From Patescibacteria group bacterium (lineage in GTDB: Bacteria; Patescibacteriota; WWE3; UBA101185; UBA10185): a DNA stretch of 64,000 nucleotides. The DNA lies in NCBI GenBank assembly GCA_016926555.1, contig JAFGOI010000013.1, positions 44,802 through 108,801 on the forward strand, in the 5' to 3' direction. The notes beneath the pieces are model-generated. The model saw only the letters and a program-made list of their open reading frames with translations. It did not search any database and was not told where the DNA came from. Below are positions 1-64,000 of the stretch, one piece after another (position 1 is the first letter of the stretch; each line of letters starts with the position of its first letter). The translations under genes and the position numbers were made by a program.

Positions 1-543
1 AAAATCATAGATGGAGATGTCGTCGCATATTACTCATCAACTACGGGGGGATATATAGAAAACGTAGGCTGGGACGTTAATGGCAACTGGCCGGGAGACG
101 CATACGAAAAAAAGGCGGACTCACCATGGTTCTATAAGGCATGGTACACAAAAAGCTATAATGATAGCAGTACATGTGATCATGATCACCCTTGGTTAAC
201 AGAAACAGAAATGGCGGATATTCTTAATTCATGGGTAGTTTATACAAAAGGCTCCAGTAACGAAAAGTCACATATTTCACCGTTATCCGACTGCTGGGGA
301 GGAGACCCTTACTCACCAGATGAAATGGCCGAAAAGGCAGATAAATACGGCTACAAATATACTAGTGTGTCCAATGTAGATATTGAAATCAGTAATAATG
401 GATACACTTCTGAAGTTATCTTCGAAACAAATGAGGGAACTGTTCGCATAAACGGGGACACATTTAAAACAGTATTTAACCTTCGAGCTCCGGGTTATGT
501 GTCTATAAGGAGCAGACTCTACGATTTGGAAAGAAGAGATTGA
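1..543 (+). CDS. SpoIID/LytB-domain protein, C-terminal fragment (gene begins upstream of window)
   Basis: Frame 1 is open from base 1 to the stop at 541-543. The translation contains ...VVAYYSSTTGGYIENVGWD..., which resembles the conserved YHSSSGG(R)TEN motif of SpoIID/LytB domains. Confidence 0.45.
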   Translation, partial: KIIDGDVVAYYSSTTGGYIENVGWDVNGNWPGDAYEKKADSPWFYKAWYTKSYNDSSTCDHDHPWLTETEMADILNSWVVYTKGSSNEKSHISPLSDCWGGDPYSPDEMAEKADKYGYKYTSVSNVDIEISNNGYTSEVIFETNEGTVRINGDTFKTVFNLRAPGYVSIRSRLYDLERRD

Positions 544-2042
544 TGGGCGTCAACTGTTTCATCAAAAAAAACATATCTATTATTATAAACGTATTTCTTG
601 TTATTATCAGCACAATCTTACTTTTCTGCCCTCCTACTGATCCCGATTTCGGTTGGCAGTATAAATACGGGGAATATATTGTAACCAACAGAGATATCCC
701 CAAAAAAAACTTTTTTTCTTACCCAAATGCGGGAGAGCCTTGGGCGGATTTTTACTGGGTATCACAGATAATACTCTATGCTCTATACAGCAATTTACCG
801 AGTATTCTAGCGGGGCTGATTCTCAGCGTGGTATTCAGCATTGTGTTTATTAAGCTTCTTGACACCTATGGCACAAGTTATACAGGCAGAATTCTATCTG
901 TATTCCTAATACCTGCATATCTTTCTAGATATATCCTGATTGCTAGACCAATGTTTTTCAGCTCAATCTTTACTATGTTACTCGTGTATATATTTTTAAA
1001 AAAACCTAATTTTCAGCATATAACTCCAATTATTTTCTTAATTTGGGCAAATATGCATGCTGACTGGATATTCGGGATGATAATAACGGGGTTTTTCTAT
1101 TTATTTAGATACCTGGAACAAAAAAACAAAGGGGTAATAGATATCATATTGTTATTAAAGACAATTTTGGCATTAGCCTTGAATTTGTGTGCTACACTGA
1201 TAAATCCCTATAGATTATTTCTCTGGGTAACACTTGGACGTGAAGCCATCATGGCAAATAGAGGATTTATTGCTGAGTGGTCCCCTATAAATATTGGTAC
1301 AGATATCAGCAGCATATTTTATTATCTAGCTTTTATGATCACTGCCGGTACAATACTGGCGGCTACCTTTTTTTACAAGAAAATCCTGCCGAAGTGGTAT
1401 CTAGTATCAATCATATTTTTATTTATATTAGCCTGCAAATCGGGTTATTTTTTTAGATTATTTATTCTTGTTTCTCTTCCCGCACTACCAAATTTCTTAG
1501 GAGTTTTCTCAGGAAATGTGTATACAAATATAGCAACTTTCTTAAAAAATAAAGGCCTCCAAAAAATCTTTCGTGTTCTTGGTATCCTGTTAATTATGAC
1601 GCTTTCATTAATTTCTCTGGAAAACTTCACGTTTAATATAGCTTCCGCACTAAACACAAAATATTGGTCAATAGAAGCAAGATACCCATTCAACGCAGTT
1701 AATACAATAAAAAATGATTCCAGCTCCAGATTCAAGGGAAACATGCTTAATTCGTATAATTGGGGGGGATATCTGATATGGCAGCTTCCTGAACACAAAA
1801 CCTTTATTGACGGCAGACTGCCTGCCTGGTGCAAGGGAAACAAACCCGAACTTATACTCGAATATAGAGCTGCCTCAAAAGATTTCGAAAAGCTTAAATC
1901 CTTAATCCAAGAATACAACATCTCCTGGATTCTTTTAGATACAGAATCACAAATGGGTGAATTGCTGCTGGATCATGAAAGCAATTTTGAAATTATAGAA
2001 AAAGATGATATCTATGTTCTTGCACTACCCAAAGAGGATTAG
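540..2042 (+). CDS. polytopic integral membrane protein, GT-C-like glycosyltransferase / O-antigen-ligase-like (family uncertain)
   Basis: 500-aa ORF with 10 or more hydrophobic helices and a C-terminal soluble region (NSYNWGGYLIW...FIDGR). It overlaps the upstream gene by 4 nt. Confidence 0.5.
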   Translation: MMGVNCFIKKNISIIINVFLVIISTILLFCPPTDPDFGWQYKYGEYIVTNRDIPKKNFFSYPNAGEPWADFYWVSQIILYALYSNLPSILAGLILSVVFSIVFIKLLDTYGTSYTGRILSVFLIPAYLSRYILIARPMFFSSIFTMLLVYIFLKKPNFQHITPIIFLIWANMHADWIFGMIITGFFYLFRYLEQKNKGVIDIILLLKTILALALNLCATLINPYRLFLWVTLGREAIMANRGFIAEWSPINIGTDISSIFYYLAFMITAGTILAATFFYKKILPKWYLVSIIFLFILACKSGYFFRLFILVSLPALPNFLGVFSGNVYTNIATFLKNKGLQKIFRVLGILLIMTLSLISLENFTFNIASALNTKYWSIEARYPFNAVNTIKNDSSSRFKGNMLNSYNWGGYLIWQLPEHKTFIDGRLPAWCKGNKPELILEYRAASKDFEKLKSLIQEYNISWILLDTESQMGELLLDHESNFEIIEKDDIYVLALPKED

Positions 2043-2062
2043 TTGACTCTAATTGATATAAT

Positions 2063-2320
2063 TTGCATATGCATAAAAAAGATACCGATTTAGTATACAC
2101 TCTAGGATTTTGTATTGCGGTATTACTTATATCTAAGAAGGCTTACGCTTACATAGATCTAGGCACCGGAAGTTATATGATTCAAATAGTTCTTGCTGGT
2201 GTGCTCGGAGCTCTATTTGTATTCAAAACTTCCATACTTAAAATTATCGGCAAAATGAAGGCAGCCCTTCAAAAAAGCAAAAAAAATGAAACAAAAGAGA
2301 AAGACAATTCCATTAAATAG
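2063..2320 (+). CDS. small membrane protein, hypothetical
   Basis: 85-aa ORF with two hydrophobic segments and a Lys-rich C-terminus, sitting in operon context. Confidence 0.3.
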   Translation: MHMHKKDTDLVYTLGFCIAVLLISKKAYAYIDLGTGSYMIQIVLAGVLGALFVFKTSILKIIGKMKAALQKSKKNETKEKDNSIK

Positions 2321-3680
2321 TTCCTTCCGAGATCCTAGTGGATATGTTTTCAAAATTGACGACAAAATTTATAGACGAGTAAACTTATCATACAAAGATC
2401 AATACGATCACCTGATATCTTTGAATTTATACCAGGATCTTGTTGAAAAGAATCTGTTAATACCCCACAAAGAAGTTACTCTGAAACAATACACAGATGA
2501 AAATACTTATAAAATACTAGAACCGGACACAATTCCTTTTATTACATACCCATACGAATGGTGTTTTTCTCATCTTAAAGATGCCGCGTTAACTTTACTT
2601 AATATCCAAACTATTGCACTAACTCATGGAATGACGTTAAAAGACGCGAGTTCTTATAATATGCAGATACACGAAGGGAACCATTTGCTAATAGATTCAT
2701 TATCTTTTGAAATATACGAAAAAGGATCGCCGTGGATCGCCTACAGACAATTCTGTCAACATTTCCTAGCTCCGTTAGCCTTAGCGGCCTATAAAGATCC
2801 CAGTCTAATTCAATTACTTAAAATTCACCTGGACGGAATACCTCTTGATCTCGCATCAAAACTTCTTCCAAATAGAAGTTACTTAAATACTGGATTAGGT
2901 ATTCATTTACATCTGCACTCCTTTAGCCAAAAACGAAATAAGAACAGGCACACCCGGCTTCCCAAAGGAAACGTAAGCAAAAATTCCATGTATGGTCTTA
3001 TAGAAAGCCTTAAATCGACCGTACACAGCCTGAAACTTAACGGCAACCAAAAAACAACCTGGGAAAACTACTACAATGAAACCAACTATACAGACACATC
3101 TTTTGAAGAAAAGGTACAGTTCGTTTCTCAATGGGCGGAACAGCTTAAACCAAGTATCGTATGGGACATAGGAGCAAATACAGGAATATTTAGCCGTAAT
3201 GTAGCAAAGTACTGCAAACGGGTCATCTCTATAGATAATGACCTTATGTCTATAGAACAAAACTACTCAATATGCAGAGAGAATCACATTAAAAACTGCA
3301 CTCCGCTTGTCATAGACATAACAAATCCAAGCCCAAACATAGGGTGGAACCTTCAGGAAAGAGTATCCCTTTTAAATCGTAAAAAACCGGATTTAGTTTT
3401 GGCACTGGCACTAATACACCATTTAGTTATAGGAAACAATACACCTCTGGACATGCTCGCAAGTTTCTTTAACGGTTTGACCGATAATTTAATAGTTGAG
3501 TTCATACCAAAGAGTGATTCCCAGGTCCAAAAACTTTTAAGTACGCGTGATGACATTTTTGATACCTACGATAAGAATCAATTTGAAAAAACCTTTAGTA
3601 AATACTATATAATATCTGCGTGTCAGCAGTTAAAAAAATCAAAAAGAATTCTTTATCATATGAGCAAAAAAATGTCTTAA
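2286..3680 (+). CDS. SAM-dependent methyltransferase domain protein with N-terminal domain of unknown function
   Basis: 464-aa ORF. The C-terminal WDIGANTGIFS...VISIDND matches class I methyltransferase motif I (hhDhGxGxG) plus the motif II acidic residue. Confidence 0.55.
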   Translation: MKQKRKTIPLNSSFRDPSGYVFKIDDKIYRRVNLSYKDQYDHLISLNLYQDLVEKNLLIPHKEVTLKQYTDENTYKILEPDTIPFITYPYEWCFSHLKDAALTLLNIQTIALTHGMTLKDASSYNMQIHEGNHLLIDSLSFEIYEKGSPWIAYRQFCQHFLAPLALAAYKDPSLIQLLKIHLDGIPLDLASKLLPNRSYLNTGLGIHLHLHSFSQKRNKNRHTRLPKGNVSKNSMYGLIESLKSTVHSLKLNGNQKTTWENYYNETNYTDTSFEEKVQFVSQWAEQLKPSIVWDIGANTGIFSRNVAKYCKRVISIDNDLMSIEQNYSICRENHIKNCTPLVIDITNPSPNIGWNLQERVSLLNRKKPDLVLALALIHHLVIGNNTPLDMLASFFNGLTDNLIVEFIPKSDSQVQKLLSTRDDIFDTYDKNQFEKTFSKYYIISACQQLKKSKRILYHMSKKMS

Positions 3681-5209
3681 CATTAGGTCCTTTGTTTTTA
3701 ACATTAATTCCTCCTTTATGGCTTCTTTCAAATAATATAGGACTTATGTCCCTTCTAGATATATCTGGTTTGTTAGCTACATTTCTTTTTAGTACTGGAA
3801 TTACGCTCGTCGCGGTTAAATATGTTGTTAAAGATACTCAAAGGACATCGCTAGTCACTACTATAATTATATTTCTATTTTTCTGTTACAGTATGCTAAA
3901 TACTTCTCTTATGAGTTTTTTTCCCCTTTTACCTCCCGAATTTATCAAAGTGCTTACACTTATTATCTATATCCCTATTCTTCTTATAGGGTTTAAATTC
4001 AGGTTCCCAGATGTATTTCCATTGTGGAAATTTAACCAATTTCTAAATATTGTTCTCGGAACTCTGGTTGCCCTTTCAATGTATGATATTGTGCACATCA
4101 GTATATCTGAGAACATACCTATTCACCCTAAAAACATTCCTTCAAACATAGACAAGCCCTTTGTGTCTGACAACACTTATCCAGATATTTATTACATTAT
4201 TCTTGATGCACATTCACGCGCGGATAAAGTCGAAGAAATATTCGGCAGCAAATCAACAACAATATTAGTTGACGAATTGAAAAAAAGGGACTTTTATGTA
4301 GCAGAAAACAGCGTGTCAAATTACCACACTACTCTCTTATCCCTATCATCTTCATTAAACATGAATTATCTTCACAATCTAGTCGAAAAGCCCTCTTCGG
4401 ACAGAATCAACTACGTACCATTTAAAAACTTAATCAATAACTGCTCAATTCAACAAATCCTAGAAGAACACAGTTATGAAACTATAAATGTAAAGTCGAA
4501 GTCCATGTGTACAAACATTACAGCACATACTAGCTTTTTATATCCAAAACATCAGTTCAATGAAGCGGAAAGCAGACTAATCGAAATGACACCTCTCCTA
4601 GATCTGGGTTTTGGAGAAATATTGAAAAAACAAATGCATACCGGCATTGAATATGAGTTTGCAGTGCTACCAAAAGTAGCGTTAAAAGATGAGGCTACCT
4701 TCACATTCGCTCACATCTTATCTCCTCATCCCCCATTTGTATTTAGTAGCACAGGGGAAATGGTAGATAACATCCCTTGGAGAGGATATAAAGAAGCTGT
4801 TTCATATAAAGGCCTCGCTGAAGAATATCTAGCCGGATATAAAGACCAAGTAAGTTATATAGATACCCTAATTCTTGAAACAATAGACCTTATCCTAAAA
4901 AATTCAAAACAAAAACCAATAATTATAATCCAAGCGGACCACGGATCCGGATACAGAGAGCGTCTTTATCCCGAAGATTACAACACCGAAATTAAGCTAA
5001 AAGAAAAAATGTCCATACTTAATGCTATATATTTTCCCGATAATAACTATGAACTTCTGTACGATAACATCACTCCTGTAAATACATTCCGTGTGATACT
5101 AAATAAATTCTTCGGAAAGGATATGGAACTTCTCGAAGACAAAAGCTATCAAACAACCTGCGAAAACCCCTACGCGTATAGGGACGTTACAGAAATAGTA
5201 AAGAAATAA
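3620..5209 (+). CDS. membrane-anchored alkaline-phosphatase-superfamily protein (sulfatase/LtaS-like)
   Basis: 529-aa ORF with about 5 N-terminal TM helices, then a soluble domain with YIILDAHSR...IIIIQADHGSG. These resemble the metal-binding segments of LtaS/sulfatase-family enzymes. The start may be internal, since it overlaps the upstream gene by 61 nt. Confidence 0.5.
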   Translation: MSAVKKIKKNSLSYEQKNVLTLGPLFLTLIPPLWLLSNNIGLMSLLDISGLLATFLFSTGITLVAVKYVVKDTQRTSLVTTIIIFLFFCYSMLNTSLMSFFPLLPPEFIKVLTLIIYIPILLIGFKFRFPDVFPLWKFNQFLNIVLGTLVALSMYDIVHISISENIPIHPKNIPSNIDKPFVSDNTYPDIYYIILDAHSRADKVEEIFGSKSTTILVDELKKRDFYVAENSVSNYHTTLLSLSSSLNMNYLHNLVEKPSSDRINYVPFKNLINNCSIQQILEEHSYETINVKSKSMCTNITAHTSFLYPKHQFNEAESRLIEMTPLLDLGFGEILKKQMHTGIEYEFAVLPKVALKDEATFTFAHILSPHPPFVFSSTGEMVDNIPWRGYKEAVSYKGLAEEYLAGYKDQVSYIDTLILETIDLILKNSKQKPIIIIQADHGSGYRERLYPEDYNTEIKLKEKMSILNAIYFPDNNYELLYDNITPVNTFRVILNKFFGKDMELLEDKSYQTTCENPYAYRDVTEIVKK

Positions 5210-5324
5210 GACATACTTGGCGAATTCGCTTCCGCACAAATTCAAATATAATTTCACAAATGCAATTGGTATTGCAACAAGAGAAGACGTTTCAAATTAA
5301 TTTAATGCTATAATATGCCCACAA

Positions 5325-5930
5325 ATGGTATTTGCATCATTTATAGAAAATCCAAGTAAAACACACTACGATGGGGAGGATAAGGGTGAACGTATTCTTT
5401 ATGTAATGAGAAGCGCATTCTTAACTAACTACAAATGGCTTACCCTAACCATAATCATGATCCTAGCTCCCTTTTTAATGGACATTTTCCTGGCCACACT
5501 AAAATTTGACGGAAGAATGTTGCTGAAACCAGGATTCATAGTTATGTTTACCTTATTTTGGTACACAGGAACATTTGGGTACTTCCTAACGAAGTTCTTA
5601 CTTTGGTATTTCAATGTTTATATAATCACAACAAAAAAAATAGTGGACATGGATTTTAGAGGTCTCTTCTACAAAAATATATCGGAAGCAACTTTAGATA
5701 ATATAGAAGATGTTACATCAACAGTTAAAGGAACGTTTGGCGTTGTCTTTAACATAGGAAATGTTTTCATACAAACTGCTGCTGAAACTAGGGAATTCGA
5801 ATTTGAGGGAGTACACGACCCCGCAAAAGTTAGAGATATAATCTCCGATCTGGTAAGAGATATTAGAGACTCTTACATGCGCGGGAAAGGTTTCTCAAGA
5901 AGGGGGGAAATCCTACTTAAAGAAGATTAA
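5325..5930 (+). CDS. membrane protein, hypothetical
   Basis: 201-aa ORF with 2-3 TM helices followed by a soluble C-terminal domain. A TATAAT-like element lies at about 5305-5310. Confidence 0.45.
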   Translation: MVFASFIENPSKTHYDGEDKGERILYVMRSAFLTNYKWLTLTIIMILAPFLMDIFLATLKFDGRMLLKPGFIVMFTLFWYTGTFGYFLTKFLLWYFNVYIITTKKIVDMDFRGLFYKNISEATLDNIEDVTSTVKGTFGVVFNIGNVFIQTAAETREFEFEGVHDPAKVRDIISDLVRDIRDSYMRGKGFSRRGEILLKED

Positions 5931-5938
5931 GGTTTTAT

Positions 5939-6181
5939 ATGACTAACTATATTGACTTTATAGCAAAACTATTTACAGTGAATGGAGCAGTTGACGTAAT
6001 TGAGTTTTTCGTTTTCATTACAATGGTTATCTATACACTTCTTGCATTTATTCTAACCCGACAAGTAAAACTCATGAATAGAAGTTTTACAACCCCATAC
6101 GCTCCTTTATTTAGAACATTGGCGCTTCTTCACTTTGGAGCTTCTATTCTTGTAGCTACTTTGACTCTTTTCATTATTTAA
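5939..6181 (+). CDS. small membrane protein, hypothetical
   Basis: 80-aa ORF with two hydrophobic helices, tightly spaced between neighbouring genes. Confidence 0.35.
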   Translation: MTNYIDFIAKLFTVNGAVDVIEFFVFITMVIYTLLAFILTRQVKLMNRSFTTPYAPLFRTLALLHFGASILVATLTLFII

Positions 6182-6184
6182 CAT

Positions 6185-8023
6185 ATGAAAAGAAAACTAA
6201 CTGCGAAAATACAAAAACTCAATCCCACACACCAGGGAACAACTACAAAAGCTTTCGCACAAAGTTTAGTCATAGAACCGGAAACTCGCAAACTCGCGTT
6301 GCAAAAAGGCACTATTTACGCCGTATATGATATCTCCAGCGATCTCGAACTGGAACATAGTGTTATATCAAAAATCGTCCATGATATACTTCGGGATCTG
6401 TACTTCCAGTCGGAAAATATATCCCCAACACAAACTCTGGAAAAAACCATCTTAGAAATAAGAAACAAAGTCACGCAAATGGACGAAACTAGCAAAACTA
6501 GATTTAACATTGTCGCGGCAGTATTATGGGGAAATGTATTATATTCAGTACAGTTCGGCTCCGGAAAAAGCTACCTCGTCCAAGAAGGTGAAATTAGACC
6601 GATAAGTACTATCTCTGAAGGAAATTTCGCGGCAGCTTCAGGAGTAGTCAACGATGATGACGTAGTCATTCTATCCACAGAATCCTTTGACAACGAGTTC
6701 CCGCCAAAAAAGCTACTATCATCATCCATACCGGAAAATAATCTCGCGGCACAGCAGGCCGCAATACTAATGAAATTCATTGTAGACACTGAGTTTTCCG
6801 AAAACGAAATAGTAGACTTTGGTCTTGAAGAAACCAAAAGAAAAGGCAACCTGTCTCAGAAAATAAAAAATCTCTTCAAAAAACTTACTAACGCCATTAA
6901 AAAAGGTAGACTACAGGCAAAATCTACTAATATGTCAAACAGGAAATTAATCATCATTATAGGCCTTACCGTACTATTAATACCTATCGCGGTTTTAATT
7001 GTCAAGAAAAGTAAAAAAACCGAAGAACCCACAGAACCCGCACAGGAGCAACTCTTAGGCATGGATATCAAAAGGGAAACAAATACTTGGGAGGAGGAAA
7101 AAAAGAATGACGAGAAAAACAAAGTCGTCAGAATATCCCCAGAAGCATTCTTTGATATTAAAATCATAGACGACACAACTGATCCTACTGAAATAGAAGT
7201 AGTCGATGAAAAGATTATAGTAGCAGCAAAAGACAGCGGTAAAATCTTCATATCCGAGATGGAAACTCCCAATTTCGAAAAAACAAACCTTGAATTTCCG
7301 GGGGTTGAGAGTCTAAACAGCTCAAAAAGCGCCTTATCCTTCAACGATAATGAAGGGTTCAAATATTTCAACATAGAAACAGCTGAAGTAGACGAAAGCT
7401 ACGAAGATCCTGATCTTACACTTACAGATACATACATGGACTTTATATACGCCATAAAAGGCAATCAGATAATCAAGTTCACAAAAGAAAATGGTTATCT
7501 AAGCAACACAGTATGGAGCGACGATGAAAGGTTTTCAAACGCAGTGTCTTTATCTATAGCATACAGTATTTTTGTAACTACAAAGGACAGTTCGATTTTA
7601 AAGTATACTGCGGGAGAATTTGACCCTTTCGAACATACCAAATTAGAAATACCTTTAGGACCTAGAATAAAAATATTTTCCGATACGTTACTGAACGATA
7701 TATACATCCTGGATCCGGATAACAAAAGAGTAGTCATCTTCAACGATTCGGGCGAACTTATAAAACAATACAAAACGGAAAAGGAGGAGACCTGGAATAA
7801 TATGAAGGATATCTCGGTTTCTGATGACGAAAAATATATTTATGTGCTTAATGACACAAAAATATACGTAATAGGTCTTGATGTTGAAGAATTCGAAGAA
7901 GAAGCAGAGACAGAAGAATCCCCACAGGTGGAAGAAAGCGTGGATACAACAGAAAACACTTATACGAATACTTCCACAGATAATGTTGAAGTAGGAGACA
8001 CTTCCGCAGGTATTACCGAGTAA
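6185..8023 (+). CDS. bitopic membrane protein: cytoplasmic degenerate PP2C-like domain, one TM helix, extracellular beta-rich domain, acidic tail
   Basis: 612-aa ORF. The N-terminal segment GTIYAVYDISSD...NIVAAVLWGNVLYSVQFGSGKSYLVQEGEIRPIS...DDDVVILSTESFDNEF parallels PP2C motifs (DGxGGH, GDSRxYLxRDGExxQLT, LLLCSDGL), but the metal-binding Asp residues are replaced. A TM helix spans about residues 255-275, and the C-terminus is Glu/Asp-rich. Confidence 0.5.
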   Translation: MKRKLTAKIQKLNPTHQGTTTKAFAQSLVIEPETRKLALQKGTIYAVYDISSDLELEHSVISKIVHDILRDLYFQSENISPTQTLEKTILEIRNKVTQMDETSKTRFNIVAAVLWGNVLYSVQFGSGKSYLVQEGEIRPISTISEGNFAAASGVVNDDDVVILSTESFDNEFPPKKLLSSSIPENNLAAQQAAILMKFIVDTEFSENEIVDFGLEETKRKGNLSQKIKNLFKKLTNAIKKGRLQAKSTNMSNRKLIIIIGLTVLLIPIAVLIVKKSKKTEEPTEPAQEQLLGMDIKRETNTWEEEKKNDEKNKVVRISPEAFFDIKIIDDTTDPTEIEVVDEKIIVAAKDSGKIFISEMETPNFEKTNLEFPGVESLNSSKSALSFNDNEGFKYFNIETAEVDESYEDPDLTLTDTYMDFIYAIKGNQIIKFTKENGYLSNTVWSDDERFSNAVSLSIAYSIFVTTKDSSILKYTAGEFDPFEHTKLEIPLGPRIKIFSDTLLNDIYILDPDNKRVVIFNDSGELIKQYKTEKEETWNNMKDISVSDDEKYIYVLNDTKIYVIGLDVEEFEEEAETEESPQVEESVDTTENTYTNTSTDNVEVGDTSAGITE

Positions 8024-8079
8024 ATATATAAAATTATCCTTTACATCAACCAAAATGGAAGGTAGAATACGTTTCGCTA

Positions 8080-8424
8080 ATGCTTGAAAAGAAATATATA
8101 ACAGAAATTCTACAAAGAACATATTGTTATAAATGCGGTGCTAGCATGGAAAATGCAAAAATTATACCAATAACTGAAGCCCCGTTAGCCTTAGTAGCTC
8201 ACACAGTATGCCCTGCATGTCAAGCAGAAGCTATGCTTACTATCACTCCCGTTGGAAGTGGTTTGATGCCCATCAGATCAGATCTAAAGGGGGACGAGAT
8301 TAAAAAGTTTATAGGTGCTAATTCCGTGAGTTTTAAGGAACTGCTAAAACTGCACGCATCATTAAAGAAAGAAAGTATATGGAACTTACTGCAGAAAAAA
8401 GACAGGAATCAGGAAAAAAAGTAA
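8080..8424 (+). CDS. zinc-ribbon protein, hypothetical
   Basis: 114-aa ORF with a CYKCG...CPACQ four-Cys arrangement. Its 3' end overlaps the rplY start by 46 nt, so its status is uncertain. Confidence 0.35.
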   Translation: MLEKKYITEILQRTYCYKCGASMENAKIIPITEAPLALVAHTVCPACQAEAMLTITPVGSGLMPIRSDLKGDEIKKFIGANSVSFKELLKLHASLKKESIWNLLQKKDRNQEKK

Positions 8425-9044
8425 GACACTTACGAAAAGAAAATAAAATACCTGCCGTTATGTTTGGCAAAGGTCTTGAATCAGTGTCTTTGTCCTTGAA
8501 TTATCTTGATTTTGATAGATTATACAAGGAGGCAGGTGAAACTAATCTTATTGACCTAAATTATAACAGTGAATCTCATAAGGTTCTGATCAAAGAAGTC
8601 CAGTATGACCCTATATCAGACAAAATAATCCATGTGGGATTTTATAAACCAGACCTTACCGAAAAAGTAGAAGTAAATGTACCTGTGGAAGTAATCGGTG
8701 AAGAAGAAAACGACCTTATTAAAAGCGGTGAAGCTGTTGTACTGGTACTCCTTCAGGAAATAACAATAAGCGCGCTTCCTACCGAGCTAAAAGATGCTTT
8801 TGTCATTGATGTTTCTAAACTAACTGAAGTCGGCGCTGCTGTTACAGTCGCACAATTAGACTATGACAGGGAAAAAGTTGAAATCGTTGACGTGGAAAAG
8901 GATGAGGCTGTTGTAAGGCTAGATTACGCTCAAATGGCCGAAGAAGAAGAGGAAGTCAGCGAAGAAGAGCTTATAGAGGGTATTGAAGCCACTGAAGAGA
9001 CTGAAAAAGACGAAGAAGAGGCTGAAGATACAGCCGAAAGTTGA
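8379..9044 (+). CDS. rplY: 50S ribosomal protein L25 / general stress protein Ctc form
   Basis: The N-terminus LTAEKRQESGKKVRHLRKENKIPAVMFGKG is the canonical L25 start. The long acidic C-terminal tail is typical of Ctc-type L25. Confidence 0.8.
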   Translation: MELTAEKRQESGKKVRHLRKENKIPAVMFGKGLESVSLSLNYLDFDRLYKEAGETNLIDLNYNSESHKVLIKEVQYDPISDKIIHVGFYKPDLTEKVEVNVPVEVIGEEENDLIKSGEAVVLVLLQEITISALPTELKDAFVIDVSKLTEVGAAVTVAQLDYDREKVEIVDVEKDEAVVRLDYAQMAEEEEEVSEEELIEGIEATEETEKDEEEAEDTAES

Positions 9045-9067
9045 ATTCTATAGATTGACCTATAATA

Positions 9068-9096
9068 TTGCACCCCCTATAATTTTATAGTATACT
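9068..9096 (+). promoter_or_regulatory. candidate sigma70-type promoter (TTGCAC-N17-TATACT) in the AT-rich leader before the GC-rich island
   Basis: Read directly from the sequence. It lies about 200 nt upstream of the first island gene. No transcript data are available. Confidence 0.3.
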
Positions 9097-9303
9097 TCAA
9101 ACAATTTTCCAACTTGTAATCTGCTCTTAGTGCAGGTGAAAACTAATTATTATGGCACCTTGAAAACCCGTATGGGTTGATAGGTCCTACATACACTTAT
9201 ATTTCCCTCTAGTTATCCTGGGATTTGAGTGTATGTTGGGCTTATTAACCCGAATGAACTGGAAAACTGAATAAGAACATAAACTTTTGAAAGGAGGAAG
9301 GCC

Positions 9304-11112
9304 GTGGCGAAAAAGAAGAAAGGCCACGAGAAGAAGAGCGGAATTTCGATCTGGCAATTCCTCGGAAAAGCCCTATCGATTTTTACCGCTTTCTTCCTGT
9401 GGTTCGCCACAGGATTACCCTTCTCGCTGGTGCCCAAGTGGCAGAAGTGGACAGTGGCAACGGTTGCCGTTGCTGAAGGCGCTGATATTGGCAGGACTGC
9501 AATCTCATGGAACGCTGACCTGCTTCCTGATCTTACCCCAGAACTCATAGCCGTTGGCATTGAGAATGGGGTGCATCCGGATGCTTTGAGTGGGATGGTG
9601 AAAGCCTCTGCGCTCGAACGGAGCATTGCGTCCGGACTTCCAGAAGCCGGTACAGGCCTGAGAGTAGATATGTACACGATAGGCGGTATTGGTGATATCG
9701 AGAGTTCTCTCGATGTGGACTCCGTGAACCCGGAGGAAAAGAACGTTACCGGGGGATGCAACGCGGTGTGGGAGCTAATGCACCACCCGTTGCTGGACGG
9801 AGTTAAGGAGGTAAACGCCCTTCGCCAGATAGCTAAGGCACAGGGCTTAAACCTCTGGAAGATCAAGGGAAGCTGCGGAGCCGGCTGCGTGGGGTGGAAT
9901 CAAAGTCTCCCTACTAACTGGATCCGACTAATGGGACCCGAGTTCGACCCATGGAACCGCGAACACGCGCAAGAGTTCACAGCGCGTTACTTGGTCGCGG
10001 ATGGTGATTACTTCACCATGGGTCGTGAGCACGCAATTAGGGCTTACAACCCTAATGCAAGCGACGCGGAATACTTGCAACCAGTACTCGCAAGAGCAGC
10101 TCAGTTGCAGACGGCTTTTGAGGAAGCAGAGCTAGCTGCCCCGGAAGTTGAGCTCAGAACATCAGAGCTTACACTGGCGGGAGATGAAGAAACAGAAGAA
10201 AACATAGTTGAAGTCGAACTTGAGGAACCGACAACAGAGTCGGTTACTGAACTCGACGGATGGCCCGTTCCCCTAGGTACGGGCAGAACTGGCGTACCTT
10301 TTGGAGCACCGTCTAGTTACCAGCCTCAAGGGCATTCAGGGATCGACCTGGGCGTATCTACAGGCACCCCGATCAAGAGTGTCGGGTCCGGAGTCGTCGT
10401 CTACGTTGGTTGGTTCCCGCAGCAGGCGTTGTGGAAACTGAGAAACATCGGTCACGGTAATACTGTGATCGTGTACCACGGGGTAGCATCGGATGGAGAC
10501 CCTGTGTATTCCTACTACGCACACCTTTCTGAATTCGCTGTTGAAACCGGCGAGTACGTTCAGGAAGGCGATATCGTAGGTTTATCAGGAAACACAGGCG
10601 CATCCAGCGGTCCCCATCTCCATTTCGCCATCCGAAAGGGCGGTGGAATCGAGTATGACGGGGCTGATGCAGACGGCCGTGATTGGTCAGACGGCCAGTG
10701 GGTTGATCCAGATCTCTGGGTCAACAACACCCAAGGAGGTGGTGAATTCGAACTTACAGCAGAGGTCCCAATCAGAGGCAGAATCACCGGAGGTACGTCG
10801 AGAGAGGTGACAGTTATACTCTTGAATACTCCCTCCGTAGAATTTGCAGCTTGGTTGGGAAAGGTTTCGCGAGCGGCAGAACAAGGCGTGGCCATCCTTG
10901 AACGTACTCCTATCCCGGAAGTAGTTCGGGAAACGGAGCGTGTTTCTACTCTGACCGAGCTTCTCGAATCAATCAGCTCGGCAGGAAAAAGGTGGTATGT
11001 GCCAGTTTCTACCCTCGCCATAGCGGGTCAACCTAAAGAGCTAGGGCTCAACCCGCTGGTAGACTGGGCTATCATCAGTATCGGTGAAGAAACTGATAGC
11101 CCTTTTAAATGA
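9304..11112 (+). CDS. membrane-anchored M23 (LytM-type) peptidase with large N-terminal domain of unknown function; first gene of GC-rich island
   Basis: 602-aa ORF starting at GTG, preceded by AAAGGAGGAAGG. It has a Lys-rich N-terminus and one TM helix. The C-terminal domain carries M23 signatures GHSGIDLG (HxxxD) and GPHLHFAI (HxH), plus YYAHLSEF. GC content is far above the flanks. Antisense ORFs in this stretch are GC artefacts. Confidence 0.75.
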   Translation: MAKKKKGHEKKSGISIWQFLGKALSIFTAFFLWFATGLPFSLVPKWQKWTVATVAVAEGADIGRTAISWNADLLPDLTPELIAVGIENGVHPDALSGMVKASALERSIASGLPEAGTGLRVDMYTIGGIGDIESSLDVDSVNPEEKNVTGGCNAVWELMHHPLLDGVKEVNALRQIAKAQGLNLWKIKGSCGAGCVGWNQSLPTNWIRLMGPEFDPWNREHAQEFTARYLVADGDYFTMGREHAIRAYNPNASDAEYLQPVLARAAQLQTAFEEAELAAPEVELRTSELTLAGDEETEENIVEVELEEPTTESVTELDGWPVPLGTGRTGVPFGAPSSYQPQGHSGIDLGVSTGTPIKSVGSGVVVYVGWFPQQALWKLRNIGHGNTVIVYHGVASDGDPVYSYYAHLSEFAVETGEYVQEGDIVGLSGNTGASSGPHLHFAIRKGGGIEYDGADADGRDWSDGQWVDPDLWVNNTQGGGEFELTAEVPIRGRITGGTSREVTVILLNTPSVEFAAWLGKVSRAAEQGVAILERTPIPEVVRETERVSTLTELLESISSAGKRWYVPVSTLAIAGQPKELGLNPLVDWAIISIGEETDSPFK

Positions 11113-11150
11113 TCTAACTTCACACACATCAAATAAGAGGAGTTACAACA

Positions 11151-12089
11151 ATGGAAGCCAAGTTTTGGACGTGGATGAAAGCATTCGTGGTTATCATCCT
11201 GGCCGGAGCACTATCCGGGACGGGATGGTGGGTACTAGTCGGTCGCGGTCTCAAAGGAATCACAACCGCGCCGGGACAGGTGGCACAAGGATATACTGGG
11301 GAAGAGAATCCTTCGATTCAGATACCAGGAGGTCCTCACTGCCTGTTCGGAGGCAAACTGTGCGTCAACATGGGGGGTACCACTTTCTACCTCCCGACTG
11401 GCGAAGAAAGCTGGCTCGACGAAGGCGGCAGTGGAGGCAGTGAAAGCCAAATCGTCACGTTCGAAGTTCCGGAAGAGTCTGAGGACACGACTGGAGCTCA
11501 GACAGCACCGGAGACCAATACGGGTGGCGCAGCTGAGTACATTCGTTCAGGCAAGTGCGCCATGTACGTTGGGTTCCTCAAGGGACTTGGCGACGGCGCA
11601 GACTACACACTCGTAGAGGAACAAGCCAACGAAGTTCTGGCTGAGTGCCCCGGAAACGACGTGGAAGCCATGGAAGTGGCAGCCGCAGCAATGGGGGCGG
11701 TGGGCCTGTACAAGGCGCGACTCCAGGCGGAAGCCGATACAAGACAAATGGCGATCGACTCATGGAACACCGTCGCAATGGCAGCCGAAAGCCTCAGTCC
11801 GACGGACACACGAGGCTTTAAAAGCATCGTCACGGAGCTAGGTGGAACGTTTCACCTGGCCGAGATCGAAGGCTTGTTGCCGAAGATCCTACAGAGGATT
11901 GTTGGAGGCGGTGAGCCTTGCCATGTGTACGTCAACCCACCGACTCTTATGGCAGGCGACGTTAAGGCCGTAGAGATGACGGTTCAACTAGCCGTCCTCT
12001 GGGACCTTGGTATAGGCGCGGAAGGACATGGGCTGACCCTGCCGACAGTTCCCGAGTTCCCAGCGGACTATACACTGACGGAGGAGTGA
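11151..12089 (+). CDS. hypothetical signal-anchored or secreted protein (island gene 2)
   Basis: 312-aa ORF preceded by AAGAGGAG. It has an N-terminal hydrophobic helix (FVVIILAGALSGTGWWVLVG), is GC-rich and has no recognisable domain. It starts 38 nt after the M23 gene stop. Confidence 0.55.
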   Translation: MEAKFWTWMKAFVVIILAGALSGTGWWVLVGRGLKGITTAPGQVAQGYTGEENPSIQIPGGPHCLFGGKLCVNMGGTTFYLPTGEESWLDEGGSGGSESQIVTFEVPEESEDTTGAQTAPETNTGGAAEYIRSGKCAMYVGFLKGLGDGADYTLVEEQANEVLAECPGNDVEAMEVAAAAMGAVGLYKARLQAEADTRQMAIDSWNTVAMAAESLSPTDTRGFKSIVTELGGTFHLAEIEGLLPKILQRIVGGGEPCHVYVNPPTLMAGDVKAVEMTVQLAVLWDLGIGAEGHGLTLPTVPEFPADYTLTEE

Positions 12090-12099
12090 GGAGGCTACT

Positions 12100-12990
12100 A
12101 TGTCCAAGAGATCAAGGCTACTCGAGGAAAAGTACGCCAAAGAAAGGGCGAATCAGGACGCAGATGCCGCAAGAGCAGCCGTAGAGGAGCTGGAAAGTAC
12201 CTGGCAGGCTCGTAAGGGGCTTCTACAGCGACTCTATATCCCTCGGCCCAGCAAGCCGTCATTCCTGGGTTGGGGGTGCCTGTTCGAAATCCTCTACTGG
12301 ACGGCTGTGTTCGTGCTGTGGCTCTACACACCGAGCATTTTGGCACCAGCAGCCGGGATCGGATTGCGACTGTATATGTTGCACAGGTCAGGGAAGCTAC
12401 TGGGGACACTGCCGCAAGATGTACGCGACAAGATCGGCGGTGATGAGGATGAGAATGAGGAATCAGCCGGGAAAGGATCCGGTTTCTTCACCTTCGTGGT
12501 TAAGCTAGGGGTATCCCTGGCTGTCATAATAACCACCGTAGCAATCACCATCAGTGCCCCAGGGTTGGCAGCCCTCTTCGGACTGGTGCTGACGGGTATC
12601 AGCTTCATCTGGCTACGTAAACCAAGCCGACCTTGGCAGGACTCAAAAGGCTTGTGGCATATACACCCCGCCTTCCTGTACTCCCTCCTTACGGGACAGA
12701 TCGGGTACATGTTCCAGAGGTTCTCCTATGGACCGAAAGGAACACGAATTAGCCGCTGGCGGATCTTGAGCTTCGGACGAGGTGAAAGCAATGTGGGAGG
12801 ATCCACAACAGACATCGACGTAGATGTGACTATCCTATCGTGGTTGCTTGGCGCAGCCATTGTTACAATAGGAAGTTCCGGGGGAGATCCCGACGAAGCC
12901 TTCATACCAAGGTGGGCAGACATCGACACCATCCTCAACCACATCATGGAGAACATCAAGGACGAGGGCGATGGGGAGGACGATGAATGA
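12100..12990 (+). CDS. hypothetical polytopic membrane protein (island gene 3)
   Basis: 296-aa ORF preceded by GAGGAGG, starting 10 nt after the stop of gene 2. It has about 4 hydrophobic helices, an acidic loop and an acidic C-terminus, and is GC-rich. Confidence 0.55.
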   Translation: MSKRSRLLEEKYAKERANQDADAARAAVEELESTWQARKGLLQRLYIPRPSKPSFLGWGCLFEILYWTAVFVLWLYTPSILAPAAGIGLRLYMLHRSGKLLGTLPQDVRDKIGGDEDENEESAGKGSGFFTFVVKLGVSLAVIITTVAITISAPGLAALFGLVLTGISFIWLRKPSRPWQDSKGLWHIHPAFLYSLLTGQIGYMFQRFSYGPKGTRISRWRILSFGRGESNVGGSTTDIDVDVTILSWLLGAAIVTIGSSGGDPDEAFIPRWADIDTILNHIMENIKDEGDGEDDE

Positions 12991-13261
12991 AAGCCCAATG
13001 GACGGGGGACCGCCCCATGCAGTTTCGCCAGTTCACATGCGGGAGCAGCAAGAAAGGAGACAAGAAAAGCTAACTGCCCGGAGCCCTCCGCTCTACCTAC
13101 TACACACAATATGTCGTGTGCAGCAAGGGGAACGGGGGGCTTCGTCGTTTTATAGACTTTTTTTGAGTTAGAACCACAACACCTTTACTAACACTTTAGA
13201 TCGCAAAAATATTACTTACTTTCAGAAATGAGAAACCATTCAAAATCTAATAAAATAAATG

Positions 13262-15706
13262 CTAAACTTCAGGCCATTTAGAAACTGCAATAGGATTATC
13301 GTATTTTCTCGGAATATTTTCCCACACAGCCTCAGTCACAAACGGCATAAACGGGTGTAACAACTTCAAACTATTTAAAAACACATGTCTTAACACGCTT
13401 AACCCTATCCTTTTACTCTTTATATCTTCTCTATTCTTAACATCTTCAATATATATATCTGCAATTTCATGCCATAAAAAGTGGTACAGTGCGTCCCCTG
13501 CCTCCATAAATCTGTATTTCTCAAGGTTTTCAGTCACATATGTTACTAAATCTGAATACTTATTTAATATCTCCACATCCACCTCAATGAAATCCTCTGG
13601 ATCTAGCCACGGATTGCAGTCACAAGACTCTGTACAGGTACAATGCTTCAAAAACGGTACATCTTCACCAGTTTCTTCCTTGTATGAATCCGCCATCATA
13701 ATCATAAACCTTCCCATATTCCATATTTTGTTTGCAAAATTCCTGTAACCTCTAACTTTATCGGCGCTAAAAGAAGTAGTTCTAGCTGCTGAATTTCCTC
13801 CAACCAGCATACCCATTCTTAACGCGTCTGCTCCATACTTTTCCACAAATTCCAATGGATCTATAACATTTCCCTTGCTTTTACTCATCTTTTGACCTTT
13901 TTCATCGTCTATTCTTCCGTGAATATATACATTTTCATAAGGAACTTTCGGACCATCTTCATCATCCTTTGTTAAATAGAGCGAAAACATAATCATTCTA
14001 GCTATCCAGAAAAACAGAATGTCCCACATAGAGTCCATAAATTGGGTTGGGAAAAACTCCTTGTAATCGTCACCATCAGGATAACGCAAAGTTGCGAAAG
14101 GCCATTGCCCCGATGAAAACCATGTATCAAATGTGTCTGTTTCAGGTATGAATTCTTCGTTTATCTGATCTTGTCCAGCTTTTTTATCAAGACCCGTATT
14201 GATTCTCTTACCCGGATCTTCAGCGCTTATTTCATATCTTGCATCTTTTGGAACGATTACTTTTTGTAAACCTTCCTTAATTTCATCCAAACTAAAACCT
14301 TCTTCCCTAAGATCGTGCAATAATCCCTCATGACTGTTACCATCTTTGTCAATAAAAACAACAAAGATTCCCCCGTTCTCATTAGATTCAGAATCCTTTA
14401 CGTAATACCAAATAGGAATCCTAATACCAAAAACGGTCTGTCTGCTTATCGGCCAATCATGAATATTTTCAAGCCATTTGAGTGACTCTCTCTTCCACAA
14501 ATTTCTATTGTATTTAACTTTTCCCGTTCTTATTGCCTCTATAGCCATACTTGCCAGATTAATTTTCTTGTCAGTCATTTTTACAAACCAATTTGGCAAA
14601 AGCATAGGCTCAATAGGTTTTTTATCTTTATAATCAACAAGAAGGTTGTGTGTGTACTTCTCGTCTATTTTTTCTAAAGCGCCTTTTTCCTCAAGAATCT
14701 CTACAGTTTTCTTACGAGCTGAATGTACTCTCATTCCGGCTACATCAGAAGCCTCTTTTGTCATTTTCCCTTCCAAATCAACCACGGAAATCATGGGCAA
14801 ATTGTGTTTTTTACCTATTTCATAATCATTAAAATCGTGTCCCGGGGTAATTTTTAACGCACCTGTTCCAAAATCTATATCCACGTACTCATCTTCAATA
14901 ATTTTCATTTCTCTGCTATTTAACGGATTTATAGCTACCTTTCCAACATATTTTTTATACTTTTTATCTTTTGGATTTACCGCAATGGCAACATCGGCAT
15001 ATATTGTTTCTGGGCGCCCGGTCGCCACAGTTACAAATTCATCTGAATCCTTGATTTTGTATTTAACATAGTAAAGCGGAGAAACCTCTTCCACATGTTC
15101 AGTCTCTAAATTGCTAAAAGTGGTCCCATGCGTAGGAGAATAATTCACAAGATAGTCATCCCTGTAAACTAAACCATCTTTGTGCATTTTTTGAAAAGTA
15201 TCGTAGACAGTATCAATTACATGTTGGTCCAACATAAAAGTAGACCGATCCCAATCACAGCTCATGCCCATTTTTTTAAGCTGATCTATTGCCATATCAG
15301 AGTTTTCTAATACAAAATTTAAAATATCGTTGTACAAAGTTTCTCTGTCAAAATCAAATCTGGATTTACCTTCTTTTTTTAGTTTTCGTTCGTATACAAC
15401 TTGAGTTTCAAAACCGGCGTGATCTGTTCCCGGAACATACAAAGTTTTGTATCCTTGCATTCTTTTAAACCTTGTCATTAAATCCTGAATCGCATATGTC
15501 GCGTGCCCACAGTGCAGGGGAGCGTTAGCGTTTGGAGGAGGTATTAAAACAGTGTAAGTTTCATAAGTGCCATCAGCATTTTTCTTTACTTCCAAACCAG
15601 CGTCTTCTCTCATTTTTATACTTTTTTCAGGTGAAAAGACACCAAGTTCTTCCCACTTTTTATATATTTTTTCTTCCCACTCTTTGTGGTCGTATTTTTT
15701 GTCCAT
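13262..15706 (-). CDS. valS: valine--tRNA ligase (ATG at 15706 preferred over the track's GTG start at 15736)
   Basis: HIGH-type motif PLHCGHA and KMSKS are present. The N-terminus MDKKYDHKEWEEKIYKKWEELGVF aligns to the ValRS start. The upstream GTG extension would read through a hairpin and U-tract. Confidence 0.9.
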   Translation of the reverse strand: MDKKYDHKEWEEKIYKKWEELGVFSPEKSIKMREDAGLEVKKNADGTYETYTVLIPPPNANAPLHCGHATYAIQDLMTRFKRMQGYKTLYVPGTDHAGFETQVVYERKLKKEGKSRFDFDRETLYNDILNFVLENSDMAIDQLKKMGMSCDWDRSTFMLDQHVIDTVYDTFQKMHKDGLVYRDDYLVNYSPTHGTTFSNLETEHVEEVSPLYYVKYKIKDSDEFVTVATGRPETIYADVAIAVNPKDKKYKKYVGKVAINPLNSREMKIIEDEYVDIDFGTGALKITPGHDFNDYEIGKKHNLPMISVVDLEGKMTKEASDVAGMRVHSARKKTVEILEEKGALEKIDEKYTHNLLVDYKDKKPIEPMLLPNWFVKMTDKKINLASMAIEAIRTGKVKYNRNLWKRESLKWLENIHDWPISRQTVFGIRIPIWYYVKDSESNENGGIFVVFIDKDGNSHEGLLHDLREEGFSLDEIKEGLQKVIVPKDARYEISAEDPGKRINTGLDKKAGQDQINEEFIPETDTFDTWFSSGQWPFATLRYPDGDDYKEFFPTQFMDSMWDILFFWIARMIMFSLYLTKDDEDGPKVPYENVYIHGRIDDEKGQKMSKSKGNVIDPLEFVEKYGADALRMGMLVGGNSAARTTSFSADKVRGYRNFANKIWNMGRFMIMMADSYKEETGEDVPFLKHCTCTESCDCNPWLDPEDFIEVDVEILNKYSDLVTYVTENLEKYRFMEAGDALYHFLWHEIADIYIEDVKNREDIKSKRIGLSVLRHVFLNSLKLLHPFMPFVTEAVWENIPRKYDNPIAVSKWPEV

Positions 15707-15912
15707 AAAAAACCTCTCATTACTGAGAGGCTCCACAAACTAATTTTAGTGGAAGGTACCAACCTTCTCTATACTTTATTTACAGCTATAACGGGCATTC
15801 CCGTCGGGTTCTAGTTTCCTGCGGAGCGCGTCAAAACAGCGCTACTAGACGCAAAATTTCTTCCCGAAGCATCACCTGGTGACATGATCCAAGCTCAGAC
15901 GCTTTTAGTTTA
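15707..15912 (-). promoter_or_regulatory. candidate T-box-like leader of valS: terminator/SD-sequestrator hairpin plus alternative antiterminator with UGGUACC bulge
   Basis: On the minus strand, CCUCUCA-GUAA-UGAGAGG followed by U6 abuts the ATG, and GAGAGG also serves as the SD. Upstream, GAGAAGG-UUGGUACC-UUCCAC...GUGGAG-CCUCUC can fold as helix A1, a 7-8-nt bulge and helix A2, mimicking the T-box motif AGGGUGGNACCGCG. CCGUUA (F-box-like) lies about 25 nt further 5'. The segment is locally GC-rich (visibly above the surrounding AT-rich DNA). Confidence 0.4.
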
Positions 15913-15920
15913 ATATGAGC

Positions 15921-15948
15921 ATTATAGCAAAAACGTGGAATTTGCCAA
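15921..15948 (-). promoter_or_regulatory. candidate promoter for valS leader (minus strand TTGGCA-N16-TATAAT)
   Basis: Read from the reverse complement. It lies inside the N-terminal extension of the proS ORF as given in the track. Confidence 0.35.
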
Positions 15949-15974
15949 TTAATCTGTTAAAATCGATTGCAGAT

Positions 15975-17669
15975 ATGAGATATTCACATTTATTCGGTAA
16001 AACCGTAAGACAACCTAAAAGAGACATGCAAAATTCCTCACATAAACTTCTTTACCAAGCGGGATTTGTAAGAGAAAGTACCGCAGGAAGATACTACTTC
16101 TTACCTTTAGGTATTCGTGTCAGAAATAAAATCATAAAAGTTATAAGAGAAGAAATGGATGCTACAGGCGCACAGGAAGTTCTCACTCCTGTTATGCATC
16201 CTGTTGAACTGTGGCAGGAAACTAATAGAGATAACGAGGCCGGCTTTGAATTAACAAAAGTAGTTGACAGAAGGGGTGCGGAATTCGCTCTTGGCGGGAC
16301 AGCTGAAGAAATGATGGTAGAGTTATGCAGAAAGTTTGAGCTTTCATATAAAGATTTACCCTTTAATATCTACCAATTTTCACAAAAATTCAGGGACGAA
16401 TTAAGAGCAAGAGGGGGTTTATTAAGAGTAAGAGAATTCACGATGAAAGACGCTTACTCATTTCACACTAATGAGAAAGACTTTGAAAAAGAATACGAAA
16501 AAATGGCTGAAACTTACAAAAGAATTTTTGATCGATTGGGACTAAAAACAGAAAAAGTACTGGCAGACAATGGATATATAGGAGGAGATTACTGCCATGA
16601 GTTCGTCGTCGAATCAGATATTGGAGAAAGCAAGTATTTAGTGAGTGAAGACGGCACATATATCGCTCACGAAGAAGTAGCTAAATTTAAAAGAGAAGAG
16701 GTTAATACAGATGAAGAAGAACAGCCTTTTGAAATAATCCAGCAGCCTGAATGGGTCACCACAATGGAAGACAACTTTAAACACTATAAACTTCCCGCGC
16801 AACGATTTCTAAAAAATGTAGTATACAAAAACCGCGTTTCACAAGAAATAGTAATTGCTGTTATAAGAGGAGACCTTGAAGTAAACAAAACAAAACTTGA
16901 ACACGTCTTAAATGCTGTAGGACAATTAGAAGAAGCTTCAGAAAAAGATCTGGAAAAAATCGGAACTAAACCGGGATATGTTCATTCCTGGGGTCATGAG
17001 AGCGTAACCTACGTAGGAGATATATCTCTTACTACCGTCAAAAACTTTATAGGCGGACAAAAAGAAAAAACTACAGATTCAAAAAATGTAAATTATGGCC
17101 GGGATTTTGAATGTGAAATATTAGCTGATATAGCTTTAGCAAAAGAAGGCTACCTTACGGAAAACGGACAAAAACTTACAGAGAAAAAAGGCATTGAAGT
17201 AGGAAACATTTTCCAACTGGGACTGCATTACTCATCAAAAATGGCAAACGCCGTATTTACTGACACCAATGGTGAAAAAAAACCTTACTATATGGGATGT
17301 TATGGGATCGGAATTGGGCGAACTCTTGCCACTATAGTTGAGGTATATCACGATAATAAAGGTATTATATGGCCGGAAATCGTAGCGCCTTACAAAGTTC
17401 ACTTAATTTCTCTTAACACAGAAAATGATGAAGTCAGACTACGCGCTGAAAAGATATATAAACAGTTCCTAGAGGCAAACATAGAAGTTTTATACGATGA
17501 TCGGGATCAAGTAAGCGCGGGAGAAAAGTTTAGTGATGCTGATTTAATAGGCTGCCCCTACAGAGTAGTCGTTTCGGAAAAAACAGGAGACCAAGTTGAA
17601 ATAAAAATACGGAACGGAGAAAACGCAGAGCTGATTAATACTGATATTTTAATAGAACGTCTGAGATAA
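15975..17669 (+). CDS. proS: proline--tRNA ligase (start at MRYSHLF preferred over 15915)
   Basis: The N-terminus MRYSHLFGKTVRQPKRDMQNSSHKLLYQAGFVRESTAGRYYFLPLG aligns with the bacterial ProRS start. Class II motifs FRDE...RGGLLRVREFTMKDAYSFH are present. Confidence 0.9.
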   Translation: MRYSHLFGKTVRQPKRDMQNSSHKLLYQAGFVRESTAGRYYFLPLGIRVRNKIIKVIREEMDATGAQEVLTPVMHPVELWQETNRDNEAGFELTKVVDRRGAEFALGGTAEEMMVELCRKFELSYKDLPFNIYQFSQKFRDELRARGGLLRVREFTMKDAYSFHTNEKDFEKEYEKMAETYKRIFDRLGLKTEKVLADNGYIGGDYCHEFVVESDIGESKYLVSEDGTYIAHEEVAKFKREEVNTDEEEQPFEIIQQPEWVTTMEDNFKHYKLPAQRFLKNVVYKNRVSQEIVIAVIRGDLEVNKTKLEHVLNAVGQLEEASEKDLEKIGTKPGYVHSWGHESVTYVGDISLTTVKNFIGGQKEKTTDSKNVNYGRDFECEILADIALAKEGYLTENGQKLTEKKGIEVGNIFQLGLHYSSKMANAVFTDTNGEKKPYYMGCYGIGIGRTLATIVEVYHDNKGIIWPEIVAPYKVHLISLNTENDEVRLRAEKIYKQFLEANIEVLYDDRDQVSAGEKFSDADLIGCPYRVVVSEKTGDQVEIKIRNGENAELINTDILIERLR

Positions 17670-17677
17670 CAAAATAG

Positions 17678-18709
17678 TTAAACAATATCAATAATACCTA
17701 AAGATGAATCTGCGTCTATTTCCGAAAGATTTCTAGGATGATTATTAAAATACGCCGCGCTAGCAATGTATACAGCATTATCCGTACATAGATGTAATGG
17801 CGGAATATGAGTTTTTACACCTATATTGGCCGCTTCATTTTTTATTCTTGTGCGTAATTGCAAATTAGCAGACACACCTCCTCCCAGCAACAACGATTTA
17901 ACTTTATATTCTTTAGCAGCCTTTATACTTTTTGATACTAATACATCTACAACAGCATTCTCAAACTCACACGCAATAACATCAGGGGGATAAATATCCT
18001 TTTCAATAAGTCTTTTTACTGCTGTTTTTAAACCTGAAAACGAAAGGTCGTATTTATCACTATCCAGCAACGGCCTTGGTAATACACCTATCGCCTTATT
18101 ATCTTTACATGTAGATGCTAATCTAGATAGTTCAGGACCGCCCAAATACTTAGATAGACCGAGTAAACGAGCTGTTTTATCAAAAGCTTCGCCAACTGCA
18201 TCATCAAGAGTTCCTCCCAAATAAATTAAATCGCCATGCCCTCCCATCAAAACCAAATCTGTATGACCTCCACTTACGACAAGAGCAAGTGAGGGAAATT
18301 CCGGCAAATCTTCCGCATCGACCCAATTAGCATAAATATGTCCGACAAGATGATTTACGGGAATCAAAGATTTTTCCCACGCTAATGAAAGGGCCTTTGC
18401 CGCTTCAACCCCTACCAATAAAGAACCTATTAAACCCGGTCCAACAGTAACTGCAAGCATATCTATATTTTCCCTAGCATAATCAATAGAGGTGTTAGTA
18501 TCAGCTTTATCTGAAAATTTTTTCACGATATTATCCAATACAGGAATGATGAACTCTACTTGCTTTCTAGCAGCAACCTCCGGAACTATCCCCCCCGTTT
18601 CCTCATGAAACTCCCTAGAAGAAGCAACAACACTGCATACCTCTTTTACACCATCTTCTACTATCGCTGCCGCTGTTTCATCACAAGATGTTTCTAAAGC
18701 TAATATTTT
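17678..18709 (-). CDS. tsaD: tRNA N6-adenosine threonylcarbamoyltransferase TsaD (Kae1/YgjD family)
   Basis: N-terminal MKILALETSCDETAAAIV and HLxGH motifs, with the typical TsaD length. The start is taken at the MKILALE methionine. Confidence 0.85.
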   Translation of the reverse strand, partial: KILALETSCDETAAAIVEDGVKEVCSVVASSREFHEETGGIVPEVAARKQVEFIIPVLDNIVKKFSDKADTNTSIDYARENIDMLAVTVGPGLIGSLLVGVEAAKALSLAWEKSLIPVNHLVGHIYANWVDAEDLPEFPSLALVVSGGHTDLVLMGGHGDLIYLGGTLDDAVGEAFDKTARLLGLSKYLGGPELSRLASTCKDNKAIGVLPRPLLDSDKYDLSFSGLKTAVKRLIEKDIYPPDVIACEFENAVVDVLVSKSIKAAKEYKVKSLLLGGGVSANLQLRTRIKNEAANIGVKTHIPPLHLCTDNAVYIASAAYFNNHPRNLSEIDADSSLGIIDIV

Positions 18710-18758
18710 CATAACATCAACTAACAAATTATATTACTTAAAAAGGAATTATTGCTTA

Positions 18759-20087
18759 CTACTGAGATTTTAATATTTTATCCTTTGCTGCGGTTAAAGC
18801 GTCTAACGGAGAAACGCCCTGATGTAACACAGCATCCACTGCCTCCTTCATCGCCGTTACTTGATCCTTATTCCCAGCTCGAGCCGCAATAGAACCTGAC
18901 CTGGCTATTAGCGCATCCTTTACATAAGGCTCCAAAAAGTGCCCGGGGGCTATCTGATCGGCTAGACCAACTTTACTATATACAGGTCCGAATTCACGAT
19001 ACTTCGCAGCAGCATTATAATAGACCAGCTGAGTTTCTTCCTCAGTTAGATACTTTATAAATTCCCATGCCTGTTGCTGGTATTGACTTCCCACCGGAAC
19101 GGCTGCCATCCAATATGTAGCCCAACTAGTATATTTATCACTATCTTTCTCAGTCAATGCCTGAGGTACTTTCGCTACTCCAATATCAAGATCCGGCCTC
19201 TCCTTTAATATATCCAAAACAATCCATGATGGAGCAAATATCATAGATACCTTTTCCTGAGCAAATGCTGTAGCAGATTCAGGCATATTTTCAGACCACA
19301 CTTCGTCCTCCAAAACAAAGTTTACATAAAACTGCAGGGCGTCTGCTGCATATTTCGAATCCAAATCCTCCGGAACATCCGTTAGTGCTTGAACAAACAT
19401 CAAACCTAAGATATCTGAAAAGAAATCGATATTAGAAGCGCATCCTAAAGCCGCACCAGCTCTAATAAGTTCTCTATCTCTGCCCTCGGAAAAAACGGTA
19501 AGCTGCATAGCTAACTTTCTAAATTCCTCCCAAGCAGTAGGAGGATACATCTGGTCAATTTCGTTGAAATGCGCTTTGTTATAAATAAGGGCTAACCCGT
19601 CATAATACATCGGAACCGCATATACTTCACCATTATATACACCGCTTTCGCTAGCCGTGGGATACATATTTTCCGCCACAAAAGTGCTGTCTATATTTTT
19701 AGACGGAACCAAAACATTTCTAAGTCTGGGTACCCACGAATTATGAACTAATACTATATCAAAAGAACCCTCTTGCGATGCTCGTGTAAACACAGCTTCT
19801 TTGTAATCATTTACATTAACTATAGTTCTATCATCAAAGTTAATAGTAATATTTGGATGATCTTGCTTATACTGAGTTATAAGCTCTTCCATTACCTCAG
19901 GTTTCTCCCACAAACTCCAAAAATTTAATGTGACGGGTTCTTCTGTATTACCGCCTCCATCTCCTCCGCCAAAGAATTTCCCAATCAGCGGCAAATCCCG
20001 AAGTGAACAGGCAGTAACAAAAAAAGGTATTATTAACAAAAGGGCAAGTGCAGCCTTCTTACTACGCATCCCTTGTATTATAGGCAT
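18759..20087 (-). CDS. ABC transporter substrate-binding lipoprotein (family 1 solute-binding, probably carbohydrate)
   Basis: Signal peptide with a lipobox-like VTAC, a Gly-rich linker, and a roughly 400-aa periplasmic binding-protein fold. The likely true start is the MRSKK methionine at 20069. Confidence 0.6.
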   Translation of the reverse strand: MPIIQGMRSKKAALALLLIIPFFVTACSLRDLPLIGKFFGGGDGGGNTEEPVTLNFWSLWEKPEVMEELITQYKQDHPNITINFDDRTIVNVNDYKEAVFTRASQEGSFDIVLVHNSWVPRLRNVLVPSKNIDSTFVAENMYPTASESGVYNGEVYAVPMYYDGLALIYNKAHFNEIDQMYPPTAWEEFRKLAMQLTVFSEGRDRELIRAGAALGCASNIDFFSDILGLMFVQALTDVPEDLDSKYAADALQFYVNFVLEDEVWSENMPESATAFAQEKVSMIFAPSWIVLDILKERPDLDIGVAKVPQALTEKDSDKYTSWATYWMAAVPVGSQYQQQAWEFIKYLTEEETQLVYYNAAAKYREFGPVYSKVGLADQIAPGHFLEPYVKDALIARSGSIAARAGNKDQVTAMKEAVDAVLHQGVSPLDALTAAKDKILKSQ

Positions 20088-21399
20088 AAAAAGGATTGTG
20101 TATCAAGGACAAGCCAAGTGTAATCCAGAACAATAAATGGGTTTGATGCATCGTAATTAAGTAGTGATCAAAACACCCTATAAACACCAACGTAAAAAGT
20201 GGGACTAAAAATAAGGTGTTATTACGTAGACACGCTTTTAATGTTAGATAAATTAGACATAAAAACAGCCCTGCTGAAAACACACCCGCTTCCGAAAGAA
20301 TGAGAACAAATATATTATGCACCGGTTGAATAAACCTCACAGATGTATATATCACCTTGTTATCTTCAATAACCGACGTAGATGTTCCATAACCCAGCCC
20401 AAAAAGAGCATTATCCTTAATTATTCTGTAGTTAGAAACAAGCAAATCAGCCCTTCTATAAAAAGAGGAATATTTTGATAAAAGCGCACTTTTTCGAAAA
20501 ACAGGAAGGCTTAATGAAAATATCAGTGTAACAACAATCAGCAAATAAACAAGGCCAACAAACTTTTTGCCTTTTGACATAAACAACAAAAATAAACTCA
20601 AAATAAAACAGACATAAGACACAATGCTGAGGGTTATTAGTAGATTAACCAGAGCCAACAATAGAACCAGGTAATATAGGCCGGTATATTTGTTTTTATA
20701 CAAAGATAGCTTAAATATTAATTTGCTCTTCTTATTTGAAAACTCCACCTCCAAAACAAGAAACATTAAGAACCATACGATAAAAATAGTTAAATATCCC
20801 GAAAATGTATTCGGATGTCTAAACAGCCCATATGGCGGAATAAATTCACTGCCGAAAAAATACTCACTCGTGATTCCTCTAGTCTGTTTGTTGTAAGGTT
20901 GCTCGCCAAAATATAAATAATTGTTAAACACTGATCCCTGTTTAATTAACTGCATAACCCCTAAAACACTTAGCAAAAAAATCGAAACAAAAGATACACA
21001 CACTATATTTTTTATGAACTTTTTTGTACTGACTTCATATCTCACATAAAAAGTAATCAAGCTATATAAAAAGGTCCTCAAAAAAAATGTGACGGAGGCC
21101 ATTTTCCTTTCGGAATTTATAATTGAAAAGATCAACGAAAACAGAAACAAAAAAAGTACCTGACCATACTTATCAAAAAATATACTTCGAAAAGAATCTT
21201 TATCTTTCACAAGTTCCAAAAACCAGAAAAACAGGAGTAATACAACAAGTAAGTCCTGCACGTATATAACAGGGATTAAATAATCAACAGTTAACCCATA
21301 TACATAAGAATCCTTGACAACATAATGCTTACCTATATTAAGAGGCAAAAAAAACACGAGTACTAAAAAGATGTATTGAGATATTTTCTTGTGACTCAT
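20062..21399 (-). CDS. polytopic membrane protein, O-antigen ligase/polymerase (Wzy_C)-like
   Basis: 445-aa ORF with 10 or more TM helices and a large loop near the C-terminal third. It overlaps gatD upstream by 4 nt. Confidence 0.45.
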   Translation of the reverse strand: MSHKKISQYIFLVLVFFLPLNIGKHYVVKDSYVYGLTVDYLIPVIYVQDLLVVLLLFFWFLELVKDKDSFRSIFFDKYGQVLFLFLFSLIFSIINSERKMASVTFFLRTFLYSLITFYVRYEVSTKKFIKNIVCVSFVSIFLLSVLGVMQLIKQGSVFNNYLYFGEQPYNKQTRGITSEYFFGSEFIPPYGLFRHPNTFSGYLTIFIVWFLMFLVLEVEFSNKKSKLIFKLSLYKNKYTGLYYLVLLLALVNLLITLSIVSYVCFILSLFLLFMSKGKKFVGLVYLLIVVTLIFSLSLPVFRKSALLSKYSSFYRRADLLVSNYRIIKDNALFGLGYGTSTSVIEDNKVIYTSVRFIQPVHNIFVLILSEAGVFSAGLFLCLIYLTLKACLRNNTLFLVPLFTLVFIGCFDHYLITMHQTHLLFWITLGLSLIHNPFYAYNTRDA

Positions 21400-22166
21400 T
21401 TATACTTAAATGAGGCAGTGTAAGCAGGAATCACTAACGAATTATCTATAGAAGGCAGACTGTCCATTCCTAAACTTTTAGATATTAAGTAATCAGCTAT
21501 ATGCGCATTCCTTGATAAAAGGGGACCGTGGAAATACGTTCCCAATGTATTCTTAAATAAGATTCCCTCAGTATCATCTTCCCCATTATTACCATAACCT
21601 CTTTCAACATACGCAAGAGGGGCCATGTCATCAGCTAAATAGCTTCTCCCTCCGTGATTACAAAAACCTACAATTTTACCGCCTAGAAAATTAACCTCAG
21701 AAAAGACAGGATCACTAAGAAAATCGCTATTCAAGCGAGCTACAACATTACCAACACACCTTGCTTTTCTACCCCCAAAGTGTTGCGTGTACATATCATA
21801 AATACCCAGTCCTTCTATAAATGTACCGTCATCCGCTTTATAATAGTGCCCTAATAATTGATAAGCTCCACAAATAAACAAACCAACACCTCCCTTTTGA
21901 ATATACTCATTAAGATAATCTCCTTTATTTTTTAACAAATCCTTATATACCTCTTTCTGGCCTGAATCAGGGCCGCCCCCCATGAAAACAATGTCCAGAG
22001 CAGACATAGCTTTCGAATTTATTTTCAAATCAGTATCAATATGTACAATGTCAACATATATATTTCTTCTCAGGGCGCGCATTGTTAATATTTCAACATT
22101 TCCGTTATCTCCATATAAATTGAGCTGATCCTTATAAAAATAGCCAATAGTTAATTTTGTGGTCAT
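21396..22166 (-). CDS. gatD: lipid II isoglutaminyl synthase, glutamine amidotransferase subunit GatD
   Basis: LNLYGDNGN, ICGAYQLLG (catalytic Cys), NHGGRSY and GYGNNGEDDTEGILFKNTLGTYFHGPLL match Staphylococcus GatD segments almost residue for residue. It overlaps murT by 4 nt. Confidence 0.85.
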   Translation of the reverse strand: MTTKLTIGYFYKDQLNLYGDNGNVEILTMRALRRNIYVDIVHIDTDLKINSKAMSALDIVFMGGGPDSGQKEVYKDLLKNKGDYLNEYIQKGGVGLFICGAYQLLGHYYKADDGTFIEGLGIYDMYTQHFGGRKARCVGNVVARLNSDFLSDPVFSEVNFLGGKIVGFCNHGGRSYLADDMAPLAYVERGYGNNGEDDTEGILFKNTLGTYFHGPLLSRNAHIADYLISKSLGMDSLPSIDNSLVIPAYTASFKYK

Positions 22167-23332
22167 AATATAGACCTCCCAACTAACAACTTACGCAGCT
22201 CAAGCATAGATGAATAATTGGGATAACACACAATTGTTTTATCTTTCATACACTTATTTATCTTTTTCAAGCTCTCTTTTATACTCCTGTTTATATTATC
22301 TTTACCAAGAGTTACACCTGCATAATCCAACCTTAGCGCCATTTCAAGATAACGCGTACCACTTACATAAATATCTTTAGAATGACAAACTTTTTTTAGC
22401 AAAACAGGGTCAATATCATATATCCAAGAAACATCTTTTCCGTCAGGGATATTATCGTTTAGTATAAACAATAGAGAGTCTATATGGATTTTTTGAGACA
22501 TAAACATTTTTAAGTTATTGTTGAAACTAGCGGGATTTTTAGCCAGATATATTTTATATATATTCTGAGCATAATTTATTTCCTCCCCTCGACCATAGGC
22601 TAATTTAAAATCGGAAAGTGCAGAGATACTCACTTCTTCCGAAATACCCATTAATTCAACTGCAATTAAAGCCGCATTTAAATTTTTCGCATTAAACTCA
22701 CCTGATAAAGAAGTCTTATCTAGAGCAGTGTAAGAAGAGTCAAAACCATAAGTATCCAGCGTATCATCCACAAAAAAAGGCTTAAAATATTCCTGGGATT
22801 TATCCAACACTATTTTGGTAGGGAAACTAAACTTTTTTAATCCAGCCTTCCATTTATTTAAAACTATATCTGGTTCAAAATATCTATCTAATTGATCTCG
22901 GGACACATTCATTAACAAAGCAGTAACATCAAGTGAAGAAGTTCTATGTTTGCCAAGTAAATCCAGAAAATAGGGAAAAAACAACTCGTCCACTTCCAAT
23001 ACAGCAACATCTCTGTTTAACCTACCAAGTATATTTGTACCTAAAAGTAAAGATGATATGATGCCATTAAGAAGATTCGCACCGCTTTTATTGCTAATTA
23101 CTCTGTAATTATTATTCTGTAAGATATGACTGATTATTTTTGTAGTTGTAGTTTTACCATTAGTACCAGTAACAAGTATGAGTTTACTCGGTAACATGCA
23201 GCAAATTTTTTTAACTATTTTGGGATATATTTTTAGTGCAATATATCCTGGATATGTGTACCCCGCACCTTTGTTTATGATTTTGGAGATTCTGCTGATC
23301 AATTTTGAAATGTAAGTTGTTATAAGATACAT
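22163..23332 (-). CDS. murT: lipid II isoglutaminyl synthase, Mur-ligase-like subunit MurT
   Basis: P-loop LVTGTNGKTTTTKIISHIL of the Mur ligase central domain, a DUF1727-like C-terminus, and the conserved murT-gatD order. Confidence 0.8.
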   Translation of the reverse strand: MYLITTYISKLISRISKIINKGAGYTYPGYIALKIYPKIVKKICCMLPSKLILVTGTNGKTTTTKIISHILQNNNYRVISNKSGANLLNGIISSLLLGTNILGRLNRDVAVLEVDELFFPYFLDLLGKHRTSSLDVTALLMNVSRDQLDRYFEPDIVLNKWKAGLKKFSFPTKIVLDKSQEYFKPFFVDDTLDTYGFDSSYTALDKTSLSGEFNAKNLNAALIAVELMGISEEVSISALSDFKLAYGRGEEINYAQNIYKIYLAKNPASFNNNLKMFMSQKIHIDSLLFILNDNIPDGKDVSWIYDIDPVLLKKVCHSKDIYVSGTRYLEMALRLDYAGVTLGKDNINRSIKESLKKINKCMKDKTIVCYPNYSSMLELRKLLVGRSIL

Positions 23333-23340
23333 ATATCCCC

Positions 23341-23621
23341 AGAGTTATAAAATTTATTATATATATAATACGTAGTAGTTGTAGTAGATGTTGTGTATTT
23401 GTGGAATAGACTTTCTTTGGTTGTGGTATCTGTCAAATTAAATGTATCTGTGCGTGGATAAGTTTCTTTTACTGTACCCGCAGCGTTATTTTTAACTCCA
23501 CATACATAAAAAGGGTTATTTATATACAGAGTTTTTGTTGATAAGATATGAATGTATGTGGGTATCCTTGTGGATAAATCAACTAGTTTATCCACAAACC
23601 TCATAGTTTTGTACTTATTTA
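23341..23621. other. putative chromosomal origin (oriC): AT-rich unwinding region plus DnaA-box cluster
   Basis: Perfect TTATCCACA or TGTGGATAA 9-mers at about 23569-23577, 23588-23596 and 23609-23617. 8/9 matches at about 23453-23461 and 23536-23544. AT-rich (TA)n-containing stretch at 23341-23400. Lies immediately downstream of dnaA. Confidence 0.55.
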
Positions 23622-23649
23622 TCCACATTTTTCCAAAGTTTTTCACAAA

Positions 23650-25050
23650 TTATTCCTCGAATATCATTTGCTTTATGTTAACTATATCTTGCCTTAGTTT
23701 CCCCATTTTTGTAAGTTCTTCCCCTATTTTATCCACACCGTGCATAATTGTTGTGTGATCCCTACCTCCTAAAAATTCTCCGATGGTCATAAACGGTGTG
23801 TCTGTAATATCTTTAATAAGATACATGGCTACTTGTCTGGGGATAACTATTTCTTTTGTTCGTCTTTTCCCTTTTAAATCGGTTGATTTAACAGAGTAAT
23901 AAGTACACACATATTTTAATATTTGGTTCATATTTACAGGTATTGAAGATCTTTCTTTAATCGTGTGCCCGAGTATGTTTGCAGCGTTATCAACAGTGAA
24001 ATCCAACCCGGATGATCGAATGCTTGTTAATACCTGCATGTAAGCTCCTTCTAACTCTCTAATGTTTGTAACCACTTTTTCTGCAATAAAATCAATGACA
24101 TCATTTGGGATAGTGTCTTGGTTTTTGTCTCTTAAATTCCTTAAAATAGCTATTCTCATCTCTAAGTCAGGAGGTTGTATGTCTGCAATTATTCCTGAAG
24201 CAAAGCGTGAAGTAATTCTATCTTCAAGTTTAGTAAATTCTTTAGGTGGTCTATCTGAAGTTATTACTATCTGTTTTTGAGCCATGTAGAGTGTGTTAAA
24301 TGTGTGGAAGAATTCCTCTTGAGTAGTCTCCCTACCTATTACAAATTGGATGTCGTCAATTAGTAGGACATCCGCCTTGCGAAACTTATTTCTAAATTCG
24401 TTAGAAGCGTATTTTCCTCTTCTTCCACTTTGAATTGATTCAATTAACTCATTTGTGAATTGTTCCCCTGTTGTATAAATAACTTTCATGCCAGGTTTAG
24501 ATTGAATAATTCTGTTTCCAATTGCTTGCAGTAGATGTGTTTTTCCTAGTCCCACGCCGGAGTACATAAATACAGGATTGTATTGTTCCCCCGGTCTTTC
24601 TGCTACAGCTATGGCTATTGCATAAGCAAGGTTGTTGTTTCTTCCTGTAACGAAAGTTTCGAACGTAAATTTTGGTGTTAAATTTGATCTTTGCTGTTTT
24701 TCCCTAAAAAGATTTTCCTGGTCCTGCTTTTGTGTAAATAAGGGACCTAGTACAGTATCTTCTTCCATGCCTTCTTCTTCGTATTGTTGCGTTGTTTTGA
24801 ATACTTTGGATGTTAGCTTGCTTTTAGTGTCTGTAGTTTTGTCTATTACCATTTTTATGTTGTCTATGTATTTTGAGTCTATATTCCTTTTAGTAAATGT
24901 GTCTTCACAAATGATCTCATATTTATTGTCAGATATTTTATTAAGAGTTGCCTTGTTGCTTAAAGATCTAAATATAGGTGATTTTATTTCTATTTCACCT
25001 ATAATTGCTTTCCACAATGTAGTTGTATCTACTTGAGTTTTCTTAGACAT
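23650..25050 (-). CDS. dnaA: chromosomal replication initiator DnaA
   Basis: AAA+ Walker A GVGLGKTHLLQAIGN, a C-terminal DNA-binding domain, and a probable start at MSKKTQVDTTTLWKAI. A perfect DnaA box TTATCCACA lies upstream at 25119-25127. Confidence 0.9.
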   Translation of the reverse strand: MSKKTQVDTTTLWKAIIGEIEIKSPIFRSLSNKATLNKISDNKYEIICEDTFTKRNIDSKYIDNIKMVIDKTTDTKSKLTSKVFKTTQQYEEEGMEEDTVLGPLFTQKQDQENLFREKQQRSNLTPKFTFETFVTGRNNNLAYAIAIAVAERPGEQYNPVFMYSGVGLGKTHLLQAIGNRIIQSKPGMKVIYTTGEQFTNELIESIQSGRRGKYASNEFRNKFRKADVLLIDDIQFVIGRETTQEEFFHTFNTLYMAQKQIVITSDRPPKEFTKLEDRITSRFASGIIADIQPPDLEMRIAILRNLRDKNQDTIPNDVIDFIAEKVVTNIRELEGAYMQVLTSIRSSGLDFTVDNAANILGHTIKERSSIPVNMNQILKYVCTYYSVKSTDLKGKRRTKEIVIPRQVAMYLIKDITDTPFMTIGEFLGGRDHTTIMHGVDKIGEELTKMGKLRQDIVNIKQMIFEE

Positions 25051-25154
25051 ACTTATTTGTTGGTATAATAACATTTCGTGGACAGATTACGGGGCAGTAG
25101 ATATAAATTTAGCATGAGTTATCCACAATGATAAAGCAACGTGTGTTGGTTTAA

Positions 25155-25901
25155 CTAATCTTTTTTGTTGATTTTTTCACCTATATTCTCTAAAGCTGCA
25201 TCCCAAGCTTCTTTATATGTGGTGTCAAGTTCATCCGCTAAACTTGAAAAGTCTGGAGCTGCAAAAACTATATTACCAGGATAATCCTTAAGACTTCTGT
25301 TACTGTCTTTAATAAGCACTATATCCATTTTGGCTTCCGCGGCCGCGGTAACTCCGACGACCGAGTCTTCGAATACTACTATTTCTTTTGGTTTTATAGC
25401 ACCCAGATCTTTTGCAACTTTTATGTACATTTCCGGATTTGGTTTTTTATGCTGAACATCATCTCCGAACATTTTTGCGTCTAGACTGGACACGAAACCT
25501 ATTTTGTTTAAGACTTGTTCTGCGACATATCTGGGTGTATTTGTGACCAATCCTAGTTTTAACTTCATATCCTCTTTTAATTTTGCAGCGAGTGACCAGA
25601 AGCCCTCTCTTGGTTCTAGTTCTATAGTTTGAAGTATGTTTACGAAGGATCTGTTTGTTGCTTCTGCGAGTCCTTCGGCGGTTAAATCTTTATCTACGTC
25701 ATATTTGTTAAGAAAATTTTCCCATGTTTTTGTCAAACTAACACCCACCTCGCAGTAGTCTGTTGGTTCTACATATGTGTTCATTTTGAGATTTTCCAAT
25801 ACTAGTCTATGAGCACGCAGCCATATAGGATGCGAATCGACAATAGTGCCGTCAAGATCAAAACACACTGCTTTACGATTTAAAAAAATGTCTTTATACA
25901 T
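25155..25901 (-). CDS. HAD-superfamily hydrolase (subfamily IA, phosphatase/beta-phosphoglucomutase-like)
   Basis: HAD motif I VCFDLDGTIVDS, Lys and Asp motifs in the C-terminal half, and a cap domain. Confidence 0.65.
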   Translation of the reverse strand: MYKDIFLNRKAVCFDLDGTIVDSHPIWLRAHRLVLENLKMNTYVEPTDYCEVGVSLTKTWENFLNKYDVDKDLTAEGLAEATNRSFVNILQTIELEPREGFWSLAAKLKEDMKLKLGLVTNTPRYVAEQVLNKIGFVSSLDAKMFGDDVQHKKPNPEMYIKVAKDLGAIKPKEIVVFEDSVVGVTAAAEAKMDIVLIKDSNRSLKDYPGNIVFAAPDFSSLADELDTTYKEAWDAALENIGEKINKKD

Positions 25902-25902
25902 A

Positions 25903-26331
25903 TTATTTTTCTAAACTTTTAAAGTATCTCCTTAATATTATACCAGCAGCTAGATGGTCTTTGTGTTGCCCTCTTTTTTGGGATATTTCCAGCTCAATAG
26001 AGGCTTCAAGTGCCTCTCTTGAGGAGTCTAGTTCTTCCTGGAATTCCACTGGTTTTTTTGATATCGCTTTTAACAAATTGGCGAACTTTCTAACTTTCTT
26101 GGCCTGATTGGTATCTTTTCCGTCATGTGTTACAGGGAGTCCCAGTACATATAGATCTACCTTATTCTGCATACCGATTCTTGTTATTTCTTGTGCGGCA
26201 AATATGGAATTTTTTCCCGGGATAATATTTAGAGGTTGAACTAACTCGTTTCTTCCGAGTGCAATACCTATATTAGTTTCTCCGTAGTCTATTCCTATAT
26301 AAGTTTTTGCTGATGTGTTTCTTTTATTCAT
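25903..26331 (-). CDS. ruvX: YqgF/RuvX-like RNase H-fold nuclease
   Basis: 142-aa ORF with YIGIDYGETNIGIALG at the N-terminus (RuvX LGxDxGxKxIGVAxS pattern). Confidence 0.55.
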   Translation of the reverse strand: MNKRNTSAKTYIGIDYGETNIGIALGRNELVQPLNIIPGKNSIFAAQEITRIGMQNKVDLYVLGLPVTHDGKDTNQAKKVRKFANLLKAISKKPVEFQEELDSSREALEASIELEISQKRGQHKDHLAAGIILRRYFKSLEK

Positions 26332-27845
26332 TCTCGCACTATTTCTAGGTGAATTTTATCTGTTTCATGTGGGACATATCCGAAAAACGGAATACTGGGT
26401 CTTATTTCTAATTCATATGTTTGAATATTATTTATACCGCCAAGTGTTTTTTGGGCTTCCTCGGGAGTTTTACCCTTAAGACTTTCTATTATATCTTCTT
26501 TGTTTAACTTGGGTACAATATAGGTTTTAAGAGTGACTTGCACATCGGCTTCGGTTGGGGATAATATGCTGTTGGTTGAATTCCCCAGAATATCCACTTT
26601 AGTATCCCTATCACCTTCGTATAGCTCAAATCCTTCGGGTACAATATCCGCTACTATTTTATCCAAAAAACTGTCCAAGTCTTTTTTTGAGTATGATAGT
26701 CCTGTTGCTGTTATTTCTTGTGTAAGTGTGAGTTCTTTTGTTTCTTCACCCAGTTCGTGGCTGTACTTCTCGTTGGTTATGGTGGTCGAATATGAGCCCT
26801 CAATATATTGAAATCCGGTATTTACAGTGTTTTTCAAGGATTTGGCAGCTTTTTCCTCGGCTTCTTCTAAAAGTTCTAATGACAATTTTTCTATATCGTC
26901 CTTGCCCACAGTTTTAATTGTTGTACTTTTCCCACCCTTGAAATCAGAGTTTGCCTCCGCGGCGGCTTTGCTTTTCTTATAGTCGTCCAGTTCTAATGCG
27001 GAGCCTTTTTCTATGTTGTAGGCATCCCCTATGTGTTTTGCTTCAACATCAACCTCTTTCTGCCCGGGGATAAGAGGACTTCCCGGATCTGTAATATCTT
27101 GGGGAGCAAGTGGAGGGATTTTAATATCGTCTAAAGTGACAAATACTAAATCTTCATCGTCTTCTTTATAAGCTAGTTCGGCTCCTTTGTCTAACTCAAT
27201 TTCATCTGTTGTTTTGTTATAAATCAGTACAGTTCCCCTGGCTTTTTCTCCTTCGATTTTTTCTCCTGTTGTTTCAATTGATTTTTCATTTTTTATTTTG
27301 GTTTCAACAGATATACCCTTGAGTATTTTGTTTTCTATATTTGTGTCTGAAGTTGATGAAACTTTTACTGTGATGCTGCGTGTAAGTGGCTGTGCGTTAA
27401 CGAAAATTTTTGCATAGGCCTCGGGTTTTTTCGAGAGCATCTTTAGTCCGAAATATCCTATTATCGCGATAACTAAGGGAATCACCAAAAATAGAAGATT
27501 GAATTTCAATTTCGGAAATTTACGTTTTTTTCTGGGCTTAGTTTCTGCAGCGGACCCTTCAAATGTGGCTACTTCGTCTATACTGTCTGAATCCTCTAGT
27601 ACGCTTGTGCCTACTTTTTCCTCCATCATCTCAATTAATGTGTTTCCCTGCTCATCTGTTGTCGTGAAATGTACGCTTACGTCGTTTTTGTCGCAGAAGG
27701 AATTTATTAGCTTAAGATTAATGATGTTGTCGAAAAGAACGGAGCCATCTGGAACTATAAGTTCTATGCCGGAGTCATTGATATTTCTGATTTTATTTAT
27801 GGTGGATATTGTATCGTCGTAAAGTTCAAGTTCTATTTTAGTCAT
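26328..27845 (-). CDS. bitopic membrane protein, hypothetical (part of VirB4-like operon)
   Basis: 505-aa ORF with a basic stretch plus a TM helix around residues 105-135 and a large charged extracellular region. Its ends overlap both neighbouring genes. Confidence 0.5.
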   Translation of the reverse strand: MTKIELELYDDTISTINKIRNINDSGIELIVPDGSVLFDNIINLKLINSFCDKNDVSVHFTTTDEQGNTLIEMMEEKVGTSVLEDSDSIDEVATFEGSAAETKPRKKRKFPKLKFNLLFLVIPLVIAIIGYFGLKMLSKKPEAYAKIFVNAQPLTRSITVKVSSTSDTNIENKILKGISVETKIKNEKSIETTGEKIEGEKARGTVLIYNKTTDEIELDKGAELAYKEDDEDLVFVTLDDIKIPPLAPQDITDPGSPLIPGQKEVDVEAKHIGDAYNIEKGSALELDDYKKSKAAAEANSDFKGGKSTTIKTVGKDDIEKLSLELLEEAEEKAAKSLKNTVNTGFQYIEGSYSTTITNEKYSHELGEETKELTLTQEITATGLSYSKKDLDSFLDKIVADIVPEGFELYEGDRDTKVDILGNSTNSILSPTEADVQVTLKTYIVPKLNKEDIIESLKGKTPEEAQKTLGGINNIQTYELEIRPSIPFFGYVPHETDKIHLEIVRE

Positions 27846-29142
27846 ATTTTACTCCTGTTATTTCACTATATATTATTGAAAGGCAGGCTAGAGGCAGCCA
27901 TTCAGAATTGTTTGTTCTTCCTGTAGCGTCATTTATTTTACTTAGATCCATAAAATCAAGTTTTTTAAAATCCGGAGGCTGTTTGAAAGGAACAGATCTC
28001 ATCCAAGGCTCCTCAGATACAGTTTCTACAAGGTTTGGAATATGTGTCGCGGCTCCGGTTAGATATACTTTGGGAGAGAAGGTTTTGACGCCGCTAAATT
28101 CACCAAATAGAAGTTCAAGACCTTGCAGCCATACGTCTAGAGTTTCAAGCAAACACGAATGGACAATGGCGCTTTCTCCGGGAGTTAATTTCTCAGATAT
28201 AAATGCCTCCAACACTTTTTCTGCTTCCATGGGAGTTAAACCCATTTTTTCACCTAGATCCTCAATAAAATGATTGTATCCTATATTTAAACTTCTGGTT
28301 GCAGCGATTCCCTTTCCGAATACGACGGCTACATTAGTCGAATCATTGCTAGTATCGATGATAACGTAGTCGGTGTTTTCAAGGGAGGCAAAGTTTAACT
28401 GTTGCGCGATTGAGTATGTTTCCGATCCTACTGCAAATAAGTTAAGACCGCTAGCGTCGATGACTTTCTCAAGTGTTCTTAAGTGAAACTTTGGGCAGAA
28501 AGAGTTAAATACGGCAGTTTCAATGACCTTTCCTTCCTTCCCTTCCAGTTCGTCAATAAATTTTCCGTCCAGTTTTGTATATACGTTTGATGTGGTTATT
28601 ACTTCTAAGTCTGCGTCGGGATTACCCGTTTTATTTAAATAGTCATTTTGGACCTGCATATAGGCTGCTTCTAGAAGCTGTTTATATATCTTGTCTATAT
28701 CTTTTTTCGAAATTGGGGATTTAGTTCCTCGATTTACTCTTACAGTTGTCATTAATCCCATACACATGTCTCCTGTTACGCCAACGATAACTTGTTTGAT
28801 ATTTTCTTCCAGATCTTTGGTAGCGTTTACTACAGCAATTTTTATTGCTTCTTCTACATCGGATTGGTCTATAATTGTCCCAGAGAGTACACTTCCCAGT
28901 TCCAGCTTCTGCTTGTCATGACCTATAATTTTACAGGAAGATTCTTCCTGGTACATAACTAAACACCTCACATAAGAAGAACTTATCTCCAGAGTAAAAA
29001 ATTTATTAGAATCTCTTTGGGACTTTTTCAGGAAGGGTAGCATAACCATTGGCTTTATTTTAGAATATTTTGCTTTAAAAGGGAATTTTACCAGGAGGTA
29101 TTTTGGGAGGAGGCGGTTTTTCTGTTTCGTTAAATCCGGCAC
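27838..29142 (-). CDS. actin-fold ATPase of FtsA/PilM family
   Basis: 434-aa ORF. Alternating beta/alpha segments with Gly-rich phosphate-loop-like regions (VIVGVTGD, YVIIDTSNDSTNVAV) are typical of the ASKHA FtsA/PilM fold. No ftsZ is adjacent. Confidence 0.45.
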   Translation of the reverse strand: MPDLTKQKNRLLPKYLLVKFPFKAKYSKIKPMVMLPFLKKSQRDSNKFFTLEISSSYVRCLVMYQEESSCKIIGHDKQKLELGSVLSGTIIDQSDVEEAIKIAVVNATKDLEENIKQVIVGVTGDMCMGLMTTVRVNRGTKSPISKKDIDKIYKQLLEAAYMQVQNDYLNKTGNPDADLEVITTSNVYTKLDGKFIDELEGKEGKVIETAVFNSFCPKFHLRTLEKVIDASGLNLFAVGSETYSIAQQLNFASLENTDYVIIDTSNDSTNVAVVFGKGIAATRSLNIGYNHFIEDLGEKMGLTPMEAEKVLEAFISEKLTPGESAIVHSCLLETLDVWLQGLELLFGEFSGVKTFSPKVYLTGAATHIPNLVETVSEEPWMRSVPFKQPPDFKKLDFMDLSKINDATGRTNNSEWLPLACLSIIYSEITGVKYD

Positions 29143-31525
29143 GTTCTTGTATGTATTTTTCTACTTCAGCTACTGGTGTTCCGTATTTCATACGTGACAT
29201 TTCTCTTATTTGTGCCGCAACTTGTATATTTTTAGGGATTTTGTTTACTTCTTCCCAATTGAGAAATACAGAGAAGGGAGGGGTTGGGTGCCCATTTACA
29301 AGCAGTCTCATATAGAAGTTACCTATGGGAAGATTGCTCATGTCTTGCGGCGTGAAAACGGGTGCCATTTCGCTTTCGAACACTTCTGCGTCTTCTATGC
29401 CAATTCTGAATACAGCTTTGGTTCCAACGTTTCCCATTACGGCATTTTTAATATCTTCATCCAATTGCGAAATAAACTGATGCGCGACAACGAGTGCGAG
29501 TTTGTATTTTCTGGCTTCTGATAATATGGTCGCGAAGTCCTCTGTAGCGAAATTCTGGAACTCGTCTACATAGAGATAAAACGGAGGGAAGTCTCTATCC
29601 CCGCGGGAAAGTCTTTCTTGTCGTCGTAGAGCTGATGCAAGAATTCTGGGTATTATTAGAAGTCCCAAAAAGTTGGCGTTTTCTTCCCCTATCATTCCCT
29701 TTGCTAATTTTATAAGAAGGATTTTTTTATTATCCATAATCTCTGTGAAATTGAAAGCTGATTTTGGTTGACCTAGTATATTTCTCATTAATCTATCTGT
29801 AACAAATCTATCAAACTTGGAGACGAAATAACCCATTTTTTCACCCTTATGATAATCACTTGTGTTTGCCATTTCGTCTGTCCAATACCTTTTGACTAGA
29901 GGGTCTTCCAGTTTGTCAATGAACTTTTGCGAGTATTTAGGATCAATAAGTAGGCGCAGTACATCTACCATCGATGCTGCCGGGTCCACCATTGCCGTTA
30001 ACATGACGTTTCTAATGGCACGTTCCAATTGGGGGCCCATAATTCCTTGTCTGTTTGGGTCATACATCTTGTATAGTAGGGCAATAAAAGCATTTACTAT
30101 CATATGTTTTTCCTCTTCACTATGAGCTTCTAGCATATTGATACCCATAGGGCGTTCTGTATCTGAAGGATCGAATAAAATTACATCGTTTATTCGTTCC
30201 GGGGGTATCTTTTCCAGAAGTTCATCTATGTCTCCTCCATGGGGATCTATAATCGCTAAACCCTCTCCGTTTAGAATATCTTGTAGTGCTAAAGACATCA
30301 TATAGACTGATTTACCTGTGCCGGTTTGGCCGATAATATAGAAATGACGCAACCTATCTTTATCAAGCATATGAATTCTTTTTTCTACTCCTCTATAAAC
30401 ACTAGAACCTAGGTTCAAGCCCTCTTCGGGAATATTAGTTGGTGCGGGAGCTTTTCGAGCAGTTAACCACATAATGTTTGGAGTTAATACGTCTTTGTTG
30501 GGGAAGTGGAATATTGTAGCCAATTCTTTAATACTGAGTATTGAACAGTTTGAGGCAAGTGTGATACCAAGTACGGGAACGGTAATATCTTTAACACTCA
30601 TACGTCTGTATATAAAGTCGTCCACAACTTTCATTGTTGACCAGAATCCCCTAGTTACGAACTTGTTGTAATTTGGATCTGTGAATTGTTCAAAGGCGCT
30701 TAGCATGTTTTGTGTATGATTTTGTGCAGCTATATTGTCTTTTCCTATAGCTATTATCCTAATTTTTGTGTAAAGTCCTGGATGGGCGATCTTCTTTTCC
30801 ACACCTTCAATAAAGGAGGTATCCACAAAGGTTTTATTTTCCGTATCAGCGCTTTTCTGCTTTATTTTTGCGATATATCCGCGTCCTGCATAACGCCAGT
30901 TGTCGTTAGCAGGTTGAACAATATATTGGACGGATACAACCTCTTCCTCACCCAGTTTACTCATAGCGGACGTAATGGAATTAAGAGCATCGTTTTTAAG
31001 TTCCTCATAGTCTTTAATAGGATAGTAGTTCGGGCCTTTCAGTTTAAGTTCTGTTACTTTTGTGTACTCACCTCTATCCCATATTTCTTGCGGATTGACT
31101 ATATCTATTTCAGCAGACGGATAGGCCGCGTGTATCTGTTTTTCTACAAGAGCAGCTATTTCGTCTGGTATTACTACATAAAAACCAATGCCATCTGTTT
31201 TTGACACTATCTCAAAAGAAATTCGGTATTGTCCTGTAAAGAAAGCGCCCCACAAAGTTTTTCTAAATCCCATAAGGTTAGAGAACATATGTTCAGCCGA
31301 GTCAACTTCTATTTCATTATCTTTTGGGAGTTTTATCTGCAAGAATGTGAGATTATATGCATGCTTCTGCTCCTCGGCTTTTTTCTTTTTAGATATTAAA
31401 AAATAGATAATTCCCAAGACAGACCCAATGGCTACTGCTGTGTATATAGAAACCCAAAATATTGAATAAAATGGATTATTTATGTCCATGGGCAGCCTCA
31501 ACCTCTTGAATAAATTTTTCTTCAT
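29075..31525 (-). CDS. VirB4/TraC-like (DUF87-type) AAA+ ATPase with N-terminal TM segment (VirB3-VirB4-fusion-like)
   Basis: 816-aa ORF with an N-terminal helix, Walker A GQTGTGKS at about residue 395, a Walker B/DE region LYVDEFQNF, and an overall length and ATPase position like VirB4. Confidence 0.65.
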   Translation of the reverse strand: MKKNLFKRLRLPMDINNPFYSIFWVSIYTAVAIGSVLGIIYFLISKKKKAEEQKHAYNLTFLQIKLPKDNEIEVDSAEHMFSNLMGFRKTLWGAFFTGQYRISFEIVSKTDGIGFYVVIPDEIAALVEKQIHAAYPSAEIDIVNPQEIWDRGEYTKVTELKLKGPNYYPIKDYEELKNDALNSITSAMSKLGEEEVVSVQYIVQPANDNWRYAGRGYIAKIKQKSADTENKTFVDTSFIEGVEKKIAHPGLYTKIRIIAIGKDNIAAQNHTQNMLSAFEQFTDPNYNKFVTRGFWSTMKVVDDFIYRRMSVKDITVPVLGITLASNCSILSIKELATIFHFPNKDVLTPNIMWLTARKAPAPTNIPEEGLNLGSSVYRGVEKRIHMLDKDRLRHFYIIGQTGTGKSVYMMSLALQDILNGEGLAIIDPHGGDIDELLEKIPPERINDVILFDPSDTERPMGINMLEAHSEEEKHMIVNAFIALLYKMYDPNRQGIMGPQLERAIRNVMLTAMVDPAASMVDVLRLLIDPKYSQKFIDKLEDPLVKRYWTDEMANTSDYHKGEKMGYFVSKFDRFVTDRLMRNILGQPKSAFNFTEIMDNKKILLIKLAKGMIGEENANFLGLLIIPRILASALRRQERLSRGDRDFPPFYLYVDEFQNFATEDFATILSEARKYKLALVVAHQFISQLDEDIKNAVMGNVGTKAVFRIGIEDAEVFESEMAPVFTPQDMSNLPIGNFYMRLLVNGHPTPPFSVFLNWEEVNKIPKNIQVAAQIREMSRMKYGTPVAEVEKYIQERAGFNETEKPPPPKIPPGKIPF

Positions 31526-31889
31526 CCGCGTCAGCCCGGTCAGTTATTTTGTCTTTTGGTGTTTTTATTTCGTGTAGTTCTGTTACTTTCTCCGTTTTAT
31601 CTACAATGTTAAGTTCTTCTTGAGCTACTTCAGTATCAAGCGAAATTGTTTGTGGTTCTGGGAGTTTCTTTGGTTGCGGAGTTTCAGACACAGGTTTTGG
31701 TTCTGTTTCCGGTGCCTTTTGAACCTCTTGGGCTTCCTGAACTTCCGATGGTGTATATGTCTCGAAAGAAGGTACGTACCCTTCGGGGTTTTTTGGTTCG
31801 GCAGGTTTGGATGGGGCTTGTTGTGGAGGAATATCGTCAGCACCTTGATTATTTAGATTTGTGACTGGAGGTTGTTTAGATACATCCAT
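31476..31889 (-). CDS. Pro/Glu/Lys-rich low-complexity protein, hypothetical
   Basis: 137-aa ORF whose 3' end overlaps the VirB4-like gene start by 50 nt. Several competing frames exist here; this one is chosen for operon continuity. Confidence 0.35.
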   Translation of the reverse strand: MDVSKQPPVTNLNNQGADDIPPQQAPSKPAEPKNPEGYVPSFETYTPSEVQEAQEVQKAPETEPKPVSETPQPKKLPEPQTISLDTEVAQEELNIVDKTEKVTELHEIKTPKDKITDRADADEEKFIQEVEAAHGHK

Positions 31890-31959
31890 ATTACGATTTT
31901 AACACTTTACGCGCAAAATTATGAGTATATCTTATATATCTAATAAATCAGTCCTGTTT

Positions 31960-32304
31960 TTAGATTTCTTCCGATTCTCGTTCAGTGTCGTTTTTTGTGG
32001 TTTTAAATAATCTTTTTACCTTTTTAGTACTCTTTTCCATTCCGGCGGCTAAGTCTTCTAGTTTATCTTCTATTACCGCGCTTGTATCTGAGATATTTTC
32101 TGAAACAGTCTCTACCATGTCTCCGATTTTTGCTTTTACGTTATCGACCGCTTCCTTGCCTTTGTCTAGAGCGTCCTCTCCCGCCTCTTTTATTTTCTTT
32201 CGGGTTTCTTTACCGGGAGCTGGAGCGAACAGCATTCCTAATAACGCTCCAAGCGCTGCTCCTAAGGCGGCCCCCTTAACAAATGATTTCTTTGAACCTG
32301 TCAT
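31960..32304 (-). CDS. YtxH-like small membrane/stress protein
   Basis: An N-terminal Gly/Ala-rich helix (GAALGAALGALLGMLFAPAPGK) followed by a charged coiled segment, the architecture of YtxH/DUF948-like proteins. Confidence 0.45.
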   Translation of the reverse strand: MTGSKKSFVKGAALGAALGALLGMLFAPAPGKETRKKIKEAGEDALDKGKEAVDNVKAKIGDMVETVSENISDTSAVIEDKLEDLAAGMEKSTKKVKRLFKTTKNDTERESEEI

Positions 32305-32305
32305 A

Positions 32306-32578
32306 TTAATCCTCCTTGTATTTAGAATTATCTATAAGACTGCTGATACCTTTAACAGCCCTAACACTTTCGGAAATTCCTGAGATAAATCCTGCAATTG
32401 TTGATACAGGACCTGATACAGCCCCTGTAACATCGCCTACGTCATCTAATACCCTGTTTGCCTTTTTCACGGTTTCGAGAAAATTTTTCAGAACCAACAC
32501 CAAATAAACCCCAACGAAGGTAAGATTGGCAGCCAGTATTATAAGAACTATTATTAATGTGACCTGTAAGTAGTCCAT
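32306..32578 (-). CDS. small membrane protein (DUF948-like)
   Basis: 90-aa ORF with an N-terminal TM helix and an amphipathic C-terminal region, adjacent to the YtxH-like gene. Confidence 0.4.
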   Translation of the reverse strand: MDYLQVTLIIVLIILAANLTFVGVYLVLVLKNFLETVKKANRVLDDVGDVTGAVSGPVSTIAGFISGISESVRAVKGISSLIDNSKYKED

Positions 32579-32628
32579 AGAGCAGTACTTAGATTATATC
32601 TTAGTGATGTGTACAGTCAACGTTTTAG

Positions 32629-34548
32629 CTAGTCGTCAATAACTTCTCCCTCTACGGGCTCATCGTTTTCTTCATCCCCGTTTTGGTCTTTGGAAGGTCC
32701 TTCTGTAGTTTCTCCTTGGTTTTGCGAGGTATCTCCAGAGGTAGTTTGGCTACCTGCCTGGTCATACATGTATTGGCCAATTTTCTGAAGCGACTCCGAC
32801 AAACTTTGGGTCTTATTTTTAAGTTCTTCATAAGATGCTGTTTGGAGTACTTTTCTTATATCGGCCACTTTATCCTCTATTTCTTTTTTGAGTTCGTCAG
32901 TTATTTTGTTTCCGGCATCTCTTAATGTTTTCTCGGATGTATAGCATAAAGTGTCTGCGGTGTTTCTCATCTCAACTTGCTCTTTTCGTTTTTTGTCTTC
33001 GGCTACGTGTGACTCCGCATCTTTAACCATCTTTTCTATTTCGTCTTTTGCAAGTCCGGTACCCCCTTGAATTGTGATTTTTTGCTCTTTGTTTGTTGCT
33101 TTATCTTTTGCAGTAACATTTATTATTCCGTTCGCGTCTATATCAAATTTAACTTCTATTTGGGGGATGCCTCTAGGAGCGGGAGGAATTCCGTCCAAAA
33201 TAAATCTACCGAGACTTTTGTTATCACCAGACATCTCTCGTTCGCCTTGAAGGACATTTATCTCCACGCTGGTTTGGTTATCTCCGGCAGTGCTGAATAT
33301 TTGTGATGCGGAAGTTGGAATAGTCGTGTTTCTTTTGATAAGCGGTGTAGATATACCGCCTAGTGTTTCAATTCCAAGTGTCAGAGGCGTAACGTCCAGT
33401 AATAGAATGTCTTTGACTTCTCCTCTCAGTACACCTCCTTGAATTCCGGCTCCGACGGCTACTACTTCATCTGGATTTATGCCTTGATGGGGATCTTTTC
33501 CTAAAAAGTTTTTGACGATTTCAATAATTTTAGGCATTCTTGTCATTCCGCCAACCATGACTATTTCATCTATATCGCCTTTTTTCATTCCGGCATCAGT
33601 AAGAGCGTCTTCCATTGGTTTTATAGTCCTTTGAACTAGGTCTTCTACCATCTGCTCCAGCTTGGATCTGGTGAGTTTTACGTTTAAGTGTTTTGGCCCG
33701 GCTTGATCAGCTGTTATAAAAGGAACATTTATTTCTGTTTCCATTGTGGAAGAAAGCTCAATTTTTGCTTTTTCGGCTGCGTCCTTTAGTCTCTGCATGG
33801 CCTGTCTGTCATGGGAGAGATCTAAGCCGTTGTCTTTTTTGAACTCTTCAAGTAGCCATTCAATGACTTTTCTGTCAAAATCGTCTCCTCCCAAGTGTGT
33901 ATCTCCTTTGGTTGCTTTTACTTCAAAAACCCCCTCGCCTATTTCTAGTATTGATACATCAAAGGTTCCGCCTCCAAGGTCGTATACAAGGATCTGCTCA
34001 TTGGCTTTTTTGTCTAAACCGTATGCTAAGGAAGCGGCTGTAGGCTCGTTTATTATTCTTTGGACATTGAACCCGGCAATTTGTCCCGCTTCTTTTGTGG
34101 CATTTCTCTGTGGGTCATTAAAATACGCAGGTACAGTAATAACAGCATCAGTAATTTTTTCGCCCAGAAACTTTTCGGCGTCCGCTTTCATTTTCGCAAG
34201 TATTTTTGCCGAAATTTCTTGCGGGGTATAAACCTTTCCCTCAACTTCTACACAGGCAAGGCCGTTTTGACCTTCAATTATCTCATAGGGATAGACTTCC
34301 TTCATTGATTGAACCTCTGGGTCGCTGTATTTTCTACCCATCAGTCTTTTTATGCTGAAAATTGTATTTTTGGGGTTGACCACCTGTTGTCTTTTTGCAG
34401 GGATACCGACGATATTTTGATCTGGCACAACAATGGATGGTGTAGTATTAGCGCCTTCGGCATTTGGTATAACCTTTGGGCTGCCGCCTTCCATCAAGGA
34501 CATGACACTATTGGTTGTTCCTAAATCTATTCCTATTATTTTACTCAT
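32629..34548 (-). CDS. dnaK: molecular chaperone DnaK (Hsp70)
   Basis: [21 protein letters not shown] and the Hsp70 signatures throughout. Confidence 0.95.
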
Positions 34549-34562
34549 TTTATAATCCTCCT

Positions 34563-35129
34563 TTATCTGTTTGGGGTTTCTTCCGTTTCTTTAGCGGGTG
34601 TTTCTTCCCCTGTACCTACCTTGACTCGGGCAGGTCTAATTAACTTTTCATTTATCATGTACCCTTTTTGCATTACCTCTACAACCTTATTTTTCTCTCC
34701 GGGTGCCGGTTGAATCGCTTCCATGATATCCGGATTAAACATCGCGTTTTCGGGGTTTAGTTCTTTAAGTCCTTCATTTTCTAAAATGAATCGAAATTCA
34801 TTTAGGATAAGTGTGAAACCTTCATCTTTCACATATTTTTCTAAATTTTCAAGATGAGCTAAGACGTGAATTAATTTTTCCATTAGATTTTCATTTGCGT
34901 GTAAGATAATTTCTGCTCGATCTTCTTCAACTCTTTTTTTAAGATTTTGGTAATCCGCAAGAGCTCTTTTCCAGCCGTTTTCAAATTCACTGAGTTGCTC
35001 TTTTAATTCCGAAATTTCCTTTTTTAGGGCTTCAATATCATCAATTGAACTGGCATTATCAACAGAATCCGTTCCGTTCCGAATTTGATCATCTGAAGTA
35101 TTCATATTGTTTCCGTTATCGTTTTCCAT
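34563..35129 (-). CDS. grpE: nucleotide exchange factor GrpE
   Basis: Coiled-coil N-terminus, a GrpE C-terminal beta domain, and a position between hrcA and dnaK. Confidence 0.85.
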
Positions 35130-35148
35130 AAAATTTCCCTAAATAAAT

Positions 35149-35874
35149 TTACCAGGATCCGCCCAACTCTTCTAGTAAGTCTTTGGCATATCGAATAAAA
35201 GGTATTACCGTTGAATAGTTTAAACGGGATGGGCCAAGAACTCCTATAAAGCCAGCTTTGTTTCCTCCTTTGTAGGGGACAAATAGAAGAGCTGCTCTAT
35301 TTAGGTTTTCTATTCCTATTTCTTTTTCGATTAGAGACAACACTCTTCCATCTGGATTGGGGATGCTGGTGAAAAGCTTGTTTAAGATCTCATAACTGTC
35401 TGTGAGAAGGAGAGCTGTTTTTGCCGTGTCGATATCCCAGAATTCCTTGTGCTCAAGTACATACACGCTTCCCGCGTGAGAAACATAGTTGTCTTCGGTC
35501 GTGGCAATGGAAAGTAATTTTGTGTTTTCGGATAATGACAGAACAGTTTCCCTTAGAAGTCTTTCGAACGCAAATCTGTTAGGCCACAATCGCTGTTTCA
35601 TGGCCACTTCTTGAAGAACTGGAAGATCTTCTTCCTCCATAAGTTCAGAAATATACAATCGATAGGCGGTTCTTGTAGGTATGCGTCCTGAGGAGGTATG
35701 TAGCATTTCTAAGAAACCCAACTCTATAAGTTTGGCCATTTCATTTCTAATGGTAGCCGCTGAACAGCTTAAGTTATAATTTTTAACGATCTCCATAGAA
35801 CCGACAGGTTCTGCCGTTTGTATATATCTGTCTATTATCGCTTGTATTAAACTTATTTGTCTTTCTGTAAGCAT
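35149..35874 (-). CDS. hrcA: heat-inducible transcription repressor HrcA (short form)
   Basis: LTERQISLIQAIIDRYIQTAEPVGS winged-helix N-terminus and the operon hrcA-grpE-dnaK. Confidence 0.75.
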   Translation of the reverse strand: MLTERQISLIQAIIDRYIQTAEPVGSMEIVKNYNLSCSAATIRNEMAKLIELGFLEMLHTSSGRIPTRTAYRLYISELMEEEDLPVLQEVAMKQRLWPNRFAFERLLRETVLSLSENTKLLSIATTEDNYVSHAGSVYVLEHKEFWDIDTAKTALLLTDSYEILNKLFTSIPNPDGRVLSLIEKEIGIENLNRAALLFVPYKGGNKAGFIGVLGPSRLNYSTVIPFIRYAKDLLEELGGSW

Positions 35875-35912
35875 TTATGAACCTTTCTGGACAGAATGAA
35901 AAAGCCACTGTG

Positions 35913-35948
35913 TTATCAGAATAATATCACGAGTGCTAAGTGTGTCAA
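35913..35948 (-). promoter_or_regulatory. hrcA promoter (TTGACA-N16-TATTAT) overlapping a CIRCE-like half-site (TTAGCACTC) with a degenerate partner arm
   Basis: The minus strand reads TTGACAcacTTAGCACTCgtgatattaTTCTGATAA. One arm is a perfect CIRCE 9-mer and the other matches 5/9 at the canonical 9-nt spacing. Confidence 0.4.
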
Positions 35949-35960
35949 GCTGTTAGAACT

Positions 35961-37733
35961 TTATTTCTTTAAAATTTGTCTGAATGCTTCCTGTGGAATG
36001 TCCACCTTTCCAAACTTTTTAAGGCGCGCCTTGCCCTTTTTTTGTCTTTCCAGGAGTTTGTCTTTACGTTCCCTATGGCCCCCGTAAATTCCCGCGAGGA
36101 CGTCTTTTCTGGTAGCCGGGATGTCTTCTCGAGCTACGATTTTTCCTCCAATAGCTGCCTGCAACGCCACTTTGAATTGTTGACGGGGGATTACTTCCTT
36201 TAGCTTTTTTAATAGCTTGCGCCCGTTTTCTTCCGCTTTGTTTTTTAGAACTATATAGGATAGAGGCTCAATTATTTCTCCGTGTACAAGAATATCCAGT
36301 TTGACAGCTTCAACCGGCCTAAAATCAAGAAAATTGTAATCTAAGCTCGCAAAACCTGAAGACACGCTTTTTAGATCGTCGAAGAAGTTGTATACGAGTT
36401 CCGATAGAGGCAGTTCATACTCGAATAAAACAGTATTTTCTGAGGGATATTCCATGTTTTTCTGAATACCTCTCCTTTCCTCGCATAGAGAGATTATATT
36501 TCCCGTGTATTCTGTTGGGGATACAAGAGTGAGTTTTATCCAGGGCTCTTTGACTTGTCTTATTTTCGTTGGATCCAGGAATTCTGAGGCGGTTCTGATA
36601 TTTACAACTTCTCCGTCAGTTTTAATAATTTGATACTCGACTGTAGGGGTTGTTGATACGAGGTTCAGGCTGTATTCTCTTTCCAGTCTTTCCTGGATTA
36701 TATCCGCGTGAAGTAGGCCCAAAAATCCGCATCTGAATCCAAATCCTAAAGCAGTACCGGTCTCGGGTTCGTATGTTAATGATGCATCAGACAATGAAAG
36801 TTTATCTAGGGCATTTCTGAGCTGATTATATTTATCGTTTTCCACTGGAAATATAGAGACGAAGACGAAAGGCTTTATGTTTTTATATCCCGGAAGAGGT
36901 TTAGGGTTCTGTGTCTCGTATCCGACTGTGTCGCCTACTTTAACTGCATGAATATCTTTTAGTCCCGTAGCAATATATCCTACTTCCCCTGTTGACAGTC
37001 TCTGTGACTTCTTTCTTTTGGGTGAGAAATACCCAATTTCATCGCATTTTGTAGTTTTATTGGTCGCGAGGAATCTTATTTCTCTATCACTCGATATCCT
37101 CCCGTCGACTACTTTTACGGCAGCAATCACACCCATGTATTCATCATAGTAGGAGTCAAATATTAGAGCGCGCATGTTGGTATCAGGATTCCCTTTAGGT
37201 GCCGGTATCTTCTCTATAAGGGTATCTAAAAGTCTGTCTATTCCCTCACCCGTTTTTGCCGATACCTTGATTATCTCATCTATGCTAAAGCCAAACATAT
37301 TTGTAATGTCTTTTGTGACTTTGTTTATATCGCTACCTTTTAGATCTATTTTGTTTATTACGGGAATAATAGTCAGATCCGCTTCTAGCGCTTTATATAT
37401 ATTTGATACTGTTTGTGCCTGAATTCCCTGGGAAACATCAACAACTAGAATCGCGCCCTCACAAGCTGCAAGGGAACGAGATACCTCGTAGGAGAAATCA
37501 ACATGTCCGGGCGTATCTATTAGATTTAATTGATATCCTTTATAAGCCATTCGGACCGCCTTTAGTTTGATTGTAATTCCTTTCTCGCGTTCAAGTTCCA
37601 TAGAATCCAGAAATTGGGTTTTTAGGTTTCTTTTATCCACTGTTTCTGTTATCTCAAGAAACCTATCAGCGAGAGTAGATTTTCCGTGGTCTATGTGAGC
37701 TATAATGCAGAAATTTCTGATTTTATCTTGCAT
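35961..37733 (-). CDS. lepA: elongation factor 4 (LepA)
   Basis: G1 motif AHIDHGKSTL, DTPGHVDF, and the EF4 C-terminal domain. Confidence 0.95.
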   Translation of the reverse strand: MQDKIRNFCIIAHIDHGKSTLADRFLEITETVDKRNLKTQFLDSMELEREKGITIKLKAVRMAYKGYQLNLIDTPGHVDFSYEVSRSLAACEGAILVVDVSQGIQAQTVSNIYKALEADLTIIPVINKIDLKGSDINKVTKDITNMFGFSIDEIIKVSAKTGEGIDRLLDTLIEKIPAPKGNPDTNMRALIFDSYYDEYMGVIAAVKVVDGRISSDREIRFLATNKTTKCDEIGYFSPKRKKSQRLSTGEVGYIATGLKDIHAVKVGDTVGYETQNPKPLPGYKNIKPFVFVSIFPVENDKYNQLRNALDKLSLSDASLTYEPETGTALGFGFRCGFLGLLHADIIQERLEREYSLNLVSTTPTVEYQIIKTDGEVVNIRTASEFLDPTKIRQVKEPWIKLTLVSPTEYTGNIISLCEERRGIQKNMEYPSENTVLFEYELPLSELVYNFFDDLKSVSSGFASLDYNFLDFRPVEAVKLDILVHGEIIEPLSYIVLKNKAEENGRKLLKKLKEVIPRQQFKVALQAAIGGKIVAREDIPATRKDVLAGIYGGHRERKDKLLERQKKGKARLKKFGKVDIPQEAFRQILKK

Positions 37734-37747
37734 GGAGTGATTTTACA

Positions 37748-39388
37748 CTAGTCGATCTGGTTTTGGTTTACTGCTGAAAGTTGATTGTTCTTAATGAACC
37801 TTGATAAGTTTAGCCGCTTTACCAGTTCATAGAAGAGTTGTATTTCCTCAACCTTTAACATGTAAGTGAAGAAGAGATAGGTTACACATCCGGCCAGGGT
37901 TGTCAAAGCAGTAAGTATCAACATATTGAGAGTTTTTGTTGTATCCAGGACAGTTATATCAAGCAATTTTAAACCGCCGTATATGGTTGCTCCCATCATT
38001 ACGGTGGCGTAGGAGATCTTAACAAAGGGGATAATTATTTTTTTTGGATTTATCCCGTTTACTTTTGGAGATAAAAAGTACACCAGAAATACAGTTTCCA
38101 GTATTGCCGACACCGAGTATACTAATGCAACACTCCACACGCCGAACCCTAAGATATGCACAAGAGTAAATGCAGTTGAAACGTTAAATAATGAGGATAT
38201 GATGCTTATATTTACTGGGATTTTGGTGTTCTTAAGAGCGAAAAAGGCTCTTGTTAATATATAGTTTGCGCTTTGCGCAAAAATACTTACGCTGAAAAAA
38301 CCCAGTACGTACGAGGTTTTTATGGTTGCTTCCCAGGGAAAATTACTAACGCCGTAAACAATTCTTACGGAGGGAACTCTTAACACAAACAAGATCATGC
38401 TTATTGGCATTACTAGAAACAGCATCTGGTGTAAGGATGTATATAGGGATCTTTTAAATTTATCTATATTCTCCGGGTCACTTTGCGTGGATAAAGTTGG
38501 CAAAGCAGCGGATGCAATGGACATTCCGAATATACCTACAGGGAAAAATTGAAGCTGATTAGCGAATTTTAAATATACTACTGAAGAAGCCGAAATTAAA
38601 AGGGCGAGAGAATTATTTATTGTTTGTACTAGTCCTGCTAAGGTTACTTGTGCAATACGCGACGGTACGAGTTTCAGAGTTTCCAGCATGTGCGTATCTT
38701 TAAAAGGTTGGAAAACATGAAACTTAAATTCAGATCTAAGTAGTAAGGGTATTTGTATCCCAACATGAAGCAGAGCGCCAATTAAAACGCCGAAAGTGGG
38801 TCCGTAAATGCCAAATTCCGAGGAAAAGAAGAAAGTTCCAAACATCATACCCAGGTTGTAGAAGACGGGGGCTAATGCGGGAACTATAAAGTATTTGTAT
38901 GACTGTAAAACGCTCGTGGCGAGACTTCCTCCTACGAGTAATACTTGTGCGAGAATCATAATTCTCATAATATTTACGCCCAGATAGATTTCATCGGCGG
39001 TAAAATTGCCGACGGCTAAGAGAGACAAAATTTGAGGGGCAAAAATAAAAATCAGAATTCCCATTGCGATAAATGCAATTAGTACGCTGATTATCATAGA
39101 GGTAGCTGTCCTATGGGCGACTTCTTTGTTTTGCTTTTTTAAACTTGTGAATGTTGGAATAAATACTGTCGAAACCACCCCGATAACCAGTATAGAATAT
39201 ATGAGATTGGGTATTCTGTCTGCAGTGTAGAATATAGCCAGTTGGTTGGAAACACCAAAAAAGTGTGCTAGAAGTCTGTTTTTGGCGAAACCCAATACAG
39301 CGTTGAACCCCGTCGTGATGGACAGGACAAAGGCTGCAGATAGGATAGTATTTTGTGTTCTTGCAAGAGATAACTTACCGTTTATCAT
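37748..39388 (-). CDS. murJ: lipid II flippase MurJ (MviN family)
   Basis: 546-aa ORF with 14 TM helices, N-terminal LSAAFVLSITTGFNAVLGFAKNRLLAHFFG and DRIPNLIYSILVIGVVSTVFIPTF, as in MurJ. Confidence 0.75.
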   Translation of the reverse strand: MINGKLSLARTQNTILSAAFVLSITTGFNAVLGFAKNRLLAHFFGVSNQLAIFYTADRIPNLIYSILVIGVVSTVFIPTFTSLKKQNKEVAHRTATSMIISVLIAFIAMGILIFIFAPQILSLLAVGNFTADEIYLGVNIMRIMILAQVLLVGGSLATSVLQSYKYFIVPALAPVFYNLGMMFGTFFFSSEFGIYGPTFGVLIGALLHVGIQIPLLLRSEFKFHVFQPFKDTHMLETLKLVPSRIAQVTLAGLVQTINNSLALLISASSVVYLKFANQLQFFPVGIFGMSIASAALPTLSTQSDPENIDKFKRSLYTSLHQMLFLVMPISMILFVLRVPSVRIVYGVSNFPWEATIKTSYVLGFFSVSIFAQSANYILTRAFFALKNTKIPVNISIISSLFNVSTAFTLVHILGFGVWSVALVYSVSAILETVFLVYFLSPKVNGINPKKIIIPFVKISYATVMMGATIYGGLKLLDITVLDTTKTLNMLILTALTTLAGCVTYLFFTYMLKVEEIQLFYELVKRLNLSRFIKNNQLSAVNQNQID

Positions 39389-39471
39389 TTTTATACTTTA
39401 ACTTTCCTCTATAAAATAACAGTTAATTAGTTTGGAAAATAGCTTTTCCTATGCTATCATACTAGCCGATT

Positions 39472-39789
39472 ATGCCAAATACTAAATCAGCAAAAAAAGC
39501 AGTGAGATCTTCTTCGAAGAAAAAGGCGCGCAACTTTTTTTGGAAAGGTAGAATAAAGAGGTCTGCAAAGACTTTAGCTAGGGTTTTGGTTGAAACGGAT
39601 GTGGAAGGCAAGGTCCTAAATGAACAGCTATCTGGTTTGCAGAAGGTTTTAGACAAAGCCTCAAAGAATAAAATTATTTCTAAAAATAAGGCTAATAGGC
39701 TAAAATCTAGGTATGCCCAAAAAGTTAAGTCTAATCTTACAAAAGCTGCCAAAACTCAAAAATCTACTAAAAATCTCGCGGAAGAATAA
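39472..39789 (+). CDS. rpsT: 30S ribosomal protein S20
   Basis: MPNTKSAKKAVRSSSKKKARN N-terminus. A candidate promoter TTGGAA-N17-TATCAT lies at about 39432-39461. Confidence 0.8.
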   Translation: MPNTKSAKKAVRSSSKKKARNFFWKGRIKRSAKTLARVLVETDVEGKVLNEQLSGLQKVLDKASKNKIISKNKANRLKSRYAQKVKSNLTKAAKTQKSTKNLAEE

Positions 39790-40324
39790 GCAAAATGAAG
39801 GCGGAGAAACTTTAAATCTACTCGCATCTGTTACAGAGGTGACCCAAAATATTCTTCAGATACCTCGTCCAATTAAAATATACAGACAAATTATTCTGGT
39901 TATCCTGTTGAGTTTTTCATTAGGCCTTTTTATCGATAATCGGATTCAGAGGCGTCTTTATGAGTTAAAATCAGAATTAGATTTAGCAGAGGAGAATGTA
40001 TGGGAACTGGTTTATGTAGAGGATCTAGCAAGGGATTTGGATAAGAAAATTCATCAGTACCAATATCTTCTTGAAAAACGTGCAATCTTTACAAGTAAAT
40101 TAGAGTCAGTTTTAGCTCCGTTGAGTTCGTCAGACGTGTCGAAGATTTCAATAAGATTTGGCGATTTTTCAGTCAGTACAGTAGAAAGTAGTCCATATAC
40201 CGCGGCAAGACTAATCGGTACATATTTAGAAGACGAAAATATTGATTATATTTTGTTACAATCAGCCTCTTTTGATGTTAAAAATAAAAATGTTCAGATT
40301 GAATTAAAAGGAGGGTTTAGGTGA
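39713..40324 (+). CDS. bitopic membrane protein with coiled coil (PilN-like topology); true start probably downstream of the rpsT stop
   Basis: As drawn, the ORF overlaps rpsT by 77 nt in another frame. A TM helix (IILVILLSFSLGLF), then a coiled coil, then a beta-rich domain. It is the first of four overlapping genes. Confidence 0.4.
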   Translation: MPKKLSLILQKLPKLKNLLKISRKNKQNEGGETLNLLASVTEVTQNILQIPRPIKIYRQIILVILLSFSLGLFIDNRIQRRLYELKSELDLAEENVWELVYVEDLARDLDKKIHQYQYLLEKRAIFTSKLESVLAPLSSSDVSKISIRFGDFSVSTVESSPYTAARLIGTYLEDENIDYILLQSASFDVKNKNVQIELKGGFR

Positions 40325-40845
40325 AAAGTATTAAGAGGTTATCAAACTCTGTACGACTTCATCAGATGTGGGTTCTATGTGTTTTTATTGTGTTTGTACT
40401 ATTTGGGGGGGTTTTATTATCAAGGAACCTGTATAACAAGGTTATATTAATTGGTAAGATGAAGAAAGTGACTGTGGCGTTAAATAATAAGTCAAAGAAG
40501 TTGGAGAAAATGAGAAACGACATACGGAATTTGGATATCAAAATTTCTGCGCTCGATAAAAAAGTTTCCCCCGAAGTCCACCTGGGTGACTATATGGTTG
40601 AGCTTGCTGTTGCATGTGGTAAGTCGGGGTATGTGTTGGAAAAATTTGCCCCTACTTACCACAATACTACGGGGAATTACACGATTATATTGTCCGTTAC
40701 TGGGAGCAGGGATCCAGCGAGGTTGACAGCTGAAATAGAATCTCTGGATAGAATAACTAAAATAGAAGGTATGGATATTGACATAGGAAAATCTGTTAAC
40801 TCTATAACTATGAGTATAACTGTATTTTCCGGAAATGTTTTATGA
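40321..40845 (+). CDS. bitopic membrane protein with coiled coil (PilO-like topology), hypothetical
   Basis: N-terminal TM helix, coiled coil, then a soluble domain. 4-nt overlaps on both sides. Confidence 0.45.
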   Translation: MKSIKRLSNSVRLHQMWVLCVFIVFVLFGGVLLSRNLYNKVILIGKMKKVTVALNNKSKKLEKMRNDIRNLDIKISALDKKVSPEVHLGDYMVELAVACGKSGYVLEKFAPTYHNTTGNYTIILSVTGSRDPARLTAEIESLDRITKIEGMDIDIGKSVNSITMSITVFSGNVL

Positions 40846-41027
40846 AAGCAGTGATTGGCTTAATAATTCTTAATATAGTGGTGGTAGTCATAGCGATAGT
40901 TTCGCGTTTTTGGGAATACTCTGAGAATAAATTCATATCCGAAGAAGTACTTGAAATGAGTACCCCCTTTGATGTTACAATAGATACAGAATTCTTAGAG
41001 AATTTAAAGCCTGCCTATGAACAATAG
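40842..41027 (+). CDS. small membrane protein, hypothetical
   Basis: 61-aa ORF with one N-terminal TM helix. It is translationally coupled to its neighbours. Confidence 0.3.
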   Translation: MKAVIGLIILNIVVVVIAIVSRFWEYSENKFISEEVLEMSTPFDVTIDTEFLENLKPAYEQ

Positions 41028-41475
41028 TACACAAGCACAAAAAGGATTTCAGACATTTGTACTTACTCTGTCAGTATCTCTTATTATATTTAGTGTTATT
41101 TACTACTTTGTCACAAACTCTAACAGGACTCCGGATATAACTACGTCTGTTACAGAGGAAGTATATACAAAAGACACACCGGACTCAGAAGATGAGGCGT
41201 CTTCCGGAGCAGATACGGTTTTTGGAAAACTAGCAAGTCAAGAAATGGATGTTCCAAGAAGGGCTGTTTTGTCTGGAGCTACAGAAGAGACCGTAAATTC
41301 ACCAGATGAAACCGAAGAGACAACTGAAAGTACTGTTCCTAACGGGGGAGTTGTAAGCATTACATTTGGATTGTTCTCTTCCGTGCTATTCCTCCTGTTT
41401 GCAGCTTGGATGATAGGGAGAAATACAAAGGGTGCGGCTCTAGTAAGATTTGAGAATCAATTTATTAGAGATTAA
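41017..41475 (+). CDS. membrane/surface protein with C-terminal sorting-signal-like tail (motif VPNGG, hydrophobic helix, basic tail)
   Basis: 152-aa ORF with an N-terminal signal anchor and an acidic Ser/Thr/Glu-rich middle. It ends ...TESTVPNGGVVSITFGLFSSVLFLLFAAWMIGRNTKG.... Its stop is convergent with, and overlaps, the sortase gene stop. Confidence 0.45.
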   Translation: MNNSTQAQKGFQTFVLTLSVSLIIFSVIYYFVTNSNRTPDITTSVTEEVYTKDTPDSEDEASSGADTVFGKLASQEMDVPRRAVLSGATEETVNSPDETEETTESTVPNGGVVSITFGLFSSVLFLLFAAWMIGRNTKGAALVRFENQFIRD

Positions 41476-42233
41476 TCCGTTCTTACTGCTCTTATCATAA
41501 ACCTTTTTGATTTTGTTCCCGGGGGCCAACATGTCATGAGTGTAAGAGTAGATTCATTTGAGTAATCCGGTTTGAATTCTGCAAGTGGATTGATGTCGGC
41601 CGGTTTCTGTATTTCCTCGTATTCGACTCTATATGTAATTGGAACGTTATTGTACGTTATTATTATCTTGTCTCCGGTATCTAGTCTGTCAAGTGTAGAG
41701 AATATGGTCATGTAGTTTTTGGGGTTAAAAAACCAAGGAAGCACTGAATGGCCGTATATGAATGTGTTTCCCTTTTGCCCGGGTAATGCTGAGTGCTTGT
41801 AATGGCCAAGTTTGTCTTTAGGGCCCAAGTCCTCTGCGTTTGTTTCAACCACGGCGTTTTTTATGTTCAGTTTGGGTATAGATAAGTAAAAGAATTTAGG
41901 CGTGTTAATATCCATTGCTTTGGTTGTTTCTATAGAAACATCTTCGTCTGTTGGTGTAAGTTCAGTGAACTGAAAGTAGTTAAAGCCAGTTGCTACGCCC
42001 AACACACTTCCGGCTATTTCGGGAGTTACTTTTTCGTGAGTTTTGAAAAAAATCAGAGGCAGGATGACTTGCGTTACTAGGAGTACAATCCCAAGAGATG
42101 CAAATATGCCAGGTAAGACGCGAGATCTGAATAAGAAGTCGAAGTTTATGGAATGATATATGGGATCAAAGGACTCATCTTTTAGATATATTTTCTTTTT
42201 AGACTTGGGCATGCTTTTTAACCTTTGTATCAA
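41472..42233 (-). CDS. sortase family transpeptidase
   Basis: N-terminal TM anchor, catalytic His context IYGHSV, and the TLxTC signature TLMTCWP. Confidence 0.75.
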   Translation of the reverse strand: MIQRLKSMPKSKKKIYLKDESFDPIYHSINFDFLFRSRVLPGIFASLGIVLLVTQVILPLIFFKTHEKVTPEIAGSVLGVATGFNYFQFTELTPTDEDVSIETTKAMDINTPKFFYLSIPKLNIKNAVVETNAEDLGPKDKLGHYKHSALPGQKGNTFIYGHSVLPWFFNPKNYMTIFSTLDRLDTGDKIIITYNNVPITYRVEYEEIQKPADINPLAEFKPDYSNESTLTLMTCWPPGTKSKRFMIRAVRTD

Positions 42234-42931
42234 GAGTTTAACACTTTTTCAATACTTCTTGTAATCAATATATCGGGGGTTAGCTCGCCTATTTTCACCA
42301 TTTTATCGTTCTGGTAAAATGTCCTGAAAATTTCAAGCAGTGCTTGGTCGCTAAATAGCTGGGCCTGGTTTTGGAACTTATTTTTTTGAAAAGGTTTTAA
42401 AGATTCAAAAGCCGGTGAGTTGTGCTTAGCATGCGCTATGTTTTTGAGATTGTAGTAGAGAATTGAGAAGATATGGAATTCGTCGCTTCTATCACTGATT
42501 AGATGCGCTAATTCTCTGTAGGCCTTTGTCCTGTTTTTATAAAAAACACTATCAGCAAAATCAAAAATGTTTCCTTTGGGTTCTATTTGTGTATGAATTA
42601 TTTTAGCGTTTAAGGTGGTTGCGTTCTTAATAAACGTATTACTTTTTGGGAGGCTTTTGTTCGTCAGCAGAACAATACTATTATCACTAACAGCATCTTT
42701 TAAGATGGCTATACATTTATCTGCCCTTGCCGTATCAACTTTACTAATGTCCACAAGTATTAGCTCTTTTTGACCAAAAAGGTTAGTTTGTGTGACGAGG
42801 TTTTTGAAGTCGCGAGGTTCAATCTCTGTTAAATCTATTTCTTGTTTGGTTTCAATTCCCAGTTTCTTTTGCTGATTAACGACTAAACTTCTAGAAGTTG
42901 AAATGTCATCTCCATGTACTATATATATCAT
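42230..42931 (-). CDS. DNA polymerase III delta subunit (HolA)-like
   Basis: 233-aa ORF starting MIYIVHGDD, a HolA-like N-terminal beta-alpha pattern. It is shorter than typical and the assignment is tentative. Confidence 0.4.
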   Translation of the reverse strand: MIYIVHGDDISTSRSLVVNQQKKLGIETKQEIDLTEIEPRDFKNLVTQTNLFGQKELILVDISKVDTARADKCIAILKDAVSDNSIVLLTNKSLPKSNTFIKNATTLNAKIIHTQIEPKGNIFDFADSVFYKNRTKAYRELAHLISDRSDEFHIFSILYYNLKNIAHAKHNSPAFESLKPFQKNKFQNQAQLFSDQALLEIFRTFYQNDKMVKIGELTPDILITRSIEKVLNS

Positions 42932-42935
42932 TGAG

Positions 42936-44027
42936 TTATTTATCTCCGAAAAGATACTTTTTTACATAGGCATGGATTTGTGAAAAATCACCTGTTTGGG
43001 GAATTAGAACGTATTGATCCCCATACAGCGTTGTATCTTCGGGAGCGTATAGTAAGCCCCCTTCTATAGCTTGACTCCTATCATCCAAGACTACAGATAC
43101 AACTTTATCGAAGTCTATTTGCTGGCTTAGCAGATAGAAACTCTGAATTACTCCAAAGTCGATGTTTGTGTCTACGTTATCAGAATAAGTGTCGTATAGT
43201 TCCTTTAGTTTAATTGGGTTAATTAAGGTTTTTATGGATAACGCTTTGTCTTTAATAGCCATGATAACCTTTTGCTGTCTTTTTGACCTTGCGAAGTCTG
43301 AACCTTCCCCGTTGTCTCCCTTCCTTGATCGCGCAAATTTGAGAGCTCTATCTCCGTTCATTGTTTGTGTACCCTTTTCAAAAGACACAACCTCATACCT
43401 TTCCTCAAGGGGGGCGTTTTCCTTGCCTTCAACCGGGTAATAATAGTCAGTAAAGGATTTTTCAACATCAATGTCTATTCCGTCAACAATATCTACAAAC
43501 TCTTTAAACACATTGAATGTTACAACTCCGTAATAATGAATAGGGATGTCCAAAGTTTCGTTGATAACCTGTATAAGATTATCTATGCCCCCTATTTTTT
43601 CACCGTGGTAAGTAGTATAGTCATAAACTGCATTTATTTTCGAAAAGGTTTCCTCTCCATTGTCAGTCTTCCACTTAATCCACAAATCTCTTGGGACCGA
43701 TATCAGAACCACATCTTTATCTAAACTGCCTATTGATGCTACCAATATAGTGTCGGTTAAAGTGGGTTTATTGATCTCCGCGCCTTCTTTTCTCATATCT
43801 GACCCTAGTAGCAGTATGTTAGTTCGTCCGTCTGTAGTGTGTAGCTCGGCCGCCACCACTTTTCCTATTATAGAAATAGGGTTGAAGGCAGTTTTAATTC
43901 TATCTCTAAAAATGAATAGTACTGCGGCACTCAAAATGGCGAAGGTAAAAACTGCTATTAGTTTGGTGTTTCCAGGTCTTTTTTTGTGATTATTCAGTTT
44001 TAAGTTTTTAGCATCTGTATATCTCAT
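42936..44027 (-). CDS. LytR-CpsA-Psr (LCP) family cell-envelope phosphotransferase
   Basis: N-terminal TM helix, NILLLGSDMR...TDTILVASIG...ISVPRDLWI core, and an accessory C-terminal domain. Confidence 0.8.
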   Translation of the reverse strand: MRYTDAKNLKLNNHKKRPGNTKLIAVFTFAILSAAVLFIFRDRIKTAFNPISIIGKVVAAELHTTDGRTNILLLGSDMRKEGAEINKPTLTDTILVASIGSLDKDVVLISVPRDLWIKWKTDNGEETFSKINAVYDYTTYHGEKIGGIDNLIQVINETLDIPIHYYGVVTFNVFKEFVDIVDGIDIDVEKSFTDYYYPVEGKENAPLEERYEVVSFEKGTQTMNGDRALKFARSRKGDNGEGSDFARSKRQQKVIMAIKDKALSIKTLINPIKLKELYDTYSDNVDTNIDFGVIQSFYLLSQQIDFDKVVSVVLDDRSQAIEGGLLYAPEDTTLYGDQYVLIPQTGDFSQIHAYVKKYLFGDK

Positions 44028-44711
44028 TCACGTTTTATGTATTTTGGGCTTAAATTCGTAGGTGCGAATAATATCAAGAAAATGGCGGGGTTCCAAACTG
44101 GCATTTCCTACTAAGACACCATTTAACTCGTTTATGTTTACTATACTCTTGACGTTTTGTCTATTAACAGATCCTCCATATATAACAGGAGCTTCTTTAG
44201 GTAATAAAGTTCTGATTTCTTTAGCGCCTGCACGTATTTCATCTTCAGGTTTTTCCCGATATACTCCTTCTTGTGAGATGTTTTGTGGATCTTCCCATGC
44301 CAGGATGCACCCTTCTATATAGTAGTGATTGGCGTTCTTTGGATTTATAAAGCAGATAATGGGTATTAATCCTGTTTCTAAACACCTATCTCTTTTTTCC
44401 GTAACAATTTCCGGAGGTTCTCTTCTTTCGCTATGCCCGAGGATGGCGTATTTGCAAAATTCTTTGATCTGGAATGCCCCTATGTCTCCTGTGTGGGCGC
44501 CTTTCCTATTTGGTGATGCGTCCTGCGAAGAAAGTCTAATCGAGTCTCCTGTGAGAGAGGCTAATAGAGGTATGTGGATTGAACTTGGTGCTAGTATGAC
44601 TTCTATACCGGTGCCCTCAAAATTCTTTTTCAATTCATTCCAGTTATCAAACCACTCAAGCATTTCTCTTGAGGTCATTTTCATTTTCCAGTTCCCAACT
44701 ATATAATCCAT
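44028..44711 (-). CDS. tpiA: triosephosphate isomerase
   Basis: GNWKMK near the N-terminus and the catalytic GHSERR motif. Confidence 0.85.
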   Translation of the reverse strand: MDYIVGNWKMKMTSREMLEWFDNWNELKKNFEGTGIEVILAPSSIHIPLLASLTGDSIRLSSQDASPNRKGAHTGDIGAFQIKEFCKYAILGHSERREPPEIVTEKRDRCLETGLIPIICFINPKNANHYYIEGCILAWEDPQNISQEGVYREKPEDEIRAGAKEIRTLLPKEAPVIYGGSVNRQNVKSIVNINELNGVLVGNASLEPRHFLDIIRTYEFKPKIHKT

Positions 44712-45569
44712 TTAGTTTCCTGTTCTATTTAAATTTTGTAGTGTTTTTTCCACGAGGTTTGGTAAATTTTGAAGATCCTCGTGAGTGTAATCGTACCCCA
44801 AAATATTAAGACATGAAAAGAGGGTTCCTATATCAGAGTATATATTTTCTGCGTATCCGCAGGCAACAAGACTGTGCAAAAGTATATTTCCGCCTATTTC
44901 TCCGGTTTTTGACTGCTCGCAACCTAGTGGACAATTTGAGCAAGCCGGCTTGTTTGATGCGACTGTGTTGAGAATGCCACTTTTGTTTAGTATATATTCG
45001 TATAATTTTTGATATTCAGCCATGTTTTTGAGAGTGAAATTTTTTGTGCCCGTTATGACCAAACCCGCTACATTTTTTTCGATAAAACTCTTTTCTAATA
45101 TTTCCTCCGGGCTTTCAAAGTATCTATCCGCCACAAGATTTAGTTCGTTGAATTCAAGCACACTCCTTTTTCCGGGTAATCCCAGTTCTTTGGTTTCTGT
45201 GGGGCTTTTTTCCAGTTTTACATCTTCATTGAATATATTGATGATCTTAGCTGTAGGAGATTTTCCGCATATAACGATTGCATTTATGCCAGCAAATCTT
45301 ATTCTCAAAGATAAACTTCCCCCGATGTAGATATCCTCAACTCTGTTTCTGCTGTTTACTACTATTGACGTCTTAGATGCAAAGGGGAAAAAGCCGTTAA
45401 GGGGCCCTACGCCGAAAATAATAGGATTAGCGTCTTTATAAATTTCCATCAATTTTAGTCCAAGACCAGTCCCACCTATATATTTATTAAGGTTATCGTA
45501 ACTCTTTGTATTTGAGGTTTTTTGCTGAAGATCAATTTCTAATACTTTTTGGACTTTTGTGTTTAGCAT
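44712..45569 (-). CDS. mini aldehyde:ferredoxin oxidoreductase-like protein (AFOR N-terminal domain plus CxxCxxxC)
   Basis: 285-aa ORF. YIGGTGLGLKLM...IIFGVGPLNG...ASKTSIVVNSR...FAGINAIVICGKS parallels the AOR N-domain consensus (GGRGLG...GPLTG...KSPLTG...AGYDAIVIEGKA). The C-terminal CSNCPLGC has the AOR-type CxxCxxxC spacing. Full-length AORs are about 600 aa. Confidence 0.5.
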   Translation of the reverse strand: MLNTKVQKVLEIDLQQKTSNTKSYDNLNKYIGGTGLGLKLMEIYKDANPIIFGVGPLNGFFPFASKTSIVVNSRNRVEDIYIGGSLSLRIRFAGINAIVICGKSPTAKIINIFNEDVKLEKSPTETKELGLPGKRSVLEFNELNLVADRYFESPEEILEKSFIEKNVAGLVITGTKNFTLKNMAEYQKLYEYILNKSGILNTVASNKPACSNCPLGCEQSKTGEIGGNILLHSLVACGYAENIYSDIGTLFSCLNILGYDYTHEDLQNLPNLVEKTLQNLNRTGN

Positions 45570-45571
45570 GC

Positions 45572-45814
45572 TTATGAAATATCAAATACGTCTTTAGGGC
45601 ATATGTTTTTAATTTTTTCAACATTTTGAGATTCTATACGCGGGTCAATATCTACAGAAAAGGTAGGTTTGTTTGAGTTCATCCTGAAATCTTTTAATAT
45701 TCTAATTAGCGCCTCTTCCAGGCCGATTTTTCCGGCTTGTCTTTGTGTTTCCAATACACACAGTTCGCACCCGTTGCAATTTTGGCTTCTGCTGGCTTGT
45801 ATATTTTTAGTCAT
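45572..45814 (-). CDS. small ferredoxin-like protein (CxxCxxC...CP)
   Basis: 80-aa ORF with CNGCELC...CP, the spacing of a single [4Fe-4S]-binding motif. It lies between pgk and the AOR-like gene. Confidence 0.4.
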   Translation of the reverse strand: MTKNIQASRSQNCNGCELCVLETQRQAGKIGLEEALIRILKDFRMNSNKPTFSVDIDPRIESQNVEKIKNICPKDVFDIS

Positions 45815-45817
45815 AAC

Positions 45818-46789
45818 TTAGTTAAGAGCTTCTAATCCGATTAATGTCCCTTCAGCAAGGAATTTTAACATCGCACTTCCTCCTGAAGAAATAAAACTTA
45901 TACTATCTCGCACCCCTGCTTTTTCAATGCATGCTAGTGTATCACCCCCACCAACGACTGAAAACGCGTTATTGTCCTTTGTTGTTTTCGCAATTGCTTG
46001 TGCTATAGTCTTTGAACCCGCAAAGTACTTGTCTTCTTCATATTTTCCAAGTGGCCCCGCCCATAGAATAGTTTTTGCTTGAGATATTATTTTCGTATAT
46101 TTATCCATTGTATTATTTCCGATATCCATGGAGTTTTCAGCAGAATCAACAGGTAGCATTAAATTGTCCGGGATTTCAGTGTGCCAGTCCAAAGCTACTT
46201 TCCCTCCCAACAAAATATAATCGGCTATACCTATAAAGTTTGTTACAACGGGTTCTTTATCTTTTATTTTTGCCCCCCCAATAATGACAACAAGCGGTCT
46301 CTTAGGTTTCTTAAAAATACGTTCAAGAGTTGTAACCTCCTTCTGAAGTCTAAAACCCCCATATGACGGAAGATATTTTGTAATGCCGATAAATGAAGCG
46401 TGATTTCTATGACTGGTTGAAAAGCATTCGTTAACGTACAAATCAGCTAAGTCAGCCAAATCTTTTGCGTATTCTTCAGTATTTTCTTCTTCCCCCTTGT
46501 TGAATCTCAGATTCTCCAAAAGTTCGTAGTTTCCGCCACCGTATTTTTTATCAAAGTATGATGTTAATTGTTTGGTGGACAGATTCTTTTTGTAAACTCC
46601 CCCTGGTCTTCCCATGTGGCCGCCAATGATTGGGTGACCATTTTTTTCCAGTATGAAAGTTATTGTGTCGCTCATATTTTCGAGTCGTGTTGTGTCAATT
46701 ATAATTCCGTTTTCTATTGGGACATCAAGGTCACCCCTGACAAATACTTTTGTTCTGTTTGAAATATTAGCTTCCACAATACTTTTCAT
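45818..46789 (-). CDS. pgk: phosphoglycerate kinase (short form)
   Basis: FVRGDLDVP N-terminus, hinge and C-terminal GGGDT-type nucleotide-binding region. It is 323 aa against the usual ~395. Confidence 0.85.
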   Translation of the reverse strand: MKSIVEANISNRTKVFVRGDLDVPIENGIIIDTTRLENMSDTITFILEKNGHPIIGGHMGRPGGVYKKNLSTKQLTSYFDKKYGGGNYELLENLRFNKGEEENTEEYAKDLADLADLYVNECFSTSHRNHASFIGITKYLPSYGGFRLQKEVTTLERIFKKPKRPLVVIIGGAKIKDKEPVVTNFIGIADYILLGGKVALDWHTEIPDNLMLPVDSAENSMDIGNNTMDKYTKIISQAKTILWAGPLGKYEEDKYFAGSKTIAQAIAKTTKDNNAFSVVGGGDTLACIEKAGVRDSISFISSGGSAMLKFLAEGTLIGLEALN

Positions 46790-46825
46790 CAGGATTATTT
46801 TATCACTAATAAGCGAAGGTACATG

Positions 46826-47839
46826 TTAGCCAGATATTACTTGAGCCATATCTATAAGTCTGTGGCTGTAACCCCACTCATTATCGTACCAAGCTAGTAC
46901 TTTAACAAAGTCACCGTCAATAACTTTGGTCATGTTTAAATCAACTATGGCTGAATAAGTGGTACCTACTATATCTGAAGAGACAAGGGGTTTATCTGAG
47001 ACAGCGATGACTCCTTTATAAAACGAGTTTTCACTTGCTTCAACGAATTTCTGATTTACTTCCTCAACGGTTGTTTTTTTCTCAACTAGATATGTGGTAT
47101 CGGTTAAAGATCCGACAAGAACAGGTACTCTGATAGCTATGCCATCAAACTTATCTTTTAATTCAGGTATGACTTTTGTGGTTGCGATGGCTGCTCCGGT
47201 GGTTGTTGGAATCATGTTTGTGATTGCCGCACGGGCGCGTCTTAGATCTTTGTGAATAGGCGGAGGGAAGCCATCCACCAGATTTTGTTCCGCTGTTACT
47301 GCATGTATAGTAGTCATGGCTGATTTAATAACCTTAAAGCTTTTATGTATTACGTGTGTCACTGGAGCTACGCAGTTTGTTGTGCAGGAAGCGTTCGAGA
47401 TTGCATTTTGGCCGAGATATTGATCCTGGTTTACACCTTTCAGAAAAGTCTGTATGTCATTATTGTCTCCCTTTGTGGGGGCGGACACGATGACCCCTTT
47501 TGCCCCTGCTTCAAGATGTGCCTTAGCGGCGTTGTCCTTCACAAATCTTCCTGTGCATTCTAATACAACGTCAACTTCGTATTCTTTCCATGGCAATTTG
47601 GCCGGTTCTTTTTCTGACAGGACTACATATTTTTTACTGTCGACGATTACGTGGCTATCGTCGTAGGAAACTTCTTTTTGGTAGATCCCATAAGCCGAAT
47701 CGTATTTTAGGAGATGTGCAATTGATTCTAAATCTGAAAGGTCATTTATAGCAACAACTTCAATACCTTTATCAAGAGCTATTTTGAAACTTGCTCTTCC
47801 TATTCTTCCAAATCCATTGATGGCTATACGGACAGTCAT
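46826..47839 (-). CDS. gap: glyceraldehyde-3-phosphate dehydrogenase (type I)
   Basis: INGFGRIGR Rossmann motif and the catalytic SCTTNC. Confidence 0.95.
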   Translation of the reverse strand: MTVRIAINGFGRIGRASFKIALDKGIEVVAINDLSDLESIAHLLKYDSAYGIYQKEVSYDDSHVIVDSKKYVVLSEKEPAKLPWKEYEVDVVLECTGRFVKDNAAKAHLEAGAKGVIVSAPTKGDNNDIQTFLKGVNQDQYLGQNAISNASCTTNCVAPVTHVIHKSFKVIKSAMTTIHAVTAEQNLVDGFPPPIHKDLRRARAAITNMIPTTTGAAIATTKVIPELKDKFDGIAIRVPVLVGSLTDTTYLVEKKTTVEEVNQKFVEASENSFYKGVIAVSDKPLVSSDIVGTTYSAIVDLNMTKVIDGDFVKVLAWYDNEWGYSHRLIDMAQVISG

Positions 47840-47889
47840 ATATAAAATAATTCTAACACGTTTTTGTATAGTTTTAAGTTAGATGAAGA

Positions 47890-48156
47890 TTATGAGATAT
47901 GTGAATCTATCCAGCTCTTGAACACCTCTAGAGGCATGGCGCCCTGCTTTCTGTCGAGTTCGACCTTATCTTTTTCGATAACAAAGGTCGGGATGCTCAT
48001 GATTCCGTATGCTTCTGTTAGTGTACCATCAATTTCGACATCAACTTTTTGGAATTCAATTTTGTCTTTGTATTCTTTTTCTACAGACTCAAAGACTGGT
48101 TTCATGATCTTACAAGGACCACACCAATCAGCATAGAAGTCTAACAATTTAATCAT
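47890..48156 (-). CDS. trxA: thioredoxin
   Basis: WCGPCK active site in an 88-aa protein. Confidence 0.85.
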   Translation of the reverse strand: MIKLLDFYADWCGPCKIMKPVFESVEKEYKDKIEFQKVDVEIDGTLTEAYGIMSIPTFVIEKDKVELDRKQGAMPLEVFKSWIDSHIS

Positions 48157-48305
48157 ATCCTGCCTCCATTTGGTGGAACTTTGAAATAGTAACAGGTTCT
48201 ATAATATCATAACTTTTTGATCCGAAAAGACCTTTTAGATATATGTCTTTTTCGCTGGTATCGCGCCAATTAGTACGAAAATGTCACTATTTTTGTTTTC
48301 AATGT

Positions 48306-48869
48306 TTAGAGAGATACTACATCTCCTGTTTGGATGTTATTTTCTGTGGTCCAATTATTTGGAGCAAATAATAAATATTTAACTCTCTTTTGGGAAGCAA
48401 TCCGTGTGCAGGGATTTGTGTTGCACGGTTGTACTGAATTTTTGATATCTACTACCCTGAGATTTCTATCAATCCAGATGATATCCGTTTCCTTTGTAAA
48501 TTCGTCTGTTCCGATAACAGGTCTTTCGCTATCGTATTCAAATGATGTTAAAAGACAGACCGGTATACCTAGATAACTTTTTGAACCTGTGTAGAGTGTA
48601 TTTTCCTCAGAGTATTCCTCGTGTGTTATGTATAAGAATTTATTTTGGATCTTAATTTTTGAGTAGTCTTTGAAGTTAATATACTCTAATGCGAACAATA
48701 TTGTACTTATAGCAATCAGCAGAAATAAAACGTGTGAAATTCTTAAAGATCTTAATATTTTATTCATATTTTGATAGTATTTTATCATGCCTACTTCTCG
48801 TAAATCAGAGAAGTCCACAAAGTCTTCTTCGAAAAAGAATAATTTAAGTGTAGATAACATGACCGTCAC
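48306..48869 (-). CDS. membrane-anchored hypothetical protein
   Basis: 187-aa ORF with one TM helix and a soluble domain of unknown family. Confidence 0.35.
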   Translation of the reverse strand: MTVMLSTLKLFFFEEDFVDFSDLREVGMIKYYQNMNKILRSLRISHVLFLLIAISTILFALEYINFKDYSKIKIQNKFLYITHEEYSEENTLYTGSKSYLGIPVCLLTSFEYDSERPVIGTDEFTKETDIIWIDRNLRVVDIKNSVQPCNTNPCTRIASQKRVKYLLFAPNNWTTENNIQTGDVVSL

Positions 48870-49044
48870 AGTGATAATGATTTTATGTACATTGGTTGTA
48901 TTCGTATCGGCTTTAGTTTACGGCTATTGTTTCAAACAACTTGAAAGAGTTGACAGCTTGACTGAAGAGCCGAAACGCGCAGATATACGTTCTACTTCGA
49001 ATGTAGTTTTTGAGTGATGGGGTTGTGCATGTTATTCTTGCTTC

Positions 49045-50991
49045 GTGGTCTCTGATATTTATTCCAATTTAAATGAGCAGCAAATAGAGGCTGTAAAGCA
49101 CCTTGATGGCCCCGCTTTAGTGGTTGCAGGTCCTGGGAGCGGTAAAACGCGTGTGTTAACACACAGAGTGTGTTATTTAATACAGGAACATAATGTATCT
49201 GAATACAACATTTTGTGTGTTACTTTTACGAATAAAGCAGCAAATGAGTTAAAAGTCAGAGTAAGAAACCTTTTTTTGGGAGGGGACAAAATGCTGCCTT
49301 GGGTGGGCACTTTCCATTCCGTTTGTTCCAAGATACTTAGGCGGGAAGGCGGAAAAATAGGAATTCCGCCTTCATATGTGATTTACGATACGGACGATCA
49401 GCTGGCGTTGGTAAAGCAAATAATTAAGGATTTTGGTATAGATCCCAAAAAGTTTAATCCGAAAGCTGTTTTGATTACTATTTCCAGTGCAAAGTCAGAG
49501 TTGGTGTCTTCTTCCGAGTATTCTGCACTGGCAAAAGGCTATTTTCAAAGAACTGTATCTAAAGTATATCCAGAGTATCAAAAGAGACTCAGGTCAAATG
49601 ATGCCTTGGATTTCGATGATTTACTTGTGGAGACTATTAATTTATTTGATAGAGTATCTCCTGTCCTGGACAAGTATAGAGATATATTTAGATATATATT
49701 GGTTGACGAATATCAGGATACTAATAAAGCGCAATATGTATTAATAAGTGTTTTGGGGGGAGATAAGTCAAATGTGTATGTGGTAGGTGATATGTCACAG
49801 GCTATATATAGTTTTAGGGGGGCTGATTACAGAAATATCCTAAATTTTCAAAATGATTATCCTGGAGCTAGAGTTTATAATCTTGAAAGAAATTATAGAT
49901 CCACGCAGTATATACTAGATGCGGCGAAAAATGTTATTTCAAATAATAAAACTCATATTCCGCTAGATTTGTGGACAGAAAATGGTTTGGGCGAAAAAGT
50001 TGTGATGTTTTCCGGTTATTCGGATAAAGATGAAGTTGCGTTTGTTGTTGAGAATATAGAACAGCAGCTATTGAGTGGGAAGGCTTTTAAAGATATCGCA
50101 GTGCTTTACAGAACTAATGCTCAATCCAGAATTTTGGAGGAAGCGTTTATAAAGAGTAATATTCCGTACAAAATAATTGGAGGTGTCAGGTTTTACTCTC
50201 GTAAGGAGGTTAAAGATGTGATCGCATATTTGAGAATAGTTCACAATCCTAAAGATACGGTTTCGTGGGAGAGGATTATTAATGTACCCACGCGGGGGAT
50301 AGGTAAAAAAACCCAGGAAAAATTGAGACAAGTGAATTGGGATATTGAGACAGTAAGTGGGGTGTCTAAACTGCCGCTTAAAGCGTGGCTTGAAAGAAAA
50401 GATGAACTTAGCACATTGGAGATAATGGAGCTGGTGTTAGATGATGTTGGTTATATAGATTATCTGGACGATGGTTCGGAAGAGAATAAGTCCCGTATAG
50501 AGAATATTCATGAACTTAAGTCGGTGGCCGCTCAGTTTATTGAACTTGAGGGTTTTTTGGAAAATGTAGCTTTAATTGAAAGTTCCAATAAAGCAAATCC
50601 GGAACAGTATAATGCCGTAACCCTTATGACCATACATTCAGCTAAAGGTCTTGAGTTTCCCGTTGTATTCGTTGTTGGTATGGAAGAGGGTTTATTCCCG
50701 CATTCCCAGTCCATGGAGTCTTTAGAGGAATTAGAGGAGGAGAGACGTTTATGTTATGTCGCTATTACAAGGGCCATGGAAAAGCTTTACTTATCCCATG
50801 TTTCTTCCCGTTTGTATTTTGGGAATGTACAAGCAAATTTGCCCAGCAGATTTTTATCCGAAGTTCCTGAGGAGGTTGTGGAGATTATAAACAGACCGGG
50901 AAATCATAGTAAAATGAATAACAGGAGTTATTCTGTAGAGAGATTTCTTGATTCTCTAGATGAGAACAGCTCGAATTTTTATTGGGAGTAA
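49045..50991 (+). CDS. ATP-dependent DNA helicase, UvrD/PcrA family
   Basis: GTG start. Motif I AGPGSGKT, and motifs II-VI including DEYQDTN and VTLMTIHSAKGLEF. Confidence 0.85.
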   Translation: MVSDIYSNLNEQQIEAVKHLDGPALVVAGPGSGKTRVLTHRVCYLIQEHNVSEYNILCVTFTNKAANELKVRVRNLFLGGDKMLPWVGTFHSVCSKILRREGGKIGIPPSYVIYDTDDQLALVKQIIKDFGIDPKKFNPKAVLITISSAKSELVSSSEYSALAKGYFQRTVSKVYPEYQKRLRSNDALDFDDLLVETINLFDRVSPVLDKYRDIFRYILVDEYQDTNKAQYVLISVLGGDKSNVYVVGDMSQAIYSFRGADYRNILNFQNDYPGARVYNLERNYRSTQYILDAAKNVISNNKTHIPLDLWTENGLGEKVVMFSGYSDKDEVAFVVENIEQQLLSGKAFKDIAVLYRTNAQSRILEEAFIKSNIPYKIIGGVRFYSRKEVKDVIAYLRIVHNPKDTVSWERIINVPTRGIGKKTQEKLRQVNWDIETVSGVSKLPLKAWLERKDELSTLEIMELVLDDVGYIDYLDDGSEENKSRIENIHELKSVAAQFIELEGFLENVALIESSNKANPEQYNAVTLMTIHSAKGLEFPVVFVVGMEEGLFPHSQSMESLEELEEERRLCYVAITRAMEKLYLSHVSSRLYFGNVQANLPSRFLSEVPEEVVEIINRPGNHSKMNNRSYSVERFLDSLDENSSNFYWE

Positions 50992-51773
50992 TGCATATGT
51001 ATGAACCCATTAAGAAATTAGGACAAAATTTTCTATCGGATCCTTTATTGGCTGGAAGAATGGTTGATGCTCTCGATATTCAGGAGGGAGATGTCCTAAT
51101 AGAAGTTGGCGCTGGACATGGTTTTTTAACGGAGGAATTGTCTAATAGAATAGAAGGGATATCTGTTCAGGTATATGCTGTTGAAGTAGATAGAAGGTTT
51201 TCCGAGAAATTAGCCACCATGTTTTATGACAGATCTAATGTCCTGATTATTAATCAGGATATTCTTAGATGGCTTCCCAATTTCGTATCTGAAAAACGCA
51301 TAAAATTGTTGGGATCTCTTCCCTACTACATAACTTCTCCGATAATACATACGACTATGGAGATGAGGAAACATCCTTTTAAGTTTGTTTATCTTATGCA
51401 AAAAGAAGTTGCCCAGAAAATTTCCGCGCAAGCTCCAGATGCTTCTTACTTATCTTCATTTGCTCAGTCTTTTTATGTGGTTGAATATCTAGAGGATATA
51501 AGCAAGGAGAAGTTTGAGCCGATTCCTAAAGTTGATGGCGGAATAGTGTCTTTTACGCGAAAGGAAAAAGATTACACTAATGAATTTATTCAGAAATATG
51601 AGGGATTTCTGCATAAAGCGTTTAGCACTCCAAGGAAGATGCTTAACAAGGTTTTTACAAAACAGGAGTTGCGTCTAATTAATATAGATCCAAAATTAAG
51701 ACCGCAAAATATACAGCCCGAACAATGGCTAGACGCTTTTATAAAATTGAACCCGGAGTTTCATGAAGTATAG
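50982..51773 (+). CDS. rsmA: 16S rRNA (adenine1518/1519-N6)-dimethyltransferase
   Basis: KKLGQNFL N-terminal signature and a SAM-binding VGAGHG. The probable start is at MYEPIKK (50997). Confidence 0.85.
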   Translation: MGVMHMYEPIKKLGQNFLSDPLLAGRMVDALDIQEGDVLIEVGAGHGFLTEELSNRIEGISVQVYAVEVDRRFSEKLATMFYDRSNVLIINQDILRWLPNFVSEKRIKLLGSLPYYITSPIIHTTMEMRKHPFKFVYLMQKEVAQKISAQAPDASYLSSFAQSFYVVEYLEDISKEKFEPIPKVDGGIVSFTRKEKDYTNEFIQKYEGFLHKAFSTPRKMLNKVFTKQELRLINIDPKLRPQNIQPEQWLDAFIKLNPEFHEV

Positions 51774-52503
51774 TATTGTAATTCCCACTCTTAATGAAGA
51801 GAAATATGTCGGTATTCTTTTGGAGAGTTTGAAAAAGCAGAGTTTCAAAGATTTTGAAGTACTTGTTATTGAGGGTAATTCCAAGGATAAAACTAAGGAA
51901 GTAGTATCGCAGTTTTGTGGGCAAATTGAGAATTTGAAACTGATAGATTCTCCTAAAACAGGGGCGGCTTTTCAGAGGAATTATGGGGCGGAAAAGGCGA
52001 AATCAGATAATTTGATGTTTATGGACGCAGATATAAAATTGGATCCGGATTTTCTACAAAAGATAGATAAATATCTCAAGACAAATGATGTAGATGTTCT
52101 TACTGTTAAGAATATACCGATATCCAACAAACTAGTTGATAAATTTATATACTGGTTATTTTGTGACGTATATCTTCCTATATTTAGCAAAATAAGCCCT
52201 GTGGCCATTGGTACTTTCATATATATAAAAAGGGAAGCTTTGGAAGCTGTTGGAGGTTTTCCTGAAGATATATTTCTTGGCGAAGACTTTAATCTTGTGA
52301 GAAGTGTGCACAAAAAAGGCTATAAAAAATTTAGGATTATAAAGGATCCACCCATTTATTTTTCTGTAAGACGTCTAAATGAACAGGGGCGTTTCAAATT
52401 TGTGATGAATAACGTTAGGGGTTCGTACTATTACTTTTTCAAAGGGGGAATAAAGCGTAAGTATGCCGATAAGTTTGACTTTGAAACGGGCAAACATAAG
52501 TGA
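51763..52503 (+). CDS. family 2 glycosyltransferase
   Basis: YSIVIPTLNEEKYV N-terminus, DxD (MDAD), and the GT-A fold length. Confidence 0.7.
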   Translation: MKYSIVIPTLNEEKYVGILLESLKKQSFKDFEVLVIEGNSKDKTKEVVSQFCGQIENLKLIDSPKTGAAFQRNYGAEKAKSDNLMFMDADIKLDPDFLQKIDKYLKTNDVDVLTVKNIPISNKLVDKFIYWLFCDVYLPIFSKISPVAIGTFIYIKREALEAVGGFPEDIFLGEDFNLVRSVHKKGYKKFRIIKDPPIYFSVRRLNEQGRFKFVMNNVRGSYYYFFKGGIKRKYADKFDFETGKHK

Positions 52504-52680
52504 GAGAAAAAGCTTAAAATGACCAAGGCCCAAACGGGCCATCTTTAGAAAACTACAACTTGTATCGTTGCAGTTTCCATAGATTAGATTTTGCGTTCGG
52601 GCCTGATACTCCCCTTATTGTAAACCCCGCTCAAATTCGAGCTGGGATTATTGTAGCATATTCAGTGTTATACTCTAGCT

Positions 52681-53616
52681 ATGGATCAGCATGTGATGCA
52701 GTCTCCTCTGTGGGCGCGGTTTAAAAGTGAATATGGAACACCTGCTGTAATTTCAGAGGGCACATTGTATACGAAGCATAAGATCCCGTTTACATCTTAT
52801 TACTTTGCTTATTGTCCCAGAGTAGATCCTTTTAAGATCAAGTTTGATTCGCTTGAGAAATCACTCAAAGAGAACTCATGTGTTGCGGTACACTTTGACG
52901 TCCCAAATATTATAGAAGGAACTAAGGAGGCGGAAAAAGCCAAAAAAATATTTGAAGAAAGATGTGTTTTATCAGGCAGAAATGAGTTTGCGCGAGGGAA
53001 TTTATTGCTTGATATAACCAAAAGTGATGATGAGTTACTAGAGAATATGTATAAGAAGCATAGGTACAATATTAACTATGCTGAAAGAAAAGGAGTTGTT
53101 GTAGAAGAAGTTCAGTCGGATAGTGACTTTGATATTTTCTATTCTTTGTACAAAAAGACCGCGGAGAGGCAAGCGTATTATTTCAGAGTGAAGGGATATT
53201 TAAGTAAATTATGGGATATTTTTCATAACGAAGGTAAAGCGCACATTCTTATAGCGAAATATGATAATACTCCGTTGGCGGCATGGCTGCTTTTGGTGCA
53301 TGGAGATGTAATTTATTATCCTTATGGCGGGTCTTCGGAGGAATATAAAAATTTGCATGGGAGCTGTTTAATTGGATGGGAGACCATTAAACTGGGTAAA
53401 AAGCTTGGTTGTAAATCTCTGGATATGTGGGGTGCTGCGGAGGACCTTAATGATAAATCCGACCCGTATCACGGTTTCTCTGTATTTAAGTCCAAGTTTG
53501 GCCCCAGACATGCGACTTATTTGAACTCATATGATTTCGTAGTTAATAATGCCCTGTATAAAATGTTTATAAGAGCCAATGATTTTAGATGGAAACTTCT
53601 TAAGTTCCTGAAATGA
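52681..53616 (+). CDS. FemAB-family peptidoglycan aminoacyl/peptidyl transferase (FemX-like), paralog 1
   Basis: 311-aa ORF. YYPYGGSSEEYKNLHGS...IGWETIKLGKKLGCKSLDMWG...FSVFKSKFG matches the FemAB (PF02388-type) core pattern. Confidence 0.65.
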   Translation: MDQHVMQSPLWARFKSEYGTPAVISEGTLYTKHKIPFTSYYFAYCPRVDPFKIKFDSLEKSLKENSCVAVHFDVPNIIEGTKEAEKAKKIFEERCVLSGRNEFARGNLLLDITKSDDELLENMYKKHRYNINYAERKGVVVEEVQSDSDFDIFYSLYKKTAERQAYYFRVKGYLSKLWDIFHNEGKAHILIAKYDNTPLAAWLLLVHGDVIYYPYGGSSEEYKNLHGSCLIGWETIKLGKKLGCKSLDMWGAAEDLNDKSDPYHGFSVFKSKFGPRHATYLNSYDFVVNNALYKMFIRANDFRWKLLKFLK

Positions 53617-54506
53617 TCAAGTACCACTATATTAAGCAGAGCAAGCCTTGGGGGGAGTATCTCAGTGAATTGGGCTGGAAGTGTTTTTATACAAAAGATA
53701 ATGTGGGTGTTTATGTACTCAAGACGATTTTTGGGGGACTGGCAAAAGTTCAGCGACCATATGTATTAGACGTCAAAGTGCTTGATGAGATAGAAGTTAT
53801 ATGTAAAGAAAATAGAGCAGTATTGGTTAAAGTAGAACCCAATTTACAGCAAAATGGAAAATTGCTTTTAGAAAGGGGTTACAAATTGAGCCCGACGCCT
53901 TTAAGTCCCTCTAAATCTATGTATATGGATTTGGGAAAATCTCTAGATGGCCTTTGGAGGAATCTCTCAAGAAGTGGTAAGTATGGCGTAAACAGGGCAT
54001 TAAGGGAAGGGACAACTATATCCTGTTTTAAATATCCTAAAGAAGAAATGTTGCAAGAATACTGCGAGATCCTAAAGCAAACAGAAAGGCGGGGGAAGTT
54101 CGTTTCGCAAAATTCCAAGGAAATAAGAATACTAACGGAAGTATTTAGAGAAAAAGCCTATCTTTTTTTTGCATATACGTCCAAGGGAGCTTTAGCAGGC
54201 GCAAAGTTTTTCTTAGGTGATGAAAAAGTTATAACTTACTTAAATGGTGCGACGTCGAGGGCCGGTTTGGAATGTAAGGCCGGATATGCCCTTTTTTGGG
54301 AGGCGGTCAGATATTTTAAGCAGAATGAAGATTATAAACTTATGGATCTAGAAGGGTGTTATGATGCGCGTTATCCTCTCTTTACAAAAAACTGGGAGGG
54401 GTTTACGGAGTTTAAAATGAAATTTGGGCCCGAGGTTGTGGAGTTTCCTGGAGCTTATGTTAAATATTTTTCACCGATATTTAAGGTTTTTCTAGGTAGA
54501 TTGTGA
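53613..54506 (+). CDS. FemAB-family peptidoglycan aminoacyl/peptidyl transferase (FemX-like), paralog 2
   Basis: 297-aa ORF overlapping paralog 1 by 4 nt. YLNGATSRAG...ALFWEAVRYF...FTEFKMKFG is the same fold pattern, and it diverges from paralog 1. Confidence 0.65.
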   Translation: MIKYHYIKQSKPWGEYLSELGWKCFYTKDNVGVYVLKTIFGGLAKVQRPYVLDVKVLDEIEVICKENRAVLVKVEPNLQQNGKLLLERGYKLSPTPLSPSKSMYMDLGKSLDGLWRNLSRSGKYGVNRALREGTTISCFKYPKEEMLQEYCEILKQTERRGKFVSQNSKEIRILTEVFREKAYLFFAYTSKGALAGAKFFLGDEKVITYLNGATSRAGLECKAGYALFWEAVRYFKQNEDYKLMDLEGCYDARYPLFTKNWEGFTEFKMKFGPEVVEFPGAYVKYFSPIFKVFLGRL

Positions 54507-54523
54507 GTGTTGAGTACGCGAGT

Positions 54524-57409
54524 TTATTCCGACCACGCGTTGGGGCATATATCTTTATAGTCGCACCATTTGCATATCATGCCTGGGGTTGCTTCAAAGT
54601 TTCCTGATTTAATTTTTTCTATGGTACTCTTAGCTTTTTGTTTTTCTTTTTGCAGTTGCTCAGGAGATCTTGTTGTTGATATTTTTTGATCCTGTTGAAC
54701 AAAGTAGTAAGTCAGCTTTTTAGGCTCCAAGTTCAGCGCTTCTTTTGCCGCAATAGCGTAGAAGGCTACCTGATCATCCATGTCCACTTCTTTTTGGGTT
54801 TTCGCGCTTCCCGTTTTATAGTCTATTATTTCTACTCCCGCGCCGGGCAGTTTGTCTATTCGGTCTATTCTTCCGTAAAACTTAATTCCGTCTATATTTA
54901 GTTTGAAAGATTTCTCTAGCTCTATGGGTTTTTCTTTTATGTCCTTGTTTTTTTCGTAGTATGTTTTTAATAGTTTTTTTCCTTCTTCGTAACTTAAGTT
55001 TCTGTGTTCTTCATTCAGATATCCAAGAGGTTGCCAGTTTTTATCGTACATCTCTAGGAGTTCATTAAAGGACACCCGGCCAAAAAGTAGTTTTCTATGA
55101 AAATCTCTAAGTGTGTCGTGGATAGTAATTCCGAAGCTAAGCGCGTGGCTGGGTTTTGTTGGTATGTTTAATATATAGCTGTATTTGTATTGCAGGGGAC
55201 ATGTATTATATGTATTGATTTGAGAATAGCTAAGGAATTTGGGCGTAAATTCCAGAGTCTTTTGAGGAGCGGTTCTGTAACCTGATTCAACTCCAAATAA
55301 TCCTGTTTGAGTATTTCGATTTTCATCAAACTTGTGTTGCTCGGTTTTTATACCTGTCTCACCTAAAAATCCGCTGGGAATTTTCTCTTTTTTTCCGCCG
55401 TAATTTTTTGCATAGGTTAGATATAAGTATTTCTTTGCTCTTGTTATGCCAACATACAAAAGTCTTCTCTCTTCTTGTATATGAGCATTTCCCGAGGGGA
55501 GAAGTTCCTTTATCAATTGCTCGGGAATTTCAATAGGATCGCTTCTATTTCTTGTGGGAAATCTTCCCGCGACGAGATTAATAATAAATACAATTGGAAA
55601 TTCCAACCCTTTGGAGGCATGAGCTGTAAGCAAATTTACTGTATCAACGTCTTCGATTTCAGCTTGAGCGGGATTTTCTCCCGCTTCAATAATGAGTTCC
55701 AAATAGTCCATAAAATCTACAATTGTGGGCAGGGATCTTTGTTCGGAGTGGTAATCAACCTGGAATTGTTTAATCCTGTTTAAGAATATATCGAGGTTTT
55801 TGATGCAAAGTTGGTTTTGGACGTTTTCCTCTTTAGTAAAATTCTCGATGTATTTTATAGACTGCACTAGTTCATAAACAAATTCGACGGGTGTTATGTT
55901 AGTCATCTCTTGTTGCGATTTTCTAATTTTCCCGCAAAGGGAAGATACGTTTTCATCGTTGGAAGCGCACATTAGTTCCCACAGCGAAACCTTTCTAAAT
56001 TTAGATTGTGCCAGTATGTCCGCTGTCAGTTCATACGGAATGTTGAGAGACGCGATACTGAGAATTCTATAAAGGTTGATATTATCACGCGGGTTTATAA
56101 TGACCTTTAACAGAGAAATAATATCTCGTATTTCGTCTCTGTCGTACAGTCCTCTATTACCGACAAGTTGATAGGGAATTCCGTGTTGTCTTAATCCCAT
56201 GACAACAGGTTCAAGGTGATTGTTGGCACGGGCTAGCACGGCAATATCTTTAAAAGTATATGTAGGTTCAGTTCCAAGTATTTCGTATATTTTTTCGATT
56301 ATGAATTCAACCTCGTCGTTATGAGTTTCGAGTTCTATTGCCTTTGGTTTAACTTGGTTCCCGACACTTTGACTAATTAGTTTTTTCGAGATTCCAAGTT
56401 TGTGTTCAAGTGTATCGGGGTTGTTTTCTTGTATAAGTTTATACGCGGGATCCAGAATATTTTGTGTTGATCTGTAGTTTTGCAAAAGGGTTATGGTGTC
56501 AGCCGATTTGTAATCTTCTCTAAACTGCATAATGTTTGAAATAGCAGCTCCCCTGAATTTATAAATTGATTGCGAGTCGTCTCCGACTGCTAATAAACTT
56601 CGGTTTTTATATTTAGAGTGTTTTTCTGTATTGTCTGGTGGGAATAGAATTTTGACCAGCTCATACTGAGCGTAGTTTGTGTCTTGAAATTCGTCTACCA
56701 GGATGTATTTGAATTGTTCTTTGTACTTGTTGAGTATTATTTCTCTTGTTTTTAGTAGTTTTATAGTCCATGTTATAAGGTCGCCAAAATCCATTTTTGA
56801 GTTTTGGAGTTTTAGTTCGTCATATTTTTCGTATATGTGAAGGAGTTCTTTGTATCTTAATTTTTCTTCTTTATCCCCTTTATACTTTTCGACGAAATCT
56901 CTGTATTCAACAGGTGTTATATTTTCGTCCTGTAATCTTGAGATGAATTTCAAAGCTGCGGATATAAATTTGGTGGGGTTTCCCAGTGGCCTGAAATAAT
57001 CAAGGTCTAATTTAAATAGATTTTTCCTAAGAAGGAGCCATTGTTCGGGGTATGCCAGAACTTTATAAGAAGGGTCAATACCTATTTCCAAGCCCTCGGC
57101 GCGCAGAAGTCTATCGGCGAATGAGTGAAAAGTTGATATCCAAGGTTCTACGTACCCAAGAGGCATTATATCCCCAACGCGCTCCTCCATTTCTTGAGAT
57201 GCCTTATCTGTGAACGTTAAAGCCAGAATTTCTTCAGGGGATGCTTTTTTGTTTTGTATAAGGTGGCGGATTCTTTCTGTTATGACCCGCGTTTTTCCTG
57301 TACCAGCTCCTGCGATGACTAGCAAGGGGCCTGTTTTATGTTGGACAGCTTTTTGCTGATTTTCGTTTAGGTTTATTTTAGGCTGCATTGCTTTTGTATT
57401 ATAGAGCAT
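54524..57409 (-). CDS. UvrD-family helicase fused to C-terminal RecB/Cas4-like PD-(D/E)xK nuclease with Cys cluster (AddA/AddB-like single polypeptide)
   Basis: Motif I AGAGTGKT and DEFQDTN. The C-terminus has CPLQYKY...GRIDRID...IIDYKTG...CKWCDYKDICP, a nuclease core with an Fe-S-type Cys quartet. Confidence 0.8.
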   Translation of the reverse strand: MLYNTKAMQPKINLNENQQKAVQHKTGPLLVIAGAGTGKTRVITERIRHLIQNKKASPEEILALTFTDKASQEMEERVGDIMPLGYVEPWISTFHSFADRLLRAEGLEIGIDPSYKVLAYPEQWLLLRKNLFKLDLDYFRPLGNPTKFISAALKFISRLQDENITPVEYRDFVEKYKGDKEEKLRYKELLHIYEKYDELKLQNSKMDFGDLITWTIKLLKTREIILNKYKEQFKYILVDEFQDTNYAQYELVKILFPPDNTEKHSKYKNRSLLAVGDDSQSIYKFRGAAISNIMQFREDYKSADTITLLQNYRSTQNILDPAYKLIQENNPDTLEHKLGISKKLISQSVGNQVKPKAIELETHNDEVEFIIEKIYEILGTEPTYTFKDIAVLARANNHLEPVVMGLRQHGIPYQLVGNRGLYDRDEIRDIISLLKVIINPRDNINLYRILSIASLNIPYELTADILAQSKFRKVSLWELMCASNDENVSSLCGKIRKSQQEMTNITPVEFVYELVQSIKYIENFTKEENVQNQLCIKNLDIFLNRIKQFQVDYHSEQRSLPTIVDFMDYLELIIEAGENPAQAEIEDVDTVNLLTAHASKGLEFPIVFIINLVAGRFPTRNRSDPIEIPEQLIKELLPSGNAHIQEERRLLYVGITRAKKYLYLTYAKNYGGKKEKIPSGFLGETGIKTEQHKFDENRNTQTGLFGVESGYRTAPQKTLEFTPKFLSYSQINTYNTCPLQYKYSYILNIPTKPSHALSFGITIHDTLRDFHRKLLFGRVSFNELLEMYDKNWQPLGYLNEEHRNLSYEEGKKLLKTYYEKNKDIKEKPIELEKSFKLNIDGIKFYGRIDRIDKLPGAGVEIIDYKTGSAKTQKEVDMDDQVAFYAIAAKEALNLEPKKLTYYFVQQDQKISTTRSPEQLQKEKQKAKSTIEKIKSGNFEATPGMICKWCDYKDICPNAWSE

Positions 57410-57435
57410 CTTTGTCTATTTTTTGTGGAGTGTGT

Positions 57436-57464
57436 TTGCAGGGAAGGTGCTTCCGAAGTAGAAT
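57436..57464 (+). promoter_or_regulatory. candidate sigma70 promoter TTGCAG-N17-TAGAAT
   Basis: Read from the sequence. It lies about 30 nt upstream of the SD of the small ORF at 57498. Confidence 0.3.
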
Positions 57465-57497
57465 CTGTATATCTTATCAACAAAGGAGGTAAAGAAG

Positions 57498-57581
57498 ATG
57501 TGGGGCATCATTATTGCCGGGGCCTGTGCACTCGGGTTCATGATTTGGGCCGGAGCCTTGCTCCGGATTAAAATATCATGA
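57498..57581 (+). CDS. 27-aa hydrophobic peptide MWGIIIAGACALGFMIWAGALLRIKIS (candidate small membrane protein)
   Basis: Perfect SD AAAGGAGGT 7 nt upstream of the ATG. It is locally GC-richer than the surrounding AT-rich DNA, and is not in the ORF track (below the size cutoff). Confidence 0.3.
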   Translation: MWGIIIAGACALGFMIWAGALLRIKIS

Positions 57582-57653
57582 ACCAAGCTCCCCTTAACTA
57601 GAAACTGCAGAACATCGCAGGAGTAGGGTTAGGGGGAGCTCAAACAACTCAAA

Positions 57654-58721
57654 TCACTCAATCAGGTTATTTTGTTCATTCAGCTTATTCTGCTCGCCCT
57701 GACCGAGATTTTGGACACTATCTATTTTTGTAAACAGCTTTACGAACTTACTCTTTACATGGTCCATTGATTTAAACGCGTTTGATACATGTCTTTCTAA
57801 AACGCCCAGATCTTCTTCGAATTTACCTGCTTCCTGTTTGATCCCTTTGAGTGCTCTTAAAACATCGTCCGCGTGTTTTTGAAGCTCTCTTTGCTGGTAA
57901 AAAGTTGCTAAGTTTCTTAAGAACAAGACCAGTGTGTTTGGAGACGCCATAAATACTTTTTTCTCTCTTGCGTATTCAGTAACTTTGGGTGAGTTAACAG
58001 CCAGTTCATAGTAGACGTTTTCGGAAGGAATGTACATTATTGCCTGATCTCCCGTTCCTTCTTCGGGAAGAATGTACTTGGAGGCTATTTCATCAATCCT
58101 TTTTTTAACATCAGACACAAAAGTTTTTTTAAATTTGTCCCTATCTTCTTGTTTTTCAGCGGTGAGCATTGCCTGGAAGTTTTCCATCGGGAACTTAGAG
58201 TCTATGGGTATGATTTCCTCATCAATGTAGACGACAGCGTCGCAGACACTTCCGTCTTTGAATCTGTATTGTGTAGAAAAGAAGTCTTTGGGGATGTAAT
58301 TTTCTAAAATATCGTATAAAAGCTGTTCACCTAAACCACCCCGCAACTTAGGGGATTTTAAAATATTACTAAGATCTTTAATGTCTTTTCCGAATTCCTG
58401 AATTCCCCCGATTTGCTCTTTCATACTGCTAATTACTTTTTGAGCCTCGTCCAGTCTTTCCCATACCATTTTAGTTTGCGCGTTCATGGCTTGTCTTTGG
58501 GATTTAAGTTGTTCTTCTAAGGATTGTCTTTGGTCTGTCAGTTTTGAATCAAGTGTTTTTGAGCTTGTATCTACGGATGCTTTCATATCCTTTAACCACT
58601 CCATCAGCACCTTGTTGTCGTCAGAGTTCAGATCCTTTTTAAGTAGTTTGAGCTGGCTAGACAAATACAGCGCTGTGAATAGTATTAAGGCCGCGATTAT
58701 AACTATAAATATTGGATCCAT
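57654..58721 (-). CDS. rmuC: DNA recombination protein RmuC
   Basis: N-terminal TM helix, a long coiled coil, and a C-terminal region with AIMYIPSENVYYE, typical of RmuC. Confidence 0.7.
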   Translation of the reverse strand: MDPIFIVIIAALILFTALYLSSQLKLLKKDLNSDDNKVLMEWLKDMKASVDTSSKTLDSKLTDQRQSLEEQLKSQRQAMNAQTKMVWERLDEAQKVISSMKEQIGGIQEFGKDIKDLSNILKSPKLRGGLGEQLLYDILENYIPKDFFSTQYRFKDGSVCDAVVYIDEEIIPIDSKFPMENFQAMLTAEKQEDRDKFKKTFVSDVKKRIDEIASKYILPEEGTGDQAIMYIPSENVYYELAVNSPKVTEYAREKKVFMASPNTLVLFLRNLATFYQQRELQKHADDVLRALKGIKQEAGKFEEDLGVLERHVSNAFKSMDHVKSKFVKLFTKIDSVQNLGQGEQNKLNEQNNLIE

Positions 58722-58834
58722 GTAAAGAGTATATATAAATCCCGGTTTGTATACAAAAGTTTATGATTTTGGTAAATTTGAAACAATGATCCCCGTTATT
58801 ATAATAAATTCCTTGTCTCTATCTTTCCGAGGAA

Positions 58835-59194
58835 ATGTATAACTTTTTGTATTCAGTAATCATAGTAAATATAGTGCTATGGGTGTGTGTGCTGCTTGTT
58901 TTACTTTTTGTGCCCCCTAATACTTTTATAAATATATTTGTCTTTCTGTTTTTGGCGATGCTTGCTATTGGCGTTACCGCCTCTTTATCGATCTTTAAAT
59001 TTAGAACTTCAAAACAACAATGGTCTGGGCCGCGGTTGCTTTTTAGAAAGAGTCTTAGATGGGGTATTTTTGTTGGTTTTTTTGTTGCGGGAACATTGGG
59101 ATTTAAAGCTTTTGATCTTATAAATCCACTAAATTATGGTCTTTTTATGCTTATAAATTTGGGTATATATTTTTGGCTTAGGAGTATCAGGTAA
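58835..59194 (+). CDS. membrane protein, hypothetical
   Basis: 119-aa ORF with four hydrophobic helices. Confidence 0.4.
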   Translation: MYNFLYSVIIVNIVLWVCVLLVLLFVPPNTFINIFVFLFLAMLAIGVTASLSIFKFRTSKQQWSGPRLLFRKSLRWGIFVGFFVAGTLGFKAFDLINPLNYGLFMLINLGIYFWLRSIR

Positions 59195-59196
59195 AA

Positions 59197-59976
59197 ATGC
59201 TTATAGATTCTCATTGTCATATTCCACATAAAAAGTACGAAATGCCTCCCGACCAGATTATAAAGGAAGCGAATTTGGCCGGTGTTGAAAAAATGATAAG
59301 TATCGGTACTTCTATTAAGGATAATGAAGATGTGATTTCATTGTCAGATAAATATGCCTGTGTATTTCACACAGTTGGTATTTATCCACACGATGACTTG
59401 GACCACGAGGTCCCTGATTTAAAGGAAATTCTTATTAAGCAGATAAATAAATCCGGCAAAGCTGTGGGTATAGGAGAGTGCGGCATAGACGTAACAAACT
59501 GGAAGGGAGGCCGTTCTCTTGAAGACCAAGAGGCTTTATTTGAAATGCAGATTAAATTGGCAAAAGAGTATAGGCTTCCTTTAGTTATCCACAACAGAAA
59601 CGGTGATGCCCCCGTTTTCAAGCTTCTTAATGATACAGGGGTGGAATGGCTCAGAGGTGTTTCGCATTGTTTTTCTTCAAGCTGGGAAACTGCTGAGAAG
59701 TTTTTAGACTTAGGGTTTTATCTTTCATTTTCCGGAAATACTACTTACCCCTCTGCAAAATCGCTTCGGGAAGTAGTCAAAAAAGTGCCTTTGGAAATGT
59801 TTATATTAGAGACGGATTCACCTTATTTGCCTCCGCAGGAGCATCGCGGCAAAATTAACTATCCAAAATATGTTAAAATTGTCGCTGAAGAAGTGGCTCA
59901 GGTAAAGCAAAAATCCCTAGAGGAAATTGAGAAGTTCTCGTATGAGAACACCTGCAGACTTTTTAATTTACTATGA
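59197..59976 (+). CDS. tatD: TatD-family metal-dependent hydrolase/DNase
   Basis: MLIDSHCHI N-terminus and the GECGID motif. Confidence 0.85.
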   Translation: MLIDSHCHIPHKKYEMPPDQIIKEANLAGVEKMISIGTSIKDNEDVISLSDKYACVFHTVGIYPHDDLDHEVPDLKEILIKQINKSGKAVGIGECGIDVTNWKGGRSLEDQEALFEMQIKLAKEYRLPLVIHNRNGDAPVFKLLNDTGVEWLRGVSHCFSSSWETAEKFLDLGFYLSFSGNTTYPSAKSLREVVKKVPLEMFILETDSPYLPPQEHRGKINYPKYVKIVAEEVAQVKQKSLEEIEKFSYENTCRLFNLL

Positions 59977-61517
59977 TGAAAAGTTTCGTAGAAAAAAACG
60001 ATAGGTTTGTCCAGAGATTCTTTGAAATATCTTTGGGGCTATCAACATGGGCGTTGTTAACGTCTCCTTTATGGCTCGGGTTTTTATATCCCGAGGCTGT
60101 TGTTTACATGCTGACCTTTTTAACAGTGTACTGGTCTTATCTTGCGTTTAGACACACGTATGGGCTGGTAATAGGCTATAATAAGCATAAGAGTGAGCTT
60201 AAAATTGATTGGCTTTCGGAATGTAAAAAGTTGGATTTCTCCGAACTCCCCGATAAGAAAACCCTTCCCCCGAGTTTGGAGGATGTTAGACATTTAATCT
60301 TGGTTCCTTTAGTAGCGGAGCCGGAAGGTGTCATTAGGGATACTATGGGCGGAATTCTCCGTCAGACCTTTTCTAAAAAACAAATTGTTGTAGCGTTTAC
60401 TATAGAAGAAAGGGGTGTTGACAAGGTCAAGTCGGCTGTTGAAAAAGTAATGGGAGAGTGTGGCCACGAATTCCATGATTATATGATATATGTCCATCCT
60501 GCCGGTATTCCCGGAGAGGCAGTTGGTGTGGCAGCCGCCAACAGAACTTGGGGATCTAAAAACGCTGTGGTGGACCTTGAAAAGAAGGGTGAAAATATTA
60601 GGAATTATATTTACAGTTCAATTGACGGAGACCACATAATCCATCCACAATATATATCCAGGCTTACACATTTGTATCTATCATCTGATAACAGAGATAA
60701 TCATTACTACTCAACGGCAGTTCCTCTTTTTGACAATAACCTATGGAGGGTTCCTCTCATGATGAGAATTGAGGCAAGCGCTGTTACGATGGGTGTTTTA
60801 TCGGATTGGATTGTTACTAAAAAAACCTTAAAAGATACGTTTTCTGCTTTTTCTATTTCGCTTAAAACACTGATAGAAGCCGATTACTGGGATGTGACCT
60901 TGGGAGTTGATGACACAATTTTCTATTGGAGGGCATTTTTCGCCAAAGGAGGAAAATTCGACGGTCTTCCCCATTTTATACCTTATTCCGCGGATGCTGT
61001 TGAGGGAAGAAGTTATTGGGAGTCGCATAAGAGTTTGTATAAACAGCTTTTAAGATGGGGGTGGGGAGTCATAGACTTTCCGCTATCGATGAAGGGGTTT
61101 CTTAAGGATAAGAGGGTTGCGTTTTCAAAGAAAATGGGCTGGTTTATCAAGCACATCCAAAAAAGAGTTGTCTTTGTGAATATAGTGTTTCTTATAACCT
61201 TTGGCTTCGGGCTTGTAACTGTGGTAAATCCATTAGTTAAACAATCCAATTTTGCGTATAGTCTTCCGGATATTATGAGTACCATACTTACAGTAACATT
61301 AATATTTCTTATTCCTGGCACCATATATAGGTTCAAATTGTCCGGGCCGATACCTAAGGAATTTCCGTGGTGGAAAAAACTGCTAGTATATCTGGAGGGA
61401 CCTTTAATAATTCTTAATTTGTTGACTTTCTCTTTTATTCCAACTATTGAGGCCCAAACGAGATTGCTCCTTGGAAAGAAGAAGGATGATTTGTATTTTA
61501 CTCCTAAGGTAAGATGA
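59973..61517 (+). CDS. membrane glycosyltransferase (GT2-like catalytic region flanked by TM helices)
   Basis: 514-aa ORF with N- and C-terminal TM helices and a central region with LVPLVAEPEG...SSIDGDHII (DxD-like). Confidence 0.45.
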   Translation: MMKSFVEKNDRFVQRFFEISLGLSTWALLTSPLWLGFLYPEAVVYMLTFLTVYWSYLAFRHTYGLVIGYNKHKSELKIDWLSECKKLDFSELPDKKTLPPSLEDVRHLILVPLVAEPEGVIRDTMGGILRQTFSKKQIVVAFTIEERGVDKVKSAVEKVMGECGHEFHDYMIYVHPAGIPGEAVGVAAANRTWGSKNAVVDLEKKGENIRNYIYSSIDGDHIIHPQYISRLTHLYLSSDNRDNHYYSTAVPLFDNNLWRVPLMMRIEASAVTMGVLSDWIVTKKTLKDTFSAFSISLKTLIEADYWDVTLGVDDTIFYWRAFFAKGGKFDGLPHFIPYSADAVEGRSYWESHKSLYKQLLRWGWGVIDFPLSMKGFLKDKRVAFSKKMGWFIKHIQKRVVFVNIVFLITFGFGLVTVVNPLVKQSNFAYSLPDIMSTILTVTLIFLIPGTIYRFKLSGPIPKEFPWWKKLLVYLEGPLIILNLLTFSFIPTIEAQTRLLLGKKKDDLYFTPKVR

Positions 61518-62992
61518 TTAATTGGCAGAGAACAACATATAGACTAAAAAATAGACTTAAAAAAACTTGGCAGAGTCTTGTTGAAAGTATTAAGAACAAA
61601 CTGGTTTCCTACTCACTGATAAATCTCGCTATTATTCTGTTTCAATATATTTATCTGGATTTACGGTTTGAGTATATTAACGATGTGATTCCCCTCTGGT
61701 ATACAAAAATGTGGGGGTCTTACCAGCTTGCACCTAAAGATAATATTTACATAATACCGCTAGTTTCCATAGTTATTACTTTGCTGGGCTTAATGATTCT
61801 GGTATTGCTGAATAAATATTTTGTGAGATATCTTCACTTTGTTATTACGTCCATAGCTGTGATGACAAACAGTTTGCTTACGTATTCACTTTTGCGGATT
61901 GTTTTCAAAGCATCTGTGCCCTTCCCTCCTTTGGTAGCCCCGCAATATTTGAGTTTAGTAGTGCCGTTTCTTGTTGGGTTTATAGCGTGTATTAATTTGC
62001 TGCCGAAGTTTGTGGATTTGGCTAGAGATTTAAGACTTGTAACCATTCCGAGTCTACATAGCCATCCGGCCATGCTTCTTCAAAGTCCTTCGGCGAGAGG
62101 AGGAGGGGTTTTTTATGGGCTGTTATTCCTGGTACTATCAATCATTTTTGCTGGATTTCATAAGATATACCTTGGGTTTTATCTGGCGATTTTGATGCTT
62201 GTGATATTGTCCCTGGTTGATGACTATCAGAATACTCATCCGAGAACAGAATTTAGACTTATAGAGTCTCCTGTACTAAGACTGCTCTTTTTGTTTTCGG
62301 TAGTTTCCTTGGTTGTGCTTTCCGGGATTAACTTTGAGTCTATTGGCGTTTTTTCCGGAGCTATAGGTACATTTGGGGGGCTGCTATCTCTGGTTATTAC
62401 AGCTGTATGGATAGTATGGGTGCTGAACGTTCTGTCGTGGTCGAACGGAATCGATGGCCAATATTGCGGTATTGTAAGTATAGCCTCTCTCATCATCGCG
62501 ATATTAGCTTTAAGGTTTGATCCGCTTGAACCTGTTCATAAACAGGTTGCTGTAATGGCTGCTCTAAGCGCAGGGATTTCGCTTGGATTCGCGAAGCTTA
62601 CGTGGCACCCGTCGAGGATTATGTGGGGTTTTGGTGCAACACTTGCAGGGTTAGTTATTTCAACATTGTCTATTTTGGTTAGCACTAAGATTGTGACCTC
62701 TATATTGATCATACTGGTCCCCCTTATTGATGCTGTGGTAACTGTATTTAGAAGGCTGTTACAGGGAAGAAGTCCCTTTGAGGGAGATAAAGGTCATTTA
62801 CATCATATACTCATGGAAAAGGGTTGGAGTGTCGGCGGTATTGCGCTGTTTTATTGGGTGTCAACTGCTCTGTTCGGTTTTATAGGTCTTATTTCTGCAG
62901 ACAGATACGCAGCTCAAGTGGCGCTGCTTATGGCAGGTGTGGTAGCCTTTTTTATCATTCTTCTTAATGTGCAGTTTTATAAAAAGAAATAA
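61514..62992 (+). CDS. polyprenyl-phosphate N-acetylhexosamine-1-phosphate transferase (MraY/WecA GT4 family) with N-terminal extension
   Basis: LNVLSWSNGIDGQYCG matches the NxxNxxDGIDGL signature. It has 10 or more TM helices and overlaps the upstream gene by 4 nt. Confidence 0.6.
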   Translation: MINWQRTTYRLKNRLKKTWQSLVESIKNKLVSYSLINLAIILFQYIYLDLRFEYINDVIPLWYTKMWGSYQLAPKDNIYIIPLVSIVITLLGLMILVLLNKYFVRYLHFVITSIAVMTNSLLTYSLLRIVFKASVPFPPLVAPQYLSLVVPFLVGFIACINLLPKFVDLARDLRLVTIPSLHSHPAMLLQSPSARGGGVFYGLLFLVLSIIFAGFHKIYLGFYLAILMLVILSLVDDYQNTHPRTEFRLIESPVLRLLFLFSVVSLVVLSGINFESIGVFSGAIGTFGGLLSLVITAVWIVWVLNVLSWSNGIDGQYCGIVSIASLIIAILALRFDPLEPVHKQVAVMAALSAGISLGFAKLTWHPSRIMWGFGATLAGLVISTLSILVSTKIVTSILIILVPLIDAVVTVFRRLLQGRSPFEGDKGHLHHILMEKGWSVGGIALFYWVSTALFGFIGLISADRYAAQVALLMAGVVAFFIILLNVQFYKKK

Positions 62993-63050
62993 TTTAACCA
63001 GTTAATCTTCTATTAATGTTTTATATCTGAAAATCTAATATAGTTTATTA

Positions 63051-63716
63051 ATGAGGTTACTTTTTATCGATAGTACTAATAGCTTAGAGGAACTGCAAAA
63101 CGATGTTGAGGAAAATTATATTGTCGATAAAGCCTGTAGTGGCGATGAAGGAATATTCATGTTTCAAGTTAATGATTACGATGCTGTAGTTATAGACTAT
63201 TGTTTATCTGATATTAAAAGTGAAGAAACTTGTGAGGCTGCGCGAGCTTCGGGTGTGAAGACGCCTCTTCTTGTTCTCACCAATCAGGATGATCCAAAGG
63301 GACGCGCAGATTTGCTTGATGCTGGTGCAGACGTGTGTTTATCAAAGCCGGTAAACTCAGAAGAACTGGAAGCCAATATTCGGGCTCTTGTGAGGAGAAA
63401 CCGTTCGAGTGACTTGAGTAGTAGAATACAAAGTGGAGAGTTTGAGCTGGACATGAGAAACAGACAGGTCAAGGTTAAGGGCTGTTTAGTTCCCTTAAGG
63501 AGAAAAGAGTATGAATTACTTGAGTATCTCGCTATAAATGCCGGCAGAATAGTGTCCAAAGAGGAAATATTAGAGCACGTTTGGGAAGGCGGTATTTTTG
63601 TCTTTTCGAACACAGTAGAAGTTCATATTAGGAATCTACGTGATAAAATAGAAAAGGTCAGCAAAACGGTTTTAATTGAGACCGTTAGAGGTTTTGGTTA
63701 TAGGATAAAAAAATAA
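63051..63716 (+). CDS. OmpR-family response regulator (receiver plus winged helix)
   Basis: Receiver residues D (VVIDYCLSD), T (LVLTNQDD) and K (LSKPV) are present. The C-terminal winged-helix domain has KEYELLEYLAINAGRIVSKEEILEHVW...VEVHIRNLRDKI. One of the N-terminal acidic-pocket Asp residues is replaced (FIDST). Confidence 0.7.
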   Translation: MRLLFIDSTNSLEELQNDVEENYIVDKACSGDEGIFMFQVNDYDAVVIDYCLSDIKSEETCEAARASGVKTPLLVLTNQDDPKGRADLLDAGADVCLSKPVNSEELEANIRALVRRNRSSDLSSRIQSGEFELDMRNRQVKVKGCLVPLRRKEYELLEYLAINAGRIVSKEEILEHVWEGGIFVFSNTVEVHIRNLRDKIEKVSKTVLIETVRGFGYRIKK

Positions 63717-63719
63717 AAA

Positions 63720-64000
63720 TGATTAGTACTCTTTATCAGATTATTCGTACTGCTCGTGTTAGACAATGGTTGAAAAACTTTAGTCTATTTGCAGCACCTG
63801 TGTTTTCGGGGCTCTTGTTTTCTGGAGATACTTTTACATTGTCACTAAAGGCATTCTTTGCCTTCTGTGCGGTTTCATCAGGGTCATATTTTGTTAATGA
63901 TATTGTTGATGTCCCTAAAGATCAGCTTCATCCAATAAAGAAGAATCGTCCGATTGCATCCGGGAAATTGTCTATAAAACTGGCTAAGACAATCGCAGTG
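63720..64000 (+). CDS. UbiA-family prenyltransferase (decaprenyl-phosphate phosphoribosyltransferase-like), N-terminal part; continues beyond window
   Basis: ARVRQWLKN...YFVNDIVDVPKDQLHPIKKNRPIASG matches the UbiA superfamily N-terminal motif (NDxxDxxxD followed by RP). Confidence 0.5.

Follow-up and report, generated by a model that had tools for sequence, protein, structure and literature searches.

The minus strand of the 64-kb window (the whole stretch of DNA that was analyzed, 64,000 nucleotides) carries a lower-glycolysis gene cluster in which two additional genes separate pgk from tpiA. We refer to the first of the pair, which encodes an 80-amino-acid (aa) ferredoxin-like protein, as fd80, and to the second, which encodes a half-size relative of the AOR/WOR enzymes, as the mini-AOR gene. 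In the direction of transcription, the cluster is arranged as follows:

46826..47839, minus strand: gap (GAPDH), the first glycolytic gene of the cluster, with the Pfam domains Gp_dh_N and Gp_dh_C
45818..46789, minus strand: pgk, 323 aa (PF00162, E=5.8e-85), the upstream neighbor of the pair
45572..45814, minus strand: fd80, encoding the 80-aa ferredoxin-like protein with the motif C13xxC16xxC19...C72P
44712..45569, minus strand: the mini-AOR gene, 285 aa, an AOR/WOR-family N-domain with a compact four-Cys cluster module
44028..44711, minus strand: tpiA (PF00121, E=5.3e-40), the downstream neighbor, whose start codon abuts the mini-AOR stop codon
after tpiA, minus strand: lytR, the next gene of the cluster
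42230..42931 and 41472..42233, minus strand: two open reading frames (ORFs) after lytR, called holA and sortase by their position in related loci only

The spacers between pgk, fd80, the mini-AOR gene, tpiA, and lytR measure 3, 2, 0, and 0 nt, respectively, and no terminator-like site is found on the minus strand between 41.4 and 48.4 kb. The natural inference from both is that the cluster from gap to lytR is a single transcription unit. The fd80 and mini-AOR ORFs lie in different reading frames. An identical entry for the 285-aa protein exists in NCBI (P0001), where it is listed as a hypothetical protein of "Patescibacteria group bacterium." The remainder of the window holds housekeeping genes, as is usual for a small CPR genome.

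A Pfam scan assigns the mini-AOR to the AOR family through the N-terminal domain AFOR_N (PF02730/IPR013983), with 74.1 bits against a cutoff of 29.8. In the same database, AFOR_C (PF01314/IPR001203), which covers the pterin-binding domains 2 and 3, gives no match to the protein even at an E value of ≤1. The original prediction of a half-size AOR-family protein that lacks the tungstopterin domain is thus borne out. By sequence, its closest solved structures are WOR5, FOR, and AOR. Structure prediction, proposed at the same time as a check, returns the AOR fold: all nine significant Foldseek matches in the PDB are AOR-family enzymes, the best of them 1aor (E=1.7e-13). The AlphaFold2 (AF2) model has a mean pLDDT of 74 and reaches about 80 to 97 across most of the N-domain, but pLDDT falls below 50 for residues 200 to 245, so the model is unreliable precisely in the cysteine region.

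We built a hidden Markov model (HMM) from 13 full-length relatives and ran it against all six reading frames of the whole window. The HMM matches the mini-AOR ORF only, in three collinear segments (HMM positions 3-226, 278-294, and 462-506), which correspond to the following features:

44979..45560, minus strand: AOR domain 1, approximately residues 4 to 197 (HMM 3-226, AF2, and Foldseek)
44919..44942, minus strand: C210-S-N-C213-P-L-G-C217, equivalent to C288xxC291xxxC295 of Pyrococcus furiosus AOR (PfAOR) (HMM 278-294)
44751..44888, minus strand: C-terminal module, residues 228 to 273, with HSLVAC237 and ILGYDYTHEDL (HMM 462-506)

Neither HMM positions 295 to 461 nor those beyond 506 find a match in any of the window's six frames. 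There is therefore no trace here of the frameshifted C-terminal remnant that had been named as a sign of a truncated pseudogene.

The alignment of the full-length relative P0168 with 1aor displays the PfAOR CxxCxxxC motif, and CSNCPLGC, which had been read as having the spacing of the AOR cluster ligands, indeed aligns with it. We placed the C-terminal module by chaining alignments. BLASTP aligns mini-AOR residues 218 to 268 with residues 430 to 483 of P0163 and residues 234 to 268 with residues 459 to 493 of P0168, and residues 481 to 493 of P0168 align in turn with PfAOR 513 to 525. Through this chain, ILGYDYTHEDL corresponds to ALGWDFTTEDY of PfAOR (513 to 523), and HSLVAC237 corresponds to D489-SLGL-C494. 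From the 1aor literature, we take C494 to be the fourth [4Fe-4S] ligand. Because C237 aligns with this residue, the mini-AOR keeps the cysteines for all four ligands of the AOR cluster, with C210, C213, C217, and C237 in the places of PfAOR C288, C291, C295, and C494.

The excision has removed the C-terminal end and, from between C217 and C237, a stretch of about 170 residues. This stretch (HMM 295-461) covers the positions of PfAOR E313, D338xxGLD, and H448, the catalytic and pterin-contact residues as known from the 1aor literature. Within domain 1, two PfAOR pterin contacts are substituted as read by eye from the alignments (N93 to Y81 and R182 to E). Judged from the HMM segments and the chained alignments, the architecture is a clean internal excision combined with a C-terminal trim rather than a plain truncation. 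Compared with PfAOR, the protein lacks the tungstopterin-binding region and has 285 aa instead of 605, and it is almost certainly pterin-free. The replacement of PfAOR D489 by His232 was considered as a sign of pterin loss and rejected, as the canonical-looking P0170 and the Methanothrix relative already have Asn at this position.

One could suppose that another gene provides the pterin domains in trans, leaving a split enzyme that is still a W/Mo aldehyde or GAP oxidoreductase; multi-subunit WORs of Classes II to V are known (PMC13328260). We hold this to be very unlikely, as AFOR_C-like sequence is absent from every frame of the 64-kb window, and in the syntenic loci examined the only AFOR_C genes are those of the full-length AORs described below as group B. 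The retained equivalent of C494 also falls within the range of the missing domain, unlike what a simple gene split would leave. To our knowledge, CPR genomes lack biosynthesis of the cofactor, which counts against this reading as well.

A protein search recovered 412 homologs of the mini-AOR. Among the 120 matches listed, nearly all are 276 to 287 aa long, and the named sources are WWE3 or Patescibacteria. Database labels for family members are "hypothetical protein" and [quoted passage not shown] Among 1.84 billion cluster representatives, a profile search picked out about 40 full-length mini representatives of 270 to 302 aa. In a set of 179 unique sequences, C210, C213, C217, and C237 are present in 178/178 mini-AOR sequences, and a fifth cysteine, C253, is present in 175 of the 178. 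The most conserved block of the protein comprises residues ~211 to 270, that is, the Cys region and C-terminal module (block conservation, 0.81 to 0.87). The four ligand cysteines persist in about 30 divergent cluster representatives, with P0129 as the sole exception.

To gauge selection, we calculated dN/dS by the Nei-Gojobori method for several pairs; dS is often near saturation, and the values are accordingly rough:

mini-AOR gene: 0.025-0.076
fd80: 0.006-0.063 (seven pairs)
gap: 0.03-0.09
pgk: 0.04-0.20
tpiA: 0.06-0.13

One near-identical fd80 pair gave a dN/dS of 0.68 at a dS of 0.017 and is uninformative. Constraint on both inserted genes is no weaker than on the surrounding glycolytic enzymes. 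The original prediction had offered a degenerate remnant as one possibility, and a decaying pseudogene without function would fit a protein that corresponds to only part of a larger enzyme, as well as the repeated losses of cysteines and domains in the wider clade. The selection data refute this reading, to which we give almost no credence: dN/dS is as low as that of GAPDH, about 180 sequences, at identities down to 40%, have an uninterrupted reading frame, length is steady at about 280 aa, and the four cysteines are universal among the minis. Since the mini-AOR evolves as slowly as the glycolytic enzymes, it is clearly functional, a working protein rather than a relic, and its role is probably new.

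The small partner is similarly well conserved. Its motif C13xxC16xxC19...C72P is invariant in 73 fd80 orthologs, and likewise in a 40-sequence alignment, which sustains the earlier view of a one-cluster ferredoxin-like partner inside the gap-pgk-tpiA operon. The 80-aa protein of the window itself passes no Pfam threshold; weak matches to PF00037 (Fer4) occur in 21 of 24 orthologs (best E=1.9e-4). The family numbers 489 matches of 83 to 104 aa, some of them named ferredoxin. Its taxonomic spread matches that of the mini-AOR, and as far as sources are named, both families are confined to WWE3/Patescibacteria. Its AF2 model is confident (pLDDT, 87). Foldseek returns nothing for this model at an E value of ≤0.001. 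The best weak match is AorA of the Aromatoleum tungsten AOR (8c0z_C; E=0.11, probability 0.85), and other weak structural matches are NdhI, FwdG, and the WOR5 small subunit. We identify the 80-aa protein from its motif, together with these weak profile and fold matches, as ferredoxin-like with one predicted [4Fe-4S] cluster.

The two-gene insert is conserved in related genomes, as had been suspected. The order fd80, mini-AOR, tpiA, and lytR is found in 72/72 WWE3 species-representative loci, wherever the contig reaches, and is usually preceded by trx-gap-pgk. In eight loci (L016, L017, L027, L033, L034, L060, L065, and L075), gap is directly followed by fd80, with no pgk within 5 kb, and L050 is also without a nearby pgk. 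The pair recurs in two divergent loci (L084 and L086): the P0155 locus among them encodes a 30%-identical mini form in the order pgk-78aa-mini-TIM-lytR. A 217-aa "ultra-mini," P0193, is arranged as pgk-80aa-mini-TIM-lytR. In both divergent loci, tpiA again follows the mini-AOR gene; no other gene accompanies the pair as constantly. The P0155 locus adjoins a divergently oriented NiFe hydrogenase cluster. However, lytR, holA, and sortase are syntenic too, and gene order alone is therefore no proof of a glycolytic role.

The original prediction had linked the protein to a GAPOR-type bypass of GAPDH and PGK. An active bypass of the GAPOR or GOR type would account for the position in a glycolytic operon and for the missing pgk between gap and the pair in eight species loci. 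It also has a known bacterial precedent in CbGOR of Caldicellulosiruptor bescii, a two-subunit GAP-oxidizing WOR that works in glycolysis (PMC13328260). The architecture effectively refutes this explanation, which we regard as extremely improbable: the pterin pocket and the catalytic residues are deleted. GAPDH, moreover, is retained beside the pair wherever the flank reaches it, including in eight of the nine loci that lack a nearby pgk. Archaeal GAPOR (NCBIfam NF040818) also belongs to the AOR family and is functionally placed in glycolysis, but no specific relationship to it is detectable. The mini-AOR has no match to GAPOR_Arch at an E value of ≤1, and its full-length relatives score 18 to 34 bits against a cutoff of 1300, so the GAPOR link does not hold. 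A Methanothrix 578-aa AOR, encoded next to a polyferredoxin and an FBP aldolase/phosphatase, was considered as a GAPOR-type lead and dropped; it scores only 24.7 bits against GAPOR_Arch, and its locus was pattern selected, having been recovered through GPLNG[FYL]FP.

The nearest full-length relatives of the mini-AOR, which we term group B, come from sister lineages related to WWE3 and are P0163, P0165, P0167, P0168, P0172, P0175, and P0185 (538 to 554 aa). In the six loci examined (all but that of P0172), the gene holds the chromosomal position of the mini-AOR gene immediately ahead of lytR, with holA and sortase next where the contig reaches, and in none of these six does tpiA lie between the AOR gene and lytR. 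The small Cys protein precedes P0163, P0165, and P0167; before P0168 stands an ORF that is cut by the contig end and has the same C-terminal tail; and no such protein precedes P0175 or P0185. Group B proteins keep AFOR_C and share the tail GCGY...LGxxxxHE with the mini-AOR. All of them lack the GYHTG and RHSH motifs of canonical-looking relatives of ~567 to 604 aa, and three of the seven have none of the four cluster cysteines. By sequence, then, these full-length relatives look degenerate. A neighbor-joining tree of the N-domain, which is crude and carries no support values, resolves group B as a grade between the canonical relatives and the mini forms. This placement is consistent with a stepwise reduction from ~590 to ~550 to ~285 to ~200-217 aa.

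Four relatives that have none of the cluster cysteines (P0165, P0167, P0172, and the 198-aa P0207) are nevertheless maintained at this locus. Even these proteins keep the GPLxG and LGYxYTHE motifs, and the small partner retains its cysteines even next to Cys-less AORs. The persistence of Cys-less relatives and the two full-length proteins that lack the small ferredoxin indicate that redox pairing is not obligatory in the wider clade.

The Cys-less relatives also bear on the main rival to a redox function, namely, a non-redox scaffold or regulator in which the AOR N-domain and the LGYDYTHE(D/E)L helix would bind another protein, with TPI as the obvious candidate, and the cluster would be structural or dispensable. 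Such a role would explain why the Cys-less forms remain at the locus with both motifs conserved. It would also agree with the constant presence of tpiA beside the mini and ultra-mini genes, in contrast to 6/6 full-length relatives without tpiA alongside, and with the conserved noncanonical loop 6 (lid loop) of the WWE3 TPI. Yet a dispensable cluster is hard to square with four cysteines in every one of the 178 minis and with a Cys module that is more conserved than any other part of the protein, and we consider the scaffold role unlikely.

Among described systems, the pair of proteins recalls PfAOR and its ferredoxin. P. furiosus ferredoxin is a one-cluster protein, and the motif in the partner of the mini-AOR, CxxCxxC...CP, likewise corresponds to one cluster. 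Of the systems described so far, the Class II WORs (WorL plus WorS), such as P. furiosus WOR5/ASOR (PDB 6x1o) and C. bescii GOR, come closest. As in these enzymes, the gene for the larger protein adjoins a small Fe-S-type gene, fd80 being located upstream in 72/72 WWE3 loci. Unlike them, the mini-AOR lacks about 250 to 300 residues of domains 2 and 3, including the pterin pocket and the catalytic residues. The small partners differ as well: WorS has four [4Fe-4S] clusters (IPR017896; PMC13328260), whereas fd80 has one Cys motif.

We consider it probable, with appreciable room for doubt, that fd80 and the mini-AOR are a conserved, functional two-protein Fe-S module derived from a two-subunit WOR/AOR that has lost its tungstopterin site. 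Going by the motifs, the pair would bind two [4Fe-4S] clusters, and single electrons may pass between them in the way that AOR works with ferredoxin or WorL with WorS. With the pterin pocket gone, the module would oxidize neither aldehydes nor glyceraldehyde-3-phosphate. Its role would probably be that of a redox sensor, or of an electron relay linked to ferredoxin, coexpressed with lower glycolysis. WWE3 genomes encode PFOR, ADP-forming acetyl-CoA synthetase, and a type 3b hydrogenase (PMC3812714), indicating that reduced ferredoxin is part of their fermentation. The original prediction's second suggestion, a small redox partner of a new kind that works on triose phosphates, is possible, and the evidence gathered here concerns its redox-module part only.

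A direct action on such a metabolite could take the form of new catalysis, either at the [4Fe-4S] cluster or at the fifth conserved cysteine, with a triose-phosphate-related compound as the substrate. Selection is very strong on residues around the cluster, namely E224, G227, C253 (175/178), H263, and E264, and the gene lies between pgk and tpiA. On the other hand, all four canonical ligands are kept, which leaves no obvious open iron site, and profile and fold searches found no similarity to Fe-S dehydratases or radical enzymes. New catalysis is accordingly improbable in our estimation.

A bolder extension of the two-protein Fe-S module would join the mini-AOR, the ferredoxin, and the unusual WWE3 TPI functionally, so that an Fe-S redox switch or electron relay would be in physical association with TPI. 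Excision of the pterin domains from an ancestral glycolysis-linked WOR may have given rise to such a unit. Coupling to TPI would explain why every mini and ultra-mini gene is followed by tpiA and no full-length relative at the locus is, and it would also explain the conservation of a noncanonical TPI lid loop in the phylum. We put it forward as a doubtful proposal.

With the mini-AOR, a known enzyme family gains a structural variant that is new and occurs throughout a phylum. Tungstopterin is the defining feature of AOR/WOR enzymes, and the WWE3 candidate phylum keeps a version from which the cofactor domains have been cut out, with the Fe-S site and the partner ferredoxin preserved under GAPDH-level constraint. 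If the Fe-S module is real, it would represent a natural reuse of the electron-transfer half of an enzyme after loss of the catalytic half, and in organisms that are believed not to synthesize the cofactor. The central carbon operon of WWE3/Katanobacteria is also extended by the pair, a so far unexplained component that is conserved universally.

Full-text literature searches found no description of the mini-AOR family. A family-wide classification of WORs chose sequences with both the N- and C-terminal InterPro domains (PMC13328260), and N-only proteins such as the mini-AOR thus fall outside its scope. Kantor et al. (2013) list "a ferredoxin oxidoreductase-like protein" among the electron carriers of WWE3 without further comment (PMC3812714), and this mention is possibly the sole earlier reference to the mini-AOR.

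The phosphoglycerate kinase of the window is encoded by the gene preceding the ferredoxin-like gene:

45818-46789, pgk, with a product of only 323 aa

Two stretches of this protein align to the Pfam model, which has 379 positions, and its WWE3 orthologues are of comparable length (319 to 325 aa). At eight of the compared WWE3 species loci (L016, L017, L027, L033, L034, L060, L065, and L075), and likewise at L050, pgk is found neither between gap and the ferredoxin-like gene nor in the 5-kb flanks. The WWE3 triose-phosphate isomerases, comprising the product of the window tpiA (44028-44711) and its orthologues in L001 to L076, retain the catalytic Lys, His, and Glu in all cases (70 of 70). Lid loop 6 reads AWEDPxNISxxG in every orthologue listed for these loci, in contrast to the canonical YEPVWAIGTG, with an Escherichia coli sequence as the reference.

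At L087, L088, L089, and L090 to L094, the mini-AOR slot before lytR-holA-sortase is held by degenerate full-length AOR-like genes encoding 538 to 554 aa, and tpiA adjoins none of them in this set. Three of the seven representative proteins lack all cluster cysteines, and the small ferredoxin gene is missing at two of the loci.

The "ultra-mini" relatives P0193, P0191, and P0207 (198 to 217 aa) retain only approximately 100 residues of the N-domain, together with the Cys/LGYDYTHEEL module; P0207 has lost the CxxCxxxC motif. The features concerned, including a hydrogenase-like cluster at the distant mini-AOR locus L084 and a Methanotrichaceae locus, are as follows:

L086, 466-1119, P0193, "ultra-mini" relative
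L084, 804-4622, four-gene NiFe hydrogenase-like cluster, divergently upstream of pgk
L077, 1837-6734, canonical-looking 578-aa AOR and neighbors, Methanotrichaceae

The L084 cluster encodes NiFeSe_Hases, Oxidored_q6, an FAD/NAD-binding subunit, and Fer4_22. In L077, a 178-aa polyferredoxin directly precedes the AOR, which is also adjoined by a RuBisCO-like ORF and by an ORF that, recognized by eye, is presumably an FBP aldolase/phosphatase. This AOR scores only 24.7 bits against GAPOR_Arch (cutoff, 1300 bits) and may be a gluconeogenesis-linked WOR.

Elsewhere in the window, several large ORFs of 296 to 612 aa (540-3680, 6185-8023, 11151-12990, and 59973-61517) have no Pfam match at an E value of ≤1e-5. 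The window also contains the following:

23650-25074, dnaA
29075-31525, ORF for an 816-aa product carrying DUF87/HerA and TraG-D_C domains

The gene for the 816-aa product is flanked by two large ORFs (26328-29142) that match no Pfam family, and this arrangement hints at a conjugation or type IV secretion-like element close to the origin region.
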